Virus record (IMG/VR): IMGVR_UViG_3300042380_000159
Length of the DNA stretch: 64,000 nt
DNA from: an uncultured virus (IMG/VR IMGVR_UViG_3300042380_000159)
Lineage: Duplodnaviria > Heunggongvirae > Uroviricota > Caudoviricetes
Reading direction: 5' to 3' (one strand)
Shown: in pieces, positions 1 to 64,000 of the stretch
Position numbering within the stretch: position 1 is the stretch's first letter
How the letters are laid out: the number at the start of each line of letters is the position of its first letter
Program-made: the position numbers and the translations under genes
Notes under the pieces: model-generated
Database searches by the model: none
What the model saw: the letters and a program-made list of their open reading frames with translations, nothing else
What the model was told of the DNA's origin: nothing

Positions 1-31
1 AGCCCTGGGCCATTTCCCCCGTGATTTTTTG

Positions 32-253
32 CTAGTGCGTGATGTCCACGAGCGGCACGCGGAGCCAGCTGCCGCCCACGTCGAGCACCACCATGTGGCC
101 GTCGATCCACTCGACGCGCCCGCTCCACGTCTTGCCGCTGGTCGTGCCGCTGATGAAGTCGCCCACGGCGGGCTCGGCAGGGACAGCGGTGTGGTCAGCC
201 ATCCCAGCGACGGCGGCGAGGTACTCGTTCTGATGGGGGTCGGTACTGTACAT
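32..253 (-). CDS. Small conserved phage protein (homolog of 36860-37081)
   Basis: GDFISGTTSGKTWSGRVEW...DITH vs GDFVSGNTAGKHWSGHVEW...DITH. Confidence 0.8.
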   Translation of the reverse strand: MYSTDPHQNEYLAAVAGMADHTAVPAEPAVGDFISGTTSGKTWSGRVEWIDGHMVVLDVGGSWLRVPLVDITH

Positions 254-317
254 CTGTCTACTGGCTCCTTTGAGGGTGGCGAAAATGTATTGACGGGTGA
301 ACTTCTGTCAAGCGGCA

Positions 318-335
318 TAGCGTCGGCGTTAGAAC
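318..335. promoter_or_regulatory. Putative operator TAGCGTCGGCGTTAGAAC (unit 0), copy 1
   Basis: Exact 18-bp repeat of 831-848; imperfect palindrome TARCGYC/GRCGYTA. Confidence 0.65.
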
Positions 336-339
336 AAAA

Positions 340-483
340 TCAAAAAAGAGACTTGGCGGCGGTCAGGATCATGTCAATGGCGTCGTGGACAAAGCGGGCC
401 AGCGGCGTGTCATGGCCGAGGTCTTGGCCAAGGCGAACCAGCACGAGCGACTCAAGAGCTCGATCCCAGTTGATGCGTTTCAT
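340..483 (-). CDS. Small protein (homolog of 37138-37281)
   Basis: MKRINWDRALESLVLVRLGQDLG vs MKPTWDNALHALVLIRIGQDLG; AAGGAGG SD. Confidence 0.75.
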   Translation of the reverse strand: MKRINWDRALESLVLVRLGQDLGHDTPLARFVHDAIDMILTAAKSLF

Positions 484-538
484 GATTGCCCTCCTTGGCG
501 GTGGCCCCGGTGGCGGATTCCACCGGGGCGGGTTTGCG

Positions 539-775
539 TTAGGCGGCGAAGCAACTGAGCGGCAGGCGAATCTTGGCCTTGTCAACGCCGCGAACCGGGC
601 AGTCGCAGCTAACCGTCAGGACGTACTCACCGACGAGCTGGTTCCACTCGGTCGCACGCACGACGTAGTGGCCGCCAGCCTTGGTCCGAATCTTGTCGCC
701 AGCCTTGTAGCCGCAGCCAGCGGCAGCCATCTGGTCAGCCATCATCCGAATCCCCTTGAGCGTTGCAGCGTTCAT
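539..775 (-). CDS. Hypothetical protein specific to unit 0
   Basis: ORF MNAATLKG... with GGGAG SD, downstream of the promoter at 827-854. Confidence 0.6.
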   Translation of the reverse strand: MNAATLKGIRMMADQMAAAGCGYKAGDKIRTKAGGHYVVRATEWNQLVGEYVLTVSCDCPVRGVDKAKIRLPLSCFAA

Positions 776-826
776 AGTTTCGTCTCCCAGTTCTCGGCCG
801 CGAGTCTCAATCGCTCGCATGGCCCC

Positions 827-854
827 ATTGTAGCGTCGGCGTTAGAACTAGCAA
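827..854 (-). promoter_or_regulatory. Early promoter TTGCTA-N16-TACAAT with operator copy 2 in the spacer
   Basis: Read directly on the - strand; repeat at 831-848. Confidence 0.6.
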
Positions 855-901
855 GGGGTGAGAAATTATTTTTTTCGACCCGGTTTTTCCCGTGAAAATC
901 G

Positions 902-1141
902 CTAGTTTCGGGAAAACTTGCCAGGACGGCCGCCGGTTCCCCGGTCCCGCTTGGCGAATCGGAGCACCTCGGCCTCGTCAAAAACGAGGGCGGTAGGGGC
1001 GGCGTGCCACGAGTCCAGCCCGCCTTTGTCGCCCCCGAGCAGGGCCAGCTGGCGCACCCTGCCCATCGAGACGTTGAGGATCTTCGCCGCCTCGGCTGTG
1101 GAAATCAGCTTTTTCCCGGTCGGGAGTGCCACGGTAATCAT
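902..1141 (-). CDS. Excisionase/MerR-type HTH DNA-binding protein (candidate repressor, unit 0)
   Basis: LISTAEAAKILNVSMGRVRQL; promoter TTGACA-N16-TAGTAT ends 8 nt before the ATG. Confidence 0.8.
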   Translation of the reverse strand: MITVALPTGKKLISTAEAAKILNVSMGRVRQLALLGGDKGGLDSWHAAPTALVFDEAEVLRFAKRDRGTGGRPGKFSRN

Positions 1142-1314
1142 GCCCTTCAATACTAACGCCGTGGCAAGCGGTGTCAAAGGGGCGCGATCCGGTTGCCAGC
1201 ATCGCCTTTCCCGCCCGATAATCGGGCGGTGAACAAGGCATCCAGCGGAGGGCACTCCCGCTGAAGTTTTGTATACTAGTGACCGAAGGACCACGGAAAG
1301 CGAAAGGAAAGGCC

Positions 1315-2202
1315 ATGAAACTGCGAGAGTTCCTGCACGAAAGATATGCGATCCTCCACAATTTGAAAGCCCGCAGCGTCGAGCTCTACACGTTCTCGAT
1401 CGACCGCTTCGGCGACTTCCTCGAACGCGAGCCGGAACTGTCTGACTTAGAGGATCTGACGGTATCCAAGTTCCTGCGGTGGCGGGCGGTCACGCCACAC
1501 AAGGGCAAGATCGCACGCCCGGCATCCGTGGCAAAGGACAAGTGCCAGCTGCTCGGGCTGTGGAACGCAGCCGCACGCAAGCGGCTGGTGGAGCACTTCC
1601 CCGATCTGGCCCGCAATATCGTCCGCGTTCCCCACCGACCGCCCCAGGCGTACACGGTGGAAGAAATCAGCCGCATGGTGCGGGTGGCCAAGACCCGGCA
1701 GGGGATGGTCGGCCCGGTCCCGGCCGCGTGGGTTTGGCCGACGCTTTTGATGTCGTGCTACTTTACCGGGGAGCGCATCGGCAGCCACCTCGAAGTCCGC
1801 TGGCAGCAGATCGACTCCACCCGCCGCACGGTCACGTTTCTCTCGGAACACCGCAAGGGGCTCGGGCGCACGATTACGCGGGCGATCACGCCGCAACTGG
1901 TTCAGATGCTCGACGCGGCCCGTCGCGGTCCTGACGAGCTTGTATGGCCTTGGCTGGAACACCGCGAAATCGGCTCGCTGTGGCCACGGATTCGGGACAT
2001 ATGCCTGGCGGCAGGCGTAACGCCGAAGGGCTTCCACGCCATCCGCAAGGCGGCCGGTTCCTATGTCAAAGCTGCTGGCGGCGATGCCACGGAGTTCCTG
2101 ACGCACGCGGACGGGCGAACGACCAAGGACCACTACCTCGACCCGAAGATCGTGGGCGAGGCGTCGGCCTTGGATTTCCTGCCGCCGCTCGACATCAACT
2201 GA
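1315..2202 (+). CDS. int: Tyrosine recombinase/integrase
   Basis: TGERIG, FHAIRK, LTH and YLDP catalytic motifs; GAAAGGA SD. Confidence 0.92.
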   Translation: MKLREFLHERYAILHNLKARSVELYTFSIDRFGDFLEREPELSDLEDLTVSKFLRWRAVTPHKGKIARPASVAKDKCQLLGLWNAAARKRLVEHFPDLARNIVRVPHRPPQAYTVEEISRMVRVAKTRQGMVGPVPAAWVWPTLLMSCYFTGERIGSHLEVRWQQIDSTRRTVTFLSEHRKGLGRTITRAITPQLVQMLDAARRGPDELVWPWLEHREIGSLWPRIRDICLAAGVTPKGFHAIRKAAGSYVKAAGGDATEFLTHADGRTTKDHYLDPKIVGEASALDFLPPLDIN

Positions 2203-2203
2203 A

Positions 2204-2266
2204 CCGGGCTGACGGGGAGGCGGCAGGGAAAGGAAGGAAAACCTGCCGCCTCAACCCGCCGCCCGG
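2204..2266. other. Conserved hairpin with GAAAGGAAGGAAAA loop at the integrase/late-operon convergence
   Basis: Stem GAGGCGGCAGG/CCTGCCGCCTC; covarying copy at 38796-38863. Confidence 0.75.
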
Positions 2267-2267
2267 C

Positions 2268-2465
2268 TCATTGTTCCGCTGGCCGTGCGATGTTCTCGCG
2301 TGCCGCGATGATCGCCAGCAGCCGCTCGCGTTCCTCGAGCAGGCGGCCGATCATCCTGGCCGCCGTGCCGTTGGTCGCGGTCCACGAATTGGAAGGCCCG
2401 TGGCGTCCCACCCACAGCCACGCTTCCTGCGCCTCGTCTTCGCTGTACGGCACGCGGGGATTCAC
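2268..2465 (-). CDS. Conserved 65-aa protein
   Basis: Near-identical to 38863-39060. Confidence 0.8.
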   Translation of the reverse strand: MNPRVPYSEDEAQEAWLWVGRHGPSNSWTATNGTAARMIGRLLEERERLLAIIAARENIARPAEQ

Positions 2466-2812
2466 TCCATGCCCTCACGGTGGAGCACCAGGCTGATGAC
2501 GCTGTAGGCGGCGATGTCTTTCAACGTGTCTTCAATGCCGTCGAACTCCACCCGCCCGTTGTGGCAGAAGGCTTTCAGCCGCTGCATCTTGTCGGCCATG
2601 CGGATAAGGCATGCCTTCCAGGGTTCGATGTTGACCACCTCGGCCCCGTTGCGAATGTTCGCCAGGGCATCCTCGTCTTCACCGTAGTCAAGCGTCTTGG
2701 CCAAGTGAAGTTGCTTGATTTCGTCCAGCACCGCGAGAAACTCGCGCGAGCCGGGCCGCAGTCCCTCACGCATCACGCCATCACCATTGAGTCGGTCGGC
2801 CACGGTAATCAT
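2462..2812 (-). CDS. DUF1599-like (nucleotide-modification-associated) protein
   Basis: K..DYG...DALAN...RMADKMQRL...EDTLKDIAAY pattern. Confidence 0.7.
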   Translation of the reverse strand: MITVADRLNGDGVMREGLRPGSREFLAVLDEIKQLHLAKTLDYGEDEDALANIRNGAEVVNIEPWKACLIRMADKMQRLKAFCHNGRVEFDGIEDTLKDIAAYSVISLVLHREGME

Positions 2813-3984
2813 CCCTTTCTGTTCCCTTCGCTGACGTGCATTGATCGCAGCCCGCCATCGGGGCTGTAGAGAAATGTTTCGCATGCCTGTCTAGCACCGA
2901 GGAATCCGTTGGCTGAGTGCCAATCGTCAGGCGGGCAGATTGTTGGGGCCGTCCGCACGATCACGCCGTCGAGCGTGTCGAGCGGCTTGTTGTGATCGGC
3001 AGCCTGGTGGTGCAGATGCCCCGTGTGCCATTCGCGGTAGGTGCTGCGGCTCCACGCCTCGCGTTGCTCTAGGGCCATGATCTGCGGGAGCTTCCGCTTC
3101 GCCTTATGCCCGTGCGTAAACCCAAGCAGGTTGCGCCCGTGCGTGAGGTATTGCCGTGAGAGAAAGTCGGGCTTGATCGTCACCGCCTTCGAGCCACGGA
3201 ACCGCTCCACGAGGATCCGCTGAAAGGCCCACGTCAGCACCTCGTCGTGGTTGCCGTTCACGATCACCACGTCGGTGGGGGCCGAGGCCGCCGACCGCTC
3301 GACGATGCGGAGCAGCGAGTCGCAACCCACCTGAATCATCTTCTGCAATCGGCCGTCACGCTCCAGCGGCGTGCCTCCGGTTGTCGTGCCGCTCGGCGTG
3401 TCGTAGTGGAAGAGGTCGCCCAGGAACGCGATCGTGCGGCGGGTGGGCTTGTGGGCATCTCCCACCGCCACCAGTTCGGCCCCGGCTTTGCCCACGAGCT
3501 GCTCGGCCAGGTCTAGGTCGTAGTCGCTGCCGCCCGTGGTCTTGCTCCACGAGTACGCCCCGAAGTGCGTGTCGCTGATGACGAGCACCTGCCATAGCCC
3601 GTCTGCCTTGGGTGCCTTGACGGTTTTGGTCAAGGGCTTGCGGAGCGTCTTCTTCGCGGCGTCGATCATCGCCTCGACCACTTCGATGGTCGTCGGCCCG
3701 CCCTTGGGCTTGAGCCGCACAAAGACGCGGTGCAGTTCGATGGTGCCGCCGTCGCCGTCGCCGCACTCCCACTTGGTCGCCTCGCTGGCCGCGACCTCGA
3801 AGCGGGTCATGTCGGCCTCGATGTGGCGAAGCAGATCCTCCACCGTCTTGATGCGTCGGCTCGTCGAACGGGCCTCCAGCGAATCGCCGTCCTGCCGCTG
3901 GGTCACCTGCTCGGCATCGGCGGCAGGCTTCGCGGGCGGGAGCTTCGATGCCACGGAAGCCGCTAGCGTTTTCCGTTTAGCCAT
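2809..3984 (-). CDS. Calcineurin-like metallophosphoesterase
   Basis: SDTH, GD, GNHD, HGH, GHLH motifs. Confidence 0.88.
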   Translation of the reverse strand: MAKRKTLAASVASKLPPAKPAADAEQVTQRQDGDSLEARSTSRRIKTVEDLLRHIEADMTRFEVAASEATKWECGDGDGGTIELHRVFVRLKPKGGPTTIEVVEAMIDAAKKTLRKPLTKTVKAPKADGLWQVLVISDTHFGAYSWSKTTGGSDYDLDLAEQLVGKAGAELVAVGDAHKPTRRTIAFLGDLFHYDTPSGTTTGGTPLERDGRLQKMIQVGCDSLLRIVERSAASAPTDVVIVNGNHDEVLTWAFQRILVERFRGSKAVTIKPDFLSRQYLTHGRNLLGFTHGHKAKRKLPQIMALEQREAWSRSTYREWHTGHLHHQAADHNKPLDTLDGVIVRTAPTICPPDDWHSANGFLGARQACETFLYSPDGGLRSMHVSEGNRKG

Positions 3985-4217
3985 TGAATGACTCCCTGCA
4001 AGCCGCTTGTTTTCCAGCCTCGCTCTCGTGCGGCTTCGATGATCGCACGAGCGAAGGCCGTCTTCTGGTGGGTCGCGTGATTGAACGAAGCCCGCACCGC
4101 TTCCAGTTCCGCCTGGGCCTCAGCGGGTAGCCGTTGAAACCACGTCTCGAATCCGGGGCTGCGGTTCTTCGCCCGAGCCAGCACGTCATCAAGCAGGCTT
4201 GTCGGCTTTTTTGCCAC
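3963..4217 (-). CDS. Small helical protein (homolog of 40459-40710)
   Basis: TSLLDD...WF...G++QWL shared between units. Confidence 0.7.
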   Translation of the reverse strand: MAKKPTSLLDDVLARAKNRSPGFETWFQRLPAEAQAELEAVRASFNHATHQKTAFARAIIEAARERGWKTSGLQGVIQWLNGKR

Positions 4218-4365
4218 GAGGCTTCCCTTTCGGCTTGGGCTTCGCAGAACGACGCAGGACCATGTTGCCGTCATCGTCGAGGATGCCGAGGCCAGAGGGC
4301 TCGTCGTCCTCGAAGTCGAGCTCAGCGAGTTTCGGTGTCTTCGCCTTGGGCGGCTTGCGGGGCAT
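4189..4365 (-). CDS. Small basic/acidic protein MPRKPPKAKTP... (not in ORF track)
   Basis: Hand translation; homolog of 40679-40861. Confidence 0.7.
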   Translation of the reverse strand: MPRKPPKAKTPKLAELDFEDDEPSGLGILDDDGNMVLRRSAKPKPKGKPRGKKADKPA

Positions 4366-4407
4366 CGGCGTCCCTTTCGCCCGTCACCGTAGCCGGGGCG
4401 TCAAGCG

Positions 4408-4743
4408 TCAATCGCCAACGTAAAACTTCTTCGCCGCGATCAGCGCGTTCCGCGCGTCGGTTTGGACCTTGTTCCCGACCTCGTTCATCCAACGCCTCCG
4501 GCCCTCGCACCCGCACCCGCCGGGCTTTCCTTCCGTGCGTGTCAGCCACTCGACCAGCTCTTTCGTGATGCCGAGTGCGGTCAGGCCACGCTCTACGAGG
4601 TCGCCGATAGGGATGGGTTCCCATATGCCTTCCGGCACAGGCGCGCACATGCGATAGAGCGGCAGCGTCTTGGCAACGTAGCCGCAGGTTGGGCAGGTGC
4701 GCTCGGGGTTCTGGAAGTCGCACAGTTTTGCCGGGTCGATCAT
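4408..4743 (-). CDS. Cys-rich tail-associated protein
   Basis: CPTC and CGC motifs; positional homolog of 42885-43322. Confidence 0.6.
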   Translation of the reverse strand: MIDPAKLCDFQNPERTCPTCGYVAKTLPLYRMCAPVPEGIWEPIPIGDLVERGLTALGITKELVEWLTRTEGKPGGCGCEGRRRWMNEVGNKVQTDARNALIAAKKFYVGD

Positions 4744-6854
4744 TCTGGGATTTCGATCTTGTAAAAATTATCGTCGCCAGGCGTAAAGCCCTCCGGCGGC
4801 GGCTCTGTCCATTGGAACCATTCCATCGGCAACCCCTCGCCGTCGTTAAACCGAGGGTCGCGGCGATTGATGACATACATGCCCGACACAGGCTTGCACA
4901 TCGTCGGAGAACTGCACGCATTGCACGGGCGTGAAAAAGTGTGGTTGCTTGGAAAATTGACGTAATCGTCGCCGGGCATCCCCACTCGCGTCTCGCAGTT
5001 TCTCGCGCAGGACTGGCAGTTTGCTCCGTAGTAGCTGTCGCATCTCATGACGGCGACGTACAGGCCGAACCCGCCGTAACTGATCGTGCAATCAGCCGTC
5101 GCACCCGAAGGACCACCGCCGCCGCGCGGCAAAACGTATGTCGTAAAAGGCGGGTCTGGCTCCGGCAGATACGGAGCCGATGGCTCGTGCACCCGCACCT
5201 CCAGCTCCAACGGCGCAAAGCTACCGTCTGGGCAGCAAACGTGCCGCACGTTGGTCGGCGTTGCGATCTCAGGCGTGTAGTTGCCGCCTGGGGCGACCGT
5301 AAGCGTGATGCCGCGCGGCGAGGTCGCGGAAAAGGGAAGCCCGACGCAATCTTCTCCGGGGCCTGGCGTCTTCCAGATTTCCTCAAAGCAACCGGCAGAA
5401 ACAAACGCCGGGCTCACATCGTTGCCGCGCGGCGTGAATCCAGCCGGATCGTTGACCATTACTCGCACAGACTGAGGCGAGTATTCCAGTTCGATAGTTG
5501 CCGAGCAGCCTTTGTTAGTTCTGGTGTGGCGGTATAGGCACGGATTCAGATTGCCAAAACCGCCCTGCGTTCTGCTGGGTCTTCGTAGGACGACAGACTT
5601 TCCGTTCCAGTACGGCCCGCAGCAAATCTCGACCCATTCCCACGCCAAATATCCAAAGCCGCCGTTGGCGATGTTAAGCGCCGCGATCTGCCCGAAGGTT
5701 GCACTGTTAGGGTTTGTGTTGATGGTCGCGCTGATTGCGGCCCCTCCGTAGGTGCCTTCCGCTCTGCCTCGCTGCGCGACCGTGACCGTTACCGTTGCGA
5801 CCTCGACCGTCGTCGGCCCTGGCAAATAGTAAGCGCCAGCGCTCGTCACTTGGATGAATTCAATCGGGCCGCCCTCAGCGTAATACTCCCGAAACCAGCC
5901 ATCGATAATGTCCTTGTCGTCTGTGTCGAGCTCAAAATCGACGATTGAGCCGCCAGGGCCAACGGTCTTGACGACCCACGGCGTGACAAAATCGCCGCAG
6001 TGCTCGACGCCGTTTGTCGGCGTAAACACAAGCTCATCGCCAACCGCGTACCCAGAACCTGCGTTATTGATCGCAAAGTCGTTAAGAGCCCAGACGGGGC
6101 TGCCGTCACAGTTCGAGAAACCCTGGAGCATGACAGGAACCAGCTGCGCACCGCCCCCGGCGGCAGAGGCCACGGACATGGAAAGCGATGGCGCAGTTCG
6201 CCCGCGCACAAGAAACGCCGACGCGGGTTCAACTTCGACGCCAGGAGCCTCAACGGTAAACGTGATGTTGTTGCTTGTTGTCGTGCCTTCTCCATTAAGG
6301 GCAAGGCCGCTCACCTCCCAGACGGCCTCCTCGCCCTCGCCGACCTTCTCTAGCGATACCGTGAACTGTTGCGTCCCGCCCGCGCTGGCGGTCACAGTTG
6401 GCTCAAGTCGCTCAACGATGATTCTTGCGTAGCCTTCCCCGCCGCTCGTGAGCTCAACGGCAGACACAGGGCCAGGGTTGTCGCCCGGTGCCGTCACTTT
6501 GCCAGCCGCGCCGAAGCCGAAATCTGATTCAAAATTCAGAAATGCCAGCGAACCACCCTGCACGCGATCCGCAGGCCAGTTAGTTACGCTAACCGTCACG
6601 GTGTCGGGCAGGCTGTCGCCCTTGCAGTCCACGCATGGCAACGAACCGCCGCACTGGCCGCCAACGCACTGGCAGCCGGGAGGGCAGTCTTCGTTTTTTG
6701 CGCATGGGCCAGAGCACGGGCTAGCGCAGCACGGCGAGCAGGTGCTTCCGAGCATGATGCCGATGGGATACATGCCCGCCGCGAAGGCGAGGACGGCCCA
6801 CGCCAGGAGGGAAGGCGGATCGGCGGACACGATGGCGGCGAGGAGGTCTAGCAT
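4740..6854 (-). CDS. Large Cys-rich tail tip/receptor-binding candidate
   Basis: End of tail operon; repeated GxGY beta motifs and Cys clusters. Confidence 0.6.
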   Translation of the reverse strand: MLDLLAAIVSADPPSLLAWAVLAFAAGMYPIGIMLGSTCSPCCASPCSGPCAKNEDCPPGCQCVGGQCGGSLPCVDCKGDSLPDTVTVSVTNWPADRVQGGSLAFLNFESDFGFGAAGKVTAPGDNPGPVSAVELTSGGEGYARIIVERLEPTVTASAGGTQQFTVSLEKVGEGEEAVWEVSGLALNGEGTTTSNNITFTVEAPGVEVEPASAFLVRGRTAPSLSMSVASAAGGGAQLVPVMLQGFSNCDGSPVWALNDFAINNAGSGYAVGDELVFTPTNGVEHCGDFVTPWVVKTVGPGGSIVDFELDTDDKDIIDGWFREYYAEGGPIEFIQVTSAGAYYLPGPTTVEVATVTVTVAQRGRAEGTYGGAAISATINTNPNSATFGQIAALNIANGGFGYLAWEWVEICCGPYWNGKSVVLRRPSRTQGGFGNLNPCLYRHTRTNKGCSATIELEYSPQSVRVMVNDPAGFTPRGNDVSPAFVSAGCFEEIWKTPGPGEDCVGLPFSATSPRGITLTVAPGGNYTPEIATPTNVRHVCCPDGSFAPLELEVRVHEPSAPYLPEPDPPFTTYVLPRGGGGPSGATADCTISYGGFGLYVAVMRCDSYYGANCQSCARNCETRVGMPGDDYVNFPSNHTFSRPCNACSSPTMCKPVSGMYVINRRDPRFNDGEGLPMEWFQWTEPPPEGFTPGDDNFYKIEIPE

Positions 6855-7198
6855 TGGGCGGCGATGAGGAACCAAGCGGTGCCATCCTTGGCGATGGCGC
6901 AGTTACGAGATGACGCTGCCGTGCCGATGGCAGCAAATAAATTTGTCGCGCTCAGCGTGGCGGTCGAGCCGCGCAGCGTCACCGTCTTTGCGCCGTCGAT
7001 CGACCACGAGCCTGTGAAAGTGGCTACGCGAAAGACCTTGCCAGCGACGCCGCCCGGCGCGGAGCCGTAGGAGATCCCTGGCTGGTCGCGGTCGCCACCC
7101 TCGACGGTTCGCACCACCTTGGCGATCCGCTCCGCAGCGGGCCGCGTGAACGTGACCCGCTCAGTCTTCGCCGGTTTGCCGTCTGCCTTGCGGGACAT
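6848..7198 (-). CDS. Minor tail protein
   Basis: Homolog of 43912-44391; tail position. Confidence 0.65.
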   Translation of the reverse strand: MSRKADGKPAKTERVTFTRPAAERIAKVVRTVEGGDRDQPGISYGSAPGGVAGKVFRVATFTGSWSIDGAKTVTLRGSTATLSATNLFAAIGTAASSRNCAIAKDGTAWFLIAAQC

Positions 7199-7210
7199 CG
7201 CGGCTCCCCG

Positions 7211-8098
7211 TCAGGATGTCGGCGGCGTGCCGAAGTAGCCCGTAAAGGCCACCTCGCGGTTCACGCGGCGCTCAAGAATGGTGGGGGCACCGGAGCCGGT
7301 GAAATCGCTGTTGAAGTTGATGCTTCCGTCTGAGTTCAGCGCCATGACTGACGCGGACGGAATCTTTTCTCCTTCCTCTGAAAAGACGTAGCACCGCTTC
7401 TTCTGGCCGCCGCTGGTGTAGTTCCATCCGACGTTAGGCAGGTAGAGCTTGTACCCGCTCGGCTTGTAGGAAAGTTCGGCCGTCACCTGCCAATAGGTGA
7501 CCTGTAGGCCGTTCACCACCTCGGTGGTCTGCTGGGCACTGATGCCGTTGCATAACCATTGGTGGGCGGACGCACCGGCGTAGCTGTCGGAGTTCACACA
7601 GCCCGTCACGGCAATCGCCGTGGCCATTGGGAAGGAGGCACGGTTGCCCGAGACCGAGACGCGAAGTTCGCCCTCAATAGCCTGCGCCCCTTCAATGATG
7701 TCGCCAGCCGTGTTAACGAGCGGCTTGATTGTGCCGTTTCCGCTGCCGTCGTAGTAGCGGAACGTCGGCACCGACAGGCCGCTCGTAGAGACCGACCAAA
7801 CATCAGCACGCGAGAGCGGGCTTGCGTTGTAGTTGGATGTGCCCGAGGCGGGCGTCTCGTAGCTGTACGTTGCTTCCGCGTGAAAGCGGTCGGTCTCCGT
7901 GACCTGCCCGTTGTGGCAGAGCAGGTACGCATACTCTGGGTGGGCGGTCCCGTGAAAGATGCCTATTGCCCCGAGGATGTCCTGCGTGTTCGTCGGGCCG
8001 TCGAGCGTGAGGGCGTACTTGATCTCGGCCGTGGGGCTTTCGCCAAACTTGTGCGAGAAGGTGCGCGGCAGGATTTCGCGGTAGGACAGGACGGCCAT
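7211..8098 (-). CDS. Minor tail protein following the tape measure (distal-tail candidate)
   Basis: Position; homolog of 44400-45275. Confidence 0.65.
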   Translation of the reverse strand: MAVLSYREILPRTFSHKFGESPTAEIKYALTLDGPTNTQDILGAIGIFHGTAHPEYAYLLCHNGQVTETDRFHAEATYSYETPASGTSNYNASPLSRADVWSVSTSGLSVPTFRYYDGSGNGTIKPLVNTAGDIIEGAQAIEGELRVSVSGNRASFPMATAIAVTGCVNSDSYAGASAHQWLCNGISAQQTTEVVNGLQVTYWQVTAELSYKPSGYKLYLPNVGWNYTSGGQKKRCYVFSEEGEKIPSASVMALNSDGSINFNSDFTGSGAPTILERRVNREVAFTGYFGTPPTS

Positions 8099-10290
8099 CA
8101 CGCCCCCAAGATTTCTACGGGGCTTGCCCCGGTGGCGGCGATCGCCTTGCGGATCTCTTCGAGCTTCGCCAACTGGGCACGCCGCTGCTCGAGAGCCGGG
8201 TCTTGGCGGCCGGTGGCCATCGCGATCATCTGGGAAGCGCCTTCCTGCGTGCGGATGTCTGACACCTGCAAGGCGTTCGCAGATGGCCGGGCCAACTCGG
8301 CGGCGATCTCTTTGCGGATGGAGATGCCCTCGGCAGCCAGATTGCGCAGGGCGTTGCGGGCCTCGCCGCCGTCGATCAGCCGATTGTTGAAAGCCTCGCG
8401 CACCGACTTGAACTGGTCGGCAATGGACGTGGCTGGCTTCAGGATGTTCGCATCCACACCGAGGGCTTGCAGCTGCCGCTCGCGGTCCTGGGCCTTCGCC
8501 TGCTTCGTGGCTTCGCCAGCGAGCCGCAGCCGCTCTTTGGCGTCGGCAATGCTCCTGGCGTCGTTCGTTCGCTTCGCCTCGCCCAGCGCCTCCTCTGCTG
8601 CCCGCAGTTCCTGGCCGATTGCCAGCAAGTCCCGGCTGAGTTGCAGACGGCTCGTCTCGGCGTCGGTGAGCCCGGCGTTCGCCAAGTCGGCCACTCGCCG
8701 CCGGGACTCCTGGGCAGTGCGAGCGGCAGCGTCGGCGGCGGCCTTGGCGGCTTCAGCGTTTGCCCGCTGTGCGTCAGACTGTGCTCGCAGCGTGTCGCTG
8801 AAGGTACGGGCCGCGCGGTCTACCTGTTCAATCGCATACTTCTGGTAGATCGTCTCCGCGTTGGCGTTGCGGGCCAACTCGGTCAGTCGGTCGAACTGCT
8901 GGAGCACCTCGACGGGAACCTGCCCGAGCCCGCCTAGTTCTTGAGCCAGTTGCTTGATTGCCGACTCTGCCTGCGAAAGCGAGTTCTGGGCGAACTCGGT
9001 CACGTTGAGGTCCGGCACCTTCAGGGCATCCTTCGCCCGCTGGCCAAATTCCTGCGTGCTCGCCGTCGCCGCCCGCACCTGCTCTTGGTATTTCTTGATC
9101 GCTTCCTGCGGATCTTCGACGGCAATCGTCACTTCCGCCCCGGCCTGCTTGCTGGCCAACGCCCACTCCAGCGCGGCCCCAGCCAACAGCCCGAAGCCCA
9201 CCACGAGCACGCCGATGCCCGTGCTGGCGAGCGCCGAGCGGATCGACACGCCGAGGGCCACGGTGGCCGTTGCCGCCGTGCCCGCCGCAGCCGAATAGCC
9301 AAACGCCGAGGCGGTTGCCGCTGCAAAGAAGTTGGCCAGGCTGGCGATCCCCGCCGTAAGCACCTGCCGGTTGATAAAAGCCAAGTAGCCGCCGATGGCC
9401 GGGAGGAGGTTGCCAGCCAGCGGCAGGGCCGCCGCCGAGACCAGTTTGAACGCAGCCGCCAAGTCGGAGATCACCGCCGTGACGGCCGATGCCACCTGCC
9501 TCACGTCGATGGCCGCGATGAACGTGGCGGCATCCTCGGCCGCCTTGGTGAGAGATGGGGCCAGTTCCGATAGCACGCGAGCGGAGAACGCCTGGAGCGT
9601 CAGTTGGGCTTTCTGGAGCGAATCGTCCAGCGAGGCAATGCCTGCGGTCTGCTGCGGGCTCAACACGATCCCGAGCCGCCGCGCCTCGGCCGTCATCTGT
9701 TGCAAGTAGCCTGCACCCTCTTGGAAGATCGGCACGAGTTCCACGCCGCTCTTGCCGAACAGGCCGACAGCCGCCGCTGCCTGCTGCGCCGGGTTGGGGA
9801 GTTTGCTGATTGCAGCCACGACCGCATCGAAAGCCTGCTCGGGGCGCAACTGCGACAGGTCCGTGATCGACAGGCCGAGTTCCGCGAAAGACTTGATCGC
9901 CGTGGCATTGCCCGTCTGGGCTTCGCCCAGGTTCACGGTGAGTTTCTGCACCGCCTTGCCGAACGTCTCCAGCGAAACACCGGACTGATTCGCCGCCAGC
10001 GAATAGCCTTGGATGATGTCGGCCGAAATGCCGGTACGCTTTGAGAGATCGTCGATGCTGGCAACGGCACCCGCCGTGCCACCGATGAACTGCTGAAACG
10101 CCCCGGCCGCCGTCCGCACCGTGGCGATGAACGCTCTCGACAACTCAATCGTCTTGAGCGTCGAAACGTCCTGCTGCGTCTTCTTGGCGGCGTAACCCAA
10201 CTTCTGTAACTCGACCACCCCGGCATTGATGCCAGCCGACATCTGCGTGGCCGATGCCGAGAGTTGAAAGCCAAGGCCGATGGTTGCCAT
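8098..10290 (-). CDS. Tail tape measure protein (730 aa)
   Basis: Ala-rich helical protein with LFGKSG motif, after the chaperone genes. Confidence 0.85.
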   Translation of the reverse strand: MATIGLGFQLSASATQMSAGINAGVVELQKLGYAAKKTQQDVSTLKTIELSRAFIATVRTAAGAFQQFIGGTAGAVASIDDLSKRTGISADIIQGYSLAANQSGVSLETFGKAVQKLTVNLGEAQTGNATAIKSFAELGLSITDLSQLRPEQAFDAVVAAISKLPNPAQQAAAAVGLFGKSGVELVPIFQEGAGYLQQMTAEARRLGIVLSPQQTAGIASLDDSLQKAQLTLQAFSARVLSELAPSLTKAAEDAATFIAAIDVRQVASAVTAVISDLAAAFKLVSAAALPLAGNLLPAIGGYLAFINRQVLTAGIASLANFFAAATASAFGYSAAAGTAATATVALGVSIRSALASTGIGVLVVGFGLLAGAALEWALASKQAGAEVTIAVEDPQEAIKKYQEQVRAATASTQEFGQRAKDALKVPDLNVTEFAQNSLSQAESAIKQLAQELGGLGQVPVEVLQQFDRLTELARNANAETIYQKYAIEQVDRAARTFSDTLRAQSDAQRANAEAAKAAADAAARTAQESRRRVADLANAGLTDAETSRLQLSRDLLAIGQELRAAEEALGEAKRTNDARSIADAKERLRLAGEATKQAKAQDRERQLQALGVDANILKPATSIADQFKSVREAFNNRLIDGGEARNALRNLAAEGISIRKEIAAELARPSANALQVSDIRTQEGASQMIAMATGRQDPALEQRRAQLAKLEEIRKAIAATGASPVEILGA

Positions 10291-10601
10291 TACTGCTCAA
10301 ACTTCTTGAGGTCTTCCGCCATCCGGCGGATCGTGTCGCGGATCTGTGAGGGATGCTTGGGGGCTCGGTCTTCGATTGGGATAAACGCTTCGGGGTCGGG
10401 TGTTTGCTTGGAGTACGGTGCGAGCACGGCCGAAACCATCATGCCGGTCTGGTGCCAAGGATTGTCGAGCGGGCGAAACCATCGCGTGTAAGCGATCCAC
10501 TGCGAGAACTCACGCGAGTCCATCGCGTCGATTTCTTCGATGGTTTTCTTGAGGTGTGACGCCAGGGCGAACTTAAACTGTAAGGTCGGCCTGGCGTTCA
10601 T
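10290..10601 (-). CDS. Tail assembly chaperone, second (T-like) ORF
   Basis: LASHLKKTIEEIDAMDSREFSQW, immediately before the tape measure. Confidence 0.7.
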   Translation of the reverse strand: MNARPTLQFKFALASHLKKTIEEIDAMDSREFSQWIAYTRWFRPLDNPWHQTGMMVSAVLAPYSKQTPDPEAFIPIEDRAPKHPSQIRDTIRRMAEDLKKFEQ

Positions 10602-10951
10602 TCCCCCGCGAGCTTTTTGATTTCCTCCTCGGTCAGGGCGTTGTGCTTCAGGGCCGCATGCCACAGGCGGTGCATCACGTCGGCGCTGCGAGACTTCAGG
10701 GCAGCCACGCCTTCGTCGCCGGGATAGAGCAGGTTGCCAGCGGCGTCGCAGAGCGTGCGGCTCAGGAGTTCCGAGCGGAAGTCAGGAATCGCCTTGCCGT
10801 CGCCTTCGAGCAGCTTGATCTCGTAGGAGTCGCGGTCGCCCACGCTCATCAGGCGGATACACACCTTGCCGTCGCCGCCGAGTTCGGGGGCTTCCACGGT
10901 GATGATCTTGGCATCGGTTGCGGCGTCGATCTGTTCTCTGGTCAGCGGCAT
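10598..10951 (-). CDS. Tail assembly chaperone (G-like)
   Basis: Position; V.IR.MSVGDRD...TLCD..G pattern. Confidence 0.7.
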   Translation of the reverse strand: MPLTREQIDAATDAKIITVEAPELGGDGKVCIRLMSVGDRDSYEIKLLEGDGKAIPDFRSELLSRTLCDAAGNLLYPGDEGVAALKSRSADVMHRLWHAALKHNALTEEEIKKLAGE

Positions 10952-10958
10952 GGTTCAC

Positions 10959-11273
10959 CTAGTAGGAAAGTTTGAGCGTGACGTTGTAACGGGTCACCCC
11001 GTTCACTTCGCTGGCCACGCTGAGCGACTCCCATACTGCATAGGCAGTCAAGGATTGGCCGCCGCCAGAGATCACCACCTCGGCGCGCGTGTTCCAGAGC
11101 GCGGTGGAGGTGTTGGCCGAACCGAGGCACTCCACCGCCACCGAGCCTGGCGAGTCGGTCCAAGCGACGCTGCGCCCCTTGCCATCGCCACCGAATGACC
11201 ACGACAGGCCGGTGACCTCTTGGAAGGCAACGCCGTTCCACGTCACGCTAATGCCTGTGCTGAGACTCGCCAC
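10959..11273 (-). CDS. Short tail-tube-like protein
   Basis: Beta-rich; position; homolog of 47280-47600. Confidence 0.55.
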   Translation of the reverse strand: MASLSTGISVTWNGVAFQEVTGLSWSFGGDGKGRSVAWTDSPGSVAVECLGSANTSTALWNTRAEVVISGGGQSLTAYAVWESLSVASEVNGVTRYNVTLKLSY

Positions 11274-11291
11274 GGGAAGCCCCCCTGGCGG

Positions 11292-11675
11292 TTAGGCAAC
11301 CTGGAACGATGCCGAGCCCTTGTTGGCGTCGTTCGTGGCAAGCGTGACGGTGGAAGACTTGCAGGTGGCCGCCACGCCGGTCAGCGTGATGCCGCCCGTG
11401 ATGGTCAGCGTGCCGGTGGCACCCTGCGCAATCGGCGTAGCACCAGCGTTGGTCAGGTAGTCGATTGTGACTTCCTTGCCGGTATCGCCAGCCGAGCCCT
11501 TCAGCGGACGCGAAAGCGTCAGGACGGTTGAGCCAGCAGTCTGCCCGAGGTGCGACACGTCAATGTTGTCGGTCGCGTTGTTGTCCGCAATCGTGTAGGT
11601 GATGTTCGTGACGGTGTAGGTGGCACCGGCGAAGACAAACGTGGAACCGGAACCATCATGCGGGGTGGCGGGCAT
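11292..11675 (-). CDS. Tail tube (major tail) protein candidate
   Basis: IDVSHL...D.G.EVTI.Y pattern; follows tail completion gene. Confidence 0.65.
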   Translation of the reverse strand: MPATPHDGSGSTFVFAGATYTVTNITYTIADNNATDNIDVSHLGQTAGSTVLTLSRPLKGSAGDTGKEVTIDYLTNAGATPIAQGATGTLTITGGITLTGVAATCKSSTVTLATNDANKGSASFQVA

Positions 11676-11687
11676 GCTTTATGTCTC

Positions 11688-12098
11688 CTAGCTTTCGATC
11701 CAGAACGTGTCGTACTGCTGGGTGATCTGATAGGCAGGCGGGAGTTCCGCACCCGCCAGCGTCACAAAGTCGTCGGACTCCTGTTCGAGCGACGTTTGCT
11801 TCACTTCCGTATTGTTCGAAGTTCCGCCGTACCCATCCAGAACCGACCGCATCGCATCCGCCACTTCGCGGGCCTGCTCGTAGGTCGCCCCGTAGATGCT
11901 GTATTCCACGCTCGTCACAGGCATGCCCATCGGGCCACCCAGCGTCTGCTGCCGCCGAATCGCCACGCGCCGCCACGTCACGAACGGAAGAGCGGCCGAG
12001 GCGGGGGCCACCACCGGATAGACGCGGGTGCTCACAAGCCCGGCCACGGTGGCGTTGGCAATGAGCGCAGAACGCAGGACGGCTTCGGGGGATTTCAC
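11688..12098 (-). CDS. Tail completion protein (DUF3168-like)
   Basis: RVYP..AP....PFVTW motif; position. Confidence 0.75.
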   Translation of the reverse strand: MKSPEAVLRSALIANATVAGLVSTRVYPVVAPASAALPFVTWRRVAIRRQQTLGGPMGMPVTSVEYSIYGATYEQAREVADAMRSVLDGYGGTSNNTEVKQTSLEQESDDFVTLAGAELPPAYQITQQYDTFWIES

Positions 12099-12099
12099 G

Positions 12100-12870
12100 C
12101 TACTGGCCTCCTAGGTCGCCGTATTTCCGCTCGTACTCTTTCACGGCCCGCGTGAGTGCCTTCCGCATCTCCACGTCGAGGATGCTTTGCATCTGTGCCC
12201 GCGACTGATTGAACGCCTTCCGCAGCGGATGCCGGGCGGGCGAGCCTGCGACGGTGCCGCTGGCGATGAAGTCCACTGGGTAGATACCTCGCCCCGTGAA
12301 GTCGCCACGGGTCTTCCACGAAGACAAGACGCCACGGCCTGCGGCTGGCTTCTTCTCACGATCCACAATCGTCTGAATCCTGCCGCCGAGGATGACCTTG
12401 CGCCTGCGGGTCACTTTGCTCTTGCCAGCCATCCTGGGCCTGGTGCCAAACTCCACCAGATGCGAGTGGTAGGCCCGGTTCGGCCCCTTCAGCACAGTGC
12501 CGCCCACAAAGGCCGGGGTGGCACCCTTCTGGCTCTTTGCGTTCGTGGGCCGCCGAAAGCCGATCACGATCACGCCCACGGGGATCTGCTGCTTGTTGTT
12601 CGTGTACTTCCGCTCGGCCTTCGACACGCTCGCCAACAGGTTGCCCGTCACCTGCCCGAGGGCTGCCGTCTGTTGCCGCAGCGCCTCTTGGCCGGGCTTC
12701 GCCGCCTTGCGGAGTGCCTGGGCCTGGTACTTCAGGCTGATCTCGCGGGGGAGTGCCTTCAGGCTCTTGATCACGTCGTCAAGCGTGGTCAGGCCGTACT
12801 GCTGCTTTGCAAACTTGCCTTTGCCAACGGCAAGCCGCAGCAGCGACGGCCCTTCGGCAAAGACACTCAC
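12100..12870 (-). CDS. HK97 gp10-like neck protein
   Basis: TGNL..S, HLVEFGT, P.RHPLRKAF motifs. Confidence 0.75.
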   Translation of the reverse strand: MSVFAEGPSLLRLAVGKGKFAKQQYGLTTLDDVIKSLKALPREISLKYQAQALRKAAKPGQEALRQQTAALGQVTGNLLASVSKAERKYTNNKQQIPVGVIVIGFRRPTNAKSQKGATPAFVGGTVLKGPNRAYHSHLVEFGTRPRMAGKSKVTRRRKVILGGRIQTIVDREKKPAAGRGVLSSWKTRGDFTGRGIYPVDFIASGTVAGSPARHPLRKAFNQSRAQMQSILDVEMRKALTRAVKEYERKYGDLGGQ

Positions 12871-13187
12871 GAGATAGTCTCCTGGCAAATGGCCTCGTGC
12901 TCGCTGCGGTTGCCGTGTTCGAGCAGGCTCACGATCTCCAGCGTGCGGCCCCGCCATGCGAACCGCATGCTTTGCGTCAGGCCAGAGAGGAACCGCAGCC
13001 GCACCTTGTGCGTGATGCTCACCTCCTGCTGCCCGGCCGCCAACGCCTCACGGGCGCTCACGCCTTCCACGCTCGCCCACACGGCCGAGGAATCGCTCCA
13101 CGCCAGCACCGTCTCGCCGAGGGCATTGGTGCTGCCGCTGGCGATCTGGACGGTGATGCGTTCGCGGAGCTTGCCGGGGTCGATCAT
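12867..13187 (-). CDS. Head closure/head-tail joining protein
   Basis: GKLRERITVQ...VWASVE...RE motif. Confidence 0.85.
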   Translation of the reverse strand: MIDPGKLRERITVQIASGSTNALGETVLAWSDSSAVWASVEGVSAREALAAGQQEVSITHKVRLRFLSGLTQSMRFAWRGRTLEIVSLLEHGNRSEHEAICQETIS

Positions 13188-13789
13188 CGGTAGGAGCCCC
13201 ATCGCTGCGAGTCGAGAAGCGACTTCACGCCGAACGGGATTTCGTCGCCGCTCATGGAGTCGGCCGCCATGCGGCGCTCGAACCACATGCCCACGAGCAT
13301 CAAGATGGCGTGGCGGATCGCGGCGGGCACGTCGGTCCCGCTGTTCCCGTAGCCAGCCCACCACGTCACAGCATGCGCCCCGGCGTCGATCCGGTGCGGC
13401 GGCCAGGTGCCAGCGTAGATCGGCAGCACGGTGCCCGGCGTCGATTGGCGATCCACGCGGAACTGATCCACGGCGTAGGTGCCGGTCGTGCCGCCGTCTG
13501 CCGTGAACGTGAGCGACACGGCCGTGGCCGTGCCCGCGACGGCCATCGGCGGGCGGGGCAGCTCCATCGCCTCGATGCCCGAGGTGGGGAAGCGGTCGAA
13601 CCGCATGACCCACTGCGTGTAGACGAGCGTGCGGTCGAGATATTGTTCGCACCACTCGCGGGCGGCCGTGATGAGGCTGGCCACATAAGCGTCGTCGGCG
13701 GTGCTGTCGATGCGGCAGTGGGCCTTCGCCTCGGAGAGCGTCACGGGCTCCACGGCAGGCGGCGTCTGGCGGCTGAGGCTGCGGTACAT
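13184..13789 (-). CDS. Head-tail connector protein
   Basis: EPVTLSEAKAHCRID...VPAAIRHAILMLV. Confidence 0.88.
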   Translation of the reverse strand: MYRSLSRQTPPAVEPVTLSEAKAHCRIDSTADDAYVASLITAAREWCEQYLDRTLVYTQWVMRFDRFPTSGIEAMELPRPPMAVAGTATAVSLTFTADGGTTGTYAVDQFRVDRQSTPGTVLPIYAGTWPPHRIDAGAHAVTWWAGYGNSGTDVPAAIRHAILMLVGMWFERRMAADSMSGDEIPFGVKSLLDSQRWGSYR

Positions 13790-13989
13790 CACTTTCGCTT
13801 TCTCCGCTTGGGCGTGGCGTCGGCTGTCTCCACGTCGTGCTCGACGGCGGCCGTCTCGATCAACTCCTGCTGCCGGTCCTCCACCGCGAACCGCCGGGCG
13901 ATCAACTCTTGAGCGAGCCCGCCGGGGATCTCCACCACCTGCCCGGCGCGGTAGCTTCGGAACGAACGCAGCATCCTTAGTTTCTTCAT
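13789..13989 (-). CDS. Small capsid-adjacent protein
   Basis: Near-identical to 50072-50272. Confidence 0.7.
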   Translation of the reverse strand: MKKLRMLRSFRSYRAGQVVEIPGGLAQELIARRFAVEDRQQELIETAAVEHDVETADATPKRRKRK

Positions 13990-14720
13990 TGAGGCACGCT
14001 CCATGCAGTTTCGGGCTTCTTTCCGTTGGTCGTGAAATCAGTGGTCCACTGAAACACGGGCTTGCCGAGGTTCTGCCCCGGCCACGTCACGACATACTCG
14101 CCGTGGCCCAGGACCACGCGCGGCGTGATGAAGACGCGGTTCCCGCTTTCCCGCCAGTTGCGCCAGAACCAGATGTCATCGTCGGTGCGGCCCTCGTTCC
14201 ACGATCCATCTGGGCCGGGCTTCGACCAGAACCACGGCTTTTTGCACCGCTTGAGGGCGGCCGTGCTGATGACCGTGAGCCCGAAGTGGGCCGTGTCCAC
14301 CTCCTGCACCGGCTCGGAGAACCACGACATCGGCAGGCTCGTCTTGCCGTCCTCGGGCGGGTTGTCGAGCGTGTCCTTCAGCGTCAGCATCGGTCGGCCG
14401 TCCTCCCGCTTCGTCTGCAATCCGGTCAGCGCGTCGCACTGGAACGTCATCGCCATCGCGAAGAGGTGCTCCACGTCTTCCTTCGTGAAGAACGTGTCGT
14501 AATCAATCGTCAGCAGATACTCGGCCTTGTCGATGAACGTCTCCATGATACGGGTATTCACCTGGCTCCAAAAACAGCCAGTCCCCATCGTGGGGCGAAT
14601 CCCCAGCGGCATGAGTGCCTGAGCCCATGCGAAGTGGTTGGCCGTGAACGACAGCCTGGGCATCGACAGGATGGCCTCCACCCGAACGTCTGCCTCAGTA
14701 CCACCCACGCGGACGATCAT
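13986..14720 (-). CDS. GT-A fold glycosyltransferase-like protein
   Basis: YLLTIDYD (DxD), EVDTAHFG, KPWF, DDIWFW...LGH. Confidence 0.75.
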   Translation of the reverse strand: MIVRVGGTEADVRVEAILSMPRLSFTANHFAWAQALMPLGIRPTMGTGCFWSQVNTRIMETFIDKAEYLLTIDYDTFFTKEDVEHLFAMAMTFQCDALTGLQTKREDGRPMLTLKDTLDNPPEDGKTSLPMSWFSEPVQEVDTAHFGLTVISTAALKRCKKPWFWSKPGPDGSWNEGRTDDDIWFWRNWRESGNRVFITPRVVLGHGEYVVTWPGQNLGKPVFQWTTDFTTNGKKPETAWSVPQ

Positions 14721-14730
14721 GTGCTACCTC

Positions 14731-14768
14731 AAAAAGAGAGCGGGCCGCCCCGTAGTGGAGCGGCCCGC
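14731..14768 (-). terminator. Intrinsic terminator-like hairpin after the capsid gene
   Basis: GCGGGCCGC/GCGGCCCGC stem followed by TCTCTTTTT; conserved at 51048-51085. Confidence 0.7.
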
Positions 14769-14799
14769 CCAGTTTGCACATCACGTCAAGCCGTCAGGC

Positions 14800-16116
14800 T
14801 CACGCACCGACGAGGCCGATGACCGGACCGGCGACGGTCGAGGAGCCGAGGCTGTGGTGCGTGATCGCCACGCGAGCCGAAGCCTTGATGACCGTCTGCT
14901 CCGACAGGAAGTTCACCTGATCGCTGGACGCGATCTCGATGCCCTGGCGGATGCCGTACATCGAGCTGTTGGCAAGGTTGCCGTACAGCGCCATGATCGC
15001 ACCGGTGGAGTCTGCACCGCTCGGCAGGCGGTCGGTGAGGACCACCGGGCTGCCGAGGAAGGTGGGGCCCATGCCAGCCGACAGGCCAACCGAACCGCCC
15101 TGGTTCAGATCGAGAGCCTGCATGCAGGTCGCGAAGAAGAACGGCGAGCAATACCACTTCGCACCGGCCCGGCTGTGCTGCGGAACCGCAGCCATCATCG
15201 CCAGGAGGTTCGCCTTGGTCACCTCGTCGGGGGTGTCACCGGCGGCCGTCACGAGCGACGCCGCGTAGGTGGCAGCCGAGGAGGCCAGAAGGCCGCCCGT
15301 GTGGCTGGTCACGAGTCCCGCCACGCCGGGGGCGTTGGCCGGGTTGCCCGAGAACGCAGCCGACTCGATGGCGTTGGCGAGCGACAGGCCGAGCTCAGCA
15401 GCCACCCAGTCGCCGATCGAGATGACCGAATCGGCCAGGAGCTCGTTCGCCACGATCGTAGCGGCCGTCACCTTGCGAGCGGTCAGCGTCACCTGGCTGA
15501 TCGTCGGATCGGCGGCGGTGATCGCCACGTTCTCGTCCTGCCACTGGCTCGTCGCACCGCCCGTGCGGCGCGGGAAGAGCAGCACGTCCGAAGGCATCTG
15601 CACGTTTTGCGCGTTCTGCACGAAGGCGGAATATTGATCCACCAATCGCACCACGGTCGCGCTAAGAACATCAGCCACGGTCGCGGCACCGGTGGTGGCA
15701 CCGGTCGAACCGAGAGCACGGGTGTCGATGCCCGCATCGTCGCACCACCGCTTAGCCTCGGCGTCGCCCCGGCGGGCCTTGATGAACATGCCGAACCGGT
15801 AGGCGTCCTCGGCCTTCTCGAACGCACGCAGGCGGCCCGCGAACGGGACGGCCTCGATGCGGACGGCCTTCTCCTCGGCACGGACCTCGGGGGCGGGGGT
15901 GCAGCGATCCACCACCGACCGCAGGTTCTTGGCCGACTCGACGACCGACTTCTCGAAGTCGATCTTCTTGGCGAGATCACCGGCCCGCTTGTTCAGCGTT
16001 TCCAGTTCGAGGTCGCGCTCGGCAATCTTGTCGTCGTCGCCTTCGATGGCGCGAACTGCGTCGATCCGGTTGGCGAGGGTAACCGCCTCGTCCTGAAGCT
16101 TCTTGAGGTTGTCCAC
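14800..16116 (-). CDS. Major capsid protein (HK97 family)
   Basis: Coiled-coil delta domain; NELLADS, LGSPVV motifs; follows prohead protease. Confidence 0.92.
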   Translation of the reverse strand: MDNLKKLQDEAVTLANRIDAVRAIEGDDDKIAERDLELETLNKRAGDLAKKIDFEKSVVESAKNLRSVVDRCTPAPEVRAEEKAVRIEAVPFAGRLRAFEKAEDAYRFGMFIKARRGDAEAKRWCDDAGIDTRALGSTGATTGAATVADVLSATVVRLVDQYSAFVQNAQNVQMPSDVLLFPRRTGGATSQWQDENVAITAADPTISQVTLTARKVTAATIVANELLADSVISIGDWVAAELGLSLANAIESAAFSGNPANAPGVAGLVTSHTGGLLASSAATYAASLVTAAGDTPDEVTKANLLAMMAAVPQHSRAGAKWYCSPFFFATCMQALDLNQGGSVGLSAGMGPTFLGSPVVLTDRLPSGADSTGAIMALYGNLANSSMYGIRQGIEIASSDQVNFLSEQTVIKASARVAITHHSLGSSTVAGPVIGLVGA

Positions 16117-16164
16117 TGTGGTGAATCTCCTGGCGGCGGTATTGCCGTGGAGTCCACAGTGCCA

Positions 16165-16335
16165 CTAGCGGGCAGACCTCTTGCAGAAGCGCACTTCGGA
16201 AAGTGTTGTTTTTACAAACGCCACCGCCCGAGCCCCGCACCGGGGGCAGCGCAAATACCGCTGCCGCTCGTCACCGCATGGACGGCTGGAACGGCAACGG
16301 AGTTTCTCGCCGCAGGTGCAGCGGGCTTCAGACAT
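16165..16335 (-). CDS. Ogr/Delta-like zinc-finger protein (56 aa, not in ORF track)
   Basis: Hand translation MSEARCTCGEKLRCRSSR...RQRYLRCPRCGA; conserved at 52476-52646. Confidence 0.65.
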   Translation of the reverse strand: MSEARCTCGEKLRCRSSRPCGDERQRYLRCPRCGARAVAFVKTTLSEVRFCKRSAR

Positions 16336-16999
16336 TGCGGAGCCTCAGAGTCCACGCCGCAGCGGCATCACGGACCAGGGAACGCACGGCCCGCTTCACT
16401 TCTGGCTCGGCCTCGGCGTCGGCTTCGACGGCCGCAGCCTGGGATGCCAGCCACGCCTCGTAAGACCGCTTCGCCACGACCGCAGACGTAGCACTGCCGT
16501 AGGCTGGCACGTTCACGGGGCCGACCTCGTAAAGGCCGGAAGCCTCGACCACCTCGCGGATGGCCTTGCCGCCTTCGTCCGTCGTAAACCGCTCGCCCTT
16601 CTGGCTCACGGTGAACGCGAATGAACTGCCCCGCAGATTCCGAGAGCGCACCAGGGCCAGCACGTCACGGCCCGCCGAGGTATCCGGCGGCTCGACGATG
16701 TACGAGATGCCACGCTCGTCGGCGATGATCTCAAGCGTGCCAGCCGACTCGCGGCCCAGCAACATGTCGCTGTTGTGGTTGTAGTAACTCAGAATCTCGC
16801 CCTTGCCCCGCTGGCGGTTCAGCACCTTGTCGAAGGCACCGGGCAGGATTCGCTCCCGAAAGCCACCGAGATCAAGGGAAAGCCGGTTGTAGGGCACGGC
16901 CAGCCCACGGATCGCCTCGCGTCCGCTGGTGCGCGTCTCGATTTGCAGCTCGCACTCGGGGGCTTCGTCTACGGTCAGGCAGCGGCGTTCAATTTCCAT
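16328..16999 (-). CDS. HK97-type prohead protease
   Basis: FRERILPGAF, YNH, SFAF, EVGPVNVPAY. Confidence 0.92.
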   Translation of the reverse strand: MEIERRCLTVDEAPECELQIETRTSGREAIRGLAVPYNRLSLDLGGFRERILPGAFDKVLNRQRGKGEILSYYNHNSDMLLGRESAGTLEIIADERGISYIVEPPDTSAGRDVLALVRSRNLRGSSFAFTVSQKGERFTTDEGGKAIREVVEASGLYEVGPVNVPAYGSATSAVVAKRSYEAWLASQAAAVEADAEAEPEVKRAVRSLVRDAAAAWTLRLRNV

Positions 17000-18278
17000 C
17001 GGTCTGCTCCTCCTGTTCGGCCTGGTCCTCGGCGTCGTCGGCCGGGCTGTCTTCTTCCTCGACGGGCGGCGCTGGCATCGGCTCCGGTGCCGGTGCGTCC
17101 TGGCCAACCTTGTCGAGCGTGGTCATGTTGAGTTGCAAGAAGTGCTTGTCGCCGTCTGGCCCAATCGGGTTCAGGTTCTCGGCCTCGCGGATTTCGTTGA
17201 TCGTCATCCAGCCGTTTTGCAGGGCCGACACATAGAACGCCGCCCGGCTTGTGTGGTCCCCGCGCAGCAGGCCGTTGACGTTGTGCTCCGCGAAGTACGT
17301 TTCGTCGTCCACGATCAGGTCACGGCTGATGGCCGCTTCCCACCGCTTCAGGTGCGGCAGCAGGCAGTGCTGCACGAACTCCGTGCCTTGCACTTCGATG
17401 TTCGAGTAGGTGCTGCGGGTCAGGTCTTGGATCATGTGGGGCGGCACGCGGAACGCCCGGCAGATCTCAATCACTTGGTACTGCCGCGTCTCGAGGAACT
17501 GCGCCGCCTCATTGCTGCCGCTCAGTTCGTGGGCCTTCACGCCGTTGGGCAGGACCGCCGTGCGGAACGCCCGATCTGCGCCCCGGTGCATCCGCTCCCA
17601 CTGCTCGCGGAGCCGCTCGGCCGCCTCCACGGGAATGGGGTTATCAGCCTCCAGCACGATGCCGGGCCGGGCACCGTTGCCGAAGTAGGTGCTGCCGTGG
17701 GCCTCCAACGCCTGGGCCAGCCCGATCGCGTTCTGAAAGATCTTGTAGGTGGGGATCGCCCGAATCCCGTCTTCGGTCGTGAACCGCAGGGCGAAGATCT
17801 GCTCTTGCGAATAGGTCGTCTGGCGGCCGTTCGGCTCGCGGTAGATGTACCGCAGGCGGCCGTTCTCCAGCCGCTCGACTTCCATGCGAGACGAGTGCAG
17901 TGGCCACAGTTCCGAGACGGCACCGCGAGCACCGGGGCGAATCTCGGCGTAGCTGGCCCCGTAGTGCAAATACATTCCGGTCATCCAATCGCGGAACTCC
18001 TGCGCCGTCTGCCACGGGTTGGGCTGCTGGTGGAGCAGGCGATACACGGGATGGGCCGTGGCCTTCGCCTTGCCGCCGTTCGCCATCCGCTCGTAGACGT
18101 GGAGCGGCAAAGCGGAGACGGCATCCGAGATGACGCGGATGCAGGCCGTGTAGGCCGAGCAGGCCATGCTGTTGTCGGCGTTGACGCGGATGCCCGAGGG
18201 CGTGCGGCTCGACGAAACCTCGGGCCAGTCGATGCCACGCAGGTCGAACATCCTGAAGTCGGCGGCGTTTTCGCTCAT
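16989..18278 (-). CDS. Portal protein (HK97 family)
   Basis: QPNPWQT, FGNGARP, EICRAFRVPPHMI, WMTINEIR. Confidence 0.95.
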   Translation of the reverse strand: MSENAADFRMFDLRGIDWPEVSSSRTPSGIRVNADNSMACSAYTACIRVISDAVSALPLHVYERMANGGKAKATAHPVYRLLHQQPNPWQTAQEFRDWMTGMYLHYGASYAEIRPGARGAVSELWPLHSSRMEVERLENGRLRYIYREPNGRQTTYSQEQIFALRFTTEDGIRAIPTYKIFQNAIGLAQALEAHGSTYFGNGARPGIVLEADNPIPVEAAERLREQWERMHRGADRAFRTAVLPNGVKAHELSGSNEAAQFLETRQYQVIEICRAFRVPPHMIQDLTRSTYSNIEVQGTEFVQHCLLPHLKRWEAAISRDLIVDDETYFAEHNVNGLLRGDHTSRAAFYVSALQNGWMTINEIREAENLNPIGPDGDKHFLQLNMTTLDKVGQDAPAPEPMPAPPVEEEDSPADDAEDQAEQEEQTDGN

Positions 18279-19876
18279 ATGCTCATGATGTCCCAGGATT
18301 GTTCGGGCGGCGGGGCCGTGGCCGTTGCGTGCAGCCCAAGGGCCATGACCAGCGACACGATGCCGTCGATGCGTTCCGTGCTCTTCGCCTTACTCGGTTT
18401 GATGTTGCCTTGGTGGTCGGTCTGCACCGCTACGTTGCCAGCCATCCACGAGAGCACCGGGTGGTTCGCGTGGCGGATCTTCTCCGACAGCACGAGGTTC
18501 TCCAGCAGCTTCGCTGGGCTGCTCATGGAGCCGTAGCCCTGCCCGAAGCCTGTCACATTCACCCCCTCGCCTTGCAGTTGCGTGGCCAATTGGGTGGCGT
18601 TCCAGCGGTCGATTCCAACCTGCCGGATGTTGAACCGCTGCGACAGCTCCACGATGTCCCGCCGGATCACGTCGTAGTCGGTGACGTTGCCATCGGTCGC
18701 CCTGATGTACCCGTCGCGAATCCAGCCGATGTAGTCCACCTTGTCCCGCTGCGTCCGCTCGGCCGCGTTCTCCTGCGGCACCCAGAAGAACGGCATCACG
18801 TCAAAGGTTCCGTCGTCGGCCTGGCTCACCATCACGAAGGCCGACAAGTCGTAGGTGGTCGCGAGATCGAGGCCCGCATACCACTCCCGCTTTTCCAGTT
18901 CGTCCCGCAGCGGGCCGCCGCACTTGGCCCATGTATCTGGGCTGATCCAGCGAACATCCTGGGTGGTCCAAACATTGAGCCGGTATCGCAGAAACGAATT
19001 GAGCTTTGAGGGCGACTGATCGGCCTCGCGGGCGTCGGCGGCGAAAGACTCCACCGTGATCGTCTCTCCTAGCGATGGGTTCGCCTTGTGCCACGTCTTC
19101 GGGTCTTTCCAATCGTCCTCGGGCGACGCGGCGTAAATGCACCCGAAGAAGGCCGGGTCTGCCGTTGGGTCGGCGATGCACCGCTCCGCGTAGGCATGCT
19201 GCTCCCAGCAGATGCTCTTGCGGTCGTAGCCTGCCGTCGTGATTGAGAGAATGAGCGGCTGCCGACGCGCGGCACCGCCGTACCGGAGAGCGTCCCACAG
19301 CCGCCGGTCCCGCTGCGCGTGGAGCTCATCAAAGAGCAGGGCGTGGATGTTAAGCCCCTCGGCGCGGAACGCATCTGCCGAGAGCACCCGATAGAAAGAG
19401 TTGCTGGCCTTATGCACGATCGTCTTGCGGCTGTCGATCACCTCAAGGTGGCGGGACAACGCAGGCGAGGCCCGCACCATTGACGCGGCTTCCCGGTAGA
19501 TGATGCCAGCCTGCTCACGGTCGCAGGCCGCTCCGTAGATTTCGGCCCCCGGCTCCGAGTCGAAGGCCGTCATGTAGAGGGCGATCCCGGCAAGCGTGGT
19601 GCTCTTGCCCTGCTTCTTCGGAAGTTCGATGTACCCGACGCGATGCTGCCGCGTGCCGTCTGGGTTCAGCCTTCCAAAGAGCTCCCGCATCACATGATGC
19701 TGCCACGGCAGAAGCGTGAACGCCTTGCCCGCGTTCTGCCCCTTGCTGTGCCGCAGGATCTTCTCGAAGAAGTGAACGACGCGCTGGTACTTCGCCTGGC
19801 CCTCGGGCGTGAGATCATGCCCCGTGGACTTTGAAGAACTCTTCGACTTCGTCGGTTGGCTTTTCTTCCTTGGCAC
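18275..19876 (-). CDS. terL: Terminase large subunit
   Basis: PKKQGKST Walker A, FDELH, GLDLA, RIDG. Confidence 0.95.
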   Translation of the reverse strand: MPRKKSQPTKSKSSSKSTGHDLTPEGQAKYQRVVHFFEKILRHSKGQNAGKAFTLLPWQHHVMRELFGRLNPDGTRQHRVGYIELPKKQGKSTTLAGIALYMTAFDSEPGAEIYGAACDREQAGIIYREAASMVRASPALSRHLEVIDSRKTIVHKASNSFYRVLSADAFRAEGLNIHALLFDELHAQRDRRLWDALRYGGAARRQPLILSITTAGYDRKSICWEQHAYAERCIADPTADPAFFGCIYAASPEDDWKDPKTWHKANPSLGETITVESFAADAREADQSPSKLNSFLRYRLNVWTTQDVRWISPDTWAKCGGPLRDELEKREWYAGLDLATTYDLSAFVMVSQADDGTFDVMPFFWVPQENAAERTQRDKVDYIGWIRDGYIRATDGNVTDYDVIRRDIVELSQRFNIRQVGIDRWNATQLATQLQGEGVNVTGFGQGYGSMSSPAKLLENLVLSEKIRHANHPVLSWMAGNVAVQTDHQGNIKPSKAKSTERIDGIVSLVMALGLHATATAPPPEQSWDIMSI

Positions 19877-20288
19877 CGAGCCGTGTCCTACTGGTCGGGG
19901 TCAATCCAAACTCGCCCATTAGCGACGCCTGGAGCGCCACTAAACTTCGATATAGAGGGCCTGCCGGGTTCGGCTTCACGCCCCCGAGGTCCGTCCGCAT
20001 CACCGGGCCGGTCGCCCGCAACTCCAAAAGGCACGCCTGCGTTGCAGCATAGACCTCGCATAAAGTCGCCAAGGCTTCGCCATCGGCCTGCGTGAGCGTG
20101 CCGAGTTCGAGCAGGAGCGGCACAAACTCGTTCCACTTCGCCACGGCCTGGGGCTCGACCATCAATCGCTGCGGCATCGGCGGCGCACCGGACGGGGCCG
20201 GGAGGTCGGGGCGAATCGCACGCTTGCCGGGGTTGCCGAGCAGCTTGCGGGCTGCGGCAGGCATCGGCTTGGGACCGCGTTTACCCAT
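19815..20288 (-). CDS. terS: Terminase small subunit (P27 family)
   Basis: RGPKP...GNPGKR...NP...EFGLTPTSR. Confidence 0.9.
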   Translation of the reverse strand: MGKRGPKPMPAAARKLLGNPGKRAIRPDLPAPSGAPPMPQRLMVEPQAVAKWNEFVPLLLELGTLTQADGEALATLCEVYAATQACLLELRATGPVMRTDLGGVKPNPAGPLYRSLVALQASLMGEFGLTPTSRTRLGAKEEKPTDEVEEFFKVHGA

Positions 20289-20364
20289 GATGGTCAAAAA
20301 ACCCGGTGAAACTTGCGGCCGCGCGCACGCGGCTAAACCGTGGGGTTTGTATAACGCCAACCCC

Positions 20365-20703
20365 CTATGATCCGACCCGCCCCCCGTTGTTGCATTTTGC
20401 GGCAGTCTCCTGCCGTGTCTTCCTGCCGTGGCACCTCACGCACAGCGTTCTGAGATTCTCCATCACGTCCTGCCCGCCCTGTGCCTTGGGTGTGATGTGA
20501 TCGACGTGGGCTTCACGCTTGTCCGCACACACACGCCCACAGTCTTGGCAGGCCCATGCGTCACGCACTAAGACTCTTTGACGCAGGGCATACCACGCTC
20601 GTGAGCAGTAGCCTCGAGCAGCTGCGTTGGGCCTGGCTGAGTCGTCACGCCTTGGCTGTGTTCTCAGCCTGGGCGGCCTGTGGCTTGGTATGCGTGCTGG
20701 CAT
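20365..20703 (-). CDS. Terminase-associated HNH endonuclease
   Basis: CQDC...VDHITP...NLRTLC..CH. Confidence 0.9.
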   Translation of the reverse strand: MPARIPSHRPPRLRTQPRRDDSARPNAAARGYCSRAWYALRQRVLVRDAWACQDCGRVCADKREAHVDHITPKAQGGQDVMENLRTLCVRCHGRKTRQETAAKCNNGGRVGS

Positions 20704-20709
20704 GCGTTC

Positions 20710-20740
20710 AGCCTATGGGCCGCGTCCAGCCCGCTTGCAG
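20710..20740 (-). promoter_or_regulatory. Putative late promoter CTGCAAG-N18-TAGGCT
   Basis: Motif recurs six times upstream of late genes; 6 nt to the ATG. Confidence 0.65.
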
Positions 20741-20765
20741 CCGTCTTTCGCCGCTATAGCGCACT

Positions 20766-21086
20766 TCAGGCTGGCGGCTCTGGCAGCGGCATCCAGTGAG
20801 TGAACCCACGCATCGCCATGCACAAGTCGCCGCCCCAGTCGAGCGATTCGCCATCTAGTCTGGCGAGGCAGGTCGGCTCTGACAGGTTTGGGTTGAACCA
20901 AAGCACCCACTCGCCCTCGTCCGGCAGACGCTCGCCAACAGGAATCCACCGACGTTCAGATCGCAGGCGATTGATCTCACTTGCTGCCTCCTCCATCCAC
21001 GCCTCAAGCACGAACTCGTAGCAGCCGAGGTCTTCAGTGCGGTGGGCCAGCAGGCTTTCGATAGCGCCAACAACGTCTCGCTTCAC
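20766..21086 (-). CDS. DUF551-domain protein
   Basis: RWIPVGERLP...THWMPLPEPP. Confidence 0.85.
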   Translation of the reverse strand: MKRDVVGAIESLLAHRTEDLGCYEFVLEAWMEEAASEINRLRSERRWIPVGERLPDEGEWVLWFNPNLSEPTCLARLDGESLDWGGDLCMAMRGFTHWMPLPEPPA

Positions 21087-21109
21087 GACTCTCCCTTCGC
21101 TCAAGAGCG

Positions 21110-21430
21110 TCATTCAATCCCAAGAGCCTTGAATGCCACTCGCCGCAGGTCGGCAATGTGATGCTCTGCCGCCCGCATCGCCCCCGCTGATCCCGCACCT
21201 TCGGTCGGCCTGACGCCAGCATTCCAGAGATCATCCATAAGGCACTGCGCCTGCGCCATGCGAATAGTCAGGAGTGGCTTCATCTCGGCGTTTTCTGCAA
21301 TCGTCTCCCACTGAACGGTGGCGATCTTCGTCTCGCCGCCGTTGAGTCTGCCAAACGCTGCAATCTCAACACTGTCCGACCAGGGAGCCGCCTTCGCTCG
21401 CACCCTATCGTCGTAGTTCAGCATCGCCAT
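21110..21430 (-). CDS. Hypothetical accessory protein (slot B cargo)
   Basis: ORF with SD between conserved joints. Confidence 0.7.
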   Translation of the reverse strand: MAMLNYDDRVRAKAAPWSDSVEIAAFGRLNGGETKIATVQWETIAENAEMKPLLTIRMAQAQCLMDDLWNAGVRPTEGAGSAGAMRAAEHHIADLRRVAFKALGIE

Positions 21431-21457
21431 CAATGTCCCTCTCTGATTTCTGTAGCG

Positions 21458-21835
21458 TCACTTCGTCCGTTCCAGCAAGGCGCGAAGCGTGACCGCGCAC
21501 CGCTGGTGCATCTGGTCAGCGACAGTGACGCAGTGCGCCGCCTTAAATTCAATCGCCTCCCGCTCCTTGTCGGTGAGCCGCAGGCGGGCGATCTCGCCTT
21601 GGTACTTCGCGTCCGCTTGGTCTGCTGCGGCACGGAGTTCCTTTAGCCGCCCTTTCAGCCTAAAAATTTCATCGTCCAAAAATGCCCAATCGGATCGCGG
21701 AGACTTGCTGCGCAACTCTCCAATCACTGCCCGCAGTCCAATAATCTCGGCCCGCGCGTCCCGAAGGGTCTGATCCGCGCCTGCGAAGTCATCGTCCTCC
21801 AGCCAATCAGAAATCCGGTCTACAACGTCTTTCAT
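21458..21835 (-). CDS. Hypothetical coiled-coil accessory protein (slot C cargo)
   Basis: ORF between conserved joints. Confidence 0.7.
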   Translation of the reverse strand: MKDVVDRISDWLEDDDFAGADQTLRDARAEIIGLRAVIGELRSKSPRSDWAFLDDEIFRLKGRLKELRAAADQADAKYQGEIARLRLTDKEREAIEFKAAHCVTVADQMHQRCAVTLRALLERTK

Positions 21836-21887
21836 GTCTGCACCTGCGGCGTGTTGTGCAACTATCCGGCGATTCCGGTGGGTCCGC

Positions 21888-22106
21888 TCATACCAGCAAA
21901 CTCGTCAATTCGTAAGGAATGATCGCCCGAATTTCTTCCAGAATCTTCGCCGTCTCAGGCGACGGCTCGCCGTGATTGAGGACGGCCCGACAGCGGTTGT
22001 CGATCAGCTCCAGTGCGATCAGCGCCTCGCGGCCAGCCAGCGCGTAGCGATGCTCCCGCTCGTCATCCGGGTCGCTCAGGTCGAATTTCAGGATCGCGTG
22101 TGCCAT
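21888..22106 (-). CDS. Conserved 72-aa protein
   Basis: Ortholog of 57947-58165. Confidence 0.8.
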   Translation of the reverse strand: MAHAILKFDLSDPDDEREHRYALAGREALIALELIDNRCRAVLNHGEPSPETAKILEEIRAIIPYELTSLLV

Positions 22107-22432
22107 GTTTCGCCTTTCGCGAATTGCGAACGCCCAGATTGTATCAGCATTCATACGGGAAAAGTGTCATTTTTGATACGTTTTGGGAACACGTTCCTGC
22201 GTCGTGTCGCTGCTATTTACAAAACCTATGCACTTGCGCCGAACTACCTAGCCTTCGCTCTTCTCTGGTGCGATAGCGCACTGTCGCAGGGTGTGCCACT
22301 GGGGCGGCCCACTCGTCGCCAAGCCGTTGTCGGGCTGCGTTACGTCTCGCCCCAACCCGCCGTCAACGTCATGGCCGAGATGTGGCGTCCGGCCTGTTGA
22401 CGGCGAGCAAAGTGTTTTGTCTCTCTCTGGTG

Positions 22433-22672
22433 CTATAGCGCATCGACGGCCCGCGAGGCGAACCACTCGCGAGACTCATCGCTGGCCTTGTAGCCATCGT
22501 CGTCGCATTCCAGCCCTTCGACGCACTGGGCGTAGGCTGCGAAGGCAGTCAGGAACACCTCGCCGCACATGCCGATCTTCTGGCAAAGCGACCGGGCGTA
22601 TTCGTATGCCAGCGGCGGCAACTGGTTCTGCGGGATGTAAAGCATTTCCATCCCGCGCTTCACGGCATCCAT
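22433..22672 (-). CDS. Hypothetical accessory protein under its own promoter
   Basis: Strong SD GAAAGGAAGGTGAGG before the ATG. Confidence 0.75.
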   Translation of the reverse strand: MDAVKRGMEMLYIPQNQLPPLAYEYARSLCQKIGMCGEVFLTAFAAYAQCVEGLECDDDGYKASDESREWFASRAVDAL

Positions 22673-22696
22673 GCCTCACCTTCCTTTCGTGGCGTG

Positions 22697-22724
22697 ATTA
22701 TACCCCATCGGCAAGGCGGCGCAA
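22697..22724 (-). promoter_or_regulatory. Sigma70-like promoter TTGCGC-N16-TATAAT
   Basis: Conserved in unit 2 as TTGCGC-N16-TAGAAT (58852-58879). Confidence 0.75.
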
Positions 22725-22815
22725 TGCCTTTTCACGACCGCCTCTAAGGTGTATACGGTCGCGCCGAACTATCCGGAGATTCCGGATCGTTGCCGTATGT
22801 TGTGGGAAGAGCGCA

Positions 22816-23133
22816 CTACGCCATCGGCGGATCGGGCGGAAGCAACGCAACCGCTTCCGACCAGGGCAGCACCTCAACGCTCGCCCCCAGCACCGCCTTG
22901 TCCGCAGCCTCCCACATCGCGTGGAGCAAACCTCCTGGTTCGATCTCGGTCAGCAAGTCGCCGGGAAGCAACAGCCGACCGTCAACCAGCGTTCGCGGCC
23001 CTGGTCCGCACGCTGGAGAGCCATGCTGCCGGTGCAACTCTGCCAGCCGCACGGCCAGTTGCGCCGGGAACACCAGCGCAAAGCCGCGAGCATCGGCGTA
23101 GGAAATCGGCAGCGTCAGGTCTGCGAGTTTCAC
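22816..23133 (-). CDS. Conserved hypothetical protein
   Basis: Ortholog of 59605-59922. Confidence 0.8.
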   Translation of the reverse strand: MKLADLTLPISYADARGFALVFPAQLAVRLAELHRQHGSPACGPGPRTLVDGRLLLPGDLLTEIEPGGLLHAMWEAADKAVLGASVEVLPWSEAVALLPPDPPMA

Positions 23134-24014
23134 AGTTGCCTCCCTAGCGCCGTCTGGAACGTCTGCATGGCGGTATAAAACGCCGACGCCTGCGAGGCCG
23201 TCATCGACAGCCCTAGCGAGTACCCTTGCAGCGTTGCCGTGAGAAACTGGTCGGCCGTGCCTTGGTTGTTTCGGGCGAACACAAACGTAGCGCCTGGGCT
23301 GACCGAAGACCATGTATTTGCATTTGACACAGCCACTGTTAGGTTGAGGTCTGTGCCCTGCCTATATGCCTTAGCGTCGCTGCCATTTCGCATTGCGATG
23401 ATGTGGCCCGAACGGTTTGCGCCAGACAATGTGGCCCCCTCAATGCCGCTGTTAGTGGCACCGCCTGAGCGGTAATACAACTGGTTTAGTCCGCCGAACG
23501 CGAGGGCTTGCCAAGTTGCTCCAAGCACGCCACCGCCAAACGCACCGACAACGCAGTTGTTGGCCGTAATTGCCACTCGCGAGTACCACGACATATGCGT
23601 GTCGGTGTTCACCATCCCGGCGGTAACAGGGTCAAATCCTGTCGCCAGCCGCTTCGTAGAGCCGTCGCCAGTGAGCCCGCCACTCGTTGTCGTTTCAACG
23701 TAGTTAGCGGGGACAAAATTTCCGCTGACGTTAGTATCCGTTGCGTTGCCCCACTGCGTGCCCGTGCGGCTCGCGCCGCGATAAAGCGGAACGAGGCAGG
23801 CTTCTAAGCCGGTGCCGCAAAACAGATTCAACCGCAGGAGTGTTGCCCGCAGGCCCGATGTGGCGTCGATGCTGCGGCAGAAATCCGACACGGCCTTCAG
23901 CGTGGCAGGCGAAACAGTGCCGCCGTTGGCGATGACTGCGTTTCGCCAGACCTCCGCCTCCGGGTGGAACGCGCTGCTCGCACGAGGCCGAAGAAGCCGG
24001 GCGGACATAGGCAT
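23130..24014 (-). CDS. Beta-rich virion/adsorption protein candidate (LamG-like fold suspected)
   Basis: Homolog of 59922-60794; Gly/Thr/Asn-rich. Confidence 0.6.
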   Translation of the reverse strand: MPMSARLLRPRASSAFHPEAEVWRNAVIANGGTVSPATLKAVSDFCRSIDATSGLRATLLRLNLFCGTGLEACLVPLYRGASRTGTQWGNATDTNVSGNFVPANYVETTTSGGLTGDGSTKRLATGFDPVTAGMVNTDTHMSWYSRVAITANNCVVGAFGGGVLGATWQALAFGGLNQLYYRSGGATNSGIEGATLSGANRSGHIIAMRNGSDAKAYRQGTDLNLTVAVSNANTWSSVSPGATFVFARNNQGTADQFLTATLQGYSLGLSMTASQASAFYTAMQTFQTALGRQL

Positions 24015-24052
24015 GGAAGTGCGCTCTTGTAGGTGAGAGAGTGCGGCGAGCG

Positions 24053-24409
24053 TTAGCTCTTGAACATCACAAAGCCGGTCGTGCCCGTGCTGTTGGTCGT
24101 GGCCGACACGATCTTCAGAAACTCCGTGCCGAAGACCTCATCGGGCAGACTGTAGGCCCGGCCCTCAGTGGTGGATGGCGCGAGCGTGAGATCGGCCACG
24201 CTGCCATCGGCCTTGTAGAGTCGGCGGAAGGTTCCGGTGGGCGTTGCGCCGACCCACATCTGGAGCGTGCTGGCAGCGGTGGACATGGTGCCGATGGAGA
24301 GGATGGCACCGGCAACGTCACGCATGTCGAGCGTGGTGGCCAGGCTGGTCGCAGTGTGCAGCGTGATGTCAAAGTCGCGGTATGAGCGGCTGATCGTGGC
24401 GTTAGACAT
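24053..24409 (-). CDS. Hypothetical beta-rich protein
   Basis: AGGAG SD; late-promoter motif at 24429-24458. Confidence 0.7.
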   Translation of the reverse strand: MSNATISRSYRDFDITLHTATSLATTLDMRDVAGAILSIGTMSTAASTLQMWVGATPTGTFRRLYKADGSVADLTLAPSTTEGRAYSLPDEVFGTEFLKIVSATTNSTGTTGFVMFKS

Positions 24410-24476
24410 TTTTTTCTCCTGTGCCTTAAGCGTATTGGCCGGTCGGTTTCACTTGCAGACGCCGGAATCGCTCGCC

Positions 24477-24737
24477 TCAGTTGTGCCGGTCGGTGTCGGG
24501 CAGGCTTGTCGCGGCAGACTTTGGTTGTAGGGCATACAGCAAGCGGGTCTGCTCTTTGATCGCGCTGCCGATCTCGCGCTGCGTCTCGCCCAGCTGCTGG
24601 ACGAACTCTTGATGCGCCGCCACGAGCGGGAGCAGCACGTCCTGCCGCAGCACCCAGCCGAAGGCGATGGCCACCAAGGTGGGAAATCCCCACCGCTCGA
24701 TGATTGAAAACAGCGTGTTCTTTGCGTCGTCGGTCAT
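24477..24737 (-). CDS. Holin-like membrane protein
   Basis: Single TM (WGFPTLVAIAFGWVL) plus coiled coil; ortholog of 63217-63477. Confidence 0.55.
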   Translation of the reverse strand: MTDDAKNTLFSIIERWGFPTLVAIAFGWVLRQDVLLPLVAAHQEFVQQLGETQREIGSAIKEQTRLLYALQPKSAATSLPDTDRHN

Positions 24738-25075
24738 CGCCGCATCTCCGTCTGCCAGCCTACAAGTGCGATCCGATTGCTGGCAGATTTCATCCACCAC
24801 GCCAGCACCGCTTTGACGATCTCCTGAATGAGCACACCCAGCACAAGCGAGAGGATGATGCCCATGCGGACGTTCTGCCGTTCGCTGCGTTCGATGCTGG
24901 CGGAAACCTGCTCAAGCATCACGCCGTAGGAGTCGGGCCGGGCTTGCGAGATCGCCACCGTGGGCCACTTGCGGACCACGCGCCGCACCAGGCGGGAGAC
25001 GAGCGGCCGCCCGGCAAGGTGCTTCCTGGCCGAGAGGCTGGACCACACGGCGGCGTCGAGGTCTTCGAGGCTCAT
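24734..25075 (-). CDS. Membrane protein
   Basis: Hydrophobic segment GIILSLVLGVLI; ortholog of 63474-63815. Confidence 0.7.
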   Translation of the reverse strand: MSLEDLDAAVWSSLSARKHLAGRPLVSRLVRRVVRKWPTVAISQARPDSYGVMLEQVSASIERSERQNVRMGIILSLVLGVLIQEIVKAVLAWWMKSASNRIALVGWQTEMRR

Positions 25076-25332
25076 TTGGCCACCTTCTTTCCGGTGCCTT
25101 TGCAGACGGGGCACGTCATCACGATCCGGCCGTCACCGATTTTCCCGGTGCCATCGCAGTTGTCGCACTTGTCCGACGCCGGGGCCGGTGCCATCTCTTG
25201 GCTGAGCTTGACGCTCATGCGGGCCGTCTCGCAGGCGAGATCCGCCACGATGTCGGGGTGGTCGTGGGCCGGGGCTCCGCAGCCTCTGGCAAAGAGCAGG
25301 AACGTGCCCGTGACAAGGGCCGCAGTCTTCAT
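25072..25332 (-). CDS. Putative lipoprotein with DnaJ-type CxxCxGxG zinc finger
   Basis: Signal with GC, then CDNCDGTG and CPVCKGTG. Confidence 0.7.
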   Translation of the reverse strand: MKTAALVTGTFLLFARGCGAPAHDHPDIVADLACETARMSVKLSQEMAPAPASDKCDNCDGTGKIGDGRIVMTCPVCKGTGKKVAK

Positions 25333-26243
25333 AGGACGCCTCCGGTCCAATCGGGCAGCGTGCGCGGCGGAAAGCCCGAGTAGCCAGAGAGGGCAAAGGA
25401 GTCTTCGCCCGGCCCGATCATGCGGGTGAAGTCTTTCGCCCTCACCCACCCGGCGCAACGCTGGAACTGCGGCGGCAGGTTCGTGTCATACGTCCCCGAG
25501 TAGCAGTCCGCCCAACTGTTCACGACCAAGATCGCAGGCTCAGGATTCCACTTCACCGCAGCCGCCATTTGGCAATGAGCCCACGAGCCCATCGGCGTCA
25601 TGTAGCCATCACGCAGCGTCATGGAAAAACCCATGCCGCTACAAATGGCGACCGGATAGCCATTCTGGAGTGCCCGCGCCGTATCCTCGAACGTCTTCAC
25701 CAGGGCCACGCTTGAAACCTTGTGCTTCGCAGCGAACGGCTCGAACCGATCCGGCACGCCGTCGCGGCCCCATTCCTTTTCCCGCTGGCCCGAGTTGTCG
25801 GTGAACGCCACGCCGTCGTAATTCACGCCGTAGTGCAGGGTGCCGTAGTTCGTCACGGCCTTCGCTGCCGCGCCGCCGTAGGATCCATCGCCCCCTAGGT
25901 TCCGGCCGCCGCGAACTTCGCAGCGCGAGAACCCATAGATCGAAGCCTCGAGCACCCGCCCGCCGTAACTCTCCGTCTCATTGCGTAACAGGATGTCACA
26001 GGCCGCGAGGATGTCACACGACAAGGCCCAACCCCAGCCGACGCACGAGCCGATCTTCTGTGCCCCACGCTTCCAATCGGGGGCCACTCGCAGCAGGTAG
26101 TGCCCGAGGTTCACATCCTTCCGCTCGTCAAGCACCAGATCGGGGCCAGCCTGCGCGAGCGTCGGCCGGGCCAGCGACGCTAGAAAATCGTCGGTGCCCT
26201 TCCGGTCGGGCTGATAGCCCATCAAGGGAATGAAGTCGGCCAC
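25329..26243 (-). CDS. Papain-like (C1) cysteine peptidase
   Basis: QKIGSCVGW, AHC, VNSW: Gln/Cys-His-Asn in papain order. Confidence 0.8.
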   Translation of the reverse strand: MADFIPLMGYQPDRKGTDDFLASLARPTLAQAGPDLVLDERKDVNLGHYLLRVAPDWKRGAQKIGSCVGWGWALSCDILAACDILLRNETESYGGRVLEASIYGFSRCEVRGGRNLGGDGSYGGAAAKAVTNYGTLHYGVNYDGVAFTDNSGQREKEWGRDGVPDRFEPFAAKHKVSSVALVKTFEDTARALQNGYPVAICSGMGFSMTLRDGYMTPMGSWAHCQMAAAVKWNPEPAILVVNSWADCYSGTYDTNLPPQFQRCAGWVRAKDFTRMIGPGEDSFALSGYSGFPPRTLPDWTGGVL

Positions 26244-26246
26244 GGT

Positions 26247-26720
26247 CTAGCCTCCGTTGCCGATGCCAGCCCATGCGATTGCCCGGCACGCCTCGGCGTA
26301 GGCCCGCCGCAGTTCCGGCGTCACGGGCTTCACGTCGAGCCCCACCACGTCGCCCATCGCTTTCTCGACGCCTTCACGCAGGCCGGGGTACTGGCCCGGC
26401 TTCACGCCACCGAGCCGCCGCCAGGCGATGTCAAGACTCAGGATCGTGAAGCCACGCAGCGAGCGGGTGTCGGTGAATACCACGGGCTCGCCCTCGGGCG
26501 ACGCCACGACCACGGCGGCCTTCTCCCAGACGCTCGCCCAGATGGCCCGCTCGGCCGGGCTGGCCGCTCGCAGTGCCTTCGCAACGTCGGCCACCTTCGT
26601 CTTCATGTCATCACTCACGTCGATCAAGAACGTCGGCGCGGCCTGCTTGGGCTGCGGCATCCCAAACGCCGCAACGCAGCCAAGTACAAACGCGATGGCA
26701 AATCGGGTACCAATGCTCAT
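26247..26720 (-). CDS. Signal-peptide/membrane-anchored protein
   Basis: N-terminal hydrophobic segment. Confidence 0.65.
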   Translation of the reverse strand: MSIGTRFAIAFVLGCVAAFGMPQPKQAAPTFLIDVSDDMKTKVADVAKALRAASPAERAIWASVWEKAAVVVASPEGEPVVFTDTRSLRGFTILSLDIAWRRLGGVKPGQYPGLREGVEKAMGDVVGLDVKPVTPELRRAYAEACRAIAWAGIGNGG

Positions 26721-26998
26721 TTCTTCGCCTTGGGTGCGTTGCCGAGCATCACGTCGAGGAGCTCTTGGCACAGGGCCACGCCTTCGGAGCAGCCTGCCGC
26801 CTTAAGCCTCGTGGCCAGGTCAAGCACGACGTGCAGATCCTTGCCCGTCACGCTTGGGGCCGCTTCACCTGGGGCCGCCACCGCACGGTCTTGCCACGCG
26901 GCTTTGGCTTTCCGAGCCACGGCGGCAATCGCGGGGCCAGCGACGAGAGCAATTGCCGCCAGAGCGGCACAGACACGAATTGCAACATCGAGGTTCAC
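26717..26998 (-). CDS. Membrane protein
   Basis: N-terminal TM; stop/start coupling with neighbours. Confidence 0.65.
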   Translation of the reverse strand: MNLDVAIRVCAALAAIALVAGPAIAAVARKAKAAWQDRAVAAPGEAAPSVTGKDLHVVLDLATRLKAAGCSEGVALCQELLDVMLGNAPKAKK

Positions 26999-27312
26999 TT
27001 GGCTCCCTCCACCATGCGCAATCCCAGACGCACCAAAGCTTCGCCTTCCTTCGTCTTCAGCACGTCCGCAATGCGCCGCACGAGTTCGTCATCGGCCGTC
27101 GAGTTGGTCTTCGAGGCGACCCACTCGGCGGCGTCGCTCACGATCAGCCCGCGACGGTACGGGTCGGGCTCTTGAACGAACCGCTGGCCGTAGCCGATCA
27201 GCGGAGCCCACGCCTGGAGCAGGGCGAGCTGCTGCCAGATGGAAAGATTGGCCCCGTACTTGGCGTACTCTTCGGCGGTTCCTTGGTAGTTCGGCAGCGT
27301 CATGGCGGGCAC
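26995..27312 (-). CDS. Hypothetical protein
   Basis: ORF with AGGAGG SD in operon. Confidence 0.65.
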   Translation of the reverse strand: MPAMTLPNYQGTAEEYAKYGANLSIWQQLALLQAWAPLIGYGQRFVQEPDPYRRGLIVSDAAEWVASKTNSTADDELVRRIADVLKTKEGEALVRLGLRMVEGAK

Positions 27313-27315
27313 CTC

Positions 27316-27561
27316 CTACCCCGAGTCTGCCCCGCCACCCCCCTCGTCTTGCAGTTCGTCCGCGTTGATCGTTTCGTTGCAATAGTCGTAGAACCAATCG
27401 AAGCAGTCCCGCGTCTCCTGCCGGGCGTCCTTCACCTCCAGCCGGAAGGGCCAGCGGAAGTGATCCCCGTCTTTCACCGTCCCGTCCCCCTCGCACAGGT
27501 AGACGGAGATGTACTTCTGGCTGATGTCCACGACGACCTTGCCCAAGATGGGGTCGCTCAT
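27316..27561 (-). CDS. Hypothetical acidic protein
   Basis: ATGA-coupled ORF. Confidence 0.6.
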   Translation of the reverse strand: MSDPILGKVVVDISQKYISVYLCEGDGTVKDGDHFRWPFRLEVKDARQETRDCFDWFYDYCNETINADELQDEGGGGADSG

Positions 27562-27905
27562 TCGCCGCCCTCCATGTGCCGCAGATCCTCGGGCGTCTCA
27601 ATCTGCCGCAGCGTGAACTGCGTGGGCTTCGTCACGGCCCGCTCGTAGCGGGTGTGCTCGTCCCACTTCGCCTGAATCTCACGGCATGCCTGTGCGATCT
27701 CGCGGGGCGTCGGGTCGCGCTGGCGTTCGGGCTTGAAGCGCAGGCGACGGTCGTGCCGCGGGGCCAACTGCCAGACGAACTTCAGCCGCGTCACTTGATC
27801 GCGGGTAATATTGAAGTTTTCGCACAGTGCCCGGATCGGTACGTGGGAATCCCACTGCACCCGAAACGAAACGATGTCAATCGTGGCCGTGTTGCCGCGT
27901 GCCAT
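27558..27905 (-). CDS. HTH-like protein (paralog of 31216-31452)
   Basis: W...helix-turn-helix-like segment...DPTPREIA. Confidence 0.55.
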   Translation of the reverse strand: MARGNTATIDIVSFRVQWDSHVPIRALCENFNITRDQVTRLKFVWQLAPRHDRRLRFKPERQRDPTPREIAQACREIQAKWDEHTRYERAVTKPTQFTLRQIETPEDLRHMEGGE

Positions 27906-28827
27906 CCTTGCGCCTGCCGACTTGTCGCATAGAAATCATGCCGTCGGCGATCTTAGCGGCATAAGCAAACCCAAAGAGCACTTGCCCAGGCACCTTGCTA
28001 CCCTTGGCGAGGTTGTCTTTTTTCCAAAGCGGCTGAAGGTTCGTGTAGTGGAACGCAGCAGCCTGCTGGTCTTTGTCGGAGAGGTCAAAAGCCGCCAATG
28101 GCACGATGTGATCTATATGCCATTCACCACGGTTCTCCCAAGACATTCCTGGCGCGAACTTTGATTCGAGGTGCGCCATCAGCTCGCTGGTCGTGCAGCC
28201 GACAAGCTTTAGAGTCCGATTTGATTTGCGAGCGTTTTGCCTTGAAAGTGCGACGCCAACCCGGCTCCTGATCGTGACGGCTGTCGCAAAGTGAGCGTCG
28301 CGCTTGCGCCGCAACGTCGAATAACACGCGCCGTGTTTTTGCACAAAGGCAGCCCTGTGTTTTCTTGATCTGCTGGCCGCTGACTCGCGGTACTTTTCAG
28401 GATCTTTTGAGACTCGCTTGCGAAAATATTCCTTTGCTGCCTGCTTGTTCTTGTCGCGGTATCTTTTCGATGACTCCTTTCTTTTTTCGGGGTGCCTTTC
28501 CCTGTATCGCCTGCTGTACAGTCGATCCATTTCCCTTTTCTTCTTCAGTTTCTTTGGGTCTGATGCGACCTTTGCTGCATATTTCTTTTGCGTTGCGCGG
28601 CCCTGCGGAGACTTGCTGCGACCCTTTATTTTCTCCTTGTTTGCTTCGTAGTACGCCTTGTCGCTTGCTTTCTTTGCTTCTTTATTTCGCTCGCGATACT
28701 CCTTGCATTGGGCAAGAATCCTGTCGCGGTTGGCTAGGTAGTACCTCCTGCCATACGAAAGCACTTTTTCGCCTTCCGCTCCTGCGCATGGTTGCGTTTG
28801 CTTACGCGGCCGCATAGAGTCAGCCAT
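27877..28827 (-). CDS. HNH homing-endonuclease-like protein
   Basis: Lys/Arg-rich repeats, WHIDHIVP...YTNLQPLW...N..KG; more AT-rich than flanks. Confidence 0.85.
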   Translation of the reverse strand: MADSMRPRKQTQPCAGAEGEKVLSYGRRYYLANRDRILAQCKEYRERNKEAKKASDKAYYEANKEKIKGRSKSPQGRATQKKYAAKVASDPKKLKKKREMDRLYSRRYRERHPEKRKESSKRYRDKNKQAAKEYFRKRVSKDPEKYRESAASRSRKHRAAFVQKHGACYSTLRRKRDAHFATAVTIRSRVGVALSRQNARKSNRTLKLVGCTTSELMAHLESKFAPGMSWENRGEWHIDHIVPLAAFDLSDKDQQAAAFHYTNLQPLWKKDNLAKGSKVPGQVLFGFAYAAKIADGMISMRQVGRRKDGTRQHGHD

Positions 28828-28898
28828 AGCCTCGCTCCTATTCACGTTAGGGGTGCTGGTTAGAGACGGCGGCGGGCTGCAACCCGTCGCCGTTTCGT

Positions 28899-29798
28899 CT
28901 ATTCTACCCCCTCGCCGGGCGGGTCGCAAGCGTCCAGCCAGTGCATCACCATCCTCATGCTCGGGTCCATGTAGAGCTTCTGCCCCGTCCGCTCCGTGAT
29001 GCTGCGATGGAAGGGCACATGCTCGCAGTCCGTCTCGCCGTCGTAGTGCCCGCGCAGGTAGGCGAAGGCGTCGTAAACCGCCATGCCGCCGAACGCAGAG
29101 CAGACGGCGAACGGCGGCGAGCCAACGGCTGGCAAGTGCTGATGCTTCCAGCCGCCGAGCCCGGCGGTGTAGTCGTCCCAATAGGCGTTGAGCCGGTACG
29201 CCCAGGCGTCGTAATGCACCCAGCCCGCGACGAGCTTCGGCTGCTTGTCCTCGCCCACCGCCATCGTCGGGTGCTGGATCAGCGAGACGCTCGCCATGCC
29301 GTAGGCGTCGGTCGTGTCGGCCAGCGCCCCCACGCCATGCAGGAAGCCCGAGTGTGACCATCCGTCCCACGCATCCCAATCCACGACCACCACGAAGTCG
29401 GCGTTGGCGTGGTGCTTGCGGACCCACTCTTGGCACGCCGTGCGGTACTCAGCCAGGGCGATCGTGCGGCGGCCTGCGAACTCAGCCCCGTAGTGCTCGC
29501 GGCCCAGCGTGCGATCTTGAAACGACGCCTGCCGGTGGGCACCGCAGAACGTCTCCAGCACTTCCACCGTGTCGTCTGCATTGTCGTTAGTTTCGACCCG
29601 AAGAGCCCACGAGCCGCACGACTCGACCAGTTGCTCAAGCCGCAGGAGGTTCTTCCGCAGGTGCGGCCCGCAGTTGCGAGCCAGGCCCACGAAGACCACC
29701 GACGAGTCCTTCAGGATCGACTCGCCCGCCTCGGCAAGCCGTACGAAGTCGGCGGCGAACGGCTCCAGCGGATAGATGAGGTGCTCGGGAATGTTCAT
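28899..29798 (-). CDS. Glycosyltransferase-like protein (GT-A)
   Basis: GLARNC, ND..DDT, VVVDWD, SAFGGMAVY, CEHV.FH. Confidence 0.75.
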   Translation of the reverse strand: MNIPEHLIYPLEPFAADFVRLAEAGESILKDSSVVFVGLARNCGPHLRKNLLRLEQLVESCGSWALRVETNDNADDTVEVLETFCGAHRQASFQDRTLGREHYGAEFAGRRTIALAEYRTACQEWVRKHHANADFVVVVDWDAWDGWSHSGFLHGVGALADTTDAYGMASVSLIQHPTMAVGEDKQPKLVAGWVHYDAWAYRLNAYWDDYTAGLGGWKHQHLPAVGSPPFAVCSAFGGMAVYDAFAYLRGHYDGETDCEHVPFHRSITERTGQKLYMDPSMRMVMHWLDACDPPGEGVE

Positions 29799-30322
29799 CG
29801 CTTCACCGCCACGGCCACGCCGTAGGGTTCGAGCACCTGCCGCCAGACGGCGATCTCGGGCCGCCGCTCCTCCACCCACTCGTCGAACGCCGTGAGCAGG
29901 TACGGATGGGCCGGGTGCGTGATGTCATGGAACGCCACGCAGCCCCCGGGACGGCACAGCGGCCAGACGTTCCGCAGGTCGGCCATGCCGCCCTCGTAGG
30001 AGTGGTCGCCGTCCACAAGGATCAGATCGAACTGCCCCGTCAGCGTCGGGATCGTCTCTTTCGAGTCGCCGTCGAGGTATCGCACCTCGCCCGTGTAGAG
30101 CATCCCGGCCAGCAGCCGGTCGATGTGTTCGTGCGAGCCGCGTGAGGAGCCACCCCACTTGCCCCCCCATGTGTCGGCACACACGATCGACTCAAGGGCC
30201 GGGGAGTTCTCCACGACCACGCGCAACGAGCCGCCGTCGCGGGTGCCGATCTCCAAGTAGGACCGCACCGTGTTCTCTTGGCAGTGCTCGGACAAGAAAT
30301 CGTAGAGGCTCTGGTTGCTCAT
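29795..30322 (-). CDS. Class I SAM-dependent methyltransferase (Methyltransf_24-like)
   Basis: LEIGT..GGS, FDLILVDGDHSYEG, PGGCVAFHD. Confidence 0.88.
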   Translation of the reverse strand: MSNQSLYDFLSEHCQENTVRSYLEIGTRDGGSLRVVVENSPALESIVCADTWGGKWGGSSRGSHEHIDRLLAGMLYTGEVRYLDGDSKETIPTLTGQFDLILVDGDHSYEGGMADLRNVWPLCRPGGCVAFHDITHPAHPYLLTAFDEWVEERRPEIAVWRQVLEPYGVAVAVKR

Positions 30323-30726
30323 TGGATTCGCACGGTGGTCCGTGCCTCCGCTCCGTAAGACTTCTCCACCACGAGCTTCGCCACCTGCGAGTCGTCCTCG
30401 AATGCCACGCCGTTCAACGCGTCGAGAGCGGCCTTCGCGCAGTTATCCACGTCGAACCGTGGCAACACTGGCGCGCCCTTACGCAGCCCCTTCTTCGTCA
30501 GGTGCGAGGCCGGGCGGGCGAAGACGAGATCGAGGATCACCGTGAGCGGCTCCGTGGTTGTCGGCGTGGCCCCGGCCTCGACGGCCGCCGCTGCGATGGA
30601 TGCCCGGTACGCATGCACCGGGTGCTTGCCCGGCACATACGCCCGCGCGAACCCGCCCCGAGTCGAGACTCGCGGCCTCGGCTGGGGGACGGGATCGCCC
30701 GGCACCTCGAACGTCAACGGCTTCAC
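30319..30726 (-). CDS. rusA: RusA family Holliday junction resolvase
   Basis: PVPQPRPR...DVDNCAKAALDALNG...DDSQV. Confidence 0.9.
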   Translation of the reverse strand: MKPLTFEVPGDPVPQPRPRVSTRGGFARAYVPGKHPVHAYRASIAAAAVEAGATPTTTEPLTVILDLVFARPASHLTKKGLRKGAPVLPRFDVDNCAKAALDALNGVAFEDDSQVAKLVVEKSYGAEARTTVRIQ

Positions 30727-30872
30727 GCGGCCCTCGCAGCCATGTAGAGGCCGACGTTCGCCGCCGCGTAGCCCGCGTAGGCAATCGCCAGCCCGTGCTT
30801 GCCGTGTGCAGCCAGGTCGGCAGACACGAACAGGTAGATCACGCCGGTGAGTGCGATGAGCCACGGGGCCAT
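30723..30872 (-). CDS. Small membrane protein (49 aa, not in ORF track)
   Basis: Hand translation MAPWLIALTGVIYLFVSA...; fills the gap, GTGA-coupled to rusA. Confidence 0.6.
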   Translation of the reverse strand: MAPWLIALTGVIYLFVSADLAAHGKHGLAIAYAGYAAANVGLYMAARAA

Positions 30873-30875
30873 GAT

Positions 30876-31169
30876 TCACCGATACCGGATGACGGCGTAC
30901 CAGCGGCGCGTAACCGGCGAGTAGGCCACGCCTTCCTCGACGATGACCTTCTTGCCGAAGAAGCAGCAATTCCTTCTCGCGGCCTCGGGCGTCGATCCCA
31001 TGCCGATGCCTTCGGTCTGGCTGCACTGGGAATGCACGAGCGTGCCGCGCCGGGCGATGATCGTGGCGTGCTCCTGGGCAGAGATCACGGCAGGGCCACG
31101 CACGATGACCGTCTGACCGTGGCAGAGCGAGGTGGCGAGGGCGATCAGCAGGGCGGTAATCAAACGCAT
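30876..31169 (-). CDS. Small secreted protein
   Basis: Signal peptide; AGGAG SD. Confidence 0.65.
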   Translation of the reverse strand: MRLITALLIALATSLCHGQTVIVRGPAVISAQEHATIIARRGTLVHSQCSQTEGIGMGSTPEAARRNCCFFGKKVIVEEGVAYSPVTRRWYAVIRYR

Positions 31170-31215
31170 GGCGGGGCTCCTGGGGTGAGTGAACCCCCGC
31201 AGGATGGCAACCGTG

Positions 31216-31452
31216 TCAAGCGTCAGGCTCGGCCCGCCGCTGGGCGAAGTGCCGCTCTCGGCACTCTCGCGCCCGCTCTGCGATCTCGTCGGGCGTCGGG
31301 TCCACGATTCTTTTCCTGTACTTGCATACCCGATCCGGTATGCCGTGCTCGCGACGCAGTTCGTGCAGTCGTTGCCGCCGGATGCCGAGGTGCGCTGCGA
31401 TCACATCCGCAGGCACCCCGGCATCCCACATCTGGCGAAGCGTCTCTAGCAT
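31216..31452 (-). CDS. HTH protein
   Basis: LRQMWDAGVPADVIAAHLGI...DPTPDEIA. Confidence 0.65.
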   Translation of the reverse strand: MLETLRQMWDAGVPADVIAAHLGIRRQRLHELRREHGIPDRVCKYRKRIVDPTPDEIAERARECRERHFAQRRAEPDA

Positions 31453-32561
31453 CAGTCCTTCGCCAACGGCATGATGACCCCGGTGCAGTCGCCGCAGCGC
31501 AGCACCACCGCGCTCTGAGCGTCCACCGCCTCGACCTCGACGGGCTCGGCCTCATCCACGCCACGCAGGAACTCGACCACGAAGCCGGGGTCGAGCGCCA
31601 CGCTCGCCGTCTGGCCCGCTTCGAGCAGCCCGCACGTCACGCTCGACTGCCCCGCCTCGGCACTCTGAGCCGTCAGGTGAATGCCGTTCTCGACGAACGC
31701 GAACGTCACGCCCTTCGACTGCTCACTGGTCACGATGGCCGCCTGCCGTGTCGCCGCCAAGAGCTCAGCCCCGTTCACGAGCGTGGCCTTGGCATCCCGC
31801 TCGGGGATCACGTCACGCCACCGGGGGAAGCGTCCCTCGACGAGCCGGGCCGTCACCACCGTGCCGTCGATGGTCGCCACCACCTCGCGGTCGGTGGCCT
31901 CCAACTGCACCGCCCCCTCACTGTGCGAAGCGATGCTGCTGATGGTCAGGATCGCCCGCGCCGGGATCAGCGTGGTGGAGTCGTCCACCGCCTGGTCCAC
32001 TTCGATGCCGTAGGACGAGAGCCGCCGCCCGTCCGTGCCCACCAGCGTCACCGTGCCATCCTTCACCTCGACGAGCACCGCCCCGAGGGCGAACCGGCTC
32101 GAATCGGTGTCCGTGGCGTAGGCCACCGCCTTCACCGCCCGCACGAACTGATCGCACGGCACGCGGCAGATCGGCTTCACGGCGGTCGGCTCCCACCGTG
32201 GGAACTCAGCCGCATCCTCCGTGGGTAGCGTCCACGTTCCGCCGCCCACGCTCACGATGCAAGACGTGTCGCCGGGGGCCAGCGTCACCTCGTCGCCCGA
32301 GGCGGCCCCGAGGATCGCCTGCAAGCGGGCGAACGGGAGCAGCAGTGGGGCGTCCGTGTACGGCACCTCGGCCGACACCTGGAGCTCGAGATCACTCGCC
32401 GTGATCCCGCCGTTTGCCAGCAAAACGTTCAACAGGATCGGCTTCGGGCTGCGGTTGGCGACGGCCGCACGGACCGTTGCCATTGCACTTCGGAGCGTTG
32501 CCGTTGGGAGGGAGATGCCAGTAGTTCGAGTCTTTCGTCGTTCCTTCGTTGCTGTTGTCAT
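31452..32561 (-). CDS. dnaN: DNA polymerase III beta sliding clamp homolog
   Basis: PILLNVLL, ASDLE, TDGRRL, RLVEGRFP, VIMP. Confidence 0.9.
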   Translation of the reverse strand: MTTATKERRKTRTTGISLPTATLRSAMATVRAAVANRSPKPILLNVLLANGGITASDLELQVSAEVPYTDAPLLLPFARLQAILGAASGDEVTLAPGDTSCIVSVGGGTWTLPTEDAAEFPRWEPTAVKPICRVPCDQFVRAVKAVAYATDTDSSRFALGAVLVEVKDGTVTLVGTDGRRLSSYGIEVDQAVDDSTTLIPARAILTISSIASHSEGAVQLEATDREVVATIDGTVVTARLVEGRFPRWRDVIPERDAKATLVNGAELLAATRQAAIVTSEQSKGVTFAFVENGIHLTAQSAEAGQSSVTCGLLEAGQTASVALDPGFVVEFLRGVDEAEPVEVEAVDAQSAVVLRCGDCTGVIMPLAKD

Positions 32562-32669
32562 TTCTCAAGTCCTTTCGAGAGTGAAGAGCCACACCAACAC
32601 ACACGCCAAGAACGAACGTCATGGCGTTGAGAGAAAAACCGGCGCACACAAGGGCCAACTGCGAAGCTG

Positions 32670-32861
32670 TCATGCCTTGGCCTCCGTGTGCTCAATCGTT
32701 CGGGCCAGCACGATCGTGCGATCAGACAGGCGGCGAATCAGACGGGCCGCCACCATCAAGACCCACGCCGCTTCGGGCGTGGTGTCCTCACGCATCGCGT
32801 ATTGCTCGCACATCACAGCCACGTCTTCAGACGCGGGATACCGGAAGTTGTCGCCTTTCAT
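32670..32861 (-). CDS. Hypothetical protein
   Basis: GGAGG SD; coupled ORF. Confidence 0.55.
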   Translation of the reverse strand: MKGDNFRYPASEDVAVMCEQYAMREDTTPEAAWVLMVAARLIRRLSDRTIVLARTIEHTEAKA

Positions 32862-33688
32862 AAATCCTCCTCCTTGAGTTTGATTCCTTGGGCAAGCGCG
32901 ACGGCCTCCCGTGGCCGCCGGTAGGGTGCTTGCTGGTACTGATCCTTCCACGCCTTCGCAGGTGGCTTGTCATCCGGCCTGACGCCGGGCGTGCGGACGG
33001 TGCCGCCCTTGTCCTGGCAACGCTGGAGCCAGCCCACGATGAAGCGTCGCCAGTTGCGTCTGCCCGCCCGCTTCGGGTTGGCCCGCAGCCAGGCCGTGGC
33101 CTTGGCCAGCTCCTGCTCGAGCACGGCACCGGGGTAGGCGGCTGCCCATTCCTGCCGGTCTGCGTCCGTGATGCCGCCCCAGCCTGCGTCAGCAGACCAC
33201 GAGACGGCAGGCTTCGACGGCGAGCGAGCCGCTTGCGGCTTGCTCGTCGGAACCGGCGCAGCCGGTATGTATTCTTCTCTCTTCTCTTCTCCTCTCCTCT
33301 CCTCTAGTCCGCAATCTGTCCGCTCGTCATGCGGACAAGATGCGGACATCCTGCGGACAGACTTCGCCCGCGCGTCCAAAAGCCGCCTTTTTGCGGCATT
33401 TCCGAACCTCTCCTCCCAGCCTGGGATGGTGATGCAGTCGCCAGAAACGACGAGCCATCCGGCACGCTCAACAGCCTGCCAATACGCCTCGTCTCCACCG
33501 GCCACCATGCCCAGCATCGAGAGCGGCACGCGTATCGTGCCGTCTGCCGTCACATGCCACGCCCACGACCACAGGCGGACCATCCGGCCGACCACGACCT
33601 CAATAGGCTCGTGAGTCGCCGCAGCCACCTCTAGCACCTCGGGCTTCGTGCCCAGGTTGCAGTCAACGGGAATCCATTCACCGGCCAT
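32858..33688 (-). CDS. Replication initiator candidate
   Basis: WI.VD..L..KPEV...RLWSW N-terminus, charged linker, W..NP...NW.RF...WL C-domain. Confidence 0.65.
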   Translation of the reverse strand: MAGEWIPVDCNLGTKPEVLEVAAATHEPIEVVVGRMVRLWSWAWHVTADGTIRVPLSMLGMVAGGDEAYWQAVERAGWLVVSGDCITIPGWEERFGNAAKRRLLDARAKSVRRMSASCPHDERTDCGLEERRGEEKREEYIPAAPVPTSKPQAARSPSKPAVSWSADAGWGGITDADRQEWAAAYPGAVLEQELAKATAWLRANPKRAGRRNWRRFIVGWLQRCQDKGGTVRTPGVRPDDKPPAKAWKDQYQQAPYRRPREAVALAQGIKLKEEDL

Positions 33689-33757
33689 ATCGGCCTCCTT
33701 TCCATTCCGCCCCGCCGCGTCGAAGCGGCTTCGTGCCTATCACGAGGGCGGCGTCGA

Positions 33758-34180
33758 TCACTCCTCGTCTTGGTCAAGGCTGCCCTTGCTGAAAACAGCC
33801 TTCTTGTTGTCGCCTCGCAGCAGGAAGCAGGTGTACGGCTCGTAATGCTGGCCGAACACAAAAACGACCTCCTCTTCGCTGACCCGACGGCGCACGCACC
33901 CGCACCCCTCGTCTCGCCCATTGCCGCTGATCTTCAGGCCAGCGGTGTCGTTGTCGTCAGTGCGAGTGATAGTCCAAGAGGCTTCGTCGCCGTCCTTGTC
34001 GATGTGCAGAAGCACCCGGTCGCCGATCCTCCATCGCAATGTGTCAAGCACATCGGCGCTGAGCCTGACGCAGAGCGAAGCCTTTTCGGTCGTGGCCCTG
34101 TTCAGTGACACATACAAATCGCCACCCGCTGAGTTCGCCGGGCCGCCCTTCTTTTGTGAAGCAAACGTCATCGACTGCAT
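33758..34180 (-). CDS. Hypothetical protein
   Basis: AAAGGAG SD. Confidence 0.65.
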   Translation of the reverse strand: MQSMTFASQKKGGPANSAGGDLYVSLNRATTEKASLCVRLSADVLDTLRWRIGDRVLLHIDKDGDEASWTITRTDDNDTAGLKISGNGRDEGCGCVRRRVSEEEVVFVFGQHYEPYTCFLLRGDNKKAVFSKGSLDQDEE

Positions 34181-34251
34181 ATCTCGTCTCCTTTGCTTTC
34201 GCGTTCCCTTTCACCAAACTCGCCGCCGCCCCGAGCGGGGCAGTCGCGGCA

Positions 34252-34728
34252 TCAAATCAACTCGTCCATGTTTCGCAGTGCGTCCCGTGGCACAAACCAC
34301 GCTGGCCTCTGGCTGTGCGGATCTCGCAACCATTCCGGCCTCTTCGCCTCGTGCCCATAGGCCCAGCCAGCCAGCAGCACGCGCTGCCCATCGACCAGGG
34401 CCAGGACAAACCGCCGCTCGTCCGAGTCGTTGTCGCGAACTATCAAATGCCCGCTGTCAACGAGGGCTGTAGCCCTCACCTCAACGTCGCCAAGACAATC
34501 CGGCACCCGGTGGAACGTGTTCACGCTTGGCACAAACCACTTGTCTGCGTACTTGCCCACGGCAAGCTCGCCGCACGCGCCGACGACCTCCTCCTCGAGC
34601 CGCTTCACAAGCGTCCGCCTATAGGTTGTGGCGTGGTTCAGTCGCTGCATGGCACTGGCCATAATCCGCATCCATGCGGTACTGACGGCCTGCCCAAACT
34701 CGGGGATAGTCAATTCGATTTCGACCAC
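34252..34728 (-). CDS. Hypothetical protein, possible PD-(D/E)xK-like nuclease
   Basis: GACGELAV...PD...VEVR; AAGGA SD. Confidence 0.5.
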   Translation of the reverse strand: MVEIELTIPEFGQAVSTAWMRIMASAMQRLNHATTYRRTLVKRLEEEVVGACGELAVGKYADKWFVPSVNTFHRVPDCLGDVEVRATALVDSGHLIVRDNDSDERRFVLALVDGQRVLLAGWAYGHEAKRPEWLRDPHSQRPAWFVPRDALRNMDELI

Positions 34729-34752
34729 GTTGCGATCCTTCGCTTTGTGTGA

Positions 34753-35574
34753 TTAAGTCAGGGCCGGTGTCCTCGGCGTGTTCTTCCGCAACTGGCTCCA
34801 ATCGCAATACGCCTGCTCAAACAACGCCGGGCTGCGGTGGCCAAGGTGCAGCCTCCCCGCGCCGGGTTTCTCCATTTCGCAATGCGTGGCACCTGAGCGG
34901 CGCAGCCACTTGGAACTGCCGCCGAGCCCCTGCTTGTCGAGCAGATCCCGCATCAGCCTGTGGGCTCGCCGCCGCTTGCAGGCCCAGCCGAGGATCAACC
35001 CGTTCGGGCTTTTCGCCAGCATCGCGTCGATGGCGTCCAAGCATGCGGGCGTGAGCGGCCTAGTGAGCGGGTCGCCCGTCTTGCTCTGAGTCCACGCGAG
35101 CGTGTCGCCGTCGATGTTGTCACGACTGAACGCCATGACATCGCCAAACCGGGCACCGCACTCGTAGGCCAGCAATATCCAGCACCGCAGGAACTGGCCG
35201 AGATCGGCCCCGCTGCGGAGCCGCTTGCCGTTGTAGTCGGCCGTGGCCTTCAGGAGTTGCTGAAGTTGGGCAACCGTCCACGCCTTCGTGGGTTTTTTGC
35301 GGGCCTTCACCGTCATCACGCCACGCGGGGCAACGTCCACAAGTTCGGCCTCGTAGGCGAACCGCCAGAGCGTCAAGAGGATCGTGCGTTCGGCACGCAC
35401 GGTGGTGCTCTGCAATTGCGATGAACGCACCCGCAGATAGCGATTCACGGCATCGCTGGATATTTCGCCGCACTTGGCCGCGATCCGCTTCACGTTCGCC
35501 GCGTAATGCACCGACACAATCCGCTCGGATAGGTAGCGTTCGGCCACCTGCTGAAAAGTCTTCTTGGCTTTCAT
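34753..35574 (-). CDS. Second, internal tyrosine recombinase of unit 1
   Basis: CGARFGD, SKTG, KWLRRS, LGH, Y. Confidence 0.85.
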   Translation of the reverse strand: MKAKKTFQQVAERYLSERIVSVHYAANVKRIAAKCGEISSDAVNRYLRVRSSQLQSTTVRAERTILLTLWRFAYEAELVDVAPRGVMTVKARKKPTKAWTVAQLQQLLKATADYNGKRLRSGADLGQFLRCWILLAYECGARFGDVMAFSRDNIDGDTLAWTQSKTGDPLTRPLTPACLDAIDAMLAKSPNGLILGWACKRRRAHRLMRDLLDKQGLGGSSKWLRRSGATHCEMEKPGAGRLHLGHRSPALFEQAYCDWSQLRKNTPRTPALT

Positions 35575-35674
35575 GCCTTTGCGTCCTTTGTGTATTGGCC
35601 CCGTGAGGTGGGGCGGCCCGCTGGTTCACTCGCCGGGAGTTTTTTTGTTTGGGCGAGCCCCAGCTGCGGTGGAT

Positions 35675-36100
35675 TTACGCCTCTCCCGCTTGGCCACCGC
35701 TGCCCTCTTGCGGGCTTCCCCCTGCGGCTGGGGCTGTTTCTTCTGCTTGATCCCCTTCCACGAGTCGTGCCACGCCATCGGCGTCTTCCTTCCAAGTTGC
35801 TGCGTCTTCCACGGTTCTCCTGGCCGAAAGCCACGCGCTCATCAGCCTGTTTGTCCAGCGGCCATCCCACTCCTCGCCATCCAGCGCGTCGATCAGCAGC
35901 ACCAAGCGGGCGTGTATCCACTTCGCCTTCCTGGCAATCTGCTGGTCGGTCAGCATGGGAAGCGGGTCCGGGCCTCGACGGCCCGTAGGCTTCGGGGCGG
36001 CGCGTGGCCGCCGCTCGAAGACCTCGGGCTGCCGGGCCTCGAACTCGTTCCACTCGCCGGTGCTCGGCGGATGGCCCTCGTTGATGCGACGGTCGCTCAT
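35675..36100 (-). CDS. Hypothetical protein
   Basis: ATGA-coupled to the upstream recombinase gene. Confidence 0.5.
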   Translation of the reverse strand: MSDRRINEGHPPSTGEWNEFEARQPEVFERRPRAAPKPTGRRGPDPLPMLTDQQIARKAKWIHARLVLLIDALDGEEWDGRWTNRLMSAWLSARRTVEDAATWKEDADGVARLVEGDQAEETAPAAGGSPQEGSGGQAGEA

Positions 36101-36756
36101 CGGGCGTGTGCCTCCGCGTCGATCTCCTCCGCGTCGAAGTGCTCCACGCCGTTGTCTTCGGGCTCGGCGTGCTCGAGCCGCTGCACGGCGGCTCTGGTCT
36201 GCGTCACGCGAACGGTCTGCTGCGGCCGGGCCGCCTGATAGTCCTGTGCCTCCTCGGCCGTCACGAGGCCACGCAGGATGTCGGGGAACGCATCGCGGAG
36301 AGCGAAGCCCCTGGCCCGCAGTTGCAGCATCCGCTTCGGATATTGCGTCCACGGTCCCGACTTGCCCCACAGGCTGGCCCGCTTGGCGTCCTCCACGGAG
36401 AACTCGACACGCACCGGGGCGTGGCCCCTTCGCTTGGCGATGCAGACCGCCTTCGGGTTGGGCGTGCCCTCCCCCTCGATCGTCTCCTCGATGCCCTCGC
36501 ATACTGGCGAGGCAAGGCACAGAGCCTTCGCGGAGTCGCCCCAAATGCTGGGGCGGCCGTTGATGTTGGCGATGCACTGCAACGCCTGCATCGGGGCAAG
36601 GCCGAGCTCCGCACCGAAGGCGATCGCCCCGGCACACTTCTCGGGCTGGCCCTGGTAATCCTTCGGCACGAGGCCGCTCGCGGCGGCGATCTTGCCCAGC
36701 GTCATCAAGTCGCCCACGGAAGAAACCCGCAGGCCGGTGGTCAGGTCAGTGCTCAT
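36097..36756 (-). CDS. RecT/Red-beta-like ssDNA annealing protein
   Basis: ELGLAPMQAL..I..INGRPSIWGD...W.QYPKRML..RA. Confidence 0.8.
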   Translation of the reverse strand: MSTDLTTGLRVSSVGDLMTLGKIAAASGLVPKDYQGQPEKCAGAIAFGAELGLAPMQALQCIANINGRPSIWGDSAKALCLASPVCEGIEETIEGEGTPNPKAVCIAKRRGHAPVRVEFSVEDAKRASLWGKSGPWTQYPKRMLQLRARGFALRDAFPDILRGLVTAEEAQDYQAARPQQTVRVTQTRAAVQRLEHAEPEDNGVEHFDAEEIDAEAHAR

Positions 36757-36859
36757 TCGACATTCCTTTCGTTTCTTCGTCCTTTGAAAAGCCGCTCGCC
36801 GGTCCATCGGTCTGCGGCACGAATCGCCTCCTGCACCCGGCGTCCTGCCGGGGATTTCC

Positions 36860-37081
36860 CTAATGCGTGATGTCGCTGACGGGGACGTAGAGCCACGCCC
36901 CGCCGACGTTCAGGCACATCAGCGGCCCGTCCACCCACTCGACGTGGCCCGACCAGTGCTTGCCAGCGGTGTTGCCGCTGACGAAATCGCCATCGGCGGG
37001 CACCTGCCGGTTCACCGGGCGACCGGCCGCCTCGAGCATTCCAGCCACCGCACCCGCGTACTCCCGTTCGTGAGCATCCAT
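36860..37081 (-). CDS. Small conserved protein (homolog of 32-253)
   Basis: Sequence similarity; GGGAG SD. Confidence 0.8.
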   Translation of the reverse strand: MDAHEREYAGAVAGMLEAAGRPVNRQVPADGDFVSGNTAGKHWSGHVEWVDGPLMCLNVGGAWLYVPVSDITH

Positions 37082-37097
37082 TTCAGTCTCCCTTTTG

Positions 37098-37141
37098 TTC
37101 CAAGTTCGGTAGTTCTGTACCAAAGTCGGTAGTTCGGTCAA
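37098..37141 (-). promoter_or_regulatory. Tandem operator sites CTACCG-N4-TGG(T/A)AC with overlapping promoter
   Basis: GAACTACCGA twice on the - strand; TTGACC-N16-TACAGA. Confidence 0.6.
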
Positions 37142-37281
37142 CGGCAAAATAATCCGATCACCGAAACCGCCAACTCAATCGCGTCGTGGACGGCCTTCGA
37201 TGCCGGGGAGTACGTTCCCAGGTCCTGGCCGATGCGGATCAGCACGAGAGCGTGCAGAGCGTTGTCCCAAGTCGGTTTCAC
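37138..37281 (-). CDS. 47-aa protein (homolog of 340-483, not in ORF track)
   Basis: Hand translation; GAAAGGAG SD, GTG start. Confidence 0.7.
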   Translation of the reverse strand: MKPTWDNALHALVLIRIGQDLGTYSPASKAVHDAIELAVSVIGLFCR

Positions 37282-37303
37282 AATGACTCCTTTCATGTGG
37301 GGG

Positions 37304-37331
37304 ATACTACCAAGTTCGGTAGTTCCGTCAA
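37304..37331 (-). promoter_or_regulatory. Early promoter TTGACG-N16-TAGTAT containing operator CTACCGAACTTGGTAG
   Basis: Read directly on the - strand. Confidence 0.7.
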
Positions 37332-37371
37332 CACGAATTCAGAAAAAATCTTTTCCGGCGTTTCACCCGTG

Positions 37372-37626
37372 CTAGGCGCTCTTACGGCGGCGCTTCGGGG
37401 CGGGCTTCGAGGGCTTGTCCTTGGCCGCGTTGGAGCGGCTCGACAAGTTCTTGCGTAGGGCGACGGCCTCGGCCCGATCCACCATCCAAGTCCACTCGTT
37501 CACTTGGAAGCCGCCGAGCTTGCCCTCTCGCAGCAGGTGGCGAATCCAGCCGTCTGTGCAGCCAGCCAGTTCGCAAGCCTCAGAAACGGAAACCCACTTG
37601 TTGTCGGGGGATGCCACGGTGCTCAT
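37372..37626 (-). CDS. Excisionase/MerR-type HTH protein (candidate repressor, unit 1)
   Basis: WVSVSEACELAGCTDGWIRHLLREGKL.G...W. Confidence 0.82.
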   Translation of the reverse strand: MSTVASPDNKWVSVSEACELAGCTDGWIRHLLREGKLGGFQVNEWTWMVDRAEAVALRKNLSSRSNAAKDKPSKPAPKRRRKSA

Positions 37627-37632
37627 GCCTCC

Positions 37633-37660
37633 ATACTACCGAGTGCGGTAGGAAGTTCAA
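37633..37660 (-). promoter_or_regulatory. HTH-gene promoter TTGAAC-N16-TAGTAT with palindromic operator CTACCG-CACT-CGGTAG
   Basis: Perfect 6-bp arms; 6 nt from the -10 to the ATG. Confidence 0.7.
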
Positions 37661-37861
37661 ACGCCCACGCAGGCGCTTGCCTTTGGAGGTCGGCAACCGT
37701 AGCGTTGAACTACGGGAACCGACCACCAATGGAGCGGAGTCCACTTGATAGGTCTGAGGCGGAAAACACCGACTTCAGGAAATTAGCAGACACGGACGCC
37801 GCGCGCCGATTCGCGGGCTAGATAGAGGAGGCGGGAAGCCCCCAACTAGGAGTACCACCAA

Positions 37862-38752
37862 ATGATGCTGTCAGAGCTTTTTTCCCGCGAATATGCCCCT
37901 CTTCGACGCCTTGGGCAGAAGAGCATCAACTGCTACATGGTCAGCCTGCGGCACTTCGACAGACACTTGGGCGAGTCGGCACGGTTGGACCATTTGACGG
38001 ACTTGACGGTTGCCCGGTTCCTTGCCGCCCGTGAGCGGGAAACCTGCCGGGCCACGGCGGCGCGCGATCGCGTGCAGCTGCTGGCCCTCTGGCGGTATGC
38101 CGCCCGGAAGCGGATGAAGGCCAGTGATGGCACCCTGCTCGACTTCCCCGAGGTGCCGATCATGCGAGCCCCGGCCCGCGTCCCGGTGGCCTACACGTCG
38201 GAAGACGTGGCCCTGCTGATCCGCGAGGCCAGGAGGTTCACCGGCACCGTGGCCGGGATTCCCGAGGCCGATTGGTGGTCAAGTTTGTTGCTTTGCCTGT
38301 GGGAGTCGGGCGAACGGATCAACGCCGTTATGCACACCAAGTGGCGGGAAATCGACACGGCAGGCCGCCGCATCACTTTCCGGGCTGAAACCCGCAAGAA
38401 CCAGACACGCGACCTAGACCGTCAGATTTCGCCTACGCTGGCCGCTTGGCTGTCTGGGCGCATCCAGAGCCAGAATGCCCTCGTGTGGCCCTGGGACCGC
38501 AACGCATGCCTTCTGTGGAAGCGTATGCAGGGGATCGCCAGCCGCGCCCGCGTCCAGTATCGTGGCTTCCACGGGATTCGCCGTGCCGCCGTGTCGTATG
38601 CGGAGGCAGCGTGCCCAGGAGCAGGCCAGAAACTGGCGGACCACTCGAGCCCAGCGATCACCCAGAAGAGCTACCTCGATCCACGGATTGTGCCGCAAGG
38701 TCCATCCGCACCGGATCTGCTGCCGAAACTGGATTTGACGCCGCCGACGTAA
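37862..38752 (+). CDS. int: Tyrosine recombinase/integrase
   Basis: SGERIN, FHGIRR, ADH, YLDP; diverged homolog of 1315-2202. Confidence 0.92.
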   Translation: MMLSELFSREYAPLRRLGQKSINCYMVSLRHFDRHLGESARLDHLTDLTVARFLAARERETCRATAARDRVQLLALWRYAARKRMKASDGTLLDFPEVPIMRAPARVPVAYTSEDVALLIREARRFTGTVAGIPEADWWSSLLLCLWESGERINAVMHTKWREIDTAGRRITFRAETRKNQTRDLDRQISPTLAAWLSGRIQSQNALVWPWDRNACLLWKRMQGIASRARVQYRGFHGIRRAAVSYAEAACPGAGQKLADHSSPAITQKSYLDPRIVPQGPSAPDLLPKLDLTPPT

Positions 38753-38795
38753 AGCCTCCTCCGCGTTGGTCTATGACCTGCGCGGAATAACCGGA

Positions 38796-38863
38796 AGCCG
38801 GGCAAGCGGGGAGATGTTGAGGAAAGGAAGGAAAACTCAACACCTACAACCCGCCGCCCGGCT
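38796..38863. other. Conserved hairpin with GAAAGGAAGGAAAA loop
   Basis: Inner stem TGTTGAG/CTCAACA, outer stem AGCCGGGC/GCCCGGCT. Confidence 0.75.
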
Positions 38864-39060
38864 CATTGTTCCGCTGGTCGCTGGATGTTCTCGCGTGCCG
38901 CCAGCATCGCCAGCAGCCGCTCACGCTCTTCGAGCAGGCGGCCGATCATGCGTGCCGCCGTGCCGTTCGTGGCCGTCCACGAATTGGAAGGCCCGTGGCG
39001 GCCCACCCACAGCCACGCTTCCTGGGCCTCGTCTTCGGTGTAGGGCACGCGGGGATTCAC
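38863..39060 (-). CDS. Conserved 65-aa protein
   Basis: Ortholog of 2268-2465. Confidence 0.8.
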   Translation of the reverse strand: MNPRVPYTEDEAQEAWLWVGRHGPSNSWTATNGTAARMIGRLLEERERLLAMLAARENIQRPAEQ

Positions 39061-39404
39061 TCCACGCTCTCCCGATACAGCACCAGGGCAATGATCGAAT
39101 ACGCCGCGAGGTCGAGCAGCGTGTCCTCCACGCCGTCGAATTCCACCTCGCCCCGGCGAAAGAACGACCGCAGCCTGTGCATCTTGTCGCTCATGCGGAG
39201 CACGCAGCCCGCGTAGGCGGGCACGTTGATCACGTCGGCCGAGTTGCGAATGTTGCTCAGGGCATCATCGTCCTGCCCATAGTCTTTTGTCTTCCTCAAG
39301 TGGAGCGTGCGGATCTCGTCGAGGATGTCGAGGAACTCGCGCGAGCCCGGCCGCAATCCCTCACGCATCACGCCATCGCCATTGAGTCGGTCGGCCACAA
39401 TCAT
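39057..39404 (-). CDS. DUF1599-like protein
   Basis: Ortholog of 2462-2812. Confidence 0.7.
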   Translation of the reverse strand: MIVADRLNGDGVMREGLRPGSREFLDILDEIRTLHLRKTKDYGQDDDALSNIRNSADVINVPAYAGCVLRMSDKMHRLRSFFRRGEVEFDGVEDTLLDLAAYSIIALVLYRESVE

Positions 39405-40477
39405 TCCTTTCCCTTTCGCAGATCACGGTCGCAGTAGATCGGCATGGCCTTCGTCACTTCGTTTCGCCCGTGGTCGATGACGATGGCCGCCTGGCATGGC
39501 GGCTCGTAGGCCGCCTTGATCCGCGTAGCGTATGCCGAGTGTCCAATCACGCTCCCGTTCGCCACATAGCGACCGGCTCGCAGCCATTGGAACTGGTGCC
39601 AGTGGCCGAAGCAGGTGAGATCGGCCCGCTCGATCGCATCCCACGCACTGATCGCCTTGTTCGTCGGGACCGTGATGCCGCCCACGCCGCCGCCGTACTT
39701 GATCGCGTGGCCGTGGTGGAAGCGGATGCGGAAGCCGTCGAGGTCCACATAGTTCAAGTAGCCGGTGCCCACCTGCCAGCGGACGTTCTTCTGCGGCTCG
39801 GCAGCGGCCATCGTCAGGTAAAGATTCTGCTCGAAGGAGTGCTCCATCTCGGTGCCGATGCGGAGCTTCTCCGTGCTGCGGCCGTGGTTGCCGCTGTTCG
39901 TCGCCACGACCACTTCGCTGGCGTTGCCCGCCACCTCGTCAATGAAGTTCCGCAGGATGCCGCCGATGAACCGGCACGCCGCGAGCGGGGCCAGTTGTGC
40001 CATCTCGGCCGTATCGGGGTGAATGTGGCCAGACAGAAGATCCCCGCCGAGCCAGACCACCACGCGGTCGATGCGGGCCAGCTGCCGCTCGTGCTCCAGC
40101 AGGACGGCGAACCGCTCCAGCAGTTCGGCCATGCGTTGCTCGCACACTTCGAGGTCGTATGAGTTCAGCCCGTTGACCGTCTCGGGATCGACACGCTCTT
40201 CGCAGTGGATGTCGGAGAGCAGCACGACCATCGTGGCCGGGTGCTTCTTGCCCTTGACACTTTTGGTCAAGGCCCGCTTCGTGGGCTTGATCCCAGCCAG
40301 GCCCGCGATCGCATCAGCCCGCTCGCGCTCCTTGTCGATCTGGGCGAGCGCCGCCTTATACCGGTTCCGGTATGAAGCCACCTCGGCCCGCAGCCGCGCC
40401 AGTTCGGCGTCGGCCGCCAGCTGCGAGGCGTGCTCCATCCCGGCCACGATCTCGTCGGCTACTTTTCGTCGAGCCAT
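39401..40477 (-). CDS. Calcineurin-like metallophosphoesterase with N-terminal coiled coil
   Basis: SDIH, GGD, GNHG, HGH, GHWH. Confidence 0.88.
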   Translation of the reverse strand: MARRKVADEIVAGMEHASQLAADAELARLRAEVASYRNRYKAALAQIDKERERADAIAGLAGIKPTKRALTKSVKGKKHPATMVVLLSDIHCEERVDPETVNGLNSYDLEVCEQRMAELLERFAVLLEHERQLARIDRVVVWLGGDLLSGHIHPDTAEMAQLAPLAACRFIGGILRNFIDEVAGNASEVVVATNSGNHGRSTEKLRIGTEMEHSFEQNLYLTMAAAEPQKNVRWQVGTGYLNYVDLDGFRIRFHHGHAIKYGGGVGGITVPTNKAISAWDAIERADLTCFGHWHQFQWLRAGRYVANGSVIGHSAYATRIKAAYEPPCQAAIVIDHGRNEVTKAMPIYCDRDLRKGKE

Positions 40478-40710
40478 TGCTGAACTCCGTGATGCCCAAC
40501 GGTGGCAATGCCGTGGTCGGCCAAGTATTTTGAGACGGCGCGGGCCACGGGCTTCTTGCCAGTGCCGAGTTCACCCGCCTTGTACGCCCGGCGGATCTCG
40601 GCAAGCGTCGCCTGGTGCTCTGGGGCAACGCGGTCGAACCACCGCAGGAACTTGCCGCTGGGCAGGTTCGCCCGAATCTCATCGAGCAGGCTTGTCTTTG
40701 CCTTTGCCAC
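40459..40710 (-). CDS. Small helical protein
   Basis: Homolog of 3963-4217. Confidence 0.7.
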   Translation of the reverse strand: MAKAKTSLLDEIRANLPSGKFLRWFDRVAPEHQATLAEIRRAYKAGELGTGKKPVARAVSKYLADHGIATVGHHGVQQWLDEK

Positions 40711-40861
40711 GCTTGGCTCCTTTCGTGGGCTTGGGCTTCGCAGAGCGCCGCAGGACCATGTTGCCGTCGTCGTCCAAGGTGAACGGCGGCGAGGCGTCGT
40801 CGTCCTCGTAGTCGAGCTCGGCGAGGTTAGGCGTCTTCGCCTTGGGCGGCTTGCGGGGCAT
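40679..40861 (-). CDS. Small basic/acidic protein
   Basis: Homolog of 4189-4365. Confidence 0.7.
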   Translation of the reverse strand: MPRKPPKAKTPNLAELDYEDDDASPPFTLDDDGNMVLRRSAKPKPTKGAKRGKGKDKPAR

Positions 40862-40896
40862 CGGCGTCCCTTTCGCCGCTCACCCTAGCCAGGGCG

Positions 40897-42489
40897 TCAA
40901 GCGTCAGGGAACGCGGCCGTTGGCGGCGTGAAGTTCGCCGTGTAGCGGGCGACGCCCTTCGTGATGCGGAGGTCGTCTATGTAGCCACGAAGAGCATTCT
41001 GCTGATGGCTGAAATTCGGAAATGCAAACAAGGCCACGGATTCTTGCGTGAAGTCGTCGGGACTTGCGCCGGAAACTCCGCCCACGCCGTTGACGTAGAC
41101 CCTCAAAGACCCAGATTGACGAACGGCCGCTAAATGTACCCACTGCGCAACAGGGATAACGCTAGAGGTTGCGATAGTAGTGCCTCCGTCTCTGCGCACA
41201 TGCGCAAAACCATTGCCGGATTCGTCCATTACGATAAATAGAGGCGACCCTCCCCGCGTAAACACAAGCCACGCCCCCGCTGCCCGCGCAGACTGGTCGG
41301 GGAAATAAATCCACAATTCGATCGTGAAGTCGCCGGTGCCCAGGGCCAGCCCGGAACTATTAGACACAGTTAGGTGAGCGCCGGGCGAGCCCGGGCCATC
41401 AAAATAGCCGCTCTTTCCACCGAACCTGCTTTGCGCCGTGCTCTGCGTCGCGTTTCCAAAGGCCGTGATCGTTTTCGGCGTGCCGCTCGAATCGACGAAC
41501 GTGTTGCCGCTGCCGTCCATGTGGAGCAGCAGCGAGACGCTGGAGAAGTTGGGGTCGGTTGCAGTAAACGTAGATAACGACGCCCGCTTCCATGTATTCG
41601 ATGCCACGCAAACGTAGAAGTTATTCGCATCATACGCCATTGCACCGGCGGTGCCGGTCGAGGTTGGCGACTCTGGCGCTGTAGTCCACGTCACGCCCTG
41701 CGCGCCGGTATCACCGCGCGGAATGGTCAGCGAAAGAGTTTGATTCGGGGCCGTGCCGGTAATGGTCGCGCTCGCAGACGAGCCCGCTGCGCCGGTGGTC
41801 ACGGTGCCGATAGAAAGACTGTTTGCCGGGCCAGCCGCGCCAGTGGCCCCCGTCTCGCCAGTATTTCCGCGCGGGATCGTGAGGGAGAGCGTCTGATTCG
41901 GCGCGGTGCCGGTGATGGATGCCGAGGCGTTGCTCCCGGCTGCCCCCGTTGTCACCGTGCCGACGCTCAATGAGTTCGCAGGCCCGGCGGCCCCCGTGGC
42001 ACCAGTTGCGCCAGCCGCACCGGCGGCCCCCGCGTCTCCTCGTGGAATCGTGAGCGAAAGCGTCTGGTTCGGAGCGGTGCCTGTGATGGTCGCGGATGCG
42101 TTGCTTCCGGCCGCCCCGGTCGTCACCGTGCCAACCGTCAGGCTATTCGCAGGCCCGGCCGGGCCGACGCTGCCGGTCGCCCCCGTGCTGCCCGTGGCTC
42201 CCGTCTGGCCGGTATCGCCACGCGGGATCGTGAGCGAGAGCGTTTGATTAGGTGCCGTCCCGGTCAGCGTTGCGGAGGCGTTTGAGCCCGCCGCGCCGGT
42301 CGTCACGGTGCCAATCGCAAGCGTCGTCGCTGGCCCGGTGTCACCTTTCGGCCCGCGATCCCCTCCCATCTGCGTTACGCTCACCGTGGCCGTCGCACCC
42401 GACACGGCCACGTCGGCCGCCGCAGTGCTGCCCGTAACGTCTACGGACACACCGCTGCCGCCCGCAACGCTTACGGTAATTTCGCTCAT
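40897..42489 (-). CDS. Collagen-like fibre protein with C-terminal LamG-like domain
   Basis: Four GTVTTGAAGS.ASA..TGTAPNQTLSLTIPRG repeats with Gly-X-Y spacers; FTIELW...WVHLAAVR...GYIDDLRIT. Confidence 0.85.
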   Translation of the reverse strand: MSEITVSVAGGSGVSVDVTGSTAAADVAVSGATATVSVTQMGGDRGPKGDTGPATTLAIGTVTTGAAGSNASATLTGTAPNQTLSLTIPRGDTGQTGATGSTGATGSVGPAGPANSLTVGTVTTGAAGSNASATITGTAPNQTLSLTIPRGDAGAAGAAGATGATGAAGPANSLSVGTVTTGAAGSNASASITGTAPNQTLSLTIPRGNTGETGATGAAGPANSLSIGTVTTGAAGSSASATITGTAPNQTLSLTIPRGDTGAQGVTWTTAPESPTSTGTAGAMAYDANNFYVCVASNTWKRASLSTFTATDPNFSSVSLLLHMDGSGNTFVDSSGTPKTITAFGNATQSTAQSRFGGKSGYFDGPGSPGAHLTVSNSSGLALGTGDFTIELWIYFPDQSARAAGAWLVFTRGGSPLFIVMDESGNGFAHVRRDGGTTIATSSVIPVAQWVHLAAVRQSGSLRVYVNGVGGVSGASPDDFTQESVALFAFPNFSHQQNALRGYIDDLRITKGVARYTANFTPPTAAFPDA

Positions 42490-42845
42490 GGCGTGGTCGG
42501 CGTCACGGTGCCAGAGAGATAGGTGCGAGTCACGCCGCCGGGCGAAACGCCACGGAAGTACCAGCGGTAACTCTTGGACGTGAGCAGCGCTGCCGTCTGC
42601 ACTTCAGTCAGCGAAAGGATCATTTGCCCGTTGGCCGCGCTCACAGTTTCAATCGCGAACGTCGCGGCGGTTGCACCCTGGCCCGACACGGGCGACCCGT
42701 TCAGAAAGACGGTTGCCACCTCGTAGATGATCGCCGTCCAGGTGTAGCCGGTGCCGTTGAGCGACAGATCGACGCTCATATTGAACTCGTCGCCTAGCGT
42801 GAAGGCGAGACTGAGATTCGCCGGTAGGGCCGAGTAAGTTGCCAT
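42486..42845 (-). CDS. Fibre attachment/adaptor-like protein
   Basis: Precedes the fibre; similar to 62893-63207 (GD.F...SLT..QTAAL...G.V). Confidence 0.6.
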   Translation of the reverse strand: MATYSALPANLSLAFTLGDEFNMSVDLSLNGTGYTWTAIIYEVATVFLNGSPVSGQGATAATFAIETVSAANGQMILSLTEVQTAALLTSKSYRWYFRGVSPGGVTRTYLSGTVTPTTP

Positions 42846-42851
42846 ACGCCC

Positions 42852-42882
42852 AGCCTACGAATCGCAGCGGGCAGGCTTGCAG
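42852..42882 (-). promoter_or_regulatory. Putative late promoter CTGCAAG-N18-TAGGCT
   Basis: Same motif and 6-nt distance to the ATG as at 20710-20740. Confidence 0.65.
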
Positions 42883-42884
42883 AG

Positions 42885-43322
42885 TCAGGATGCCCGGCGG
42901 GCATTGGCGATGGCCCGCTTTACGAGCAGCCGCCCGGCGGCGTCGAGGAACGGCAGGCCGCGAGCCTTGGCTTCCTCTCGCATCACCGCCACGACCTCCT
43001 CGATCCGTTCGGGCTTGCTGCACTCATCCGGCCCCCAGGCGTCCATCTCGGCCGCCTTGGCTCGGCAGGCGCAAGTGGGGGTGGGCTCGATGCCGAAGCG
43101 TTTCAGGAGCTTGGAGAGTTCGGTGCCGGGGCCGGATTGTTTCGCGGTGGGTGGCAGCGATGGAGCGCCTGACCGCTCTACCATCTCGGCAAATCTGTCG
43201 CGCATCGCCCGCAATTCTTCGGGTGTCATTGTCGGCAGGCAGTTCGACCGGGCCGTGCGCGATGGACCCTTCTTGCCGCACGCAGGGCAGGTTAGTGCGT
43301 CGTTATTAAAGGTGCAGTTCAC
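42885..43322 (-). CDS. Cys-rich tail-associated protein
   Basis: CPAC, G..L...GI...CAC; positional homolog of 4408-4743. Confidence 0.6.
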   Translation of the reverse strand: MNCTFNNDALTCPACGKKGPSRTARSNCLPTMTPEELRAMRDRFAEMVERSGAPSLPPTAKQSGPGTELSKLLKRFGIEPTPTCACRAKAAEMDAWGPDECSKPERIEEVVAVMREEAKARGLPFLDAAGRLLVKRAIANARRAS

Positions 43323-43909
43323 GGAGAAACCTCGTACTGGACGTACCCTACAAAACCCCCTGCGGTCCCAACAGGAAACTGCCCGGTCGCCAAAAAATCG
43401 ACGCCTTCGCACTCCCAGCCCTCGCAGCACATAGTGGCAAATCGGCAGCCGAATCCGCAGGTAAAGCCGTATTTTCCTCCCGCGTCCGTTCTTCCCGTGC
43501 CTCTGTTGAGTCCAGCTGACCCAATGGCAAGAGAGAAATCTTGTTCTTCGTGAATCCAAAGGTCGTTACCGCAACCGCCGCTGATATGGTTCAGCGTATA
43601 GTCGCCATACAAATCGGAGTATTGCTCCGGCATGGGGTTGAGGTCATACCTAGATAGCTTCAGATTGATCGTCTGCTTCGGCTTGCAATATTCGCATGGC
43701 GTGCTTGTGCATCCCGGCGGGCACGTCTCACACACACCCACCTGCGTATTTGGCTGACCCGGGCAGGTGCAGATCTGCGACTGCTGGCACTGCCGCCCCG
43801 CCTTGAACGTCCCGCCGTTCTGCTGGCACTGGCACGAATGAATCCCGCTCGTGCAGGTCGTGCCTTGGCAGCACACGCCGTTCGTGCCTTCGCAGCAACA
43901 ACAGGCCAT
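43319..43909 (-). CDS. Very Cys-rich tail protein
   Basis: MACCCCEGTNGVCC...; occupies the slot of 4740-6854. Confidence 0.6.
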   Translation of the reverse strand: MACCCCEGTNGVCCQGTTCTSGIHSCQCQQNGGTFKAGRQCQQSQICTCPGQPNTQVGVCETCPPGCTSTPCEYCKPKQTINLKLSRYDLNPMPEQYSDLYGDYTLNHISGGCGNDLWIHEEQDFSLAIGSAGLNRGTGRTDAGGKYGFTCGFGCRFATMCCEGWECEGVDFLATGQFPVGTAGGFVGYVQYEVSP

Positions 43910-43911
43910 CG

Positions 43912-44391
43912 CTACACCCCGTAGGCAACAGAACTGACAGACACCGTATACGCTGTGCTGAAAATGGACACAGAGCAATTCGCGGTATTCAGGCTGCCGT
44001 TGATGGCAAAGCCAGAAACGACGCTCACGGGGTTGACGGCGACCCGAACGTCAACCAAATACCACGCCGTGCCGTCCTTCGCGACCGCACACGCTCGGTT
44101 ACCGGCAGCCGTGTTCGTGACCGGGAAGAACTGATTCACCGCCGACAGCGTGGCCGTCGAACCTTGCAGCGTCACAGTCTTCGTGCTGCCAATCGCCCAC
44201 GCCCCGGTGAACGTGGCCATGCGGAAGACCTTGCCAGAAGGGCTGCCCACGCGGCTGCCAAACGTCAGCCCCGCTTGGTCGCGGTCGCCCGCCTCGACGG
44301 TTCGCACCACCTTGGCGATCCGCTCCGCAGCGGGGCGCGTGAAGGTCACGCGCTCAGTCTTTGCCGGTTTGCCATCTGGCTTCTGGGCCAT
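43912..44391 (-). CDS. Minor tail protein
   Basis: Homolog of 6848-7198 with C-terminal extension. Confidence 0.65.
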   Translation of the reverse strand: MAQKPDGKPAKTERVTFTRPAAERIAKVVRTVEAGDRDQAGLTFGSRVGSPSGKVFRMATFTGAWAIGSTKTVTLQGSTATLSAVNQFFPVTNTAAGNRACAVAKDGTAWYLVDVRVAVNPVSVVSGFAINGSLNTANCSVSIFSTAYTVSVSSVAYGV

Positions 44392-44399
44392 GCGTCACC

Positions 44400-45275
44400 T
44401 TAGAAGGGCGGCGTGCCGAAGTAAGTGGCGAACGCCACGGCGGGGTACGGGCGGCGCTCAAGCTGGTCAGGACGACCATCGCCGCCTGGGTACTTCAGCG
44501 CACCGTTTTCCGTCAGCGGCTGCGGCGTCGTCGCATCCACCTTTTCGCTATTGCCTGGCTCAGACTGATAGACCCAAGCACGCCGCTTCTGGCTGCCGTC
44601 GATGTAGTGGAATCCGACGTGCGGAATCTTTTCGATGTAGCCGCCTCGCCGGTAGGTCAACTGGACGCTGATTTGCCAATACCTCACCTGCGCGCCGTTG
44701 ACGACCTCGACGGCCTGCTGCGCGCTGATGCCGTTGCACATCCAAGAATACGCCGGTCCGCCCAAATACGGGGCGGAGTTGATGGCGTTCGTGACTTCCG
44801 CAGCGGTGGCCAGCGGAAACGCAGACCGGTTGCCGCTGATCGTCGCTTGTATCTCGGGGGCCATGACTGTCATGCCCTCGATGTAATCGTTTGCCGCGTT
44901 GACCAACGGGCGCACGTCGCTGTTGCCGGTGCCGTGGTAGTAGTAGAGAAAAGGAGCCTGCGCACCACCTGTCGAGAATGACCACACATCAGCCCGAGCC
45001 AGCGGGTTTGCCTGGTACTCGTTCCTGGGCGTCTCGTAACTAAATGTGGCCTCCGCATGAAAGCGGTCGGTTTCCGCCACCTGCCCGTTGTGGCACAGCA
45101 GGTAGGCATACTCGGGATGGGCGGCCCCGTGAAAGATGCCGATTGCCCCGAGGATGTCCTGCGTGTTCGTCGGGCCGTCGAGCGTAAGGGCGTACTTGAT
45201 CTCGGCCGTGGGGCTTTCGCCAAACTTGTGCGAGAACGCGCGCGGCAGGATTTCGCGGTAGGAGAGAACGGCCAT
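44400..45275 (-). CDS. Minor tail protein
   Basis: Homolog of 7211-8098. Confidence 0.65.
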   Translation of the reverse strand: MAVLSYREILPRAFSHKFGESPTAEIKYALTLDGPTNTQDILGAIGIFHGAAHPEYAYLLCHNGQVAETDRFHAEATFSYETPRNEYQANPLARADVWSFSTGGAQAPFLYYYHGTGNSDVRPLVNAANDYIEGMTVMAPEIQATISGNRSAFPLATAAEVTNAINSAPYLGGPAYSWMCNGISAQQAVEVVNGAQVRYWQISVQLTYRRGGYIEKIPHVGFHYIDGSQKRRAWVYQSEPGNSEKVDATTPQPLTENGALKYPGGDGRPDQLERRPYPAVAFATYFGTPPF

Positions 45276-45276
45276 G

Positions 45277-46614
45277 CTAGTTCAGGATCTCCACGGTGCC
45301 GACCTGGCCGTTTCGGTTGATCTGCTCCAGCAGTTGCACCTGCTTCTGTTCGGCCTCGCTCGGCCCGGCGGTTGTTCCGGCTTGGTCCATGCGTTGCCGA
45401 AGTGAATCGGATGCTGAGTCCACTGCTGCATTGAAGTTTGCCTGAAACCGATTCAGAACGCTGTTTGACGCATCGGACGCCACCTGCGCCTCAAGCTGGG
45501 CAATCCGCTCGGCACGCTTCCTGTTTTCCTCCTCGATGGCGGCGGCGTTGGCCACGGGCATGCCGAAGCCGTCTCTGGTTGCGCCAGCGCCCTGCATGGC
45601 CGCCTGCGCATCCGCCCGCAGTTTGTCCAGTTCCTTCTCGGTCTCGCTGCGAATGTCTAGCCCAAGGATCGGCGCGAACTTTTTGATGAAGGCTTCAATG
45701 AACTGCGCCAACTGAAAGAACGCATTGCCAGCCAATTTGATGAAATCAAGCAATCCGCTAGCGACCTGCTGGGCGATCTGTTGCGGGCCAGCCTGCTTAA
45801 TCACGCCAAGAAGCTCCTGTGCGATCGTGCTAATCGGCCCCGCAAGCTCGCCGAGGATCGAGCCAGCCAGGCCCTTCACCGTTGCCCACACGGCTGCAAA
45901 CGAATCATTCATGTTGTCGATGGCCTTTACGGCGTCTTCGCTCACCACCTGCCCGAGCGAAACAGCCTGCTCACGCATCTGAGTCAGAGCCCCAGGGCCA
46001 AGCGTGAACAACTCGCCAAGCTCGATGCCGCCCTTGCCGAAGAACTTCACGGCCGTGGCGGCCCGCTCGGCTGGGTCAGCGATCCGAGAGATGGCATCAA
46101 CCACCTGCTCAAATTGCTTCTCTGGCGATTGGGTCTTCAGTTCCTCAAACACGAGGCCGAGCGCCTCAAACTTCTTTTGTGCCTTCTCGTCAAGCGACGC
46201 TTGGCCGATGGCGATGGTCAACTTCTGCATCTGCTTGGCAAACGACTCGACGCTCACGCCCGTGTCGGCGGCGGCCCTGGCATATGCCTGCAACGCCTCA
46301 ACGCCGACCCCCGTGCGATTGGCCACGTCGTTCAATGCGTCCAACTCTTCGCCAACGCTCAAGGCGAACTGCGTGACGCCGGTCGCTGCGCCGGTCACCG
46401 CACCGCTAAGACTCAGAAAGGCATTGGTGGCGGCCTGGATTCCGCCGAGGGCGAGCTTGCCAATCTCAATGTTCTTGAGCGTCCCGAGATCGGCAGACGC
46501 CTTCTTGCCAGCCTCGCCCATTGAGTCGAGCTTGGCGTTCACGTCGGCCACAGCCTGAGCCAGCTGGGCCGTGTTCGCGCTGATCTGCATCGCCAAGCCG
46601 AGTGCCGTACTCAT
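45277..46614 (-). CDS. Tail tape measure protein (445 aa)
   Basis: FFGKGG motif; position; homologous N-terminal region to 8098-10290. Confidence 0.82.
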   Translation of the reverse strand: MSTALGLAMQISANTAQLAQAVADVNAKLDSMGEAGKKASADLGTLKNIEIGKLALGGIQAATNAFLSLSGAVTGAATGVTQFALSVGEELDALNDVANRTGVGVEALQAYARAAADTGVSVESFAKQMQKLTIAIGQASLDEKAQKKFEALGLVFEELKTQSPEKQFEQVVDAISRIADPAERAATAVKFFGKGGIELGELFTLGPGALTQMREQAVSLGQVVSEDAVKAIDNMNDSFAAVWATVKGLAGSILGELAGPISTIAQELLGVIKQAGPQQIAQQVASGLLDFIKLAGNAFFQLAQFIEAFIKKFAPILGLDIRSETEKELDKLRADAQAAMQGAGATRDGFGMPVANAAAIEEENRKRAERIAQLEAQVASDASNSVLNRFQANFNAAVDSASDSLRQRMDQAGTTAGPSEAEQKQVQLLEQINRNGQVGTVEILN

Positions 46615-46615
46615 C

Positions 46616-46900
46616 TCATTTTCCGTCCAAGTCTTGTTTCATCTGCGCGAGCACGTCGAGCATCTGCGTTTTGTGCTGCGGCGGGCTGTCTGTGGGAATG
46701 AAGTCTGCTGGCTTCGGCATGTGCCCTCGCCGCGAGTGAGGGGCCAACACCGCACTGGCCAGCACGCCGGTCTGAGCCCACGAGTTGTCGAGCGGCTGGA
46801 AGTAGCGAGCAAACGCCAGCCACTCGCTCAACTCCCTGCTATCCATTCGCTGCTCAAGTTCTCCGACCGTCATCCCAAGGTGACCGGCCAGCATGAACAA
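46616..46900 (-). CDS. Tail assembly chaperone, second ORF
   Basis: LAGHLGMTVGEL..RMDSRELSEW. Confidence 0.7.
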   Translation of the reverse strand: MFMLAGHLGMTVGELEQRMDSRELSEWLAFARYFQPLDNSWAQTGVLASAVLAPHSRRGHMPKPADFIPTDSPPQHKTQMLDVLAQMKQDLDGK

Positions 46901-46922
46901 GAACCGCCGCGATGGTCTCGCG

Positions 46923-47276
46923 CTAAAGCTCCCCGGCTAGTTCAACTACGTCCGCCTCCGTGAGTTTGTTGTGGCGCTGTGCCACATCGAACAGTTCGCC
47001 CATCACCGCCCCGTCCAGGGTTGCCACTTCGTCGAGTTCGTTGTCTTGGAAGATTCGCACGCCATGCTCGTCGCAGAGCGTGCGAGCCAAGTAGAAGGCG
47101 CGGAAGTTGTGGAACTTCGCCACGCCCTTGCTGCGGATGTCGAGCCACGCCAGCTCCCAATCGTCGCGTTCGCCGACGCTGAGAACCCGCACATACACGT
47201 CAAGGTTCCATTCCTTAACGTGAACTTTCAGCGGCTTGCGGACGCTGGCGGCCTTGATCTGCTCTTTGAGTCCCAT
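46923..47276 (-). CDS. Tail assembly chaperone
   Basis: Homolog of 10598-10951. Confidence 0.7.
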   Translation of the reverse strand: MGLKEQIKAASVRKPLKVHVKEWNLDVYVRVLSVGERDDWELAWLDIRSKGVAKFHNFRAFYLARTLCDEHGVRIFQDNELDEVATLDGAVMGELFDVAQRHNKLTEADVVELAGEL

Positions 47277-47279
47277 TGT

Positions 47280-47600
47280 TCAGTTGTCCAAAAGTTTGAA
47301 CGTGACGGTGAACCGGGTCACGCCGTTCACCTCATTCGCCACACTCACTGACTCCCATACTGCGGGGTTTGTCAAGGCTTGGCCGCCGCCGGATATGGAA
47401 AGGTTCGCGCGGACGCCGTAGTTCGACGTTCCCGTGTTGGCACCGCCCAAGCACTCGACGCTGCACGTCCCGGCCTCGTCGGTCCAGGCGACGCTTCGCC
47501 CCTTTGACGGGCCGCCGCCATAGGTCCACGAAAGGCCGGTGACTTCCTGAAACGTGACGCCGTTCCACGTCACCGATACGCCGCTGCTGTAGCTCGCCAC
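47280..47600 (-). CDS. Short tail-tube-like protein
   Basis: Homolog of 10959-11273. Confidence 0.55.
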   Translation of the reverse strand: MASYSSGVSVTWNGVTFQEVTGLSWTYGGGPSKGRSVAWTDEAGTCSVECLGGANTGTSNYGVRANLSISGGGQALTNPAVWESVSVANEVNGVTRFTVTFKLLDN

Positions 47601-47618
47601 GGGGGCCTCCCTCTGTGG

Positions 47619-47996
47619 CTACGGCACCTGGAAGGAAGCGCTGCCTCGAACCGCGTCATTCACGGTGAGCGTCACGCTCGACGACTTGCAGGTGGCGGTC
47701 ACGCTCAACGTGATCCCGCCAGTGATCGAAAGGGTGCCAGTTGCCCCCTGCGCAATCGGGGCACCGCTTGCCGCGAGATATTCGATGCTGACTTCCTTGC
47801 CGGTGTCGCCAGCGGAGCCCTTGAGCGGGCGACTCAGTGTTAGCACGGTGCTGCCGGTCGTCTGGCCGAGGTGCGAAACGTCGATCTGATCGGACGCGGC
47901 TTGGTCGCTGATGCTGTAGGTGATGCTGGTGACGGTGTAATTAGCACCGGCAAAGGTCAGCGTGGTGCCAGACGAATCGTGCGGCGTGTACGGCAT
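47619..47996 (-). CDS. Tail tube protein candidate
   Basis: Homolog of 11292-11675. Confidence 0.65.
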   Translation of the reverse strand: MPYTPHDSSGTTLTFAGANYTVTSITYSISDQAASDQIDVSHLGQTTGSTVLTLSRPLKGSAGDTGKEVSIEYLAASGAPIAQGATGTLSITGGITLSVTATCKSSSVTLTVNDAVRGSASFQVP

Positions 47997-47999
47997 TTT

Positions 48000-48416
48000 T
48001 TAACCCTCGCTCCACCAGCAGTCGTAGCGCTGTGTTACCTGATAGACCGGCGGGAGATCCGCTCCAGCCAGCTGCACAAAGTCGTCGGATTCGTCTTCCA
48101 GCGACGTTTGCTTGACTTCCGTATTGTCCGAAGTCCCCCCGTAGCCATCCAGAACGCGACGCATGGCGTCGGCCACCTGGCGAGCCTCCTCGTAGGTCAC
48201 GCCGTAAATGCTGTACTCAACGCTCACGCGGGGCATTCCCATCGGCCTGCCAAGCGTCTGCTCTCGGTCGATGCCAGATCGCCGCCATGTGACGAACGGC
48301 AGGGCGGCGGATGCCGGGGCTAGCACTGGATAAATCCGCGAACCAAGCAGGGACGAGACGGCGGCATTACCGACAAGAGCGGTACGCAGGACGGCTTCTG
48401 GGGATTTGAGCGACAT
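48000..48416 (-). CDS. Tail completion protein (DUF3168-like)
   Basis: Homolog of 11688-12098. Confidence 0.75.
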   Translation of the reverse strand: MSLKSPEAVLRTALVGNAAVSSLLGSRIYPVLAPASAALPFVTWRRSGIDREQTLGRPMGMPRVSVEYSIYGVTYEEARQVADAMRRVLDGYGGTSDNTEVKQTSLEDESDDFVQLAGADLPPVYQVTQRYDCWWSEG

Positions 48417-48418
48417 GG

Positions 48419-49147
48419 CTAAAAGGGCGTAGGCCCAACGTCCGAGTTGTTGCGTTTGACGGGGAAGTTTGCGGCAAGGTCTTTTTGGGCCTTGAGCAGT
48501 GCGTTTGTCATCTCAATTGCCAACTGCCCGCGCATCGTGCCAAGCGATTCTTGGTAAGCCGTCTTTACCGGCGGCCTGCCCTTCTTTCCACCAATTGGCA
48601 TTTCTGGAATCCGCAGAAGCTGGCCTCGGGGTGCCTTCTTGAAAAACGCCTTGGGGTACTTTGGCGACGTGTTGACTCTGACAACACCAGCGAACTTGCC
48701 ACGCTTTGCCACGCGGCCAATCTTGAAAGGGCCGATTGTCTTGAAGCTGGACGCAATCGAAGCGCCGCCACGCCGCGACGAGGTTTTGACTATGCGCTCT
48801 TTCGTCCCGAACTCCACGAAGCCAGCGTGAAAGGCGCGGTCCTTGCCCTTTTTCACTGAGCCACCGCGAGCCGACTTGGCCTTTCCGCTACCTGCTGCCG
48901 TAAAGCCAACAAGGCCCACGGCGTTTCCGCTGACGTATGTTTTGACTTTGCTGGTGACCGCTCGCGCCAGGTTGCCGGTTGGCCCTTTGCTGACGTTGCC
49001 ACGAAGAGCCGTAAGCCCTGGCTTGAGGCTGCGGCGAATGGCTGCGCCCATGTGCTTGCGGGCGAGGTTCGGCCGGAGCTGGCGGAAAGCCTTCTGGAGT
49101 TCGCGGAGTTCTGGAAACTCCACCTTCACGTCAATCCCGCCCGCCAT
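48419..49147 (-). CDS. HK97 gp10-like neck protein
   Basis: TGNLAR, FVEFGT. Confidence 0.72.
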   Translation of the reverse strand: MAGGIDVKVEFPELRELQKAFRQLRPNLARKHMGAAIRRSLKPGLTALRGNVSKGPTGNLARAVTSKVKTYVSGNAVGLVGFTAAGSGKAKSARGGSVKKGKDRAFHAGFVEFGTKERIVKTSSRRGGASIASSFKTIGPFKIGRVAKRGKFAGVVRVNTSPKYPKAFFKKAPRGQLLRIPEMPIGGKKGRPPVKTAYQESLGTMRGQLAIEMTNALLKAQKDLAANFPVKRNNSDVGPTPF

Positions 49148-49464
49148 TACGTCACCTCTTCGCAGATCGCGACGTGTTCGGTTCGGTTGTCGTACTCAAG
49201 CAGGCTCACGATGTTCAGCGTGCGGGAACGCCACGCGAAGCGATCCCGCTGCGTCAGCCCAGGCAAGTAGCGGAGCCGCACCTTATGCGTGATCGTCGTA
49301 TCTTGCTGGCCTGCCGCCAGGGCCTCGCGGGCGCTCACGCCCTCGACGCTCGCCCACACGGCAGATGAGTCGCTCCACGCCAAGACCGTCTCGCCTAGGG
49401 CATTGGTCGTGCCGCTGGCAATCTGGACGGTAACACGCTCGCGGAGCTTGCCGGGCTCGATCAT
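49147..49464 (-). CDS. Head closure protein
   Basis: Homolog of 12867-13187. Confidence 0.85.
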   Translation of the reverse strand: MIEPGKLRERVTVQIASGTTNALGETVLAWSDSSAVWASVEGVSAREALAAGQQDTTITHKVRLRYLPGLTQRDRFAWRSRTLNIVSLLEYDNRTEHVAICEEVT

Positions 49465-50075
49465 CGGTAGGTGCCCCACTTCATGGAATCAAGCAGGCTG
49501 CTCACGCCGAAGGGCACGTCCTGCGGGACTGCCCCGGTGGAGACGGTCGCGCCACGGGTTTCGTACCAGTGGCTCACGAGCATCAGGATGGCGTGGCGGA
49601 TCGCGGCGGGCACGTCGGTCCCGCTGGCCCCGTATCCAGCCCACCACGTCACGGCATGCGCCCCGGCGTCGATCCGGTGCGGCGGCCATGTGCCCGCATA
49701 GATGGGCAGCACGGTGCCCGGCGTCGATTGGCGATCTACGCGGAACTGCTCCACGGCATAGGTGCCGGTCGTGCCGCCGTCTGCCGTGAACGTGAGCGAC
49801 ACAGCCGTGGCCGTGCCAGCGACGGCCATCGGCGGGCGGGGTAGTTCCATCGCCTCGATGCCCGACGTGGGGAATCGGTCGAACCTCATCACCCACTGCG
49901 TGTAGACCAGCGTGCGGTCTAGGTACTGCTCGCACCACTCGCGGGCTGCCGTGATGAGCGACGACACGTAGGCATCATCTGTGGTCGTGTCGATCCGGCA
50001 ATGCGACTTCGCCTCGGAGAGCGTCACGGGCTCCACGGCGGGCGGCGTCTGGCGGCTGAGGCTGCGGTACTTCAC
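49461..50075 (-). CDS. Head-tail connector protein
   Basis: Homolog of 13184-13789. Confidence 0.88.
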   Translation of the reverse strand: MKYRSLSRQTPPAVEPVTLSEAKSHCRIDTTTDDAYVSSLITAAREWCEQYLDRTLVYTQWVMRFDRFPTSGIEAMELPRPPMAVAGTATAVSLTFTADGGTTGTYAVEQFRVDRQSTPGTVLPIYAGTWPPHRIDAGAHAVTWWAGYGASGTDVPAAIRHAILMLVSHWYETRGATVSTGAVPQDVPFGVSSLLDSMKWGTYR

Positions 50076-50272
50076 TTTCGCTTTCTCCGCTTGGGCGTGG
50101 CGTCGGCCGTCTCCACGTCGTGCTCGACGGCGGCCGTCTCGATCAACTCCTGCTGCCGGTCCTCCACCGCGAACCGCTTGGCGATCAGTTCCGCCGCCAA
50201 GCCGCCGGGGATCTCCACGACCTGGCCGGGGCGGTAGTTGCGGAACGATCGCAGCATCTTCAGTTTCGTCAT
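50072..50272 (-). CDS. Small capsid-adjacent protein
   Basis: Homolog of 13789-13989. Confidence 0.7.
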   Translation of the reverse strand: MTKLKMLRSFRNYRPGQVVEIPGGLAAELIAKRFAVEDRQQELIETAAVEHDVETADATPKRRKRK

Positions 50273-51036
50273 TGAGGGACGCTCCATGCAGTTTCGGGCT
50301 TCGTCATCGTGTTGCAGTATTCCGTGGCGTGCTGATAGACGGGCTTGCCAAGGTCTTTGCCGGGCCATGTGAAGACGTACTCGCCGTGCCCAATGCACAC
50401 CCGTGGCGTGACGAACACACGGTTTCCGCTCTCTCGCCAATTGACCCAGAATGCGATGTCGGCATCTCGCCGGGGTCGCCAGTTTGGATCGCCCGGCTTC
50501 CTCGGCTCTTCGTCCCATGTGCCGTCGCTGTTGGGCAGTTCCTGCATCCACGGAAGTTTGCACCGCTTCAGGGCGGCCGTGCTCAGGATGGTGCAGCCGA
50601 AGTGCGCTGTGTCCACTTCCTGGACCGGCTCGGCAAACCACTCCCTTGGCAGCGTTGTCGTGCCGCCCTCGGGCGGGTTGTCGAGCGTGCCTCGCAAGGT
50701 AAGCATCGGCCTGCCGTCCTCCCGCTTGGTTTGCAGCGGAGCGAGCGCGTCGCACTGGAACGTCATGGCCAGGGCGAACAACTGTTCGAGGTCGTCACGA
50801 CTGAACGCGCTGTCGTAATCAATAACGAGCAGGTACTCGCATTTGTCTACGAACTTTTGGCAGACCCTCGACAGGCACTGGGACCAAAACGCCCCTTGCA
50901 TCATCGTCGGCCGAATTCCTAGCGGCATGAGCGCCTGAGCCCATGTGTAGAAGTTTGACATGAACCCGAGCCGAGGGACGCTCATTACGGCTTCCACCCG
51001 AACGTCGGCTTCGGTTCCACCCACACGCACGATCAT
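50269..51036 (-). CDS. GT-A glycosyltransferase-like protein
   Basis: YLLVIDYD; homolog of 13986-14720. Confidence 0.75.
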   Translation of the reverse strand: MIVRVGGTEADVRVEAVMSVPRLGFMSNFYTWAQALMPLGIRPTMMQGAFWSQCLSRVCQKFVDKCEYLLVIDYDSAFSRDDLEQLFALAMTFQCDALAPLQTKREDGRPMLTLRGTLDNPPEGGTTTLPREWFAEPVQEVDTAHFGCTILSTAALKRCKLPWMQELPNSDGTWDEEPRKPGDPNWRPRRDADIAFWVNWRESGNRVFVTPRVCIGHGEYVFTWPGKDLGKPVYQHATEYCNTMTKPETAWSVPQ

Positions 51037-51047
51037 GCAGACCTCGC

Positions 51048-51085
51048 AAAAAGAGAGCGGGCCGCCCCGTTGTGGAGCGGCCCGC
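51048..51085 (-). terminator. Intrinsic terminator-like hairpin after the capsid gene
   Basis: Same stem and T-tract as 14731-14768. Confidence 0.7.
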
Positions 51086-51116
51086 CCAGTTTGCACATCA
51101 CGTCAAGCCGTCAGTC

Positions 51117-52427
51117 TCACGCACCGACCAGGCCGATGACCGGACCGGCGACGGTCGAGGTGCCCAGGTTCGGATGCGCGATTGCAACCCTGGCCACCGC
51201 GCGAATCACGGTCTGGTCGCTGAGGAAGTTCACCTGGTCGCTGCTCGCGATCTCGATGGACTGCCGCACGCCGTAGTAGGAGCTGTTGGCCATGTTGCCG
51301 TACAGCGCCATCACCACGCCCGTCGAGTCCGCACCGGCCGGGAGCCGGTCGGTGAGGACCACCGGCGAGCCCAGGAAGGTGAGGCCCATGCCTTGCGACA
51401 GGCCAACCGAACCGCCCTGATTCAAATCGAGACTCTGCATGCAGGTCGCGAAGAAGTAGGGGCTCACGAACCACTTCGCACCGGCACGACTGTGCTGCGG
51501 AACCGCAGCCATCATCGCAAGCAGGTTCGCCTTGGTGATCTCTTCGGGGGTGTCGCCAGCGCCGGTCACGAGCGACGCGGCGTAGGTGGCACCCGAGGAG
51601 GCTAGGAGGCCGCCCGTGTGGCTGGTCACAAGACCGGCCACGCCGGGAGCGTTCGCCGGGTTGCCGCTCCACGCAGCCGCCTCAACGGCGTTGGCGAGCG
51701 ACAGACCCAGTTCCGTGGCGATGAAATCCGAAATCGAAACGATCGAGTCAGCAAGCAACTCGCTCGCGATCACCACGGCCCCACTGACCTTGCGAGCCGT
51801 CAGCGAGACCTGATTCATGGTCGGGTCGCTGGCAGTGATCGCGGTGTTCTCGTCGATCCAGTACGCGGTCGTTCCGCCGGACCTGCGAGGAAACTGGAGC
51901 ACGTCGCTCGGCATCGTCACGCTCGTGGCGTTCTGGGCGAAAGCCGAATACTGGTCAACGAGCCGGATGACCGTCGAGGAGAGCACGTCGGGCACCACGG
52001 CCGAACCGCTGTTCGCCGAGGTCGAACCCATCGCACGGGCCTCGACGCCGTGATCCTGGCACCACCGCTTGGCCTCGGCGTCGCCGCTCTTGGCCTTGAA
52101 CCACATGCCCACCTTGTAGGCGTCTTCGGCCTTCTCGAACGCACGGAGGCGGCCCGAGAAGGGAACGGCCTCGATGCGGACCTTGGGCTCATCGGCGCGG
52201 ACCTCGGGGGCGGGCGAGCAGCGCTCGACCACGGACCGCAGGCTCTTCGCCGACTCAACGACCTTCTTCTCGAAGTCGATCTTGGCGGTGAGTTCGTCGG
52301 CACGCTTGTTGAGGTCGATCAGTTCGACATCGCGAGCGGTCGTGTCTTCGGCCTCGATCGCACGAACGGCGTCGATCCGGTTGGCGAGGGCAGCCGCCTC
52401 GTCCTGAAGCTTCTTGAGGTTGTCCAC
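51117..52427 (-). CDS. Major capsid protein (HK97 family)
   Basis: Homolog of 14800-16116. Confidence 0.92.
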   Translation of the reverse strand: MDNLKKLQDEAAALANRIDAVRAIEAEDTTARDVELIDLNKRADELTAKIDFEKKVVESAKSLRSVVERCSPAPEVRADEPKVRIEAVPFSGRLRAFEKAEDAYKVGMWFKAKSGDAEAKRWCQDHGVEARAMGSTSANSGSAVVPDVLSSTVIRLVDQYSAFAQNATSVTMPSDVLQFPRRSGGTTAYWIDENTAITASDPTMNQVSLTARKVSGAVVIASELLADSIVSISDFIATELGLSLANAVEAAAWSGNPANAPGVAGLVTSHTGGLLASSGATYAASLVTGAGDTPEEITKANLLAMMAAVPQHSRAGAKWFVSPYFFATCMQSLDLNQGGSVGLSQGMGLTFLGSPVVLTDRLPAGADSTGVVMALYGNMANSSYYGVRQSIEIASSDQVNFLSDQTVIRAVARVAIAHPNLGTSTVAGPVIGLVGA

Positions 52428-52475
52428 TGTGGTGAATCTCCTGGCGGCGGTATTGCCGTGGAGTCCACAGTGCCA

Positions 52476-52646
52476 CTAGCGGGCGGGTCTCTTGCAGAAC
52501 CGCACTTCGGAAAGTGTTGTTTTCACAAACGCCACCGCCCGAGCCCCGCACCGGGGGCAGCGCAGATACCGCTGCCGCTCGTCACCGCAGGGGCGGCTGG
52601 AACGGCAACGGAGTTTCTCGCCGCAGGTGCAGCGTGCTTCAGACAC
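52476..52646 (-). CDS. Ogr/Delta-like zinc-finger protein
   Basis: One amino-acid difference from 16165-16335; GTG start. Confidence 0.65.
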   Translation of the reverse strand: MSEARCTCGEKLRCRSSRPCGDERQRYLRCPRCGARAVAFVKTTLSEVRFCKRPAR

Positions 52647-53310
52647 GGCGAAGCCTCAGTGCCCACGCCGCAGCGGCGTCACGGACCAGGGAACGCACGG
52701 CCTTCTTCACTTCGGGCTCGGCATCGGCGTCGGCTTCGACGGCCGCAGCCTGCTCTGCCAGCCACGCTTCATAGGACCGCCGGGACACCACCGCAGTCGT
52801 CGCACTGCCGTAGGCGGGCACGTTCACGGGGCCGACCTCGTAAAGGCCGGAAGCCTCCACGATCTCGCGGATGGCCTTGCCGCTTTCGTCCGTCGTGTAG
52901 CGCTCACCCTTCTGGCTCACGGTGAAGGCGAAGGAGCTCCCCGTCAGCAGGCGAGCCCGCACCAGGGCGAGAACGTCACGGCCCGCCGAGGTATCCGGCG
53001 GCTCGACGACATACGAGATGCCACGCTCGTCGGCGATGATCTCAAGCGTTCCAGCCGACTCGCGGCCCAGCAGCATGTCGCTGTTGTGGTTGTAGTACGA
53101 AAGGATCTCGCCCTTGCCCCGCTGGCGGTTCAGCACCTTGTCGAAGGCACCCGGCAGGATTCGCTCGCGAAAGCCACCGAGGTCGAGGGAGAGCCGGTTG
53201 TAGGGCACCGCCAGGCCACGGATCGCCTCGCGCCCGCTGGCGCGCGTTTCGATTTGCAGCTCGCACTCTGGGGCTTCGTCTACGGTCAGGCAGCGGCGTT
53301 CAATTTCCAT
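52639..53310 (-). CDS. Prohead protease
   Basis: Homolog of 16328-16999. Confidence 0.92.
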   Translation of the reverse strand: MEIERRCLTVDEAPECELQIETRASGREAIRGLAVPYNRLSLDLGGFRERILPGAFDKVLNRQRGKGEILSYYNHNSDMLLGRESAGTLEIIADERGISYVVEPPDTSAGRDVLALVRARLLTGSSFAFTVSQKGERYTTDESGKAIREIVEASGLYEVGPVNVPAYGSATTAVVSRRSYEAWLAEQAAAVEADADAEPEVKKAVRSLVRDAAAAWALRLRRV

Positions 53311-54589
53311 CGGTGGAATCCTCCTGTTCGGCTTCATCCTCGGCGTCGTCGGCCGGGCTTTCCTCGTCCTCGACGGGCTGCGCTGGCATCGGCTCCGGTG
53401 CCGGTGCGTCCTGGCCAACCTTGTCGAGCGTGGTCATGTTGAGTTGCACGAAGTGCTTGTCGCCGTCTGGCCCAATCGGGTTCAGGTTCTCGGCCTCTCG
53501 TATTTCGTTGATCGTCATCCAGCCGTTTTGCAGGGCCGACACATAAAACGCCGCCCGGCTTGTGTGGTCACCCCGCAGCAGGCCGTTGACGTTGTGCTCC
53601 GCGAAATAGGTCTCATCGTCCACGATGAGGTCGCGGGAGATCGCCGCCTCCCACCGCTTGAGGTGCGGCAGCAGGCAATGCTGGACGAACTCCGTGCCTT
53701 GCACTTCGATGTTCGAGTAGGTGCTGCGGGTCAGGTCTTGGATCATGTGGGGCGGCACGCGGAACGCCCGGCAGATCTCAATCACTTGGTACTGCCGCGT
53801 TTCGAGGAACTGCGCCGCCTCATTGCTGCCGCTCAGTTCGTGGGCCTTCACGCCGTTGGGCAGGACCGCCGTGCGGAACGCACGATCTGCGCCCCGGTGC
53901 ATCCGCTCCCACTGCTCGCGGAGCCGCTCGGCGGCCTCCACCGGAATCGGGTTGTCACTCTCCAGCACGATGCCCGGCCGGGCACCGTTGCCGAAGTAGG
54001 TGCTGCCGTGGGCCTCAAGAGCCTGGGCCAGCCCGATCGCGTTTTGGAAAATCTTGTATGTGGGGATCGCGCGAATCCCGTCCTCGGTCGTGAACCGCAG
54101 GGCGAAGATCTGGTCTTGGCTGTAGATCGTCTCGCGCCCGCTCGGCTCGCGATACCGATACCGCAGCGTCCCGTCAGACAGCCGCTCCACCTCCATCCGC
54201 GACGAGTGCAGCGGCCACAACTCCGAGACGGCACCGCGAGCACCGGGGCGGATCTCGGCGTAGGACGCACCGTAATGCAAATACATTCCGGTCATCCAAT
54301 CGCGGAACTCCTGCGCCGTCTGCCAGGGGTTCGGCTGCTGGTGGAGCAGGCGATACACGGGGTGGCTCGTGGCCTTCTGCTTGCCGCCGTTCGCCATCCG
54401 CTCGTAAACATGGAGCGGCAATGCGGAGACGGCATCCGAGATCACGCGGATGCAGGCCGTGTAGGCCGAGCAGGCCATGCTGTTGTCGGCGTTGACGCGG
54501 ATGCCCGAAGGCGTGCGAGACGGCGAAACCTCGGGCCAGTCGATGCCACGCAAATCAAACATCCTGAAGTCGGCGGCGTTTTCGCTCAT
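53300..54589 (-). CDS. Portal protein
   Basis: Homolog of 16989-18278. Confidence 0.95.
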   Translation of the reverse strand: MSENAADFRMFDLRGIDWPEVSPSRTPSGIRVNADNSMACSAYTACIRVISDAVSALPLHVYERMANGGKQKATSHPVYRLLHQQPNPWQTAQEFRDWMTGMYLHYGASYAEIRPGARGAVSELWPLHSSRMEVERLSDGTLRYRYREPSGRETIYSQDQIFALRFTTEDGIRAIPTYKIFQNAIGLAQALEAHGSTYFGNGARPGIVLESDNPIPVEAAERLREQWERMHRGADRAFRTAVLPNGVKAHELSGSNEAAQFLETRQYQVIEICRAFRVPPHMIQDLTRSTYSNIEVQGTEFVQHCLLPHLKRWEAAISRDLIVDDETYFAEHNVNGLLRGDHTSRAAFYVSALQNGWMTINEIREAENLNPIGPDGDKHFVQLNMTTLDKVGQDAPAPEPMPAQPVEDEESPADDAEDEAEQEDSTDGN

Positions 54590-56154
54590 ATGCTCATGAT
54601 GTCCCAGGATTGTTCGGGCGGCGGGGCCGTGGCCGTCGCGTGAATGCCGAGGGCCATCGTCAGCGCCACGATGCCGTCGATGCGTTCGTTGCTCTTCGCC
54701 TTGCTGGGCTTGATGTTTCCGGCGTGGTCCTGCTGAATCGCCACGTTCGACGCCTGCCACGCCAAGACGGGATGCCCGCCGTGGTGCAGTCGCCCCGCAA
54801 CGCAGGCCGCCTCAAGGGCCTTCGCTGCGGAACTCATCGAACTGTAGCCTTGCCCAAAGCCTAAGACGTTGACCCCATCGCCTTGCAGTTGCGTCGCCAG
54901 CTGGGTCGCGTTCCAGCGGTCAATCGCCACCTGCCGGATGTTGTATTTCTTGGTCAGAGCCATGATGTCGGCCCGCACCTGGTCGAAGTCGGTTACGTTG
55001 CCTTCCGTGAACTTAAGGTGGCCCTGCCGCTCCCAAGTGATATAGGGCACCTTGTCCCGCTTCTCGCGCTGGTGGGCGTTCTCACGTGGAATCCAGAAGT
55101 GTGGCTCCACCCAAAAGCTGCCGTCGTCCAACTGGAACAGCAGGCAGAAGCAGGTCGTGTCGAACGTGCTGGCGAGATCGAGGCCCGCGAAACACTCCCG
55201 ACCGTCGAGCATCACCGGGCAGGGCTTGTTGCCCTGCGCCCACTTATCCATCTGGAGCCACCGGGTGCTCTGCTCCGTCCAACAATTCAAATAAAGCTGC
55301 TTGAAGGTGTTCTCGTATGAGGGCATCTCGACCGCCCTCGCGCATTCGCTACGCAGGAAGTCGAGCTTGATTGAGACGCCCAGATTCGGGTTTGCAGTGG
55401 CCCAAGTTTTTTCAGACTTCCAATCAGCGCCATCAGGGGCACAGTAGATTTCGGGCAGGAAGGTCTCGTCTTTGATTGCCCCCGCTTGCACCGCTTCGGC
55501 ATATCGCCAGATCTCATAGCACACAGACCGGCGATCCCAGCCTGCCGTCGTGATGTAGATCATGAGCGGCTGCCGCCTTGCGCCCATGCTCGTTTGCATG
55601 ACATCGGCCAGCTCGCGGTCTGGCTGGGCGTGCAGTTCGTCGAATATCACGCCGTGAGCGTTGAGCCCGTGCTTCGTGAACGCCTCAGCCGATAGCGCCT
55701 TGTAAAACGAGTGCGTATCCTCCCGCACGATTGAGTTGCGATAGACCTTAAGCCGCGACCGCAGCGAAGGCGACATTTCCACGCACGCCTTTGCCATCTC
55801 GAACACCAAGCGTGCCTGCTCGCGGTCAGCCCCGCACGAAAATATCTGTGCGCCTGGCTCACCATCGAACAAAAGTTTGAGAGCAATCCCAGCGCACAGC
55901 GTGGATTTTCCGTTCTTGCGAGGCAGTGCCAGTAGGCTCGTGCGGTATTGGCGAAGGCCATCCGGCCGCAGCGTCCCAAAGAGCCGCCCGATGTAACTGG
56001 CCTGCCACGGCTCCAGGGCAAAAGGCTTGCCGCCGAGCTCGCCCTGCGTGTGCCGCAGATGCTTGGAAAAGAAATTGACCGCATCGACGCCAGCCTGGGC
56101 GTAGCTAGGCGAACATGCGGGCGTCTTCGTCGTCTTCTTGCGGGCCTTGGTCAA
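54586..56154 (-). CDS. terL: Terminase large subunit
   Basis: PRKNGKST, FDELH, GLDLA, RIDG. Confidence 0.95.
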   Translation of the reverse strand: MTKARKKTTKTPACSPSYAQAGVDAVNFFSKHLRHTQGELGGKPFALEPWQASYIGRLFGTLRPDGLRQYRTSLLALPRKNGKSTLCAGIALKLLFDGEPGAQIFSCGADREQARLVFEMAKACVEMSPSLRSRLKVYRNSIVREDTHSFYKALSAEAFTKHGLNAHGVIFDELHAQPDRELADVMQTSMGARRQPLMIYITTAGWDRRSVCYEIWRYAEAVQAGAIKDETFLPEIYCAPDGADWKSEKTWATANPNLGVSIKLDFLRSECARAVEMPSYENTFKQLYLNCWTEQSTRWLQMDKWAQGNKPCPVMLDGRECFAGLDLASTFDTTCFCLLFQLDDGSFWVEPHFWIPRENAHQREKRDKVPYITWERQGHLKFTEGNVTDFDQVRADIMALTKKYNIRQVAIDRWNATQLATQLQGDGVNVLGFGQGYSSMSSAAKALEAACVAGRLHHGGHPVLAWQASNVAIQQDHAGNIKPSKAKSNERIDGIVALTMALGIHATATAPPPEQSWDIMSI

Positions 56155-56563
56155 CAGATGAGACCCTCGCCAACGCCGAAGCAGTCAGGCCAAACTCGGC
56201 CGCAAACTTCAGCATCTGATTCCGTGCGTCGCGCTTCCGATTCCACGCCGGGTGATTGCTTACCCTACCCTTGTCGTCCATCAATGTGGTGCCGTTGGCC
56301 TTCAGCTCTTGGTCGGCCTGCACCATGTCGGCGAACGAGTCGCAATACGCCGCGAGTGTCTGCTGGTGGCGCGGGCTCATCACCTTCGACGCTTCGAGCA
56401 TCGGCACGATCCGCTCCCACTCGGCGCGGGCAATGTCCGACAGCCACGCAGGGGAAGGCGGAACGCCAGGCGGCGCGTCGATACCGGTGGCGTGCGGCCC
56501 TCTAAGTCGGCTGCCACGCAGGCTAAGGATCTGTTTAGGCGTCGGTTTGCGGCCCTTACCCAT
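56105..56563 (-). CDS. terS: Terminase small subunit (P27 family)
   Basis: GRKPTP...P.WL...EW...HP...EFGLT. Confidence 0.9.
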   Translation of the reverse strand: MGKGRKPTPKQILSLRGSRLRGPHATGIDAPPGVPPSPAWLSDIARAEWERIVPMLEASKVMSPRHQQTLAAYCDSFADMVQADQELKANGTTLMDDKGRVSNHPAWNRKRDARNQMLKFAAEFGLTASALARVSSVDQGPQEDDEDARMFA

Positions 56564-56623
56564 ACGGCTAAATCCTAACTTCCAATTTCAACCAAACGTA
56601 CGCAGAGCAAACGACCGGGGTTT

Positions 56624-57037
56624 TTATTGGGCAAAGGTGGGGTGATTTGACCCGCCCTCCGCCGCCGAATTTCCCCGTCCGCCCGCAGAAAAAAGCGTGT
56701 TTTCGGCAGGTTTTTTGACTGTTTTTCTTTTTTCGGCTTCGTTTTGCTCGCGTCGCGTCTTCCTGCCGTGGCAAGCGATGCACAAGCATTGGCCGTTCGT
56801 TACGTCGTAACGCTCGCCTCCCAATGCGACAGGTACAACGTGATCTGCGTGGTTAGAGTTGCATACAGTGCCGCAGGACCGGCAGGCCCACCCGTCACGG
56901 GTCAACACAGCCTGCCGCCATGCCCGGTGCCTCTTGTCGGTATAGCCCCGTGCATATGCGTTGGGCCGCCCTGCATCGTCGCGGCGTCGCGGGGGGCATA
57001 GCCTCGGCGGTATGTGGGGGGGGATACGTTGCGGCAT
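56624..57037 (-). CDS. Terminase-associated HNH endonuclease
   Basis: CRSC...ADHVVP...NGQCLCIACH. Confidence 0.9.
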   Translation of the reverse strand: MPQRIPPHIPPRLCPPRRRDDAGRPNAYARGYTDKRHRAWRQAVLTRDGWACRSCGTVCNSNHADHVVPVALGGERYDVTNGQCLCIACHGRKTRREQNEAEKRKTVKKPAENTLFSAGGRGNSAAEGGSNHPTFAQ

Positions 57038-57076
57038 GGTGGGGGGGGTACTTCACGCACAAACGTGCATGCGTTC

Positions 57077-57107
57077 AGCCTATGCCTAGCGTCCAGTTGG
57101 CTTGCAG
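57077..57107 (-). promoter_or_regulatory. Putative late promoter CTGCAAG-N18-TAGGCT
   Basis: Equivalent of 20710-20740 with a diverged spacer. Confidence 0.65.
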
Positions 57108-57132
57108 CCTTACATCGCCGCTATAGCGCACT

Positions 57133-57447
57133 TCAGCCCGGCGGCTCGGGGAGCGGCATCCAGTGGGTGACTTGAAAGTTGCTGCGGCCTGGGGCCGAGA
57201 AGTACGCGGTTCCTGCTTCGGTGCTGAAGTTCAGCCATGCGAGCAAAAGGTCGCGGTACTCCGACACAAGCACCGTGTCACCAGCCTTCGGCAGCTCCTC
57301 GCTCACCGGAATCCATCGCGAACTAGCGGCAATGATTTCTGCCTTACACTCCATCAGCAGCTCTTCTGGAAACGGCACGTCCTCCCACCCTGCTGTCTCG
57401 CAGTCGGAAAGTTCTTTGTCGATCCGGGCAATGATGTCGCTTTCCAT
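57133..57447 (-). CDS. DUF551-domain protein
   Basis: RWIPVSEELP...THWMPLPEPP. Confidence 0.85.
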   Translation of the reverse strand: MESDIIARIDKELSDCETAGWEDVPFPEELLMECKAEIIAASSRWIPVSEELPKAGDTVLVSEYRDLLLAWLNFSTEAGTAYFSAPGRSNFQVTHWMPLPEPPG

Positions 57448-57461
57448 GTCTCCACTTTCGC

Positions 57462-57677
57462 TCAGTAGCGCATTCCCTGCGACTTTTCCCATCGTCGCAG
57501 CCATGCGTGAAAGTTCTTCCACACTCCAGCGGGCGGGTTCTGGTTCCTCAGCGTTCTGCCGTCCTTCGCAACAAACAGCGGGCCGAACTGCATGGAGTAA
57601 TCCCAACGCCACGTTCGCCCATTGTGACAGGTCGAACCGGATGCGGCGTGCCATGAGTCAATGAAGCAGCGTCCCAT
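57462..57677 (-). CDS. Hypothetical accessory protein (slot B cargo)
   Basis: MGRCFIDSW...; unrelated to 21110-21430. Confidence 0.65.
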   Translation of the reverse strand: MGRCFIDSWHAASGSTCHNGRTWRWDYSMQFGPLFVAKDGRTLRNQNPPAGVWKNFHAWLRRWEKSQGMRY

Positions 57678-57700
57678 GTCTTTACCTGATTTCAGTAGCG

Positions 57701-57892
57701 TCACCGAATGTGCGTCAGCCCCATCATCGCCGCCAACTCGCCAGGATCGGTCGGCGTGGATCGCGGCTCCGCCAGGGCGACGATGCACCGCTCCATGCGG
57801 GCGATGTCCTCGCGGGCCTTCTCCTGCCACGCCTCAAGCTCTTTGATGCGGTTTTGCAGGAGCTCGGTTCGATACTGTGCGTGAGCGTCCAT
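57701..57892 (-). CDS. Hypothetical accessory protein (slot C cargo)
   Basis: AAGGAGG SD; not alignable by eye to 21458-21835. Confidence 0.65.
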   Translation of the reverse strand: MDAHAQYRTELLQNRIKELEAWQEKAREDIARMERCIVALAEPRSTPTDPGELAAMMGLTHIR

Positions 57893-57946
57893 CTGTCCCT
57901 CCTTGCGGCGTGTTGTGCAACTATCCGGCAATTCCGGTGGGTTCGC

Positions 57947-58165
57947 TCATACCAGCAAACTCGTCAATTCGTAAGGAATCAACGCCCGTACTTCTTCCAG
58001 AATTCTCTCCAACTCTGGCGTCGGCTCGCCGCGATTGAGGACGGCCCGACAGCGGTTGTCGATCAGCTCCAGCGCGATCAGCGCCTCGCGGCCCGCGAGG
58101 GCATAGCGATGCTCGCGGGCGTCGTCGGGGTCAGCGAGGTCGAACTTCAGGAGAGCGTGTGCCAT
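57947..58165 (-). CDS. Conserved 72-aa protein
   Basis: Ortholog of 21888-22106. Confidence 0.8.
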   Translation of the reverse strand: MAHALLKFDLADPDDAREHRYALAGREALIALELIDNRCRAVLNRGEPTPELERILEEVRALIPYELTSLLV

Positions 58166-58379
58166 GTATAGCGAGGTTACTACGGTTTATCCCGGTTTAT
58201 CAGTTTCCGATAACTTTGGCCCAGATTGTATCCGAACTCATACGGAAAGCGTATCGTTTTCGATATGTTTCGGGCATCCTATTTTGGGAATATTGCCCCT
58301 CACGCAATTATCGCGAAATACAAAACCCAGGTACTTGTGTCGAACTACCGAGCCTTCGCTCTTCTGGTGCTATAGCGCA

Positions 58380-58826
58380 CTAACAGCGAAACGGCTTCAC
58401 CTTCTCCTGCCATGTGACAATCAGATGGCGCGTGGCGTCGTCGGCGTACTCCATCGTCGTGATGTCGAACTTGCCATCAGTCTCCACGCCAAGCGCGGCC
58501 GGATGCCGCTTGTCGTAAATGCCGTCAGGAAGGCTCACGCTTTCTCGTTGGGGCAGGCCCTTGTGGCGGTATTCGACCTTGTAGCCTTCGTCAGCCTCCT
58601 CAACCGCGACCGGATAAAAGTCACCCAGCCGCTCCACAAGCAGGGCCGTCAACCTTCCGCCAGTTGGCTGGTGGGCATCATAGGCGCAGGTAAAGGCCAG
58701 TTGCGCCCGGTCGAAGTCATGCTCGGAAATCTTCCCGGCACAGAGGTCAAGAGCCGCCTGCATGATGTATTCGCGGCACTGGTCGGCTTGCTCAACCGAT
58801 CCTCGTCCGACGCAAACGTACCCCAT
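58380..58826 (-). CDS. Hypothetical accessory protein under its own promoter
   Basis: SD GAAAGGAAGGTGATC; unrelated to 22433-22672. Confidence 0.75.
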   Translation of the reverse strand: MGYVCVGRGSVEQADQCREYIMQAALDLCAGKISEHDFDRAQLAFTCAYDAHQPTGGRLTALLVERLGDFYPVAVEEADEGYKVEYRHKGLPQRESVSLPDGIYDKRHPAALGVETDGKFDITTMEYADDATRHLIVTWQEKVKPFRC

Positions 58827-58914
58827 GAGATCACCTTCCTTTCGGGGCGTGATTCTACCCGGCTGGCAAGCGGGCGCAATGCCTTTTCCGACCGTCTCTA
58901 AGGTGGATAGCGCA

Positions 58915-59523
58915 CTACATCGCCGCCAGTAGCGGAAGGTCGATAGCCGCGCCCCATTGCTCGGCCATAGCTCTGGCAATCCCTTCGTATGTCTTGCTTC
59001 TGATCTTCCAGCGGTCGGGCGACGGGGCCAGCTTGTTCTGCCCGCTCGCGGTCTGGTTCTCCCACCTATCCCGATGCTCAAGGACGCTGGTGGGCCGCAG
59101 GGGTGGCAATCCCTTCAGCCAGAGACAGGTGGCCTTCGACTCTGGGTGGCCGAACTGCCAAGGCTGAATGGTCTGGTCGGGCTTCCGCCAGAGCGATGAC
59201 ATGATGCAGACCGGGTTTTCAATGGCGATATGCGGAATGTCGGCCTTCGCCAGCCGCATGAAAAACGACACGCTCGCCTGCTGCCTGCCGTCCATCCGCT
59301 TCGCCTGGAAGTGCCTAGCACCGCTCACCGACAGGTCGGTGCATGGCGGATGGGCAATCATCAAATCCCAAGGGTAGTCCAGAACGTCACGAACGTCGCC
59401 TTGGTAGTGCGGGCCTGGCGTCTCGGTGGGCAGGAGATCGCACGACATAGCCTCATGCCCAAGAGCCAAGAAGGCGTCTCGGACGCTGCCGCTGTATTCG
59501 CAGGCGATGAGTACCCGTGCCAT
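58915..59523 (-). CDS. Short phage DNA cytosine methyltransferase
   Basis: VLIACEYSG, HPPC, IENP, QPWQFGH. Confidence 0.82.
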   Translation of the reverse strand: MARVLIACEYSGSVRDAFLALGHEAMSCDLLPTETPGPHYQGDVRDVLDYPWDLMIAHPPCTDLSVSGARHFQAKRMDGRQQASVSFFMRLAKADIPHIAIENPVCIMSSLWRKPDQTIQPWQFGHPESKATCLWLKGLPPLRPTSVLEHRDRWENQTASGQNKLAPSPDRWKIRSKTYEGIARAMAEQWGAAIDLPLLAAM

Positions 59524-59604
59524 TTCCCGAGCCTACGCGCATAGCCAAATCTGGCAACAGCATTTCCGAGAGCGAATTGCGCTCTCTTGTGGGTGTACGG
59601 CAAC

Positions 59605-59922
59605 TCAGCCGATAGGCGGGTCGGGCGGCAGCATCGCCACCGCATCGGCCCACGGGATCACTTCCACGCTTGCCCCTAGCACGGCCTTGTCGGCCGCTTC
59701 CCACATGGCATGGAGCAGGCCGCCGGGTTCGATCTCGGTCAGAATGTCCGCACACAGCATGAGCCGCCCATCGGTCAGCGTGCGCGGGACCGGAACGCAG
59801 TTGGGCGAGCCGTGGCTCGCGTGCAGTTCCGCTAGCCGGGCCGCAAGCGCGGGAGTGAACACCAGGGCGTACCCCTTGGCGGCCTCGTAGGAGATCGGGA
59901 GCGTGAGGTCTGCGAGCGTCAT
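59605..59922 (-). CDS. Conserved hypothetical protein
   Basis: Ortholog of 22816-23133. Confidence 0.8.
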   Translation of the reverse strand: MTLADLTLPISYEAAKGYALVFTPALAARLAELHASHGSPNCVPVPRTLTDGRLMLCADILTEIEPGGLLHAMWEAADKAVLGASVEVIPWADAVAMLPPDPPIG

Positions 59923-60794
59923 TAGTTGCGCCCCAGTGCTGTCTGAAAGGCCACGACCGCCGACGAGAACGCTGCCGCCTGCGAGGCCGTGAACGACGTT
60001 CCGATGGAATAGCCTTGCAGGGTGGCCGCAAGAAACTGGTCGCCGGTATTGCCGCTGTCGGCGCGATTGCGGGCAAACACCGATGGAGCGCCTGGGCTTG
60101 TGACCGACCAGTTATTCGTGTTGGTCATGCTCACGGCGAGGTTGAGGTCAACGCCGTTCCGGTAGACCTTCGCATCGTTGTTGGTTCGCTGGCACAGAAG
60201 GTGGCCGGAACGGTTTGCCCCCGACCATGCTGCACCTTCGATGCCGCAGTTACTGGCACCACCAGAGCGGTAGTAGATGAGATTTAGGCCGCCGAAAGTT
60301 AGTGCGCCAAAGGTGGCCTGCGCTGTTTGGCCGCCGAATGTGGAGAGCGGCGAATTGTTCGCCGTGATCTGGGCGCGTGAGTACCAAGAGCAATGCGTAT
60401 CCGTGTGCGAGATGCCAGCCGCCACCATATCCATGCCGGTCTGTAGCCGCTTGTTGCTGCCGTTGCCGGTCAGCCCGCCCGTCGTGCCCGTCTCAACGTA
60501 ATCGCCCGCCACGAAGTTGCTGTTCGTGTCGATGGTGTTGCCGAACTGCGTCCCGCCGAGCGATGTTCCGCGATAGAGCGGGACGAGAGCCGCCGCGAGG
60601 CCGGTGCCACAAAATAAGTTCACGCGGGACAGTCGTGAGCGGATGCCTGCCGTATCAACCGCCCGGCAGAAGGTTTCAACCGCCGCGAAGGTTGAAGCCG
60701 ATACGGTGCCGCCGTTGGCGATGACGCGGGTCCGCCAACTTGCGGCCTCGGGGTGGGCCGTCGCTCGGAAGTAGCCGATCTTGCCTGCGAGCAT
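59922..60794 (-). CDS. Beta-rich virion/adsorption protein candidate
   Basis: Homolog of 23130-24014. Confidence 0.6.
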   Translation of the reverse strand: MLAGKIGYFRATAHPEAASWRTRVIANGGTVSASTFAAVETFCRAVDTAGIRSRLSRVNLFCGTGLAAALVPLYRGTSLGGTQFGNTIDTNSNFVAGDYVETGTTGGLTGNGSNKRLQTGMDMVAAGISHTDTHCSWYSRAQITANNSPLSTFGGQTAQATFGALTFGGLNLIYYRSGGASNCGIEGAAWSGANRSGHLLCQRTNNDAKVYRNGVDLNLAVSMTNTNNWSVTSPGAPSVFARNRADSGNTGDQFLAATLQGYSIGTSFTASQAAAFSSAVVAFQTALGRN

Positions 60795-62893
60795 TAGAAG
60801 TTTTGCGCCGCTGTGCCGTACCAGTTCGTGCCGTCTGAGACGAACACCAAGATGTCGCGCTTGTTGCTCGTCGCCGTGATCGTCGGCGCGGTGCCTCCCG
60901 CCCACAGGACGGAAGTGAACGTCGCCGTGAACGTCCCGCCCTGAGTCAAAATGAGCGTGATCGAAGCCCCAGCGGTCGGGCTGGGCATCGTGAATGCGCA
61001 GTTGCCCGAGAGCGTCACGGTCTGCACGGAGCCGGTGGTCAGGGCCAGCGTGGTCGATGTGCCGCTGTTGCCCACCGTTTGCGTCTGCTCAAGGACGACG
61101 GGCAGGCGGGCGAGGGCGACGGTGCCGGTGGTGATGTCAGCCCCGGAGTGGACGTGCGCCGTGGGCGTCCTCGCGTCACTGAGCCGGGCGTCATTCGCCG
61201 CGACGAAATCCGTCGTTGCCGCTGCCGCTGCGGTGCCGAGCGTGGGGCGGCCCGTGAGGTCCGAATAGGCTCCTGTCCTGCCTGCCGTGGAAATGCCGCT
61301 GCCGATCAGATCGGTTCCGGCACGATCCGGGTAGACATCGCTCTGCGTTGCAAACGTCCAATAGCCAGCGTTCGTGCCGCCGCCCTTGTAGCGGCTTGCC
61401 TTCACCCACTCGCTTTCGGTGGGAAGCCGATACTTCGCGCCAGCGTTGGCCGCAATCACGACGTTCGATGCGGTAATCGTGTAGGCACCGTCCTCGGTCG
61501 TGGAAGATGACTGAGCGCCGGTCGGCTTGCCGTTATGCAGCCAGTTGCAGTAGCGCACGGACGCATACCAAGTAACAAAATTTACCGGCTTGTTGCGTGC
61601 GTTCGCCCGTGCGGCGTAGGTGAACGAGCCCGACGAGCCACTTCGCGTGATGCCGCCAGCGGCATCTGTTCCCATCCGCGTGTCATACAGGCCGTTCGTG
61701 TCGGTGGCCGCCACAGCGTTCAGGAAGGCGACATACTCCGCGTTCGTGACGGCGTAGCGGCCGATGCGGTACTCATAGGCAACGCCGCCGACGCCGCTCG
61801 CGCTGTTCGCGTTGCCGACATCCCCAACGGTGACGAACCCGCCGTATCCGTTGGCGTCTGACGGCGATGCGACGCGAAACCCGACGTTGGTAAATCGGTT
61901 CGTCGGTGATACCGCGATGCCGTCCCAGACATAGGTAATCGGGTACGTTCCGCCTTCGCCATCCGACAAGTACGAGCCGCCACGCATCATCGACAGCGAC
62001 GGGTTGTCGCGAGCCGCGCCGCCGAACGTGCCGATCCACTCCTCCAGGTTGCCGTGCTGGTCGAACGTGCCGTAGTAGCTGGGACGCCCCGTCGTGCCGA
62101 CCGCAAACGGGCCGGGATTTTGGCCGTAGTTGGCCGAATTGCCGAGCAGGTAGCGGGCGTCCAGCGAGGCCGTGAGTCCGACCACCTCTTGTGCGCTATG
62201 CGTATGAGAGACGGCAGCCGCCCCGATGTCGGCGGCCGTAAGGGCGTCAGAGCCGCCCGTGGCGTGGGTGCTCTTGTGGGCCGCCAGGGCGAGCGAGCCG
62301 CTCGAGGTCGTGAGGCCGGAGCCGATCGACAGTGCCACCGTCTGCGTGCCGGAGTTGTAGGTCACTGGAGCAGTCGCCGCGACGACGCCCGATGGGCCTT
62401 GTGGCCCCGTCGCCCCTGTGGCTCCTGTCGCGCCGGTAGCGCCCGTCGCGCCGGTAGGACCGGTCGGACCTGCCGGGCCTTGGTCGCCAGTGTCACCCTT
62501 TGGCCCTTGCGGACCGGTAGCACCAGTCGCCCCCGCAGGGCCTTGAGGTCCGATGTCGCCTTGATCGCCCTTTGGTCCCTGCGGCCCCTGCGGTCCAGTG
62601 GCACCGGTCGCGCCTGTGGAGCCCGTCGCGCCCGCTGGGCCTTGCAAGCCAACGTCGCCCTGGTCGCCCTTCGGGCCTTGCGGGCCGGTGGCTCCAGTTG
62701 CGCCGGTCGGGCCTGCCACGCCTTGCGGTCCCTGCGGACCTTGTGGACCGGCCGGGCCTTGCTCGCCCTGCGGACCCTGCGGGCCAGCGGCACCGCTCGG
62801 GCCAAAGCCACCGCTTACCGTGGCGTCGATCTTGGTCTCGCCCACGCTCGCCGTGATCTGCTGCCCGCCGCTGACGTTCGCATTGATCGGCAC
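60794..62893 (-). CDS. Collagen-like fibre with permuted FGE-sulfatase/C-type-lectin domain
   Basis: Long Gly-X-Y tract; [44 protein letters not shown]. Confidence 0.85.
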
Positions 62894-63207
62894 TACAGCA
62901 CCTCCACGAATCCGGTGAGGGCGGTACGGGTGGCGTTGTTCTCAGTCCACCGCATCTGCCACCCGTAGGTGCCACGGGCCAGGGCGGCCGTCTGCGTGTC
63001 GGTGAGGCTCACGTTCACCTGCCCGGCCGTGGCCGAGACGAACGACACGGTGAGCGGCTGCACCTCGGCACCGCTGACGAGCGACGTGATGCCAGCCGTG
63101 ACGGTGTACGAGGCCAGCGAAATGGAGAAGTCAACCAGTGCGCTGAAATCGTCACCTCTCTTGAACGAGAGGCCCAGCGTGCCGGGTGTTTGGTCGTAGG
63201 AGGACAT
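62893..63207 (-). CDS. Fibre attachment/adaptor-like protein
   Basis: Paralog of 42486-42845. Confidence 0.6.
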
Positions 63208-63216
63208 TGGCTCGCC

Positions 63217-63477
63217 TCAGTTGTGCCGGTCGGTGTCGGGCAGGCTGGTCGCGGCAGACTTTGGTTGTAGGGCATACAGCAAGCGCGTCTGCTCTTTGAT
63301 CGCACTGCCGATCTCGCGTTGCGTCTCGCCCAGCTGCTGGACGAACTCCTGATGCGCCGCCACGAGCGGGAGCAGCACGTCCTGCCGCAGCACCCAGCCG
63401 AAGGCGATGGCCACCAAGGTGGGAAAGCCCCACCGCTCAATGATCGAAAAGAGTGTGTTCTTCGCTTCGTCGGTCAT
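63217..63477 (-). CDS. Holin-like membrane protein
   Basis: Ortholog of 24477-24737. Confidence 0.55.
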   Translation of the reverse strand: MTDEAKNTLFSIIERWGFPTLVAIAFGWVLRQDVLLPLVAAHQEFVQQLGETQREIGSAIKEQTRLLYALQPKSAATSLPDTDRHN

Positions 63478-63815
63478 CGCCGCATCTCCGTCTGCCACCC
63501 TACCAATGCAATGCGATTGCTGGCAGTTTTGAGCCACCACGCCAGGATCGCTTTGACGATCTCTTGAATGAGCACGCCCAGCACGAGCGAGAGGATGATG
63601 CCCATGCGGACGTTCTGCCGTTCGCTCCGCTCAATGCTCGCGGCCACCTGTTCGAGCATGACGCCGTAGCCCTCGGGCCGGGCCTGCGAGATCGCCACCG
63701 TGGGCCACTTGCGGACGACGCGCCGCACCAGGCGGGAGACGAGGGCTTTCCCGGCAAGGTGCTTCCTAGCCGAGAGGCTGGACCACACGGCGGCGTCGAG
63801 GTCTTCGAGGCTCAT
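63474..63815 (-). CDS. Membrane protein
   Basis: Ortholog of 24734-25075. Confidence 0.7.
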   Translation of the reverse strand: MSLEDLDAAVWSSLSARKHLAGKALVSRLVRRVVRKWPTVAISQARPEGYGVMLEQVAASIERSERQNVRMGIILSLVLGVLIQEIVKAILAWWLKTASNRIALVGWQTEMRR

Positions 63816-64000
63816 TTGGCCACCTTCTTTCCGGTGCCTTTGCAGACGGGGCAGGTCATCACAATCCGGCCGTCACCGATCTTGCCGGTGCCGTCGCAGT
63901 TGTCGCAGTTGTCGCTCTTCGGGGCGGGGGCCATCTCCTGCTTCAACTTCTCAGCCATGCGGGCCGTCTCGCAGGCGAGATCCGCCACGATGTCGGGATG
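63812..64000 (-). CDS. DnaJ-type zinc-finger lipoprotein (5' end outside window)
   Basis: CDNCDGTG and CPVCKGTG as in 25072-25332. Confidence 0.7.
   Translation of the reverse strand, partial: HPDIVADLACETARMAEKLKQEMAPAPKSDNCDNCDGTGKIGDGRIVMTCPVCKGTGKKVAK

What the first reader, a model, noticed from the sequence alone, without database searches (positions are those of the whole stretch)
2204..2266. Covarying hairpin with an invariant SD-like loop downstream of both integrases
Seen: the loop GAAAGGAAGGAAAA is identical at 2228-2241 and 38822-38835, but the closing stems differ completely and still pair (GAGGCGGCAGG/CCTGCCGCCTC vs TGTTGAG/CTCAACA), inside a shared CCGGGC/GCCCGG outer stem. 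It lies where integrase and late transcripts converge. On the - strand the loop reads TTTTCCTTCCTTTC, complementary to the phage's own GAAAGGAAGG SD sites (22679-22688, 58834-58843). On the + strand it shows two GGA motifs, as in CsrA/RsmA sites. Inference: a structured RNA (antisense/anti-SD, CsrA decoy or retroregulator) or a folded-DNA recombination site.
Basis: partly seen in the sequence, partly recalled or inferred. Interest (0 to 1): 0.7.

Follow-up and report, generated by a model that had tools for sequence, protein, structure and literature searches.

The report
Phage RNA hairpin with anti-Shine-Dalgarno loop
In a large group of uncultured temperate phages, a conserved RNA hairpin fills the gap where two opposing transcripts meet, and its open loop always carries the complement of the phages' ribosome-binding signal, which suggests an undescribed way of ending transcripts and tuning translation.

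Summary
The feature is real. The window holds related HK97-type temperate phages in register, and the two hairpins (2200-2270, 38795-38865) are orthologues, one per phage unit. I collected 109 distinct versions; 49 of 50 virus records carry one copy. The ~26-pair stem covaries strongly (22 of 26 pairs with two-sided changes) and prefers the window's minus strand (outer stem G-U 99 versus A-C 7). The 8-15 nt loop keeps CCUU in 109 of 109 and CCUUUC in 94, the complement of the phages' own Shine-Dalgarno (GAAAGG[G]A). The element usually runs from the stop codon of the last tail-side gene to that of the integrase-side gene, whichever genes these are, and has no U tract. No Rfam family matches. 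Best reading: a 3'-boundary RNA hairpin between convergent transcripts whose loop acts as an exposed anti-SD; the rival is that the plus-strand SD face binds 30S or CsrA. A specific target is not shown: loop-SD covariation vanished after collapsing relatives. An att site is unlikely. Host, expression and function are untested. Verdict: new variant of known kinds.

The parts
2200..2270 (-). Hairpin, copy A: about 27 pairs with a 2-nt and a 1-nt bulge, closed by the paired stop codons of the two convergent genes
2228..2241 (-). Loop of copy A; anti-SD core on minus strand, SD-type core on plus strand; predicted unpaired at p about 1 in 750 nt of context
2217..2252 (.). Inner 11-pair stem (2217-2227 with 2242-2252) and loop; can fold on either strand
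1315..2202 (+). Tyrosine integrase A, 295 aa, catalytic R154 K181 H241 R244 H264 Y274 invariant in 4 aligned rows; stop codon is the base of the hairpin
1193..1222 (+). Sigma70-type promoter match upstream of integrase A (consensus match only)
2268..2465 (-). 65-aa phage protein of no known family, last tail-side gene; its stop is nt 1-3 of the hairpin
2462..2819 (-). DUF1599-like gene with its SD at 2812-2819, about 550 nt upstream of the hairpin; nearest candidate cis target (not shown to pair)
   Evidence: (weak Pfam hit on the B copy only, below cut-off)
38795..38865 (-). Hairpin, copy B (loop 38822-38835)
37862..38752 (+). Tyrosine integrase B, 296 aa, 39% identical to A; stop 42 nt before the hairpin
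38863..39060 (-). 65-aa last tail-side gene, copy B
39057..39417 (-). DUF1599-like gene, copy B, with SD region 39405-39417
22679..22688 (-). SD of a promoter-bearing cassette; 10-nt match to the loop, probably only because both are SD-type
58834..58843 (-). Same cassette SD in phage B, in front of an unrelated ORF

Best explanation
A cis-encoded RNA hairpin that forms the shared 3' boundary of two convergent phage transcripts (tail-side genes on the minus strand; integrase and inserted extra genes on the plus strand). Shown: conserved structure, position, strand bias and loop core. Inferred step 1 (about 0.75): the hairpin pauses RNA polymerase from either side and protects the 3' ends, working like the U-tract-less bidirectional terminators between convergent E. 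coli genes. Inferred step 2 (about 0.4 given step 1's RNA nature, my leading choice among loop roles): the minus-strand copy, which folds completely, holds a 16S-tail-like anti-SD in an open loop and pairs with GAAAGG-type ribosome-binding sites, in cis a few hundred bases upstream or in trans, lowering translation and speeding decay of phage mRNA.
For: Structure: 95.2% of 1805 cells paired, 22 of 26 pairs with two-sided change, covariation 0.485 versus 0.143 shuffled, 0 of 500 on all five measures (model-fitted alignment). On a sequence-only alignment of 41 rows, cells paired, two-sided cells and score were 0 of 500. Strand: strand-neutral count G-U 129 versus A-C 31 in 72 sequences; outer stem 99 versus 7 in 81 distinct stems. 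Position: the tail-side stop is nt 1-3 in 74 of 113 rows and an integrase-side stop ends within the first 7 nt in 63 of 113, with several unrelated flanking genes; extra genes are inserted on the integrase side of it; the 65-aa gene in a non-convergent context has no hairpin (L083, L088). Loop: CCUU 109 of 109, CCUUUC 94 of 109, inner-stem columns 0.2-0.6 bits. GAAAGGA is a real SD here: 118 of 173 tail-sense occurrences precede an ATG ORF, against 19 of 307 and 3 of 114 for two control words. CCTTTC is under-represented elsewhere on that strand (observed/expected 0.61, rank 408 of 4096). Precedent: distal anti-SD sequences repress translation and promote decay in B. subtilis (PMC12697547, Results read in part); icaR 3'UTR (PMC3868564 abstract); bidirectional terminators (10.1101/2022.10.23.513370 passages).
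Against: No target shown. Naive loop-SD covariation (p<0.0002; 22 of 30 versus 14 of 39, p=0.003) also appeared for unlinked genes and vanished when relatives were collapsed (median p 0.45-0.58; independent pairs not significant). The commonest loop variant (A to G on the plus strand, 29 of 79) is tolerated if the plus-strand face pairs with a U-rich 16S tail but weakens an anti-SD against GAAAGGA. The inner stem is only weakly strand-biased (45 versus 27, p=0.04 uncorrected). On the sequence-only alignment, pairs with two-sided change were not above shuffles (92 of 500; types 10 of 500). G-U counts are cells, not independent events, and a folded ssDNA would show a similar bias. Close relatives lack it: 29 of 74 integrase-anchored loci had no model hit, including L122/L123 where the convergent genes abut. 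No strand-specific RNA data. Detection of relatives partly required an AAGG-like loop.
Confidence: 0.45

Rival explanations
1. Same boundary hairpin, but the working face of the loop is on the plus (integrase) strand: a start-less SD about 30 nt behind the stop codon that binds the 16S tail or 30S subunit and stabilises or marks the integrase mRNA end.
For: Loop octamers mirror the phages' SD octamers (GAAAGGGA/AA/AC/AT/AG 11/7/8/7/4 in 48 loops; 45/42/38/27/14 in 291 SDs). Variants are mostly A to G, which G-U pairing with the 16S tail allows. A start codon follows in only 5 of 78. CCUCCUUUC is a listed antiSD in some classes (PMC10783764 Table 1 passage).
Against: The full stem folds better on the minus strand (57 of 72; 99 versus 7). 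The known start-less SD (STAB-SD; recalled, only its title seen) acts at 5' ends. Host 16S tail unknown.
Confidence: 0.25
2. A sib-like retroregulator: the long bulged stem is an RNase III site; when transcripts run through it, cleavage triggers decay of integrase mRNA (or the overlapping 3' ends anneal and are cut).
For: Lies directly behind int, as lambda sib does (recalled). Median 26 pairs with a conserved bulge about 11 pairs from the loop. No U tract on either side.
Against: The fold is better on the non-integrase strand. It does not explain an invariant loop core. In several phages 0.3-1 kb of other genes lie between int and hairpin.
Confidence: 0.15
3. A CsrA/RsmA binding site on the plus strand.
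For: ANGGA in the loop region of 74 of 79 protein-anchored sequences.
Against: One hairpin per genome; two GGA in 17 of 109; 5 of 79 lack ANGGA; no CsrA gene in 50 records; CsrA sites are SD-like, so the motif does not discriminate (recalled). Host CsrA not testable.
Confidence: 0.08
4. A folded-DNA attachment site for the integrase.
For: attP often follows int (recalled). The integrase is short and XerC/D-like. More distant integrase relatives also have long inverted repeats behind the stop, and four such records end about 150 nt later. ssDNA and RNA motifs are hard to tell apart computationally (PMC5737381 passage).
Against: Integrases identical over the full protein sit beside different hairpin alleles (L001, L002) and one allele sits beside integrases 38-43% identical to A (L020, L031, L062, L065). 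L122/L123 (69% identical) leave no room. No half site or host junction was seen: 41 of 42 model-positive metagenome loci and 65 of 65 hairpin-positive viral loci lie beside these phages' genes, though junction contigs may simply be unsampled.
Confidence: 0.07

Closest known systems
U-tract-less bidirectional terminators between convergent genes (Ju 2019; Wang 2022, 10.1101/2022.10.23.513370; passages seen)
   Same: Hairpin between convergent genes, no intrinsic-terminator signature, can fold on both strands.
   Different: Here the 8-15 nt loop has a conserved SD/anti-SD core and the stem is bounded by the stop codons; no transcript ends measured.
Staphylococcus aureus icaR 3'UTR anti-SD (PMC3868564 abstract) and distal aSD effects (PMC12697547 abstract and Results part 1); hok fold-back (PMC5502269 passage)
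   Same: Pyrimidine motif behind a stop codon, complementary to the SD.
   Different: Phage, polycistronic context, motif held in the loop of a long covarying hairpin; no specific partner shown.
Lambda sib retroregulator (recalled; search returned 0 papers)
   Same: Long stem downstream of int, facing tail-side genes.
   Different: Folds best on the opposite strand, has a conserved loop core, abuts both stop codons.
CsrB/RsmZ-type sites (recalled)
   Same: A(N)GGA in a loop on the plus strand.
   Different: Single hairpin, long stem, no array.
Integron attC and other folded-DNA sites (PMC5737381 passage; details recalled)
   Same: Imperfect palindrome with conserved bulges near a tyrosine recombinase.
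   Different: Single copy, conserved loop, no link between hairpin allele and integrase clade.

Membership tests
Any Rfam 15 family | Score at or above gathering threshold | tested here: not met
   0 hits in the window; none at the element in 8 relatives at E<=10; only generic miRNA-hairpin scores of 15-26 bits against cut-offs of 60-197
Intrinsic (Rho-independent) terminator | U tract after the stem | tested here: not met
   At most 5 U in 8 nt; 5 U in 2 (minus) and 3 (plus) of 108; not called
Intrinsic (Rho-independent) terminator | Short variable loop | tested here: not met
   Loop 8-15 nt with conserved core
Bidirectional collision-type terminator | Hairpin between convergent genes | tested here: met
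Bidirectional collision-type terminator | Overlapping 3' ends of both transcripts at the hairpin | not testable with these tools
   Only contigs were available
icaR-type 3'UTR anti-SD | Motif complementary to an SD, behind the stop codon | tested here: met
icaR-type 3'UTR anti-SD | Pairing with a particular SD of the same mRNA | tested here: inconclusive
   Naive covariation lost after collapsing relatives
CsrA-sequestering RNA | Several GGA hairpins in one RNA | tested here: not met
   One copy per record; two GGA in 17 of 109
CsrA-sequestering RNA | ANGGA in a loop | tested here: met
   74 of 79, not separable from an SD
sib-type retroregulator | Downstream of int | tested here: met
sib-type retroregulator | RNase III cleavage on read-through | not testable with these tools
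   needs experiment
att / attC recombination site | Site specific to its integrase | tested here: not met
   Alleles and integrase clades shuffled
att / attC recombination site | Split between attL and attR in a prophage | tested here: inconclusive
   No junction seen, no prophage with host flank found
att / attC recombination site | Integron integrase and cassette array | tested here: not met
   NCBIfam gave only weak XerC/D/XerA-type hits; single copy. R-box motif not tested.

The most novel reading that the evidence does not exclude
The phages make, as the 3' end of the tail-side transcript or as a small RNA cut from it, a stable mimic of the 16S rRNA tail that pairs with GAAAGG-type ribosome-binding sites in general, so one short RNA damps translation of many phage or host mRNAs (integrase included) at a stage of the cycle, while its complement on the integrase mRNA shows a start-less SD: a two-faced SD/anti-SD switch at a transcript collision point.
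Probability: 0.2. Interest if true: 0.85.

Novelty: new variant of a known kind. Interest (0 to 1): 0.57.

Why it matters
It is a well-covarying, single-copy phage RNA motif absent from Rfam, with over 100 natural variants and a simple assay. Anti-SD sequences are normally avoided in mRNA, so an exposed one kept across a diverse phage group points to deliberate 3'-end control of translation, known from very few cases. If the loop is inert, it is still a useful example of U-tract-less transcript boundaries and a marker of module exchange in an uncultured phage group.

Tried and rejected
Host: no window genome held; GTDB scan gave one 3.3-kb contig in a MAG labelled Proteobacteria, with one model hit, which looks like binned phage DNA; no integrase match in annotated phages or plasmids; clamp homologues unnamed or distant; last-gene protein of L151 no hit. 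Planctomycetota is a recalled guess from a protein motif and comes from no call. Specific target: tests looked positive and were rejected. One clade (L125, L154, L165, L167, L175) has a 9-11 nt loop match about 400 nt upstream and two of its records a 10-nt match to the clamp SD; single clade, one loop sequence, so no covariation evidence. Expression: three runs with small word shares; two RNA runs of one study gave contigs over the tail-side genes and one contig carrying a B-type hairpin and running on for 255 or more letters; contigs show no strand, end or level and may include DNA, so no weight is given. Phage CsrA: 0 of 50 records. The 'starts with stop' count used a wrong register and is ignored; the 'TCC in loop' count includes the stem junction and is not used. 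Junction between the phages in the window not located. Literature searches found no description; the library lacks most subscription papers, and the supplement of PMC5737381, which describes 224 motifs, could not be read, so an earlier listing outside Rfam is not excluded. Earlier scan findings: none.

Full report
Setting. The window is a run of related HK97-type temperate phage genomes in register: self-comparison gives homologous blocks offset by 36-38.7 kb, with capsid, portal and terminase twice and two tyrosine integrases, 39% identical. No whole genome is held. The two hairpins are therefore orthologues. The host was not identified.

Observation. All coordinates check out. The element is 2200-2270 and 38795-38865. 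Both fold far better than shuffles on either strand, and better on the minus strand (-53.5 versus -47.2 and -41.0 versus -35.6 kcal/mol). The two inner stems differ at 6 of 11 pairs, 5 of them on both sides.

Relatives. Using the 65-aa last tail-side gene as bait, 60 of 64 loci had the hairpin; 2 were truncated and 2 lacked both hairpin and integrase (the detector needed an AAGG-like loop). Using integrases as bait, the model hit 19 of 19 close loci and 45 of 74 of the 80 broader loci that I gave it; one further locus was hit through its record and the last five were checked without the model only. In whole records 49 of 50 had a match, at one place each apart from three weak extra hits of 17-24 bits. 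Pattern scans gave 80 fetched metagenome loci of at least 120, 42 model-positive, 41 of these beside the same phage genes, and 68 viral loci, 65 with the hairpin, 63 of them with the integrase. No host-like context appeared.

Structure. On the model-fitted alignment of 72 distinct sequences (72 loci chosen from those with hits; window-A-like rows left out to avoid wrong-strand hits), 95.2% of cells pair, 22 of 26 pairs show two-sided changes and all five measures beat 500 of 500 shuffles; slid controls collapse. On a sequence-only alignment of 41 rows three measures gave 0 of 500, but pair counts gave 92 and 10 of 500. A strand-neutral count favours the minus strand: G-U 129 versus A-C 31; outer stem 99 versus 7, inner stem 45 versus 27 in 109 distinct sequences. 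So the whole stem is selected on the tail-side strand and the inner stem can form on both. These are cell counts among relatives, and RNA versus single-stranded DNA cannot be told from them.

Position. The tail-side stop codon is nt 1-3 in 74 of 113 rows (in 17 more the gene runs 19-22 nt into the stem; the script picked the longest ORF, so some rows are wrong frames), and an integrase-side stop ends within the first 7 nt in 63 of 113. The flanking genes change: at least four unrelated last genes and many integrase types or inserted genes. Integrase B relatives L014 and L018 carry the hairpin type of a different tail-side module. There is no U tract on either side. Some relatives lack the element, with the convergent genes abutting (L122, L123), so it is dispensable in the wider family.

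Loop. Length 8-15 nt; CCUU in 109 of 109, CCUUU in 104, CCUUUC in 94 (34 of the 109 came from a pattern that required the core; among the 79 protein-anchored ones AAGG is in all and the flanking positions are given). On the plus strand this reads GAAAGG(G)A, which is the phages' SD: 118 of 173 and 45 of 61 tail-sense occurrences precede an ATG ORF, against 3-6% for control words, and the octamer spectra of loops and SDs are alike. No start codon follows the loop in 73 of 78. The hexamer CCTTTC is modestly depleted elsewhere on the tail-side strand (0.61), and the loop is predicted open in context (the program cannot model loop pairing to a distant site).

Target. I tested whether loop variants track an SD. 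Naive tests were positive for the region 100-900 nt upstream, for the DUF1599-like gene and also for clamp, RecT and integrase SDs. With one record per cluster of relatives the signal was nil (25 or 16 clusters, median p 0.45-0.58), and independent pairs on clamp and integrase trees were not significant (1.0 versus 1.2; 3.4 versus 0.2).

Mechanism. Inference: a hairpin between convergent genes without a U tract fits pausing and collision-type termination (10.1101/2022.10.23.513370, passages) and 3'-end protection. That does not need a conserved loop, so the loop has a fixed partner. The complete fold on the minus strand, and experiments showing that anti-SD sequences act over hundreds of bases (PMC12697547, abstract and first part of Results; icaR, PMC3868564 abstract; PMC5502269 passages), make the anti-SD face my first choice. 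The A-to-G variation argues for the SD face binding the 16S tail (PMC10783764 Table 1 passage), a close second. RNase III retroregulation, CsrA binding and an att site follow; sib, CsrA-site and attP features are recalled.

Novelty. No Rfam match. Passages of PMC2864571, PMC5737381, PMC12197685, PMC5397173 and PMC7509114 describe nothing like it; searches found no description; the PMC5737381 supplement was unreadable. I file it as a new variant of known kinds: an undescribed phage RNA motif combining a convergent-gene boundary hairpin with an SD/anti-SD loop. Interest 0.57.

Noticed in passing
window 1-64000: Related phage genomes follow each other in register with a period of about 36.5 kb; tandem prophages, a chimeric assembly or joined records cannot be told apart, and the junction was not located.
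   Followed up: partly
window 34753-35574 (-): A second tyrosine-recombinase-like gene (273 aa) in the early region.
   Followed up: no
window 22676-22755 and 58831-58909 (-): Conserved promoter-plus-SD cassette in front of unrelated ORFs in the two phages, like a moron; the B copy lies in a stretch 99.9% identical to record piece L208.
   Followed up: partly
L158, L159, L161, L168, L170, L172, L173, just behind the integrase stop: A different long inverted repeat behind related integrases (44-48% identical); four of these records end about 150 nt after the stop. Candidate att site or another boundary element.
   Followed up: no
L128, L129, L131, L132, L174, L177-L180 and L163, behind the integrase stop: Two further unrelated long hairpins, the first followed by a short U run.
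   Followed up: no
L008/L039 and L040; window about 28000-28700 (-): HNH-like ORF inserted between integrase and hairpin, similar to an ORF in the window's early region (HNH label recalled from the motif).
   Followed up: no
L167 3005-3040 (-) and L125, L154, L165, L175: Leader of the last gene has a 9-11 nt match to the loop, overlapping a small hairpin that holds an SD-like word; pairing with the loop could open it.
   Followed up: partly
window 284-345, 827-854, 1150-1222; 37090-37340: Divergent promoter matches and repeated operator-like words around an excisionase-like gene (902-1144, weak PHROG hit) and the integrase.
   Followed up: no
48 related records: Strong avoidance of several palindromic hexamers (observed/expected 0.06-0.15), typical of restriction avoidance.
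   Followed up: no
window 38757-38786: Small extra stem-loop seen by eye in the 42-nt spacer behind integrase B; the spacer recurs in its relatives.
   Followed up: no

Follow-up and report, generated by a model that had tools for sequence, protein, structure and literature searches.

How single genes come to be replaced between conserved joints is the question raised by a short accessory region in two sibling lake-water phage units. The units lie in tandem within one window, meaning the whole 64,000-nt stretch analyzed (IMG/VR record IMGVR_UViG_3300042380_000159). We compared their minus-strand intervals, 20741-22818 for unit 1 and 57108-59605 for unit 2, the features of which are given in Table 1. 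As determined by self-BLASTN of the window, the structural genes of the two units were 83% identical over 6 kb, and only four patches aligned in the stretch from the HNH gene to the 105/165-aa gene. Five pairs of joints had been quoted in a first-pass annotation, and all were present in the sequence as given. The three cargo pairs that it described as having no visible homology yielded BLASTP results of E = 32, no alignment, and E = 0.26. Nor did profiles expose these cargos as diverged orthologues, with hhalign probabilities of 0.1, 4.1, and 0.4% from shallow profiles holding 1-3 distinct sequences each. The DUF551 proteins of the two units were 31% identical. Two details of the annotation required revision. 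Its last joint pair, treated as one slot, combined a D-class linker (22808-22818) with an E-class linker (58907-58917), the true partners being the degenerate D linker of unit 2 and the degenerate E copy of unit 1. It had also assigned the same promoter and extended Shine-Dalgarno sequence to the last slot; an 80-nt block with TATAAT or TAGAAT and a AGGAAGGTGA Shine-Dalgarno sequence is indeed conserved, whereas a sigma-70 consensus scan called no promoter-like sites in 20300-23400 or 56600-60000.

Table 1. Positions of linkers, genes, aligned patches, and matrix matches in the two units.
Feature	Unit	Positions	Strand	Details
D-class linker TAGTGCGCTCTTCCCACAACATACGG	1	22793..22818	(-)	at stop codon of 165-aa gene 22816-23313; 26.2 bits
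Degenerate E-type linker (~22735-22760) and conserved block with TATAAT and AGGAAGGTGA ahead of cargo start codon	1	22676..22760	(-)	86% identity to 58831-58909
Cargo, 79 aa, no family	1	22433..22672	(-)	unrelated to unit 2 cargo at same place
F-type linker head containing stop codon of 79-aa cargo, GATGCGCTATAGCACCAGAGAGAGAC	1	22420..22445	(-)	read in sequence; not among matches of at least 12 bits
Second F-class linker CAGTGCGCTATCGCACCAGAGAAGAG	1	22258..22283	(-)	17.8 bits
Conserved 72-aa gene (family 0)	1	21888..22106	(-)	predicted helical; conserved upstream block 22107-22282
Cargo, 125 aa, family 3	1	21458..21835	(-)	
C-class linker AGTGACGCTACAGAAATCAGAGAGGG	1	21437..21462	(-)	25.4 bits
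Cargo, 106 aa, family 96	1	21110..21430	(-)	in L049 one slot earlier
B-class linker AATGACGCTCTTGAGCGAAGGGAGAG	1	21089..21114	(-)	29.4 bits
DUF551 protein	1	20766..21086	(-)	PF04448, E 4e-10
A-class linker AAGTGCGCTATAGCGGCGAAAGACGG	1	20741..20766	(-)	28.0 bits; precedes HNH gene
HNH gene	1	20365-20703		PF01844
RecT-family single-strand annealing protein	1	36097..36807	(-)	PF03837, E 9e-7; phrog_561, E 7e-39
Degenerate D-class linker AGTTGCCGTACACCCACAAGAGAGCG	2	59580..59605	(-)	13.4 bits; follows 105-aa gene 59605-59922
Cargo of slot D>E, DNA methyltransferase, 202 aa	2	58915..59523	(-)	phrog_757, E 1e-71
E-class linker TAGTGCGCTATCCACCTTAGAGACGG	2	58892..58917	(-)	30.6 bits
Cargo, 148 aa, no family	2	58380..58826	(-)	preceded by conserved block 58831-58909
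F-class linker TAGTGCGCTATAGCACCAGAAGAGCG	2	58357..58382	(-)	26.1 bits
Conserved 72-aa gene (family 0)	2	57947..58165	(-)	
Cargo, 63 aa	2	57701..57892	(-)	
C-class linker	2	57680..57705	(-)	17.2 bits
Cargo, 71 aa	2	57462..57677	(-)	
B-class linker GAATGCGCTACTGAGCGAAAGTGGAG	2	57450..57475	(-)	16.2 bits
DUF551 protein	2	57133..57447	(-)	PF04448, E 8e-12
A-class linker	2	57108..57133	(-)	21.2 bits; precedes HNH gene 56624-57037; junction to alternative packaging/structural modules
Aligned patch 1	1/2	20700-20803 / 57067-57170		84.6%
Aligned patch 2	1/2	21845-22282 / 57904-58381		76%
Aligned patch 3	1/2	22676-22755 / 58831-58909		86%
Aligned patch 4	1/2	22823-23967 / 59612-60756		67%
Matrix matches	1	20761, 21109, 21457, 22278, 22813	(-)	
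Matrix matches	2	57128, 57470, 57700, 58377, 58912, 59600	(-)	

The gene boundaries of both intervals carry one family of linkers, 23-26 nt long and on the minus strand. Each linker has box 1, (G)TGCGCT(A/C), at or next to the upstream gene's stop codon, followed by a 9-nt class-specific core and then by box 2, a purine-rich, Shine-Dalgarno-like AGAGA(C/G)NG fixed at +13..+20. In an anchored matrix of 70 distinct linkers, conserved positions of box 2 were A in 56, G in 55, G in 54, A in 60, and G in 63. Box 2 lies a few nt upstream of many start codons, and on the evidence of its letters would usually be the Shine-Dalgarno sequence of the next gene. Downstream of E and F linkers, 70 nt or more may precede the next start codon. 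Relative to box 1, the stop codon is not bound to one reading frame but occurs in each of the three, which implies a nucleotide signal rather than a peptide signal. Box 1 has a C at +4 (CGCTC) in 27 of the 70 linkers, many of which go on as CGCTCTT, and the others read CGCTA.

To locate linkers in the window, we built a weight matrix from 67 linkers of relatives, excluding the window itself, and applied a cut-off of 12 bits. This gave 12 matches on the minus strand, 11 of them in the two intervals (Table 1) and one outside both at 45589; the plus strand had a single match (62194). Fifty Markov shuffles averaged 0.58 matches per strand, with a maximum of 3. Together with the position of box 1 at upstream stop codons, these matches bear out the initial description of minus-strand genes ending in or next to a CGCTA or CGCTC joint. 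Motif discovery, which had been proposed as a check, agreed: in an unbiased enrichment over 47 non-redundant loci, TGCGCT was the top 6-mer around stop codons (63 of 325 distinct contexts versus 2.3% of background windows, p 8e-39), followed by AGAGAC and AGAGAG. Likewise, the -14..+10 zone around called stops comprised 4.5% of positions but held 121 of 831 GCGCT/GACGCT sites.

The linkers showed no sign of being structured. Hairpins were considered because some copies have TGCGCT...AGCGCA pairing; taken together, however, the linkers folded no better than shuffles (mean MFE -7.97 versus -7.25 +/- 3.1), and small hairpins occurred solely as filler in empty slots. Rfam had zero matches within the window, and a terminator scan found terminators at or below shuffle level. 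We take the linkers to bear some resemblance to promoters of single-subunit RNA polymerases; no gene for such a polymerase is evident. About 135 nt with no convincing gene separate the two F copies of unit 1.

The arrangement holds in relatives. We assembled 47 non-redundant loci, comprising 45 IMG/VR relatives and the two window units, with genes called by a simple ORF/GC3 heuristic and linkers found by a matrix trained on those same loci. Six linker classes occurred in the order D-E-F-[72-aa gene]-C-B-A in 45 of 47 loci. The coding strand had 187 matches and the opposite strand 18; 185 of the 187 lay no more than 2.5 kb from the 72-aa gene, a zone that makes up 58% of the sequence. Linker classes were tied to position whatever the cargo, and did not travel with it. 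Every slot had both occupied and vacant examples, with up to 10 unrelated cargo families: slot B>A was filled in 18 and empty in 12 loci (10 families), E>F in 10 and 15 (9 families), D>E in 7 and 9 (5 families), 0>C in 8 and 4 (7 families), and C>B in 6 and 6 (3 families). Empty slots, such as D>E in L049 and L038, kept both flanking linkers. Six cargo families (3, 5, 19, 20, 36, and 96) were each found in at least two slots. Cargo of recognizable function consisted mostly of DNA methyltransferases of several families, along with Mom and DUF551, and one slot held methyltransferases of unrelated folds, Mom, DUF551, or nothing, depending on the phage. Beyond the A linker came one of two packaging modules that are unrelated to each other; locus L004, for example, had the accessory genes of unit 2 with a different module downstream of A. 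Hence, the proposed layout, in which conserved joints delimit slots and single genes can be swapped, extends beyond the window, given the fixed order, the variety of cargo, the filled and empty states, and an enrichment of shared-block borders in linkers.

This enrichment was measured by counting internal ends of recently shared blocks, defined by at least 93% identity. As the first-pass annotation had anticipated for breakpoints, 77 of 225 ends fell in linker spans, which represent 2.3% of the sequence, or 15 times chance; the other 148 were outside linkers. Left ends clustered at -6..-1 and right ends at +12..+24, and a separate count gave the same trend. However, once linkers are the only conserved sequence, borders at their edges are expected whatever the mechanism, and these statistics are no proof of crossover sites.

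Individual junctions provide a closer view. The family 96 cassette of unit 1 is 89% identical to that of L049 over 368 nt, with homology beginning in box 2 (CAGAGAG) and stopping at box 1 (TGACGCT). The C linker is upstream of this cassette in one of the two loci and downstream in the other. Chimeric linkers, with a head from one class and a tail from another, were also present. An 8,353-nt lake-metagenome contig matched unit 2 solely between the A linker (57104) and the D linker (59593). Another contig, of 1,114 nt, passed from the D linker (59587) by way of a box-1 stretch into 58882-58832 and, after ~335 nt of different sequence, reached the A linker (57133). Independent contigs therefore break at 59587 and 59593 in the D linker of unit 2, and an X9 contig was identical to the window down to 57104 at the A linker and divergent beyond; gaps in the coverage of these contigs carry no evidential weight. 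In the methyltransferase shared with a distant relative (L059), the borders coincided with the two ends of the ORF, and no canonical linker lay beside it; this case and the 148 borders outside linkers speak against exchange at linkers.

In our best reading, which we consider moderately probable, the linkers are expression adaptors that double as short stretches of homology on which RecT-type or host recombination could act. Under this model, a scaffold of six related linkers spans the region from the early genes to the HNH/terminase genes in temperate siphovirus-like lake phages, and co-infecting or co-resident relatives would swap whatever sits between two linkers. They could do so because the linkers are the sole sequence common to otherwise unrelated neighbors. 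The route would be homologous recombination on short, slightly diverged linker homology, most plausibly by a phage RecT-type annealing protein with an exonuclease, or by host recombination. Both RecT and an exonuclease are encoded, and the RecT-family protein of unit 1 is a candidate recombinase at linkers on the strength of its family matches. The available text of PMC3945230 describes experiments in which Rad52-like phage recombinases produce mosaics on diverged homology. Outcomes would include slot-wise replacement, loss leaving empty slots, and occasional transfer from slot to slot, with an incoming gene landing downstream of a ready ribosome-binding site inside a transcribed operon. The earlier idea of repeat-guided gene exchange thus probably stands, in view of linker-enriched borders, fixed order, and variable cargo.

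A rather improbable alternative, compatible with this reading, is that the linkers are primarily cis-acting expression elements and that the mosaic reflects untargeted (illegitimate) recombination plus selection for intact genes. The element could be a translation-initiation or RNA signal resembling the Start-Associated Sequences (SAS) of Cluster K mycobacteriophages. It could also be a boxA-like site where Nus factors load, so that transcription continues across foreign cargo. Strict coding-strand orientation, fixed spacing between the boxes, and a Shine-Dalgarno-like box 2 just ahead of many start codons all favor such an element. In diverged pairs, linker similarity was 0.73-0.81 versus 0.48-0.52 at third codon positions of the neighboring conserved gene, a comparison that is biased because linkers were chosen by the matrix. 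This conservation, together with the persistence of linkers in empty slots, points to a function of their own. In the sections of Pope et al. 2011 (PMC3203893) consulted, SAS/ESAS of Cluster K mycobacteriophages are asymmetric repeats in one orientation, confined to the non-structural part of the genome, preceding different gene families, and of no known function. SAS is a 13-bp consensus 3-7 bp ahead of the start codon, overlapping the ribosome-binding site and in some cases also the stop codon upstream, ESAS has 17-bp inverted repeats, and neither exchange points nor ordered slots are reported in those sections (PMC3203893). The linkers share the asymmetry, single orientation, non-structural location, and varied downstream families, but their consensus differs and their most conserved box is at the stop codon rather than the start codon. 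The lambda-type nut site, as excerpted from PMC2724277, consists of boxA 5'-CGCUCUUA-3', a spacer, and a boxB stem-loop, and CGCTCTT is the first 7 letters of that boxA. On the other hand, most linkers read CGCTA, no boxB-like hairpin signal follows them, and Rfam is silent. Moreover, an expression element by itself leaves the chimeric linkers and the cassette 96 junctions inside shared boxes unexplained.

Still less likely is an active, self-maintaining cis element whose two boxes, at their fixed spacing, are recognized by a factor of the phage or its host, for example a boxA-like Nus-factor loading site protecting foreign cargo against Rho-dependent polarity, or a site targeted by an exchange-triggering nuclease or annealing machine. 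If this were true, the region would be a dedicated phage gene-capture platform, parallel to integrons in function, built on a different principle, and specialized for anti-restriction cargo (methyltransferases and Mom).

Integron cassette arrays consist mostly of promoterless single-gene cassettes in one orientation, mobilized by IntI at attC sites. Each cassette carries its attC site along with it, a hairpin-forming, imperfect inverted repeat several tens of nt in length. The first-pass annotation had called the region integron-like, and here too single-gene cassettes of varying content share one orientation behind common expression signals. Unit 1 even has two tyrosine-recombinase-like proteins (1279-2202 and, in the early region, 34753-35574). 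We nevertheless judge it very unlikely that a dedicated recombinase recognizes the linkers and moves cassettes as circles. The three tyrosine-recombinase-like ORFs of the window, none inside the accessory interval, had weak XerC/XerD-type NCBIfam matches (19-33 bits versus cut-offs of 220-335) or none, and XerA_Arch, the single model with "integron integrase" in its description, scored 21 bits against a cut-off of 220. Linkers are short, asymmetric, without an attC-type fold, and bound to positions rather than cargo. Furthermore, a site-specific system would leave one recombined site in an empty slot, whereas both flanking linkers are retained.

Similarly doubtful is nuclease-driven gene conversion, in which a phage endonuclease, such as the HNH protein beside linker A, cuts the linkers of a co-infecting relative and repair copies in the donor cassette. 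Free-standing homing endonucleases of T-even phages set a precedent, homing sites are long, asymmetric, and degenerate as linkers are, and the HNH gene adjoins linker A in both units. However, many relatives with full linker sets have an alternative packaging module and no HNH gene here, and the HNH protein belongs to terminase-associated PHROGs 589 and 144. The absence of any exchange, with cargo being fast-diverged, vertically inherited orthologues, is effectively refuted: small ORFan proteins can diverge past detection and the profiles are shallow, but cargo lengths differ (106 versus 71, 125 versus 63, and 79 versus 148 aa), neither BLASTP nor hhalign finds similarity, unrelated folds alternate in one slot, and identical families occupy different slots.

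Returning to linkers as adaptors that double as homology, the closest known systems are other boundary sequences. The portions of Arbiol et al. 2010 (PMC2839356) and Comeau et al. 2014 (PMC4122927) drawn on here describe promoter-early stem-loop (PeSL) cassettes of T4-type phages. These repeated intergenic motifs of hyperplastic regions flank ORFans, extend from the stop codon of one gene to the Shine-Dalgarno sequence and start codon of the next, and are proposed as homologous-exchange sites for single-gene insertion, deletion, and replacement (PMC2839356; PMC4122927). They are ~100 bp long, combine a strong sigma-70 promoter with a terminator stem-loop, and belong to lytic myoviruses (PMC2839356; PMC4122927). 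The linkers likewise mark ORFan boundaries within a hyperplastic stretch, at points where relatives differ by indels and replacements, but they are far shorter, show neither a promoter by consensus scan nor a stem-loop signal, and form six ordered positional classes in temperate siphovirus-like phages.

Short conserved boundary sequences are also part of the modular theory of lambdoid phages, reportedly set out by Susskind and Botstein in 1978 and Clark et al. in 2001. Both the idea and the rarity of such sequences appear in the excerpts of PMC3029335 that we used. The likeness lies in a short conserved sequence at module junctions, flanked by unrelated sequence in different phages and proposed as a site of homologous recombination. 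Unlike in lambdoid phages, nearly all gene boundaries of a 2-2.5 kb region bear one here, and all belong to a single two-box family of near-constant order. We therefore read the linkers as the boundary-sequence or PeSL principle in a new, unusually regular form, and the accessory region as a clear example, found in nature, of genes being traded among phages at brief conserved stretches between genes. The question of boundary exchange can be tested directly here, since the linker classes are ordered, slots occur both filled and empty, some linkers are chimeric, and some cassettes turn up in two slots. Since identifiable cargo is mostly DNA-modification enzymes, the platform probably allows phages to renew their means of resisting host restriction at short notice. 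Phage engineering may also benefit from a 23-nt adaptor that accepts any insert and brings its own stop codon and ribosome-binding site.

Among GenBank phages, the unit 1 interval had no DNA relatives and unit 2 matched at the methyltransferase only. The nearest record to the window DNA (G001) is a 17.6-kb fragment that does not include the accessory region. The large terminase is less than 50% identical to any record, no host is indicated, and the window contains no tRNAs. The 72-aa protein at the center of the scaffold had no match in Pfam, PHROG, or NCBIfam, and neither it nor its alignment matched GTDB representative genomes in two scans. In the ESM Atlas it fell solely among viral hypothetical clusters, and its AlphaFold model, for which Foldseek returned nothing from the PDB at E <=0.001, is a helical hairpin (pLDDT 71.6).

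Self-comparison of the window resolved two colinear, related phage units, offset by 36.1-38.7 kb, whose structural genes were 83% identical across 6 kb. Nearly all genes of the window lie on the minus strand. There, the early block of unit 1 runs in the order RecT, tyrosine recombinase-like gene, replication initiator, beta-clamp, RusA, methyltransferase, and small genes; next come the accessory interval and then HNH, small and large terminase, portal, protease, capsid, tail genes, and exonuclease, with a plus-strand integrase last in order. The same arrangement recurs in unit 2, descending from 64000 to ~37700. Self-comparison and a tRNA search of the window found no att repeats and no tRNA. 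A head-to-tail pair of sibling units would itself be conducive to recombination between siblings. Public runs containing the window sequence were lake-water and freshwater metagenomes, and the nearest database record found was without the accessory region.

The first-pass annotation had proposed that conserved spacers enclose differing genes in the two accessory intervals. This joint observation is confirmed: every joint string it quoted was found in the window, and from the HNH gene to the 105/165-aa gene only four patches align between units. They cover linker A with the final DUF551 codons; the 72-aa gene together with the block preceding it; 80 nt ahead of the last cargo gene; and the 105/165-aa gene. 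Neither BLASTP nor hhalign (with shallow profiles) related the members of the three cargo pairs described as lacking homology, which are also unequal in length. The last joint pair, read as a single slot, is actually a D-class linker in unit 1 and an E-class linker in unit 2, and each unit also holds the other's class in degenerate form (E in unit 1, D in unit 2). What was called a shared promoter is a conserved block that contains a TATAAT/TAGAAT hexamer, but a consensus promoter scan makes no call there.

Features of the window and of related IMG/VR loci (L numbers)
Feature	Sequence	Position	Strand	Remark
Phage units	Units 1, 2	1-37700; 37700-64000		Related but distinct, prophage-like, head to tail
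Integrase	Units 1, 2	1279-2202; 37862-38752	+	Low-coordinate end of each unit
Linker A	Units 1, 2	20741-20766; 57104-57133	-	Switch point (also in L004, L008, L022)
Cassette 96	Unit 1	21110-21430
Inter-linker stretch	Unit 1	22284-22419	-	~135 nt between two F-type linkers without convincing gene; may be remnant of lost cassette
Beta clamp	Unit 1	31452-32561	-	DNA polymerase III, all three domains
Second tyrosine-recombinase-like gene	Unit 1	34753-35574	-	273 aa; early region, between RecT and replication genes; phrog_1 match E 4e-23, under Pfam cut-off
DUF551 gene	Unit 2	57139-57315		Stretch within the gene at which lake contigs have a joint that goes back 177
699-aa protein	Unit 2	60794-62893	-	Collagen triple-helix repeats and FGE-sulfatase-like domain; PHROGs annotation tail fibre; upstream of accessory region, away from tail genes; unit 1 without counterpart; in relatives, this neighbourhood holds Laminin_G_3, fn3, or Mtd_N proteins
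Hairpin fillers	L020	4730-4800
Hairpin fillers	L008	4440-4490
Hairpin fillers	L029	60-115
Hairpin fillers	L038	4830-4930

The joints are 23-26-nt intergenic linkers with a stop-proximal box 1 and a Shine-Dalgarno-like box 2. Using the 72-aa protein as query retrieved 58 IMG/VR loci; after removal of 11 near-duplicates and 2 loci whose gene the ORF caller missed, the set comprised 47 loci, both window units counted. In an unbiased count, the top 6-mer near stop codons was TGCGCT (63 of 325 distinct contexts versus 2.3% of background, p 8e-39), followed by GTGCGC, GCGCTA, AGAGAC, and AGAGAG. GCGCT/GACGCT sites fell within -14 to +10 of a called stop in 121 of 831 cases, a zone covering 4.5% of positions. 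The stop codon, TGA or TAG, lies before, inside, or after the motif and floats in any frame, so the signal is one of nucleotides rather than peptide. With CGCT as the anchor, 70 distinct copies gave the consensus (TGA)AGTGCGCT(A/C), with box 2, A-G-A-G-A-(G/C)-N-G, fixed at +13 to +20. The linkers folded no better than shuffles and had no match in an Rfam search.

Six linker classes are distinguished by a 9-nt core, reading after CGCT ...CCCACAA... (D), ...CACCTTAGAGA... (E), ...GCACCAGA... (F), ...GAAATCAGAGAGGGAC (C), ...GAGCGAAGGGAGAG (B), and ...GCGGCGAGAGACGG (A). Identity between classes over 24 nt was 48-60% versus 26% for random 24-mers, a comparison biased by the choice of copies. Some linkers are chimeric, with the head of one class and the tail of another. 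A matrix trained on 67 linkers from relatives, leaving the window out, matched 12 minus-strand sites at ≥12 bits, 11 of them in the two accessory intervals, and one plus-strand site, against a null expectation of 0.58 per strand.

We surveyed slots, the spaces between successive linkers, with a matrix trained on the same loci at ≥10 bits and with class order not imposed. It matched 187 sites on the coding strand, 185 of them no more than 2.5 kb from the 72-aa gene, and 18 sites on the other strand. The slot-and-cassette reading is supported by a class order of D-E-F-0-C-B-A in 45 of 47 loci (0 being the 72-aa gene), by every slot being occupied in some phages and vacant in others, and by several cargo families per slot.

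Occupancy of slots, named by their flanking linkers
Slot	Filled loci	Empty loci	Cargo families
B>A	18	12	10
E>F	10	15	9
D>E	7	9	5
0>C	8	4	7
C>B	6	6	3

Recognisable cargo is mostly DNA modification (two N6/N4 methylase families, two C5-methylase families, the phrog_757 methylase of unit 2, a Dam-like protein, and Mom), and the remainder is DUF551 and ORFans. Tandem DUF551 gene pairs occur in several relatives (L044, L045, and L054), and duplication appears common at this slot. In vacant slots the two flanking linkers remain, separated by 26-50 nt that often include a small hairpin; the short fillers GTCAAG-N5-CTTGAC and CCGAGCAATCTTCGG recur in several phages, one with a perfect TTGACA. Though conserved, the 72-aa central gene can be absent. 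In one IMG/VR fragment (L137), the E linker occurs twice, and an F linker is followed by a C-like one without the 72-aa gene between them.

Two traits of the linkers suggest a separate function for box 1: they persist in empty slots, and they are more conserved than the neighbouring gene's synonymous sites. Most copies read CGCTA, and 27 of 70 have C at +4, many as CGCTCTT, identical to the opening seven letters of the lambda boxA sequence in PMC2724277. This likeness may offer one lead to the role of box 1, but there is no boxB-like hairpin signal after it.

Cargo families 3, 5, 19, 20, 36, and 96 each occupy more than one slot. Cassette 96 is 89% identical to its counterpart in a relative (L049) over 368 nt, with homology beginning within box 2 and ending at box 1; unit 1 has linker C on the cassette's upstream side, the relative on its downstream side. 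Blocks of ≥93% identity between non-redundant loci had 225 internal ends, of which 77 fell in linkers (left ends at -6 to -1, right ends at +12 to +24). Linkers span 2.3% of the sequence, making this ~15-fold over chance, and a looser block search showed the same trend. Four lake runs yielded independent contigs whose breaks agree with linkers. An 8,353-nt contig matches unit 2 between 57104 (linker A tail) and 59593 (linker D), with divergent sequence to either side. In a 1,114-nt contig, the D linker is followed by a stretch with box 1, 51 nt from the conserved block, ~335 nt of unrelated sequence, and finally linker A. For many lake contigs, the part shared with the window is only 57115-57165, which is the DUF551 end and linker A.

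Homologous recombination at linkers is the most likely exchange route. Linkers carry a stop-proximal box, would provide a ribosome-binding site, and are the sole homology shared by unrelated neighbours. Where relatives meet in one cell, inter-linker content could thereby be replaced, lost, or shifted; two such relatives are adjacent in the window itself. RecT and an exonuclease are encoded by the phage, and an available excerpt of PMC3945230 describes experiments showing that Rad52-like phage recombinases form mosaics on diverged homology. We only infer the recombination step because border statistics fit both linker crossovers and selection on random joins, 148 of 225 recent borders lie outside linkers, and in one distant transfer the borders coincide exactly with the ORF ends, where canonical linkers are absent.

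The integron-like reading that the first-pass annotation had offered is not supported, as the region fails on integrase, attC, and cassette-linked sites. Going by the excerpts available to us, the closest system in principle is the PeSL cassettes of T4-type phages (PMC2839356; PMC4122927), although linkers are unlike PeSLs in size, promoter, terminator, and phage type (PMC2839356). Lambdoid boundary sequences are reported missing at most junctions (PMC3029335), which makes a dense, ordered linker set unusual. The SAS/ESAS of Cluster K resemble linkers in orientation, genomic restriction, and ribosome-binding-site overlap but differ in sequence, and the available part of that source does not describe them as exchange points (PMC3203893). 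The linker set is a new and unusually regular variant of known phage recombination joints.

An exact IMG/VR scan for box 1-N9-box 2 returned 93 stretches, 51 with at least two matrix matches on one strand and 35 with the 72-aa gene within 1.5 kb. Seven multi-match loci lacking this gene were examined, and each contained gene families of this phage group, so the linker system looks restricted to this clade. Downstream of linker A lie alternative modules; one relative (L004) combines unit 2's accessory genes with a different packaging/structural block. At least two unrelated modules follow this linker, either HNH-TerS-TerL or a block of clustered families 9-8-1-1-1-11, and divergence begins immediately after ...GGCTGC.
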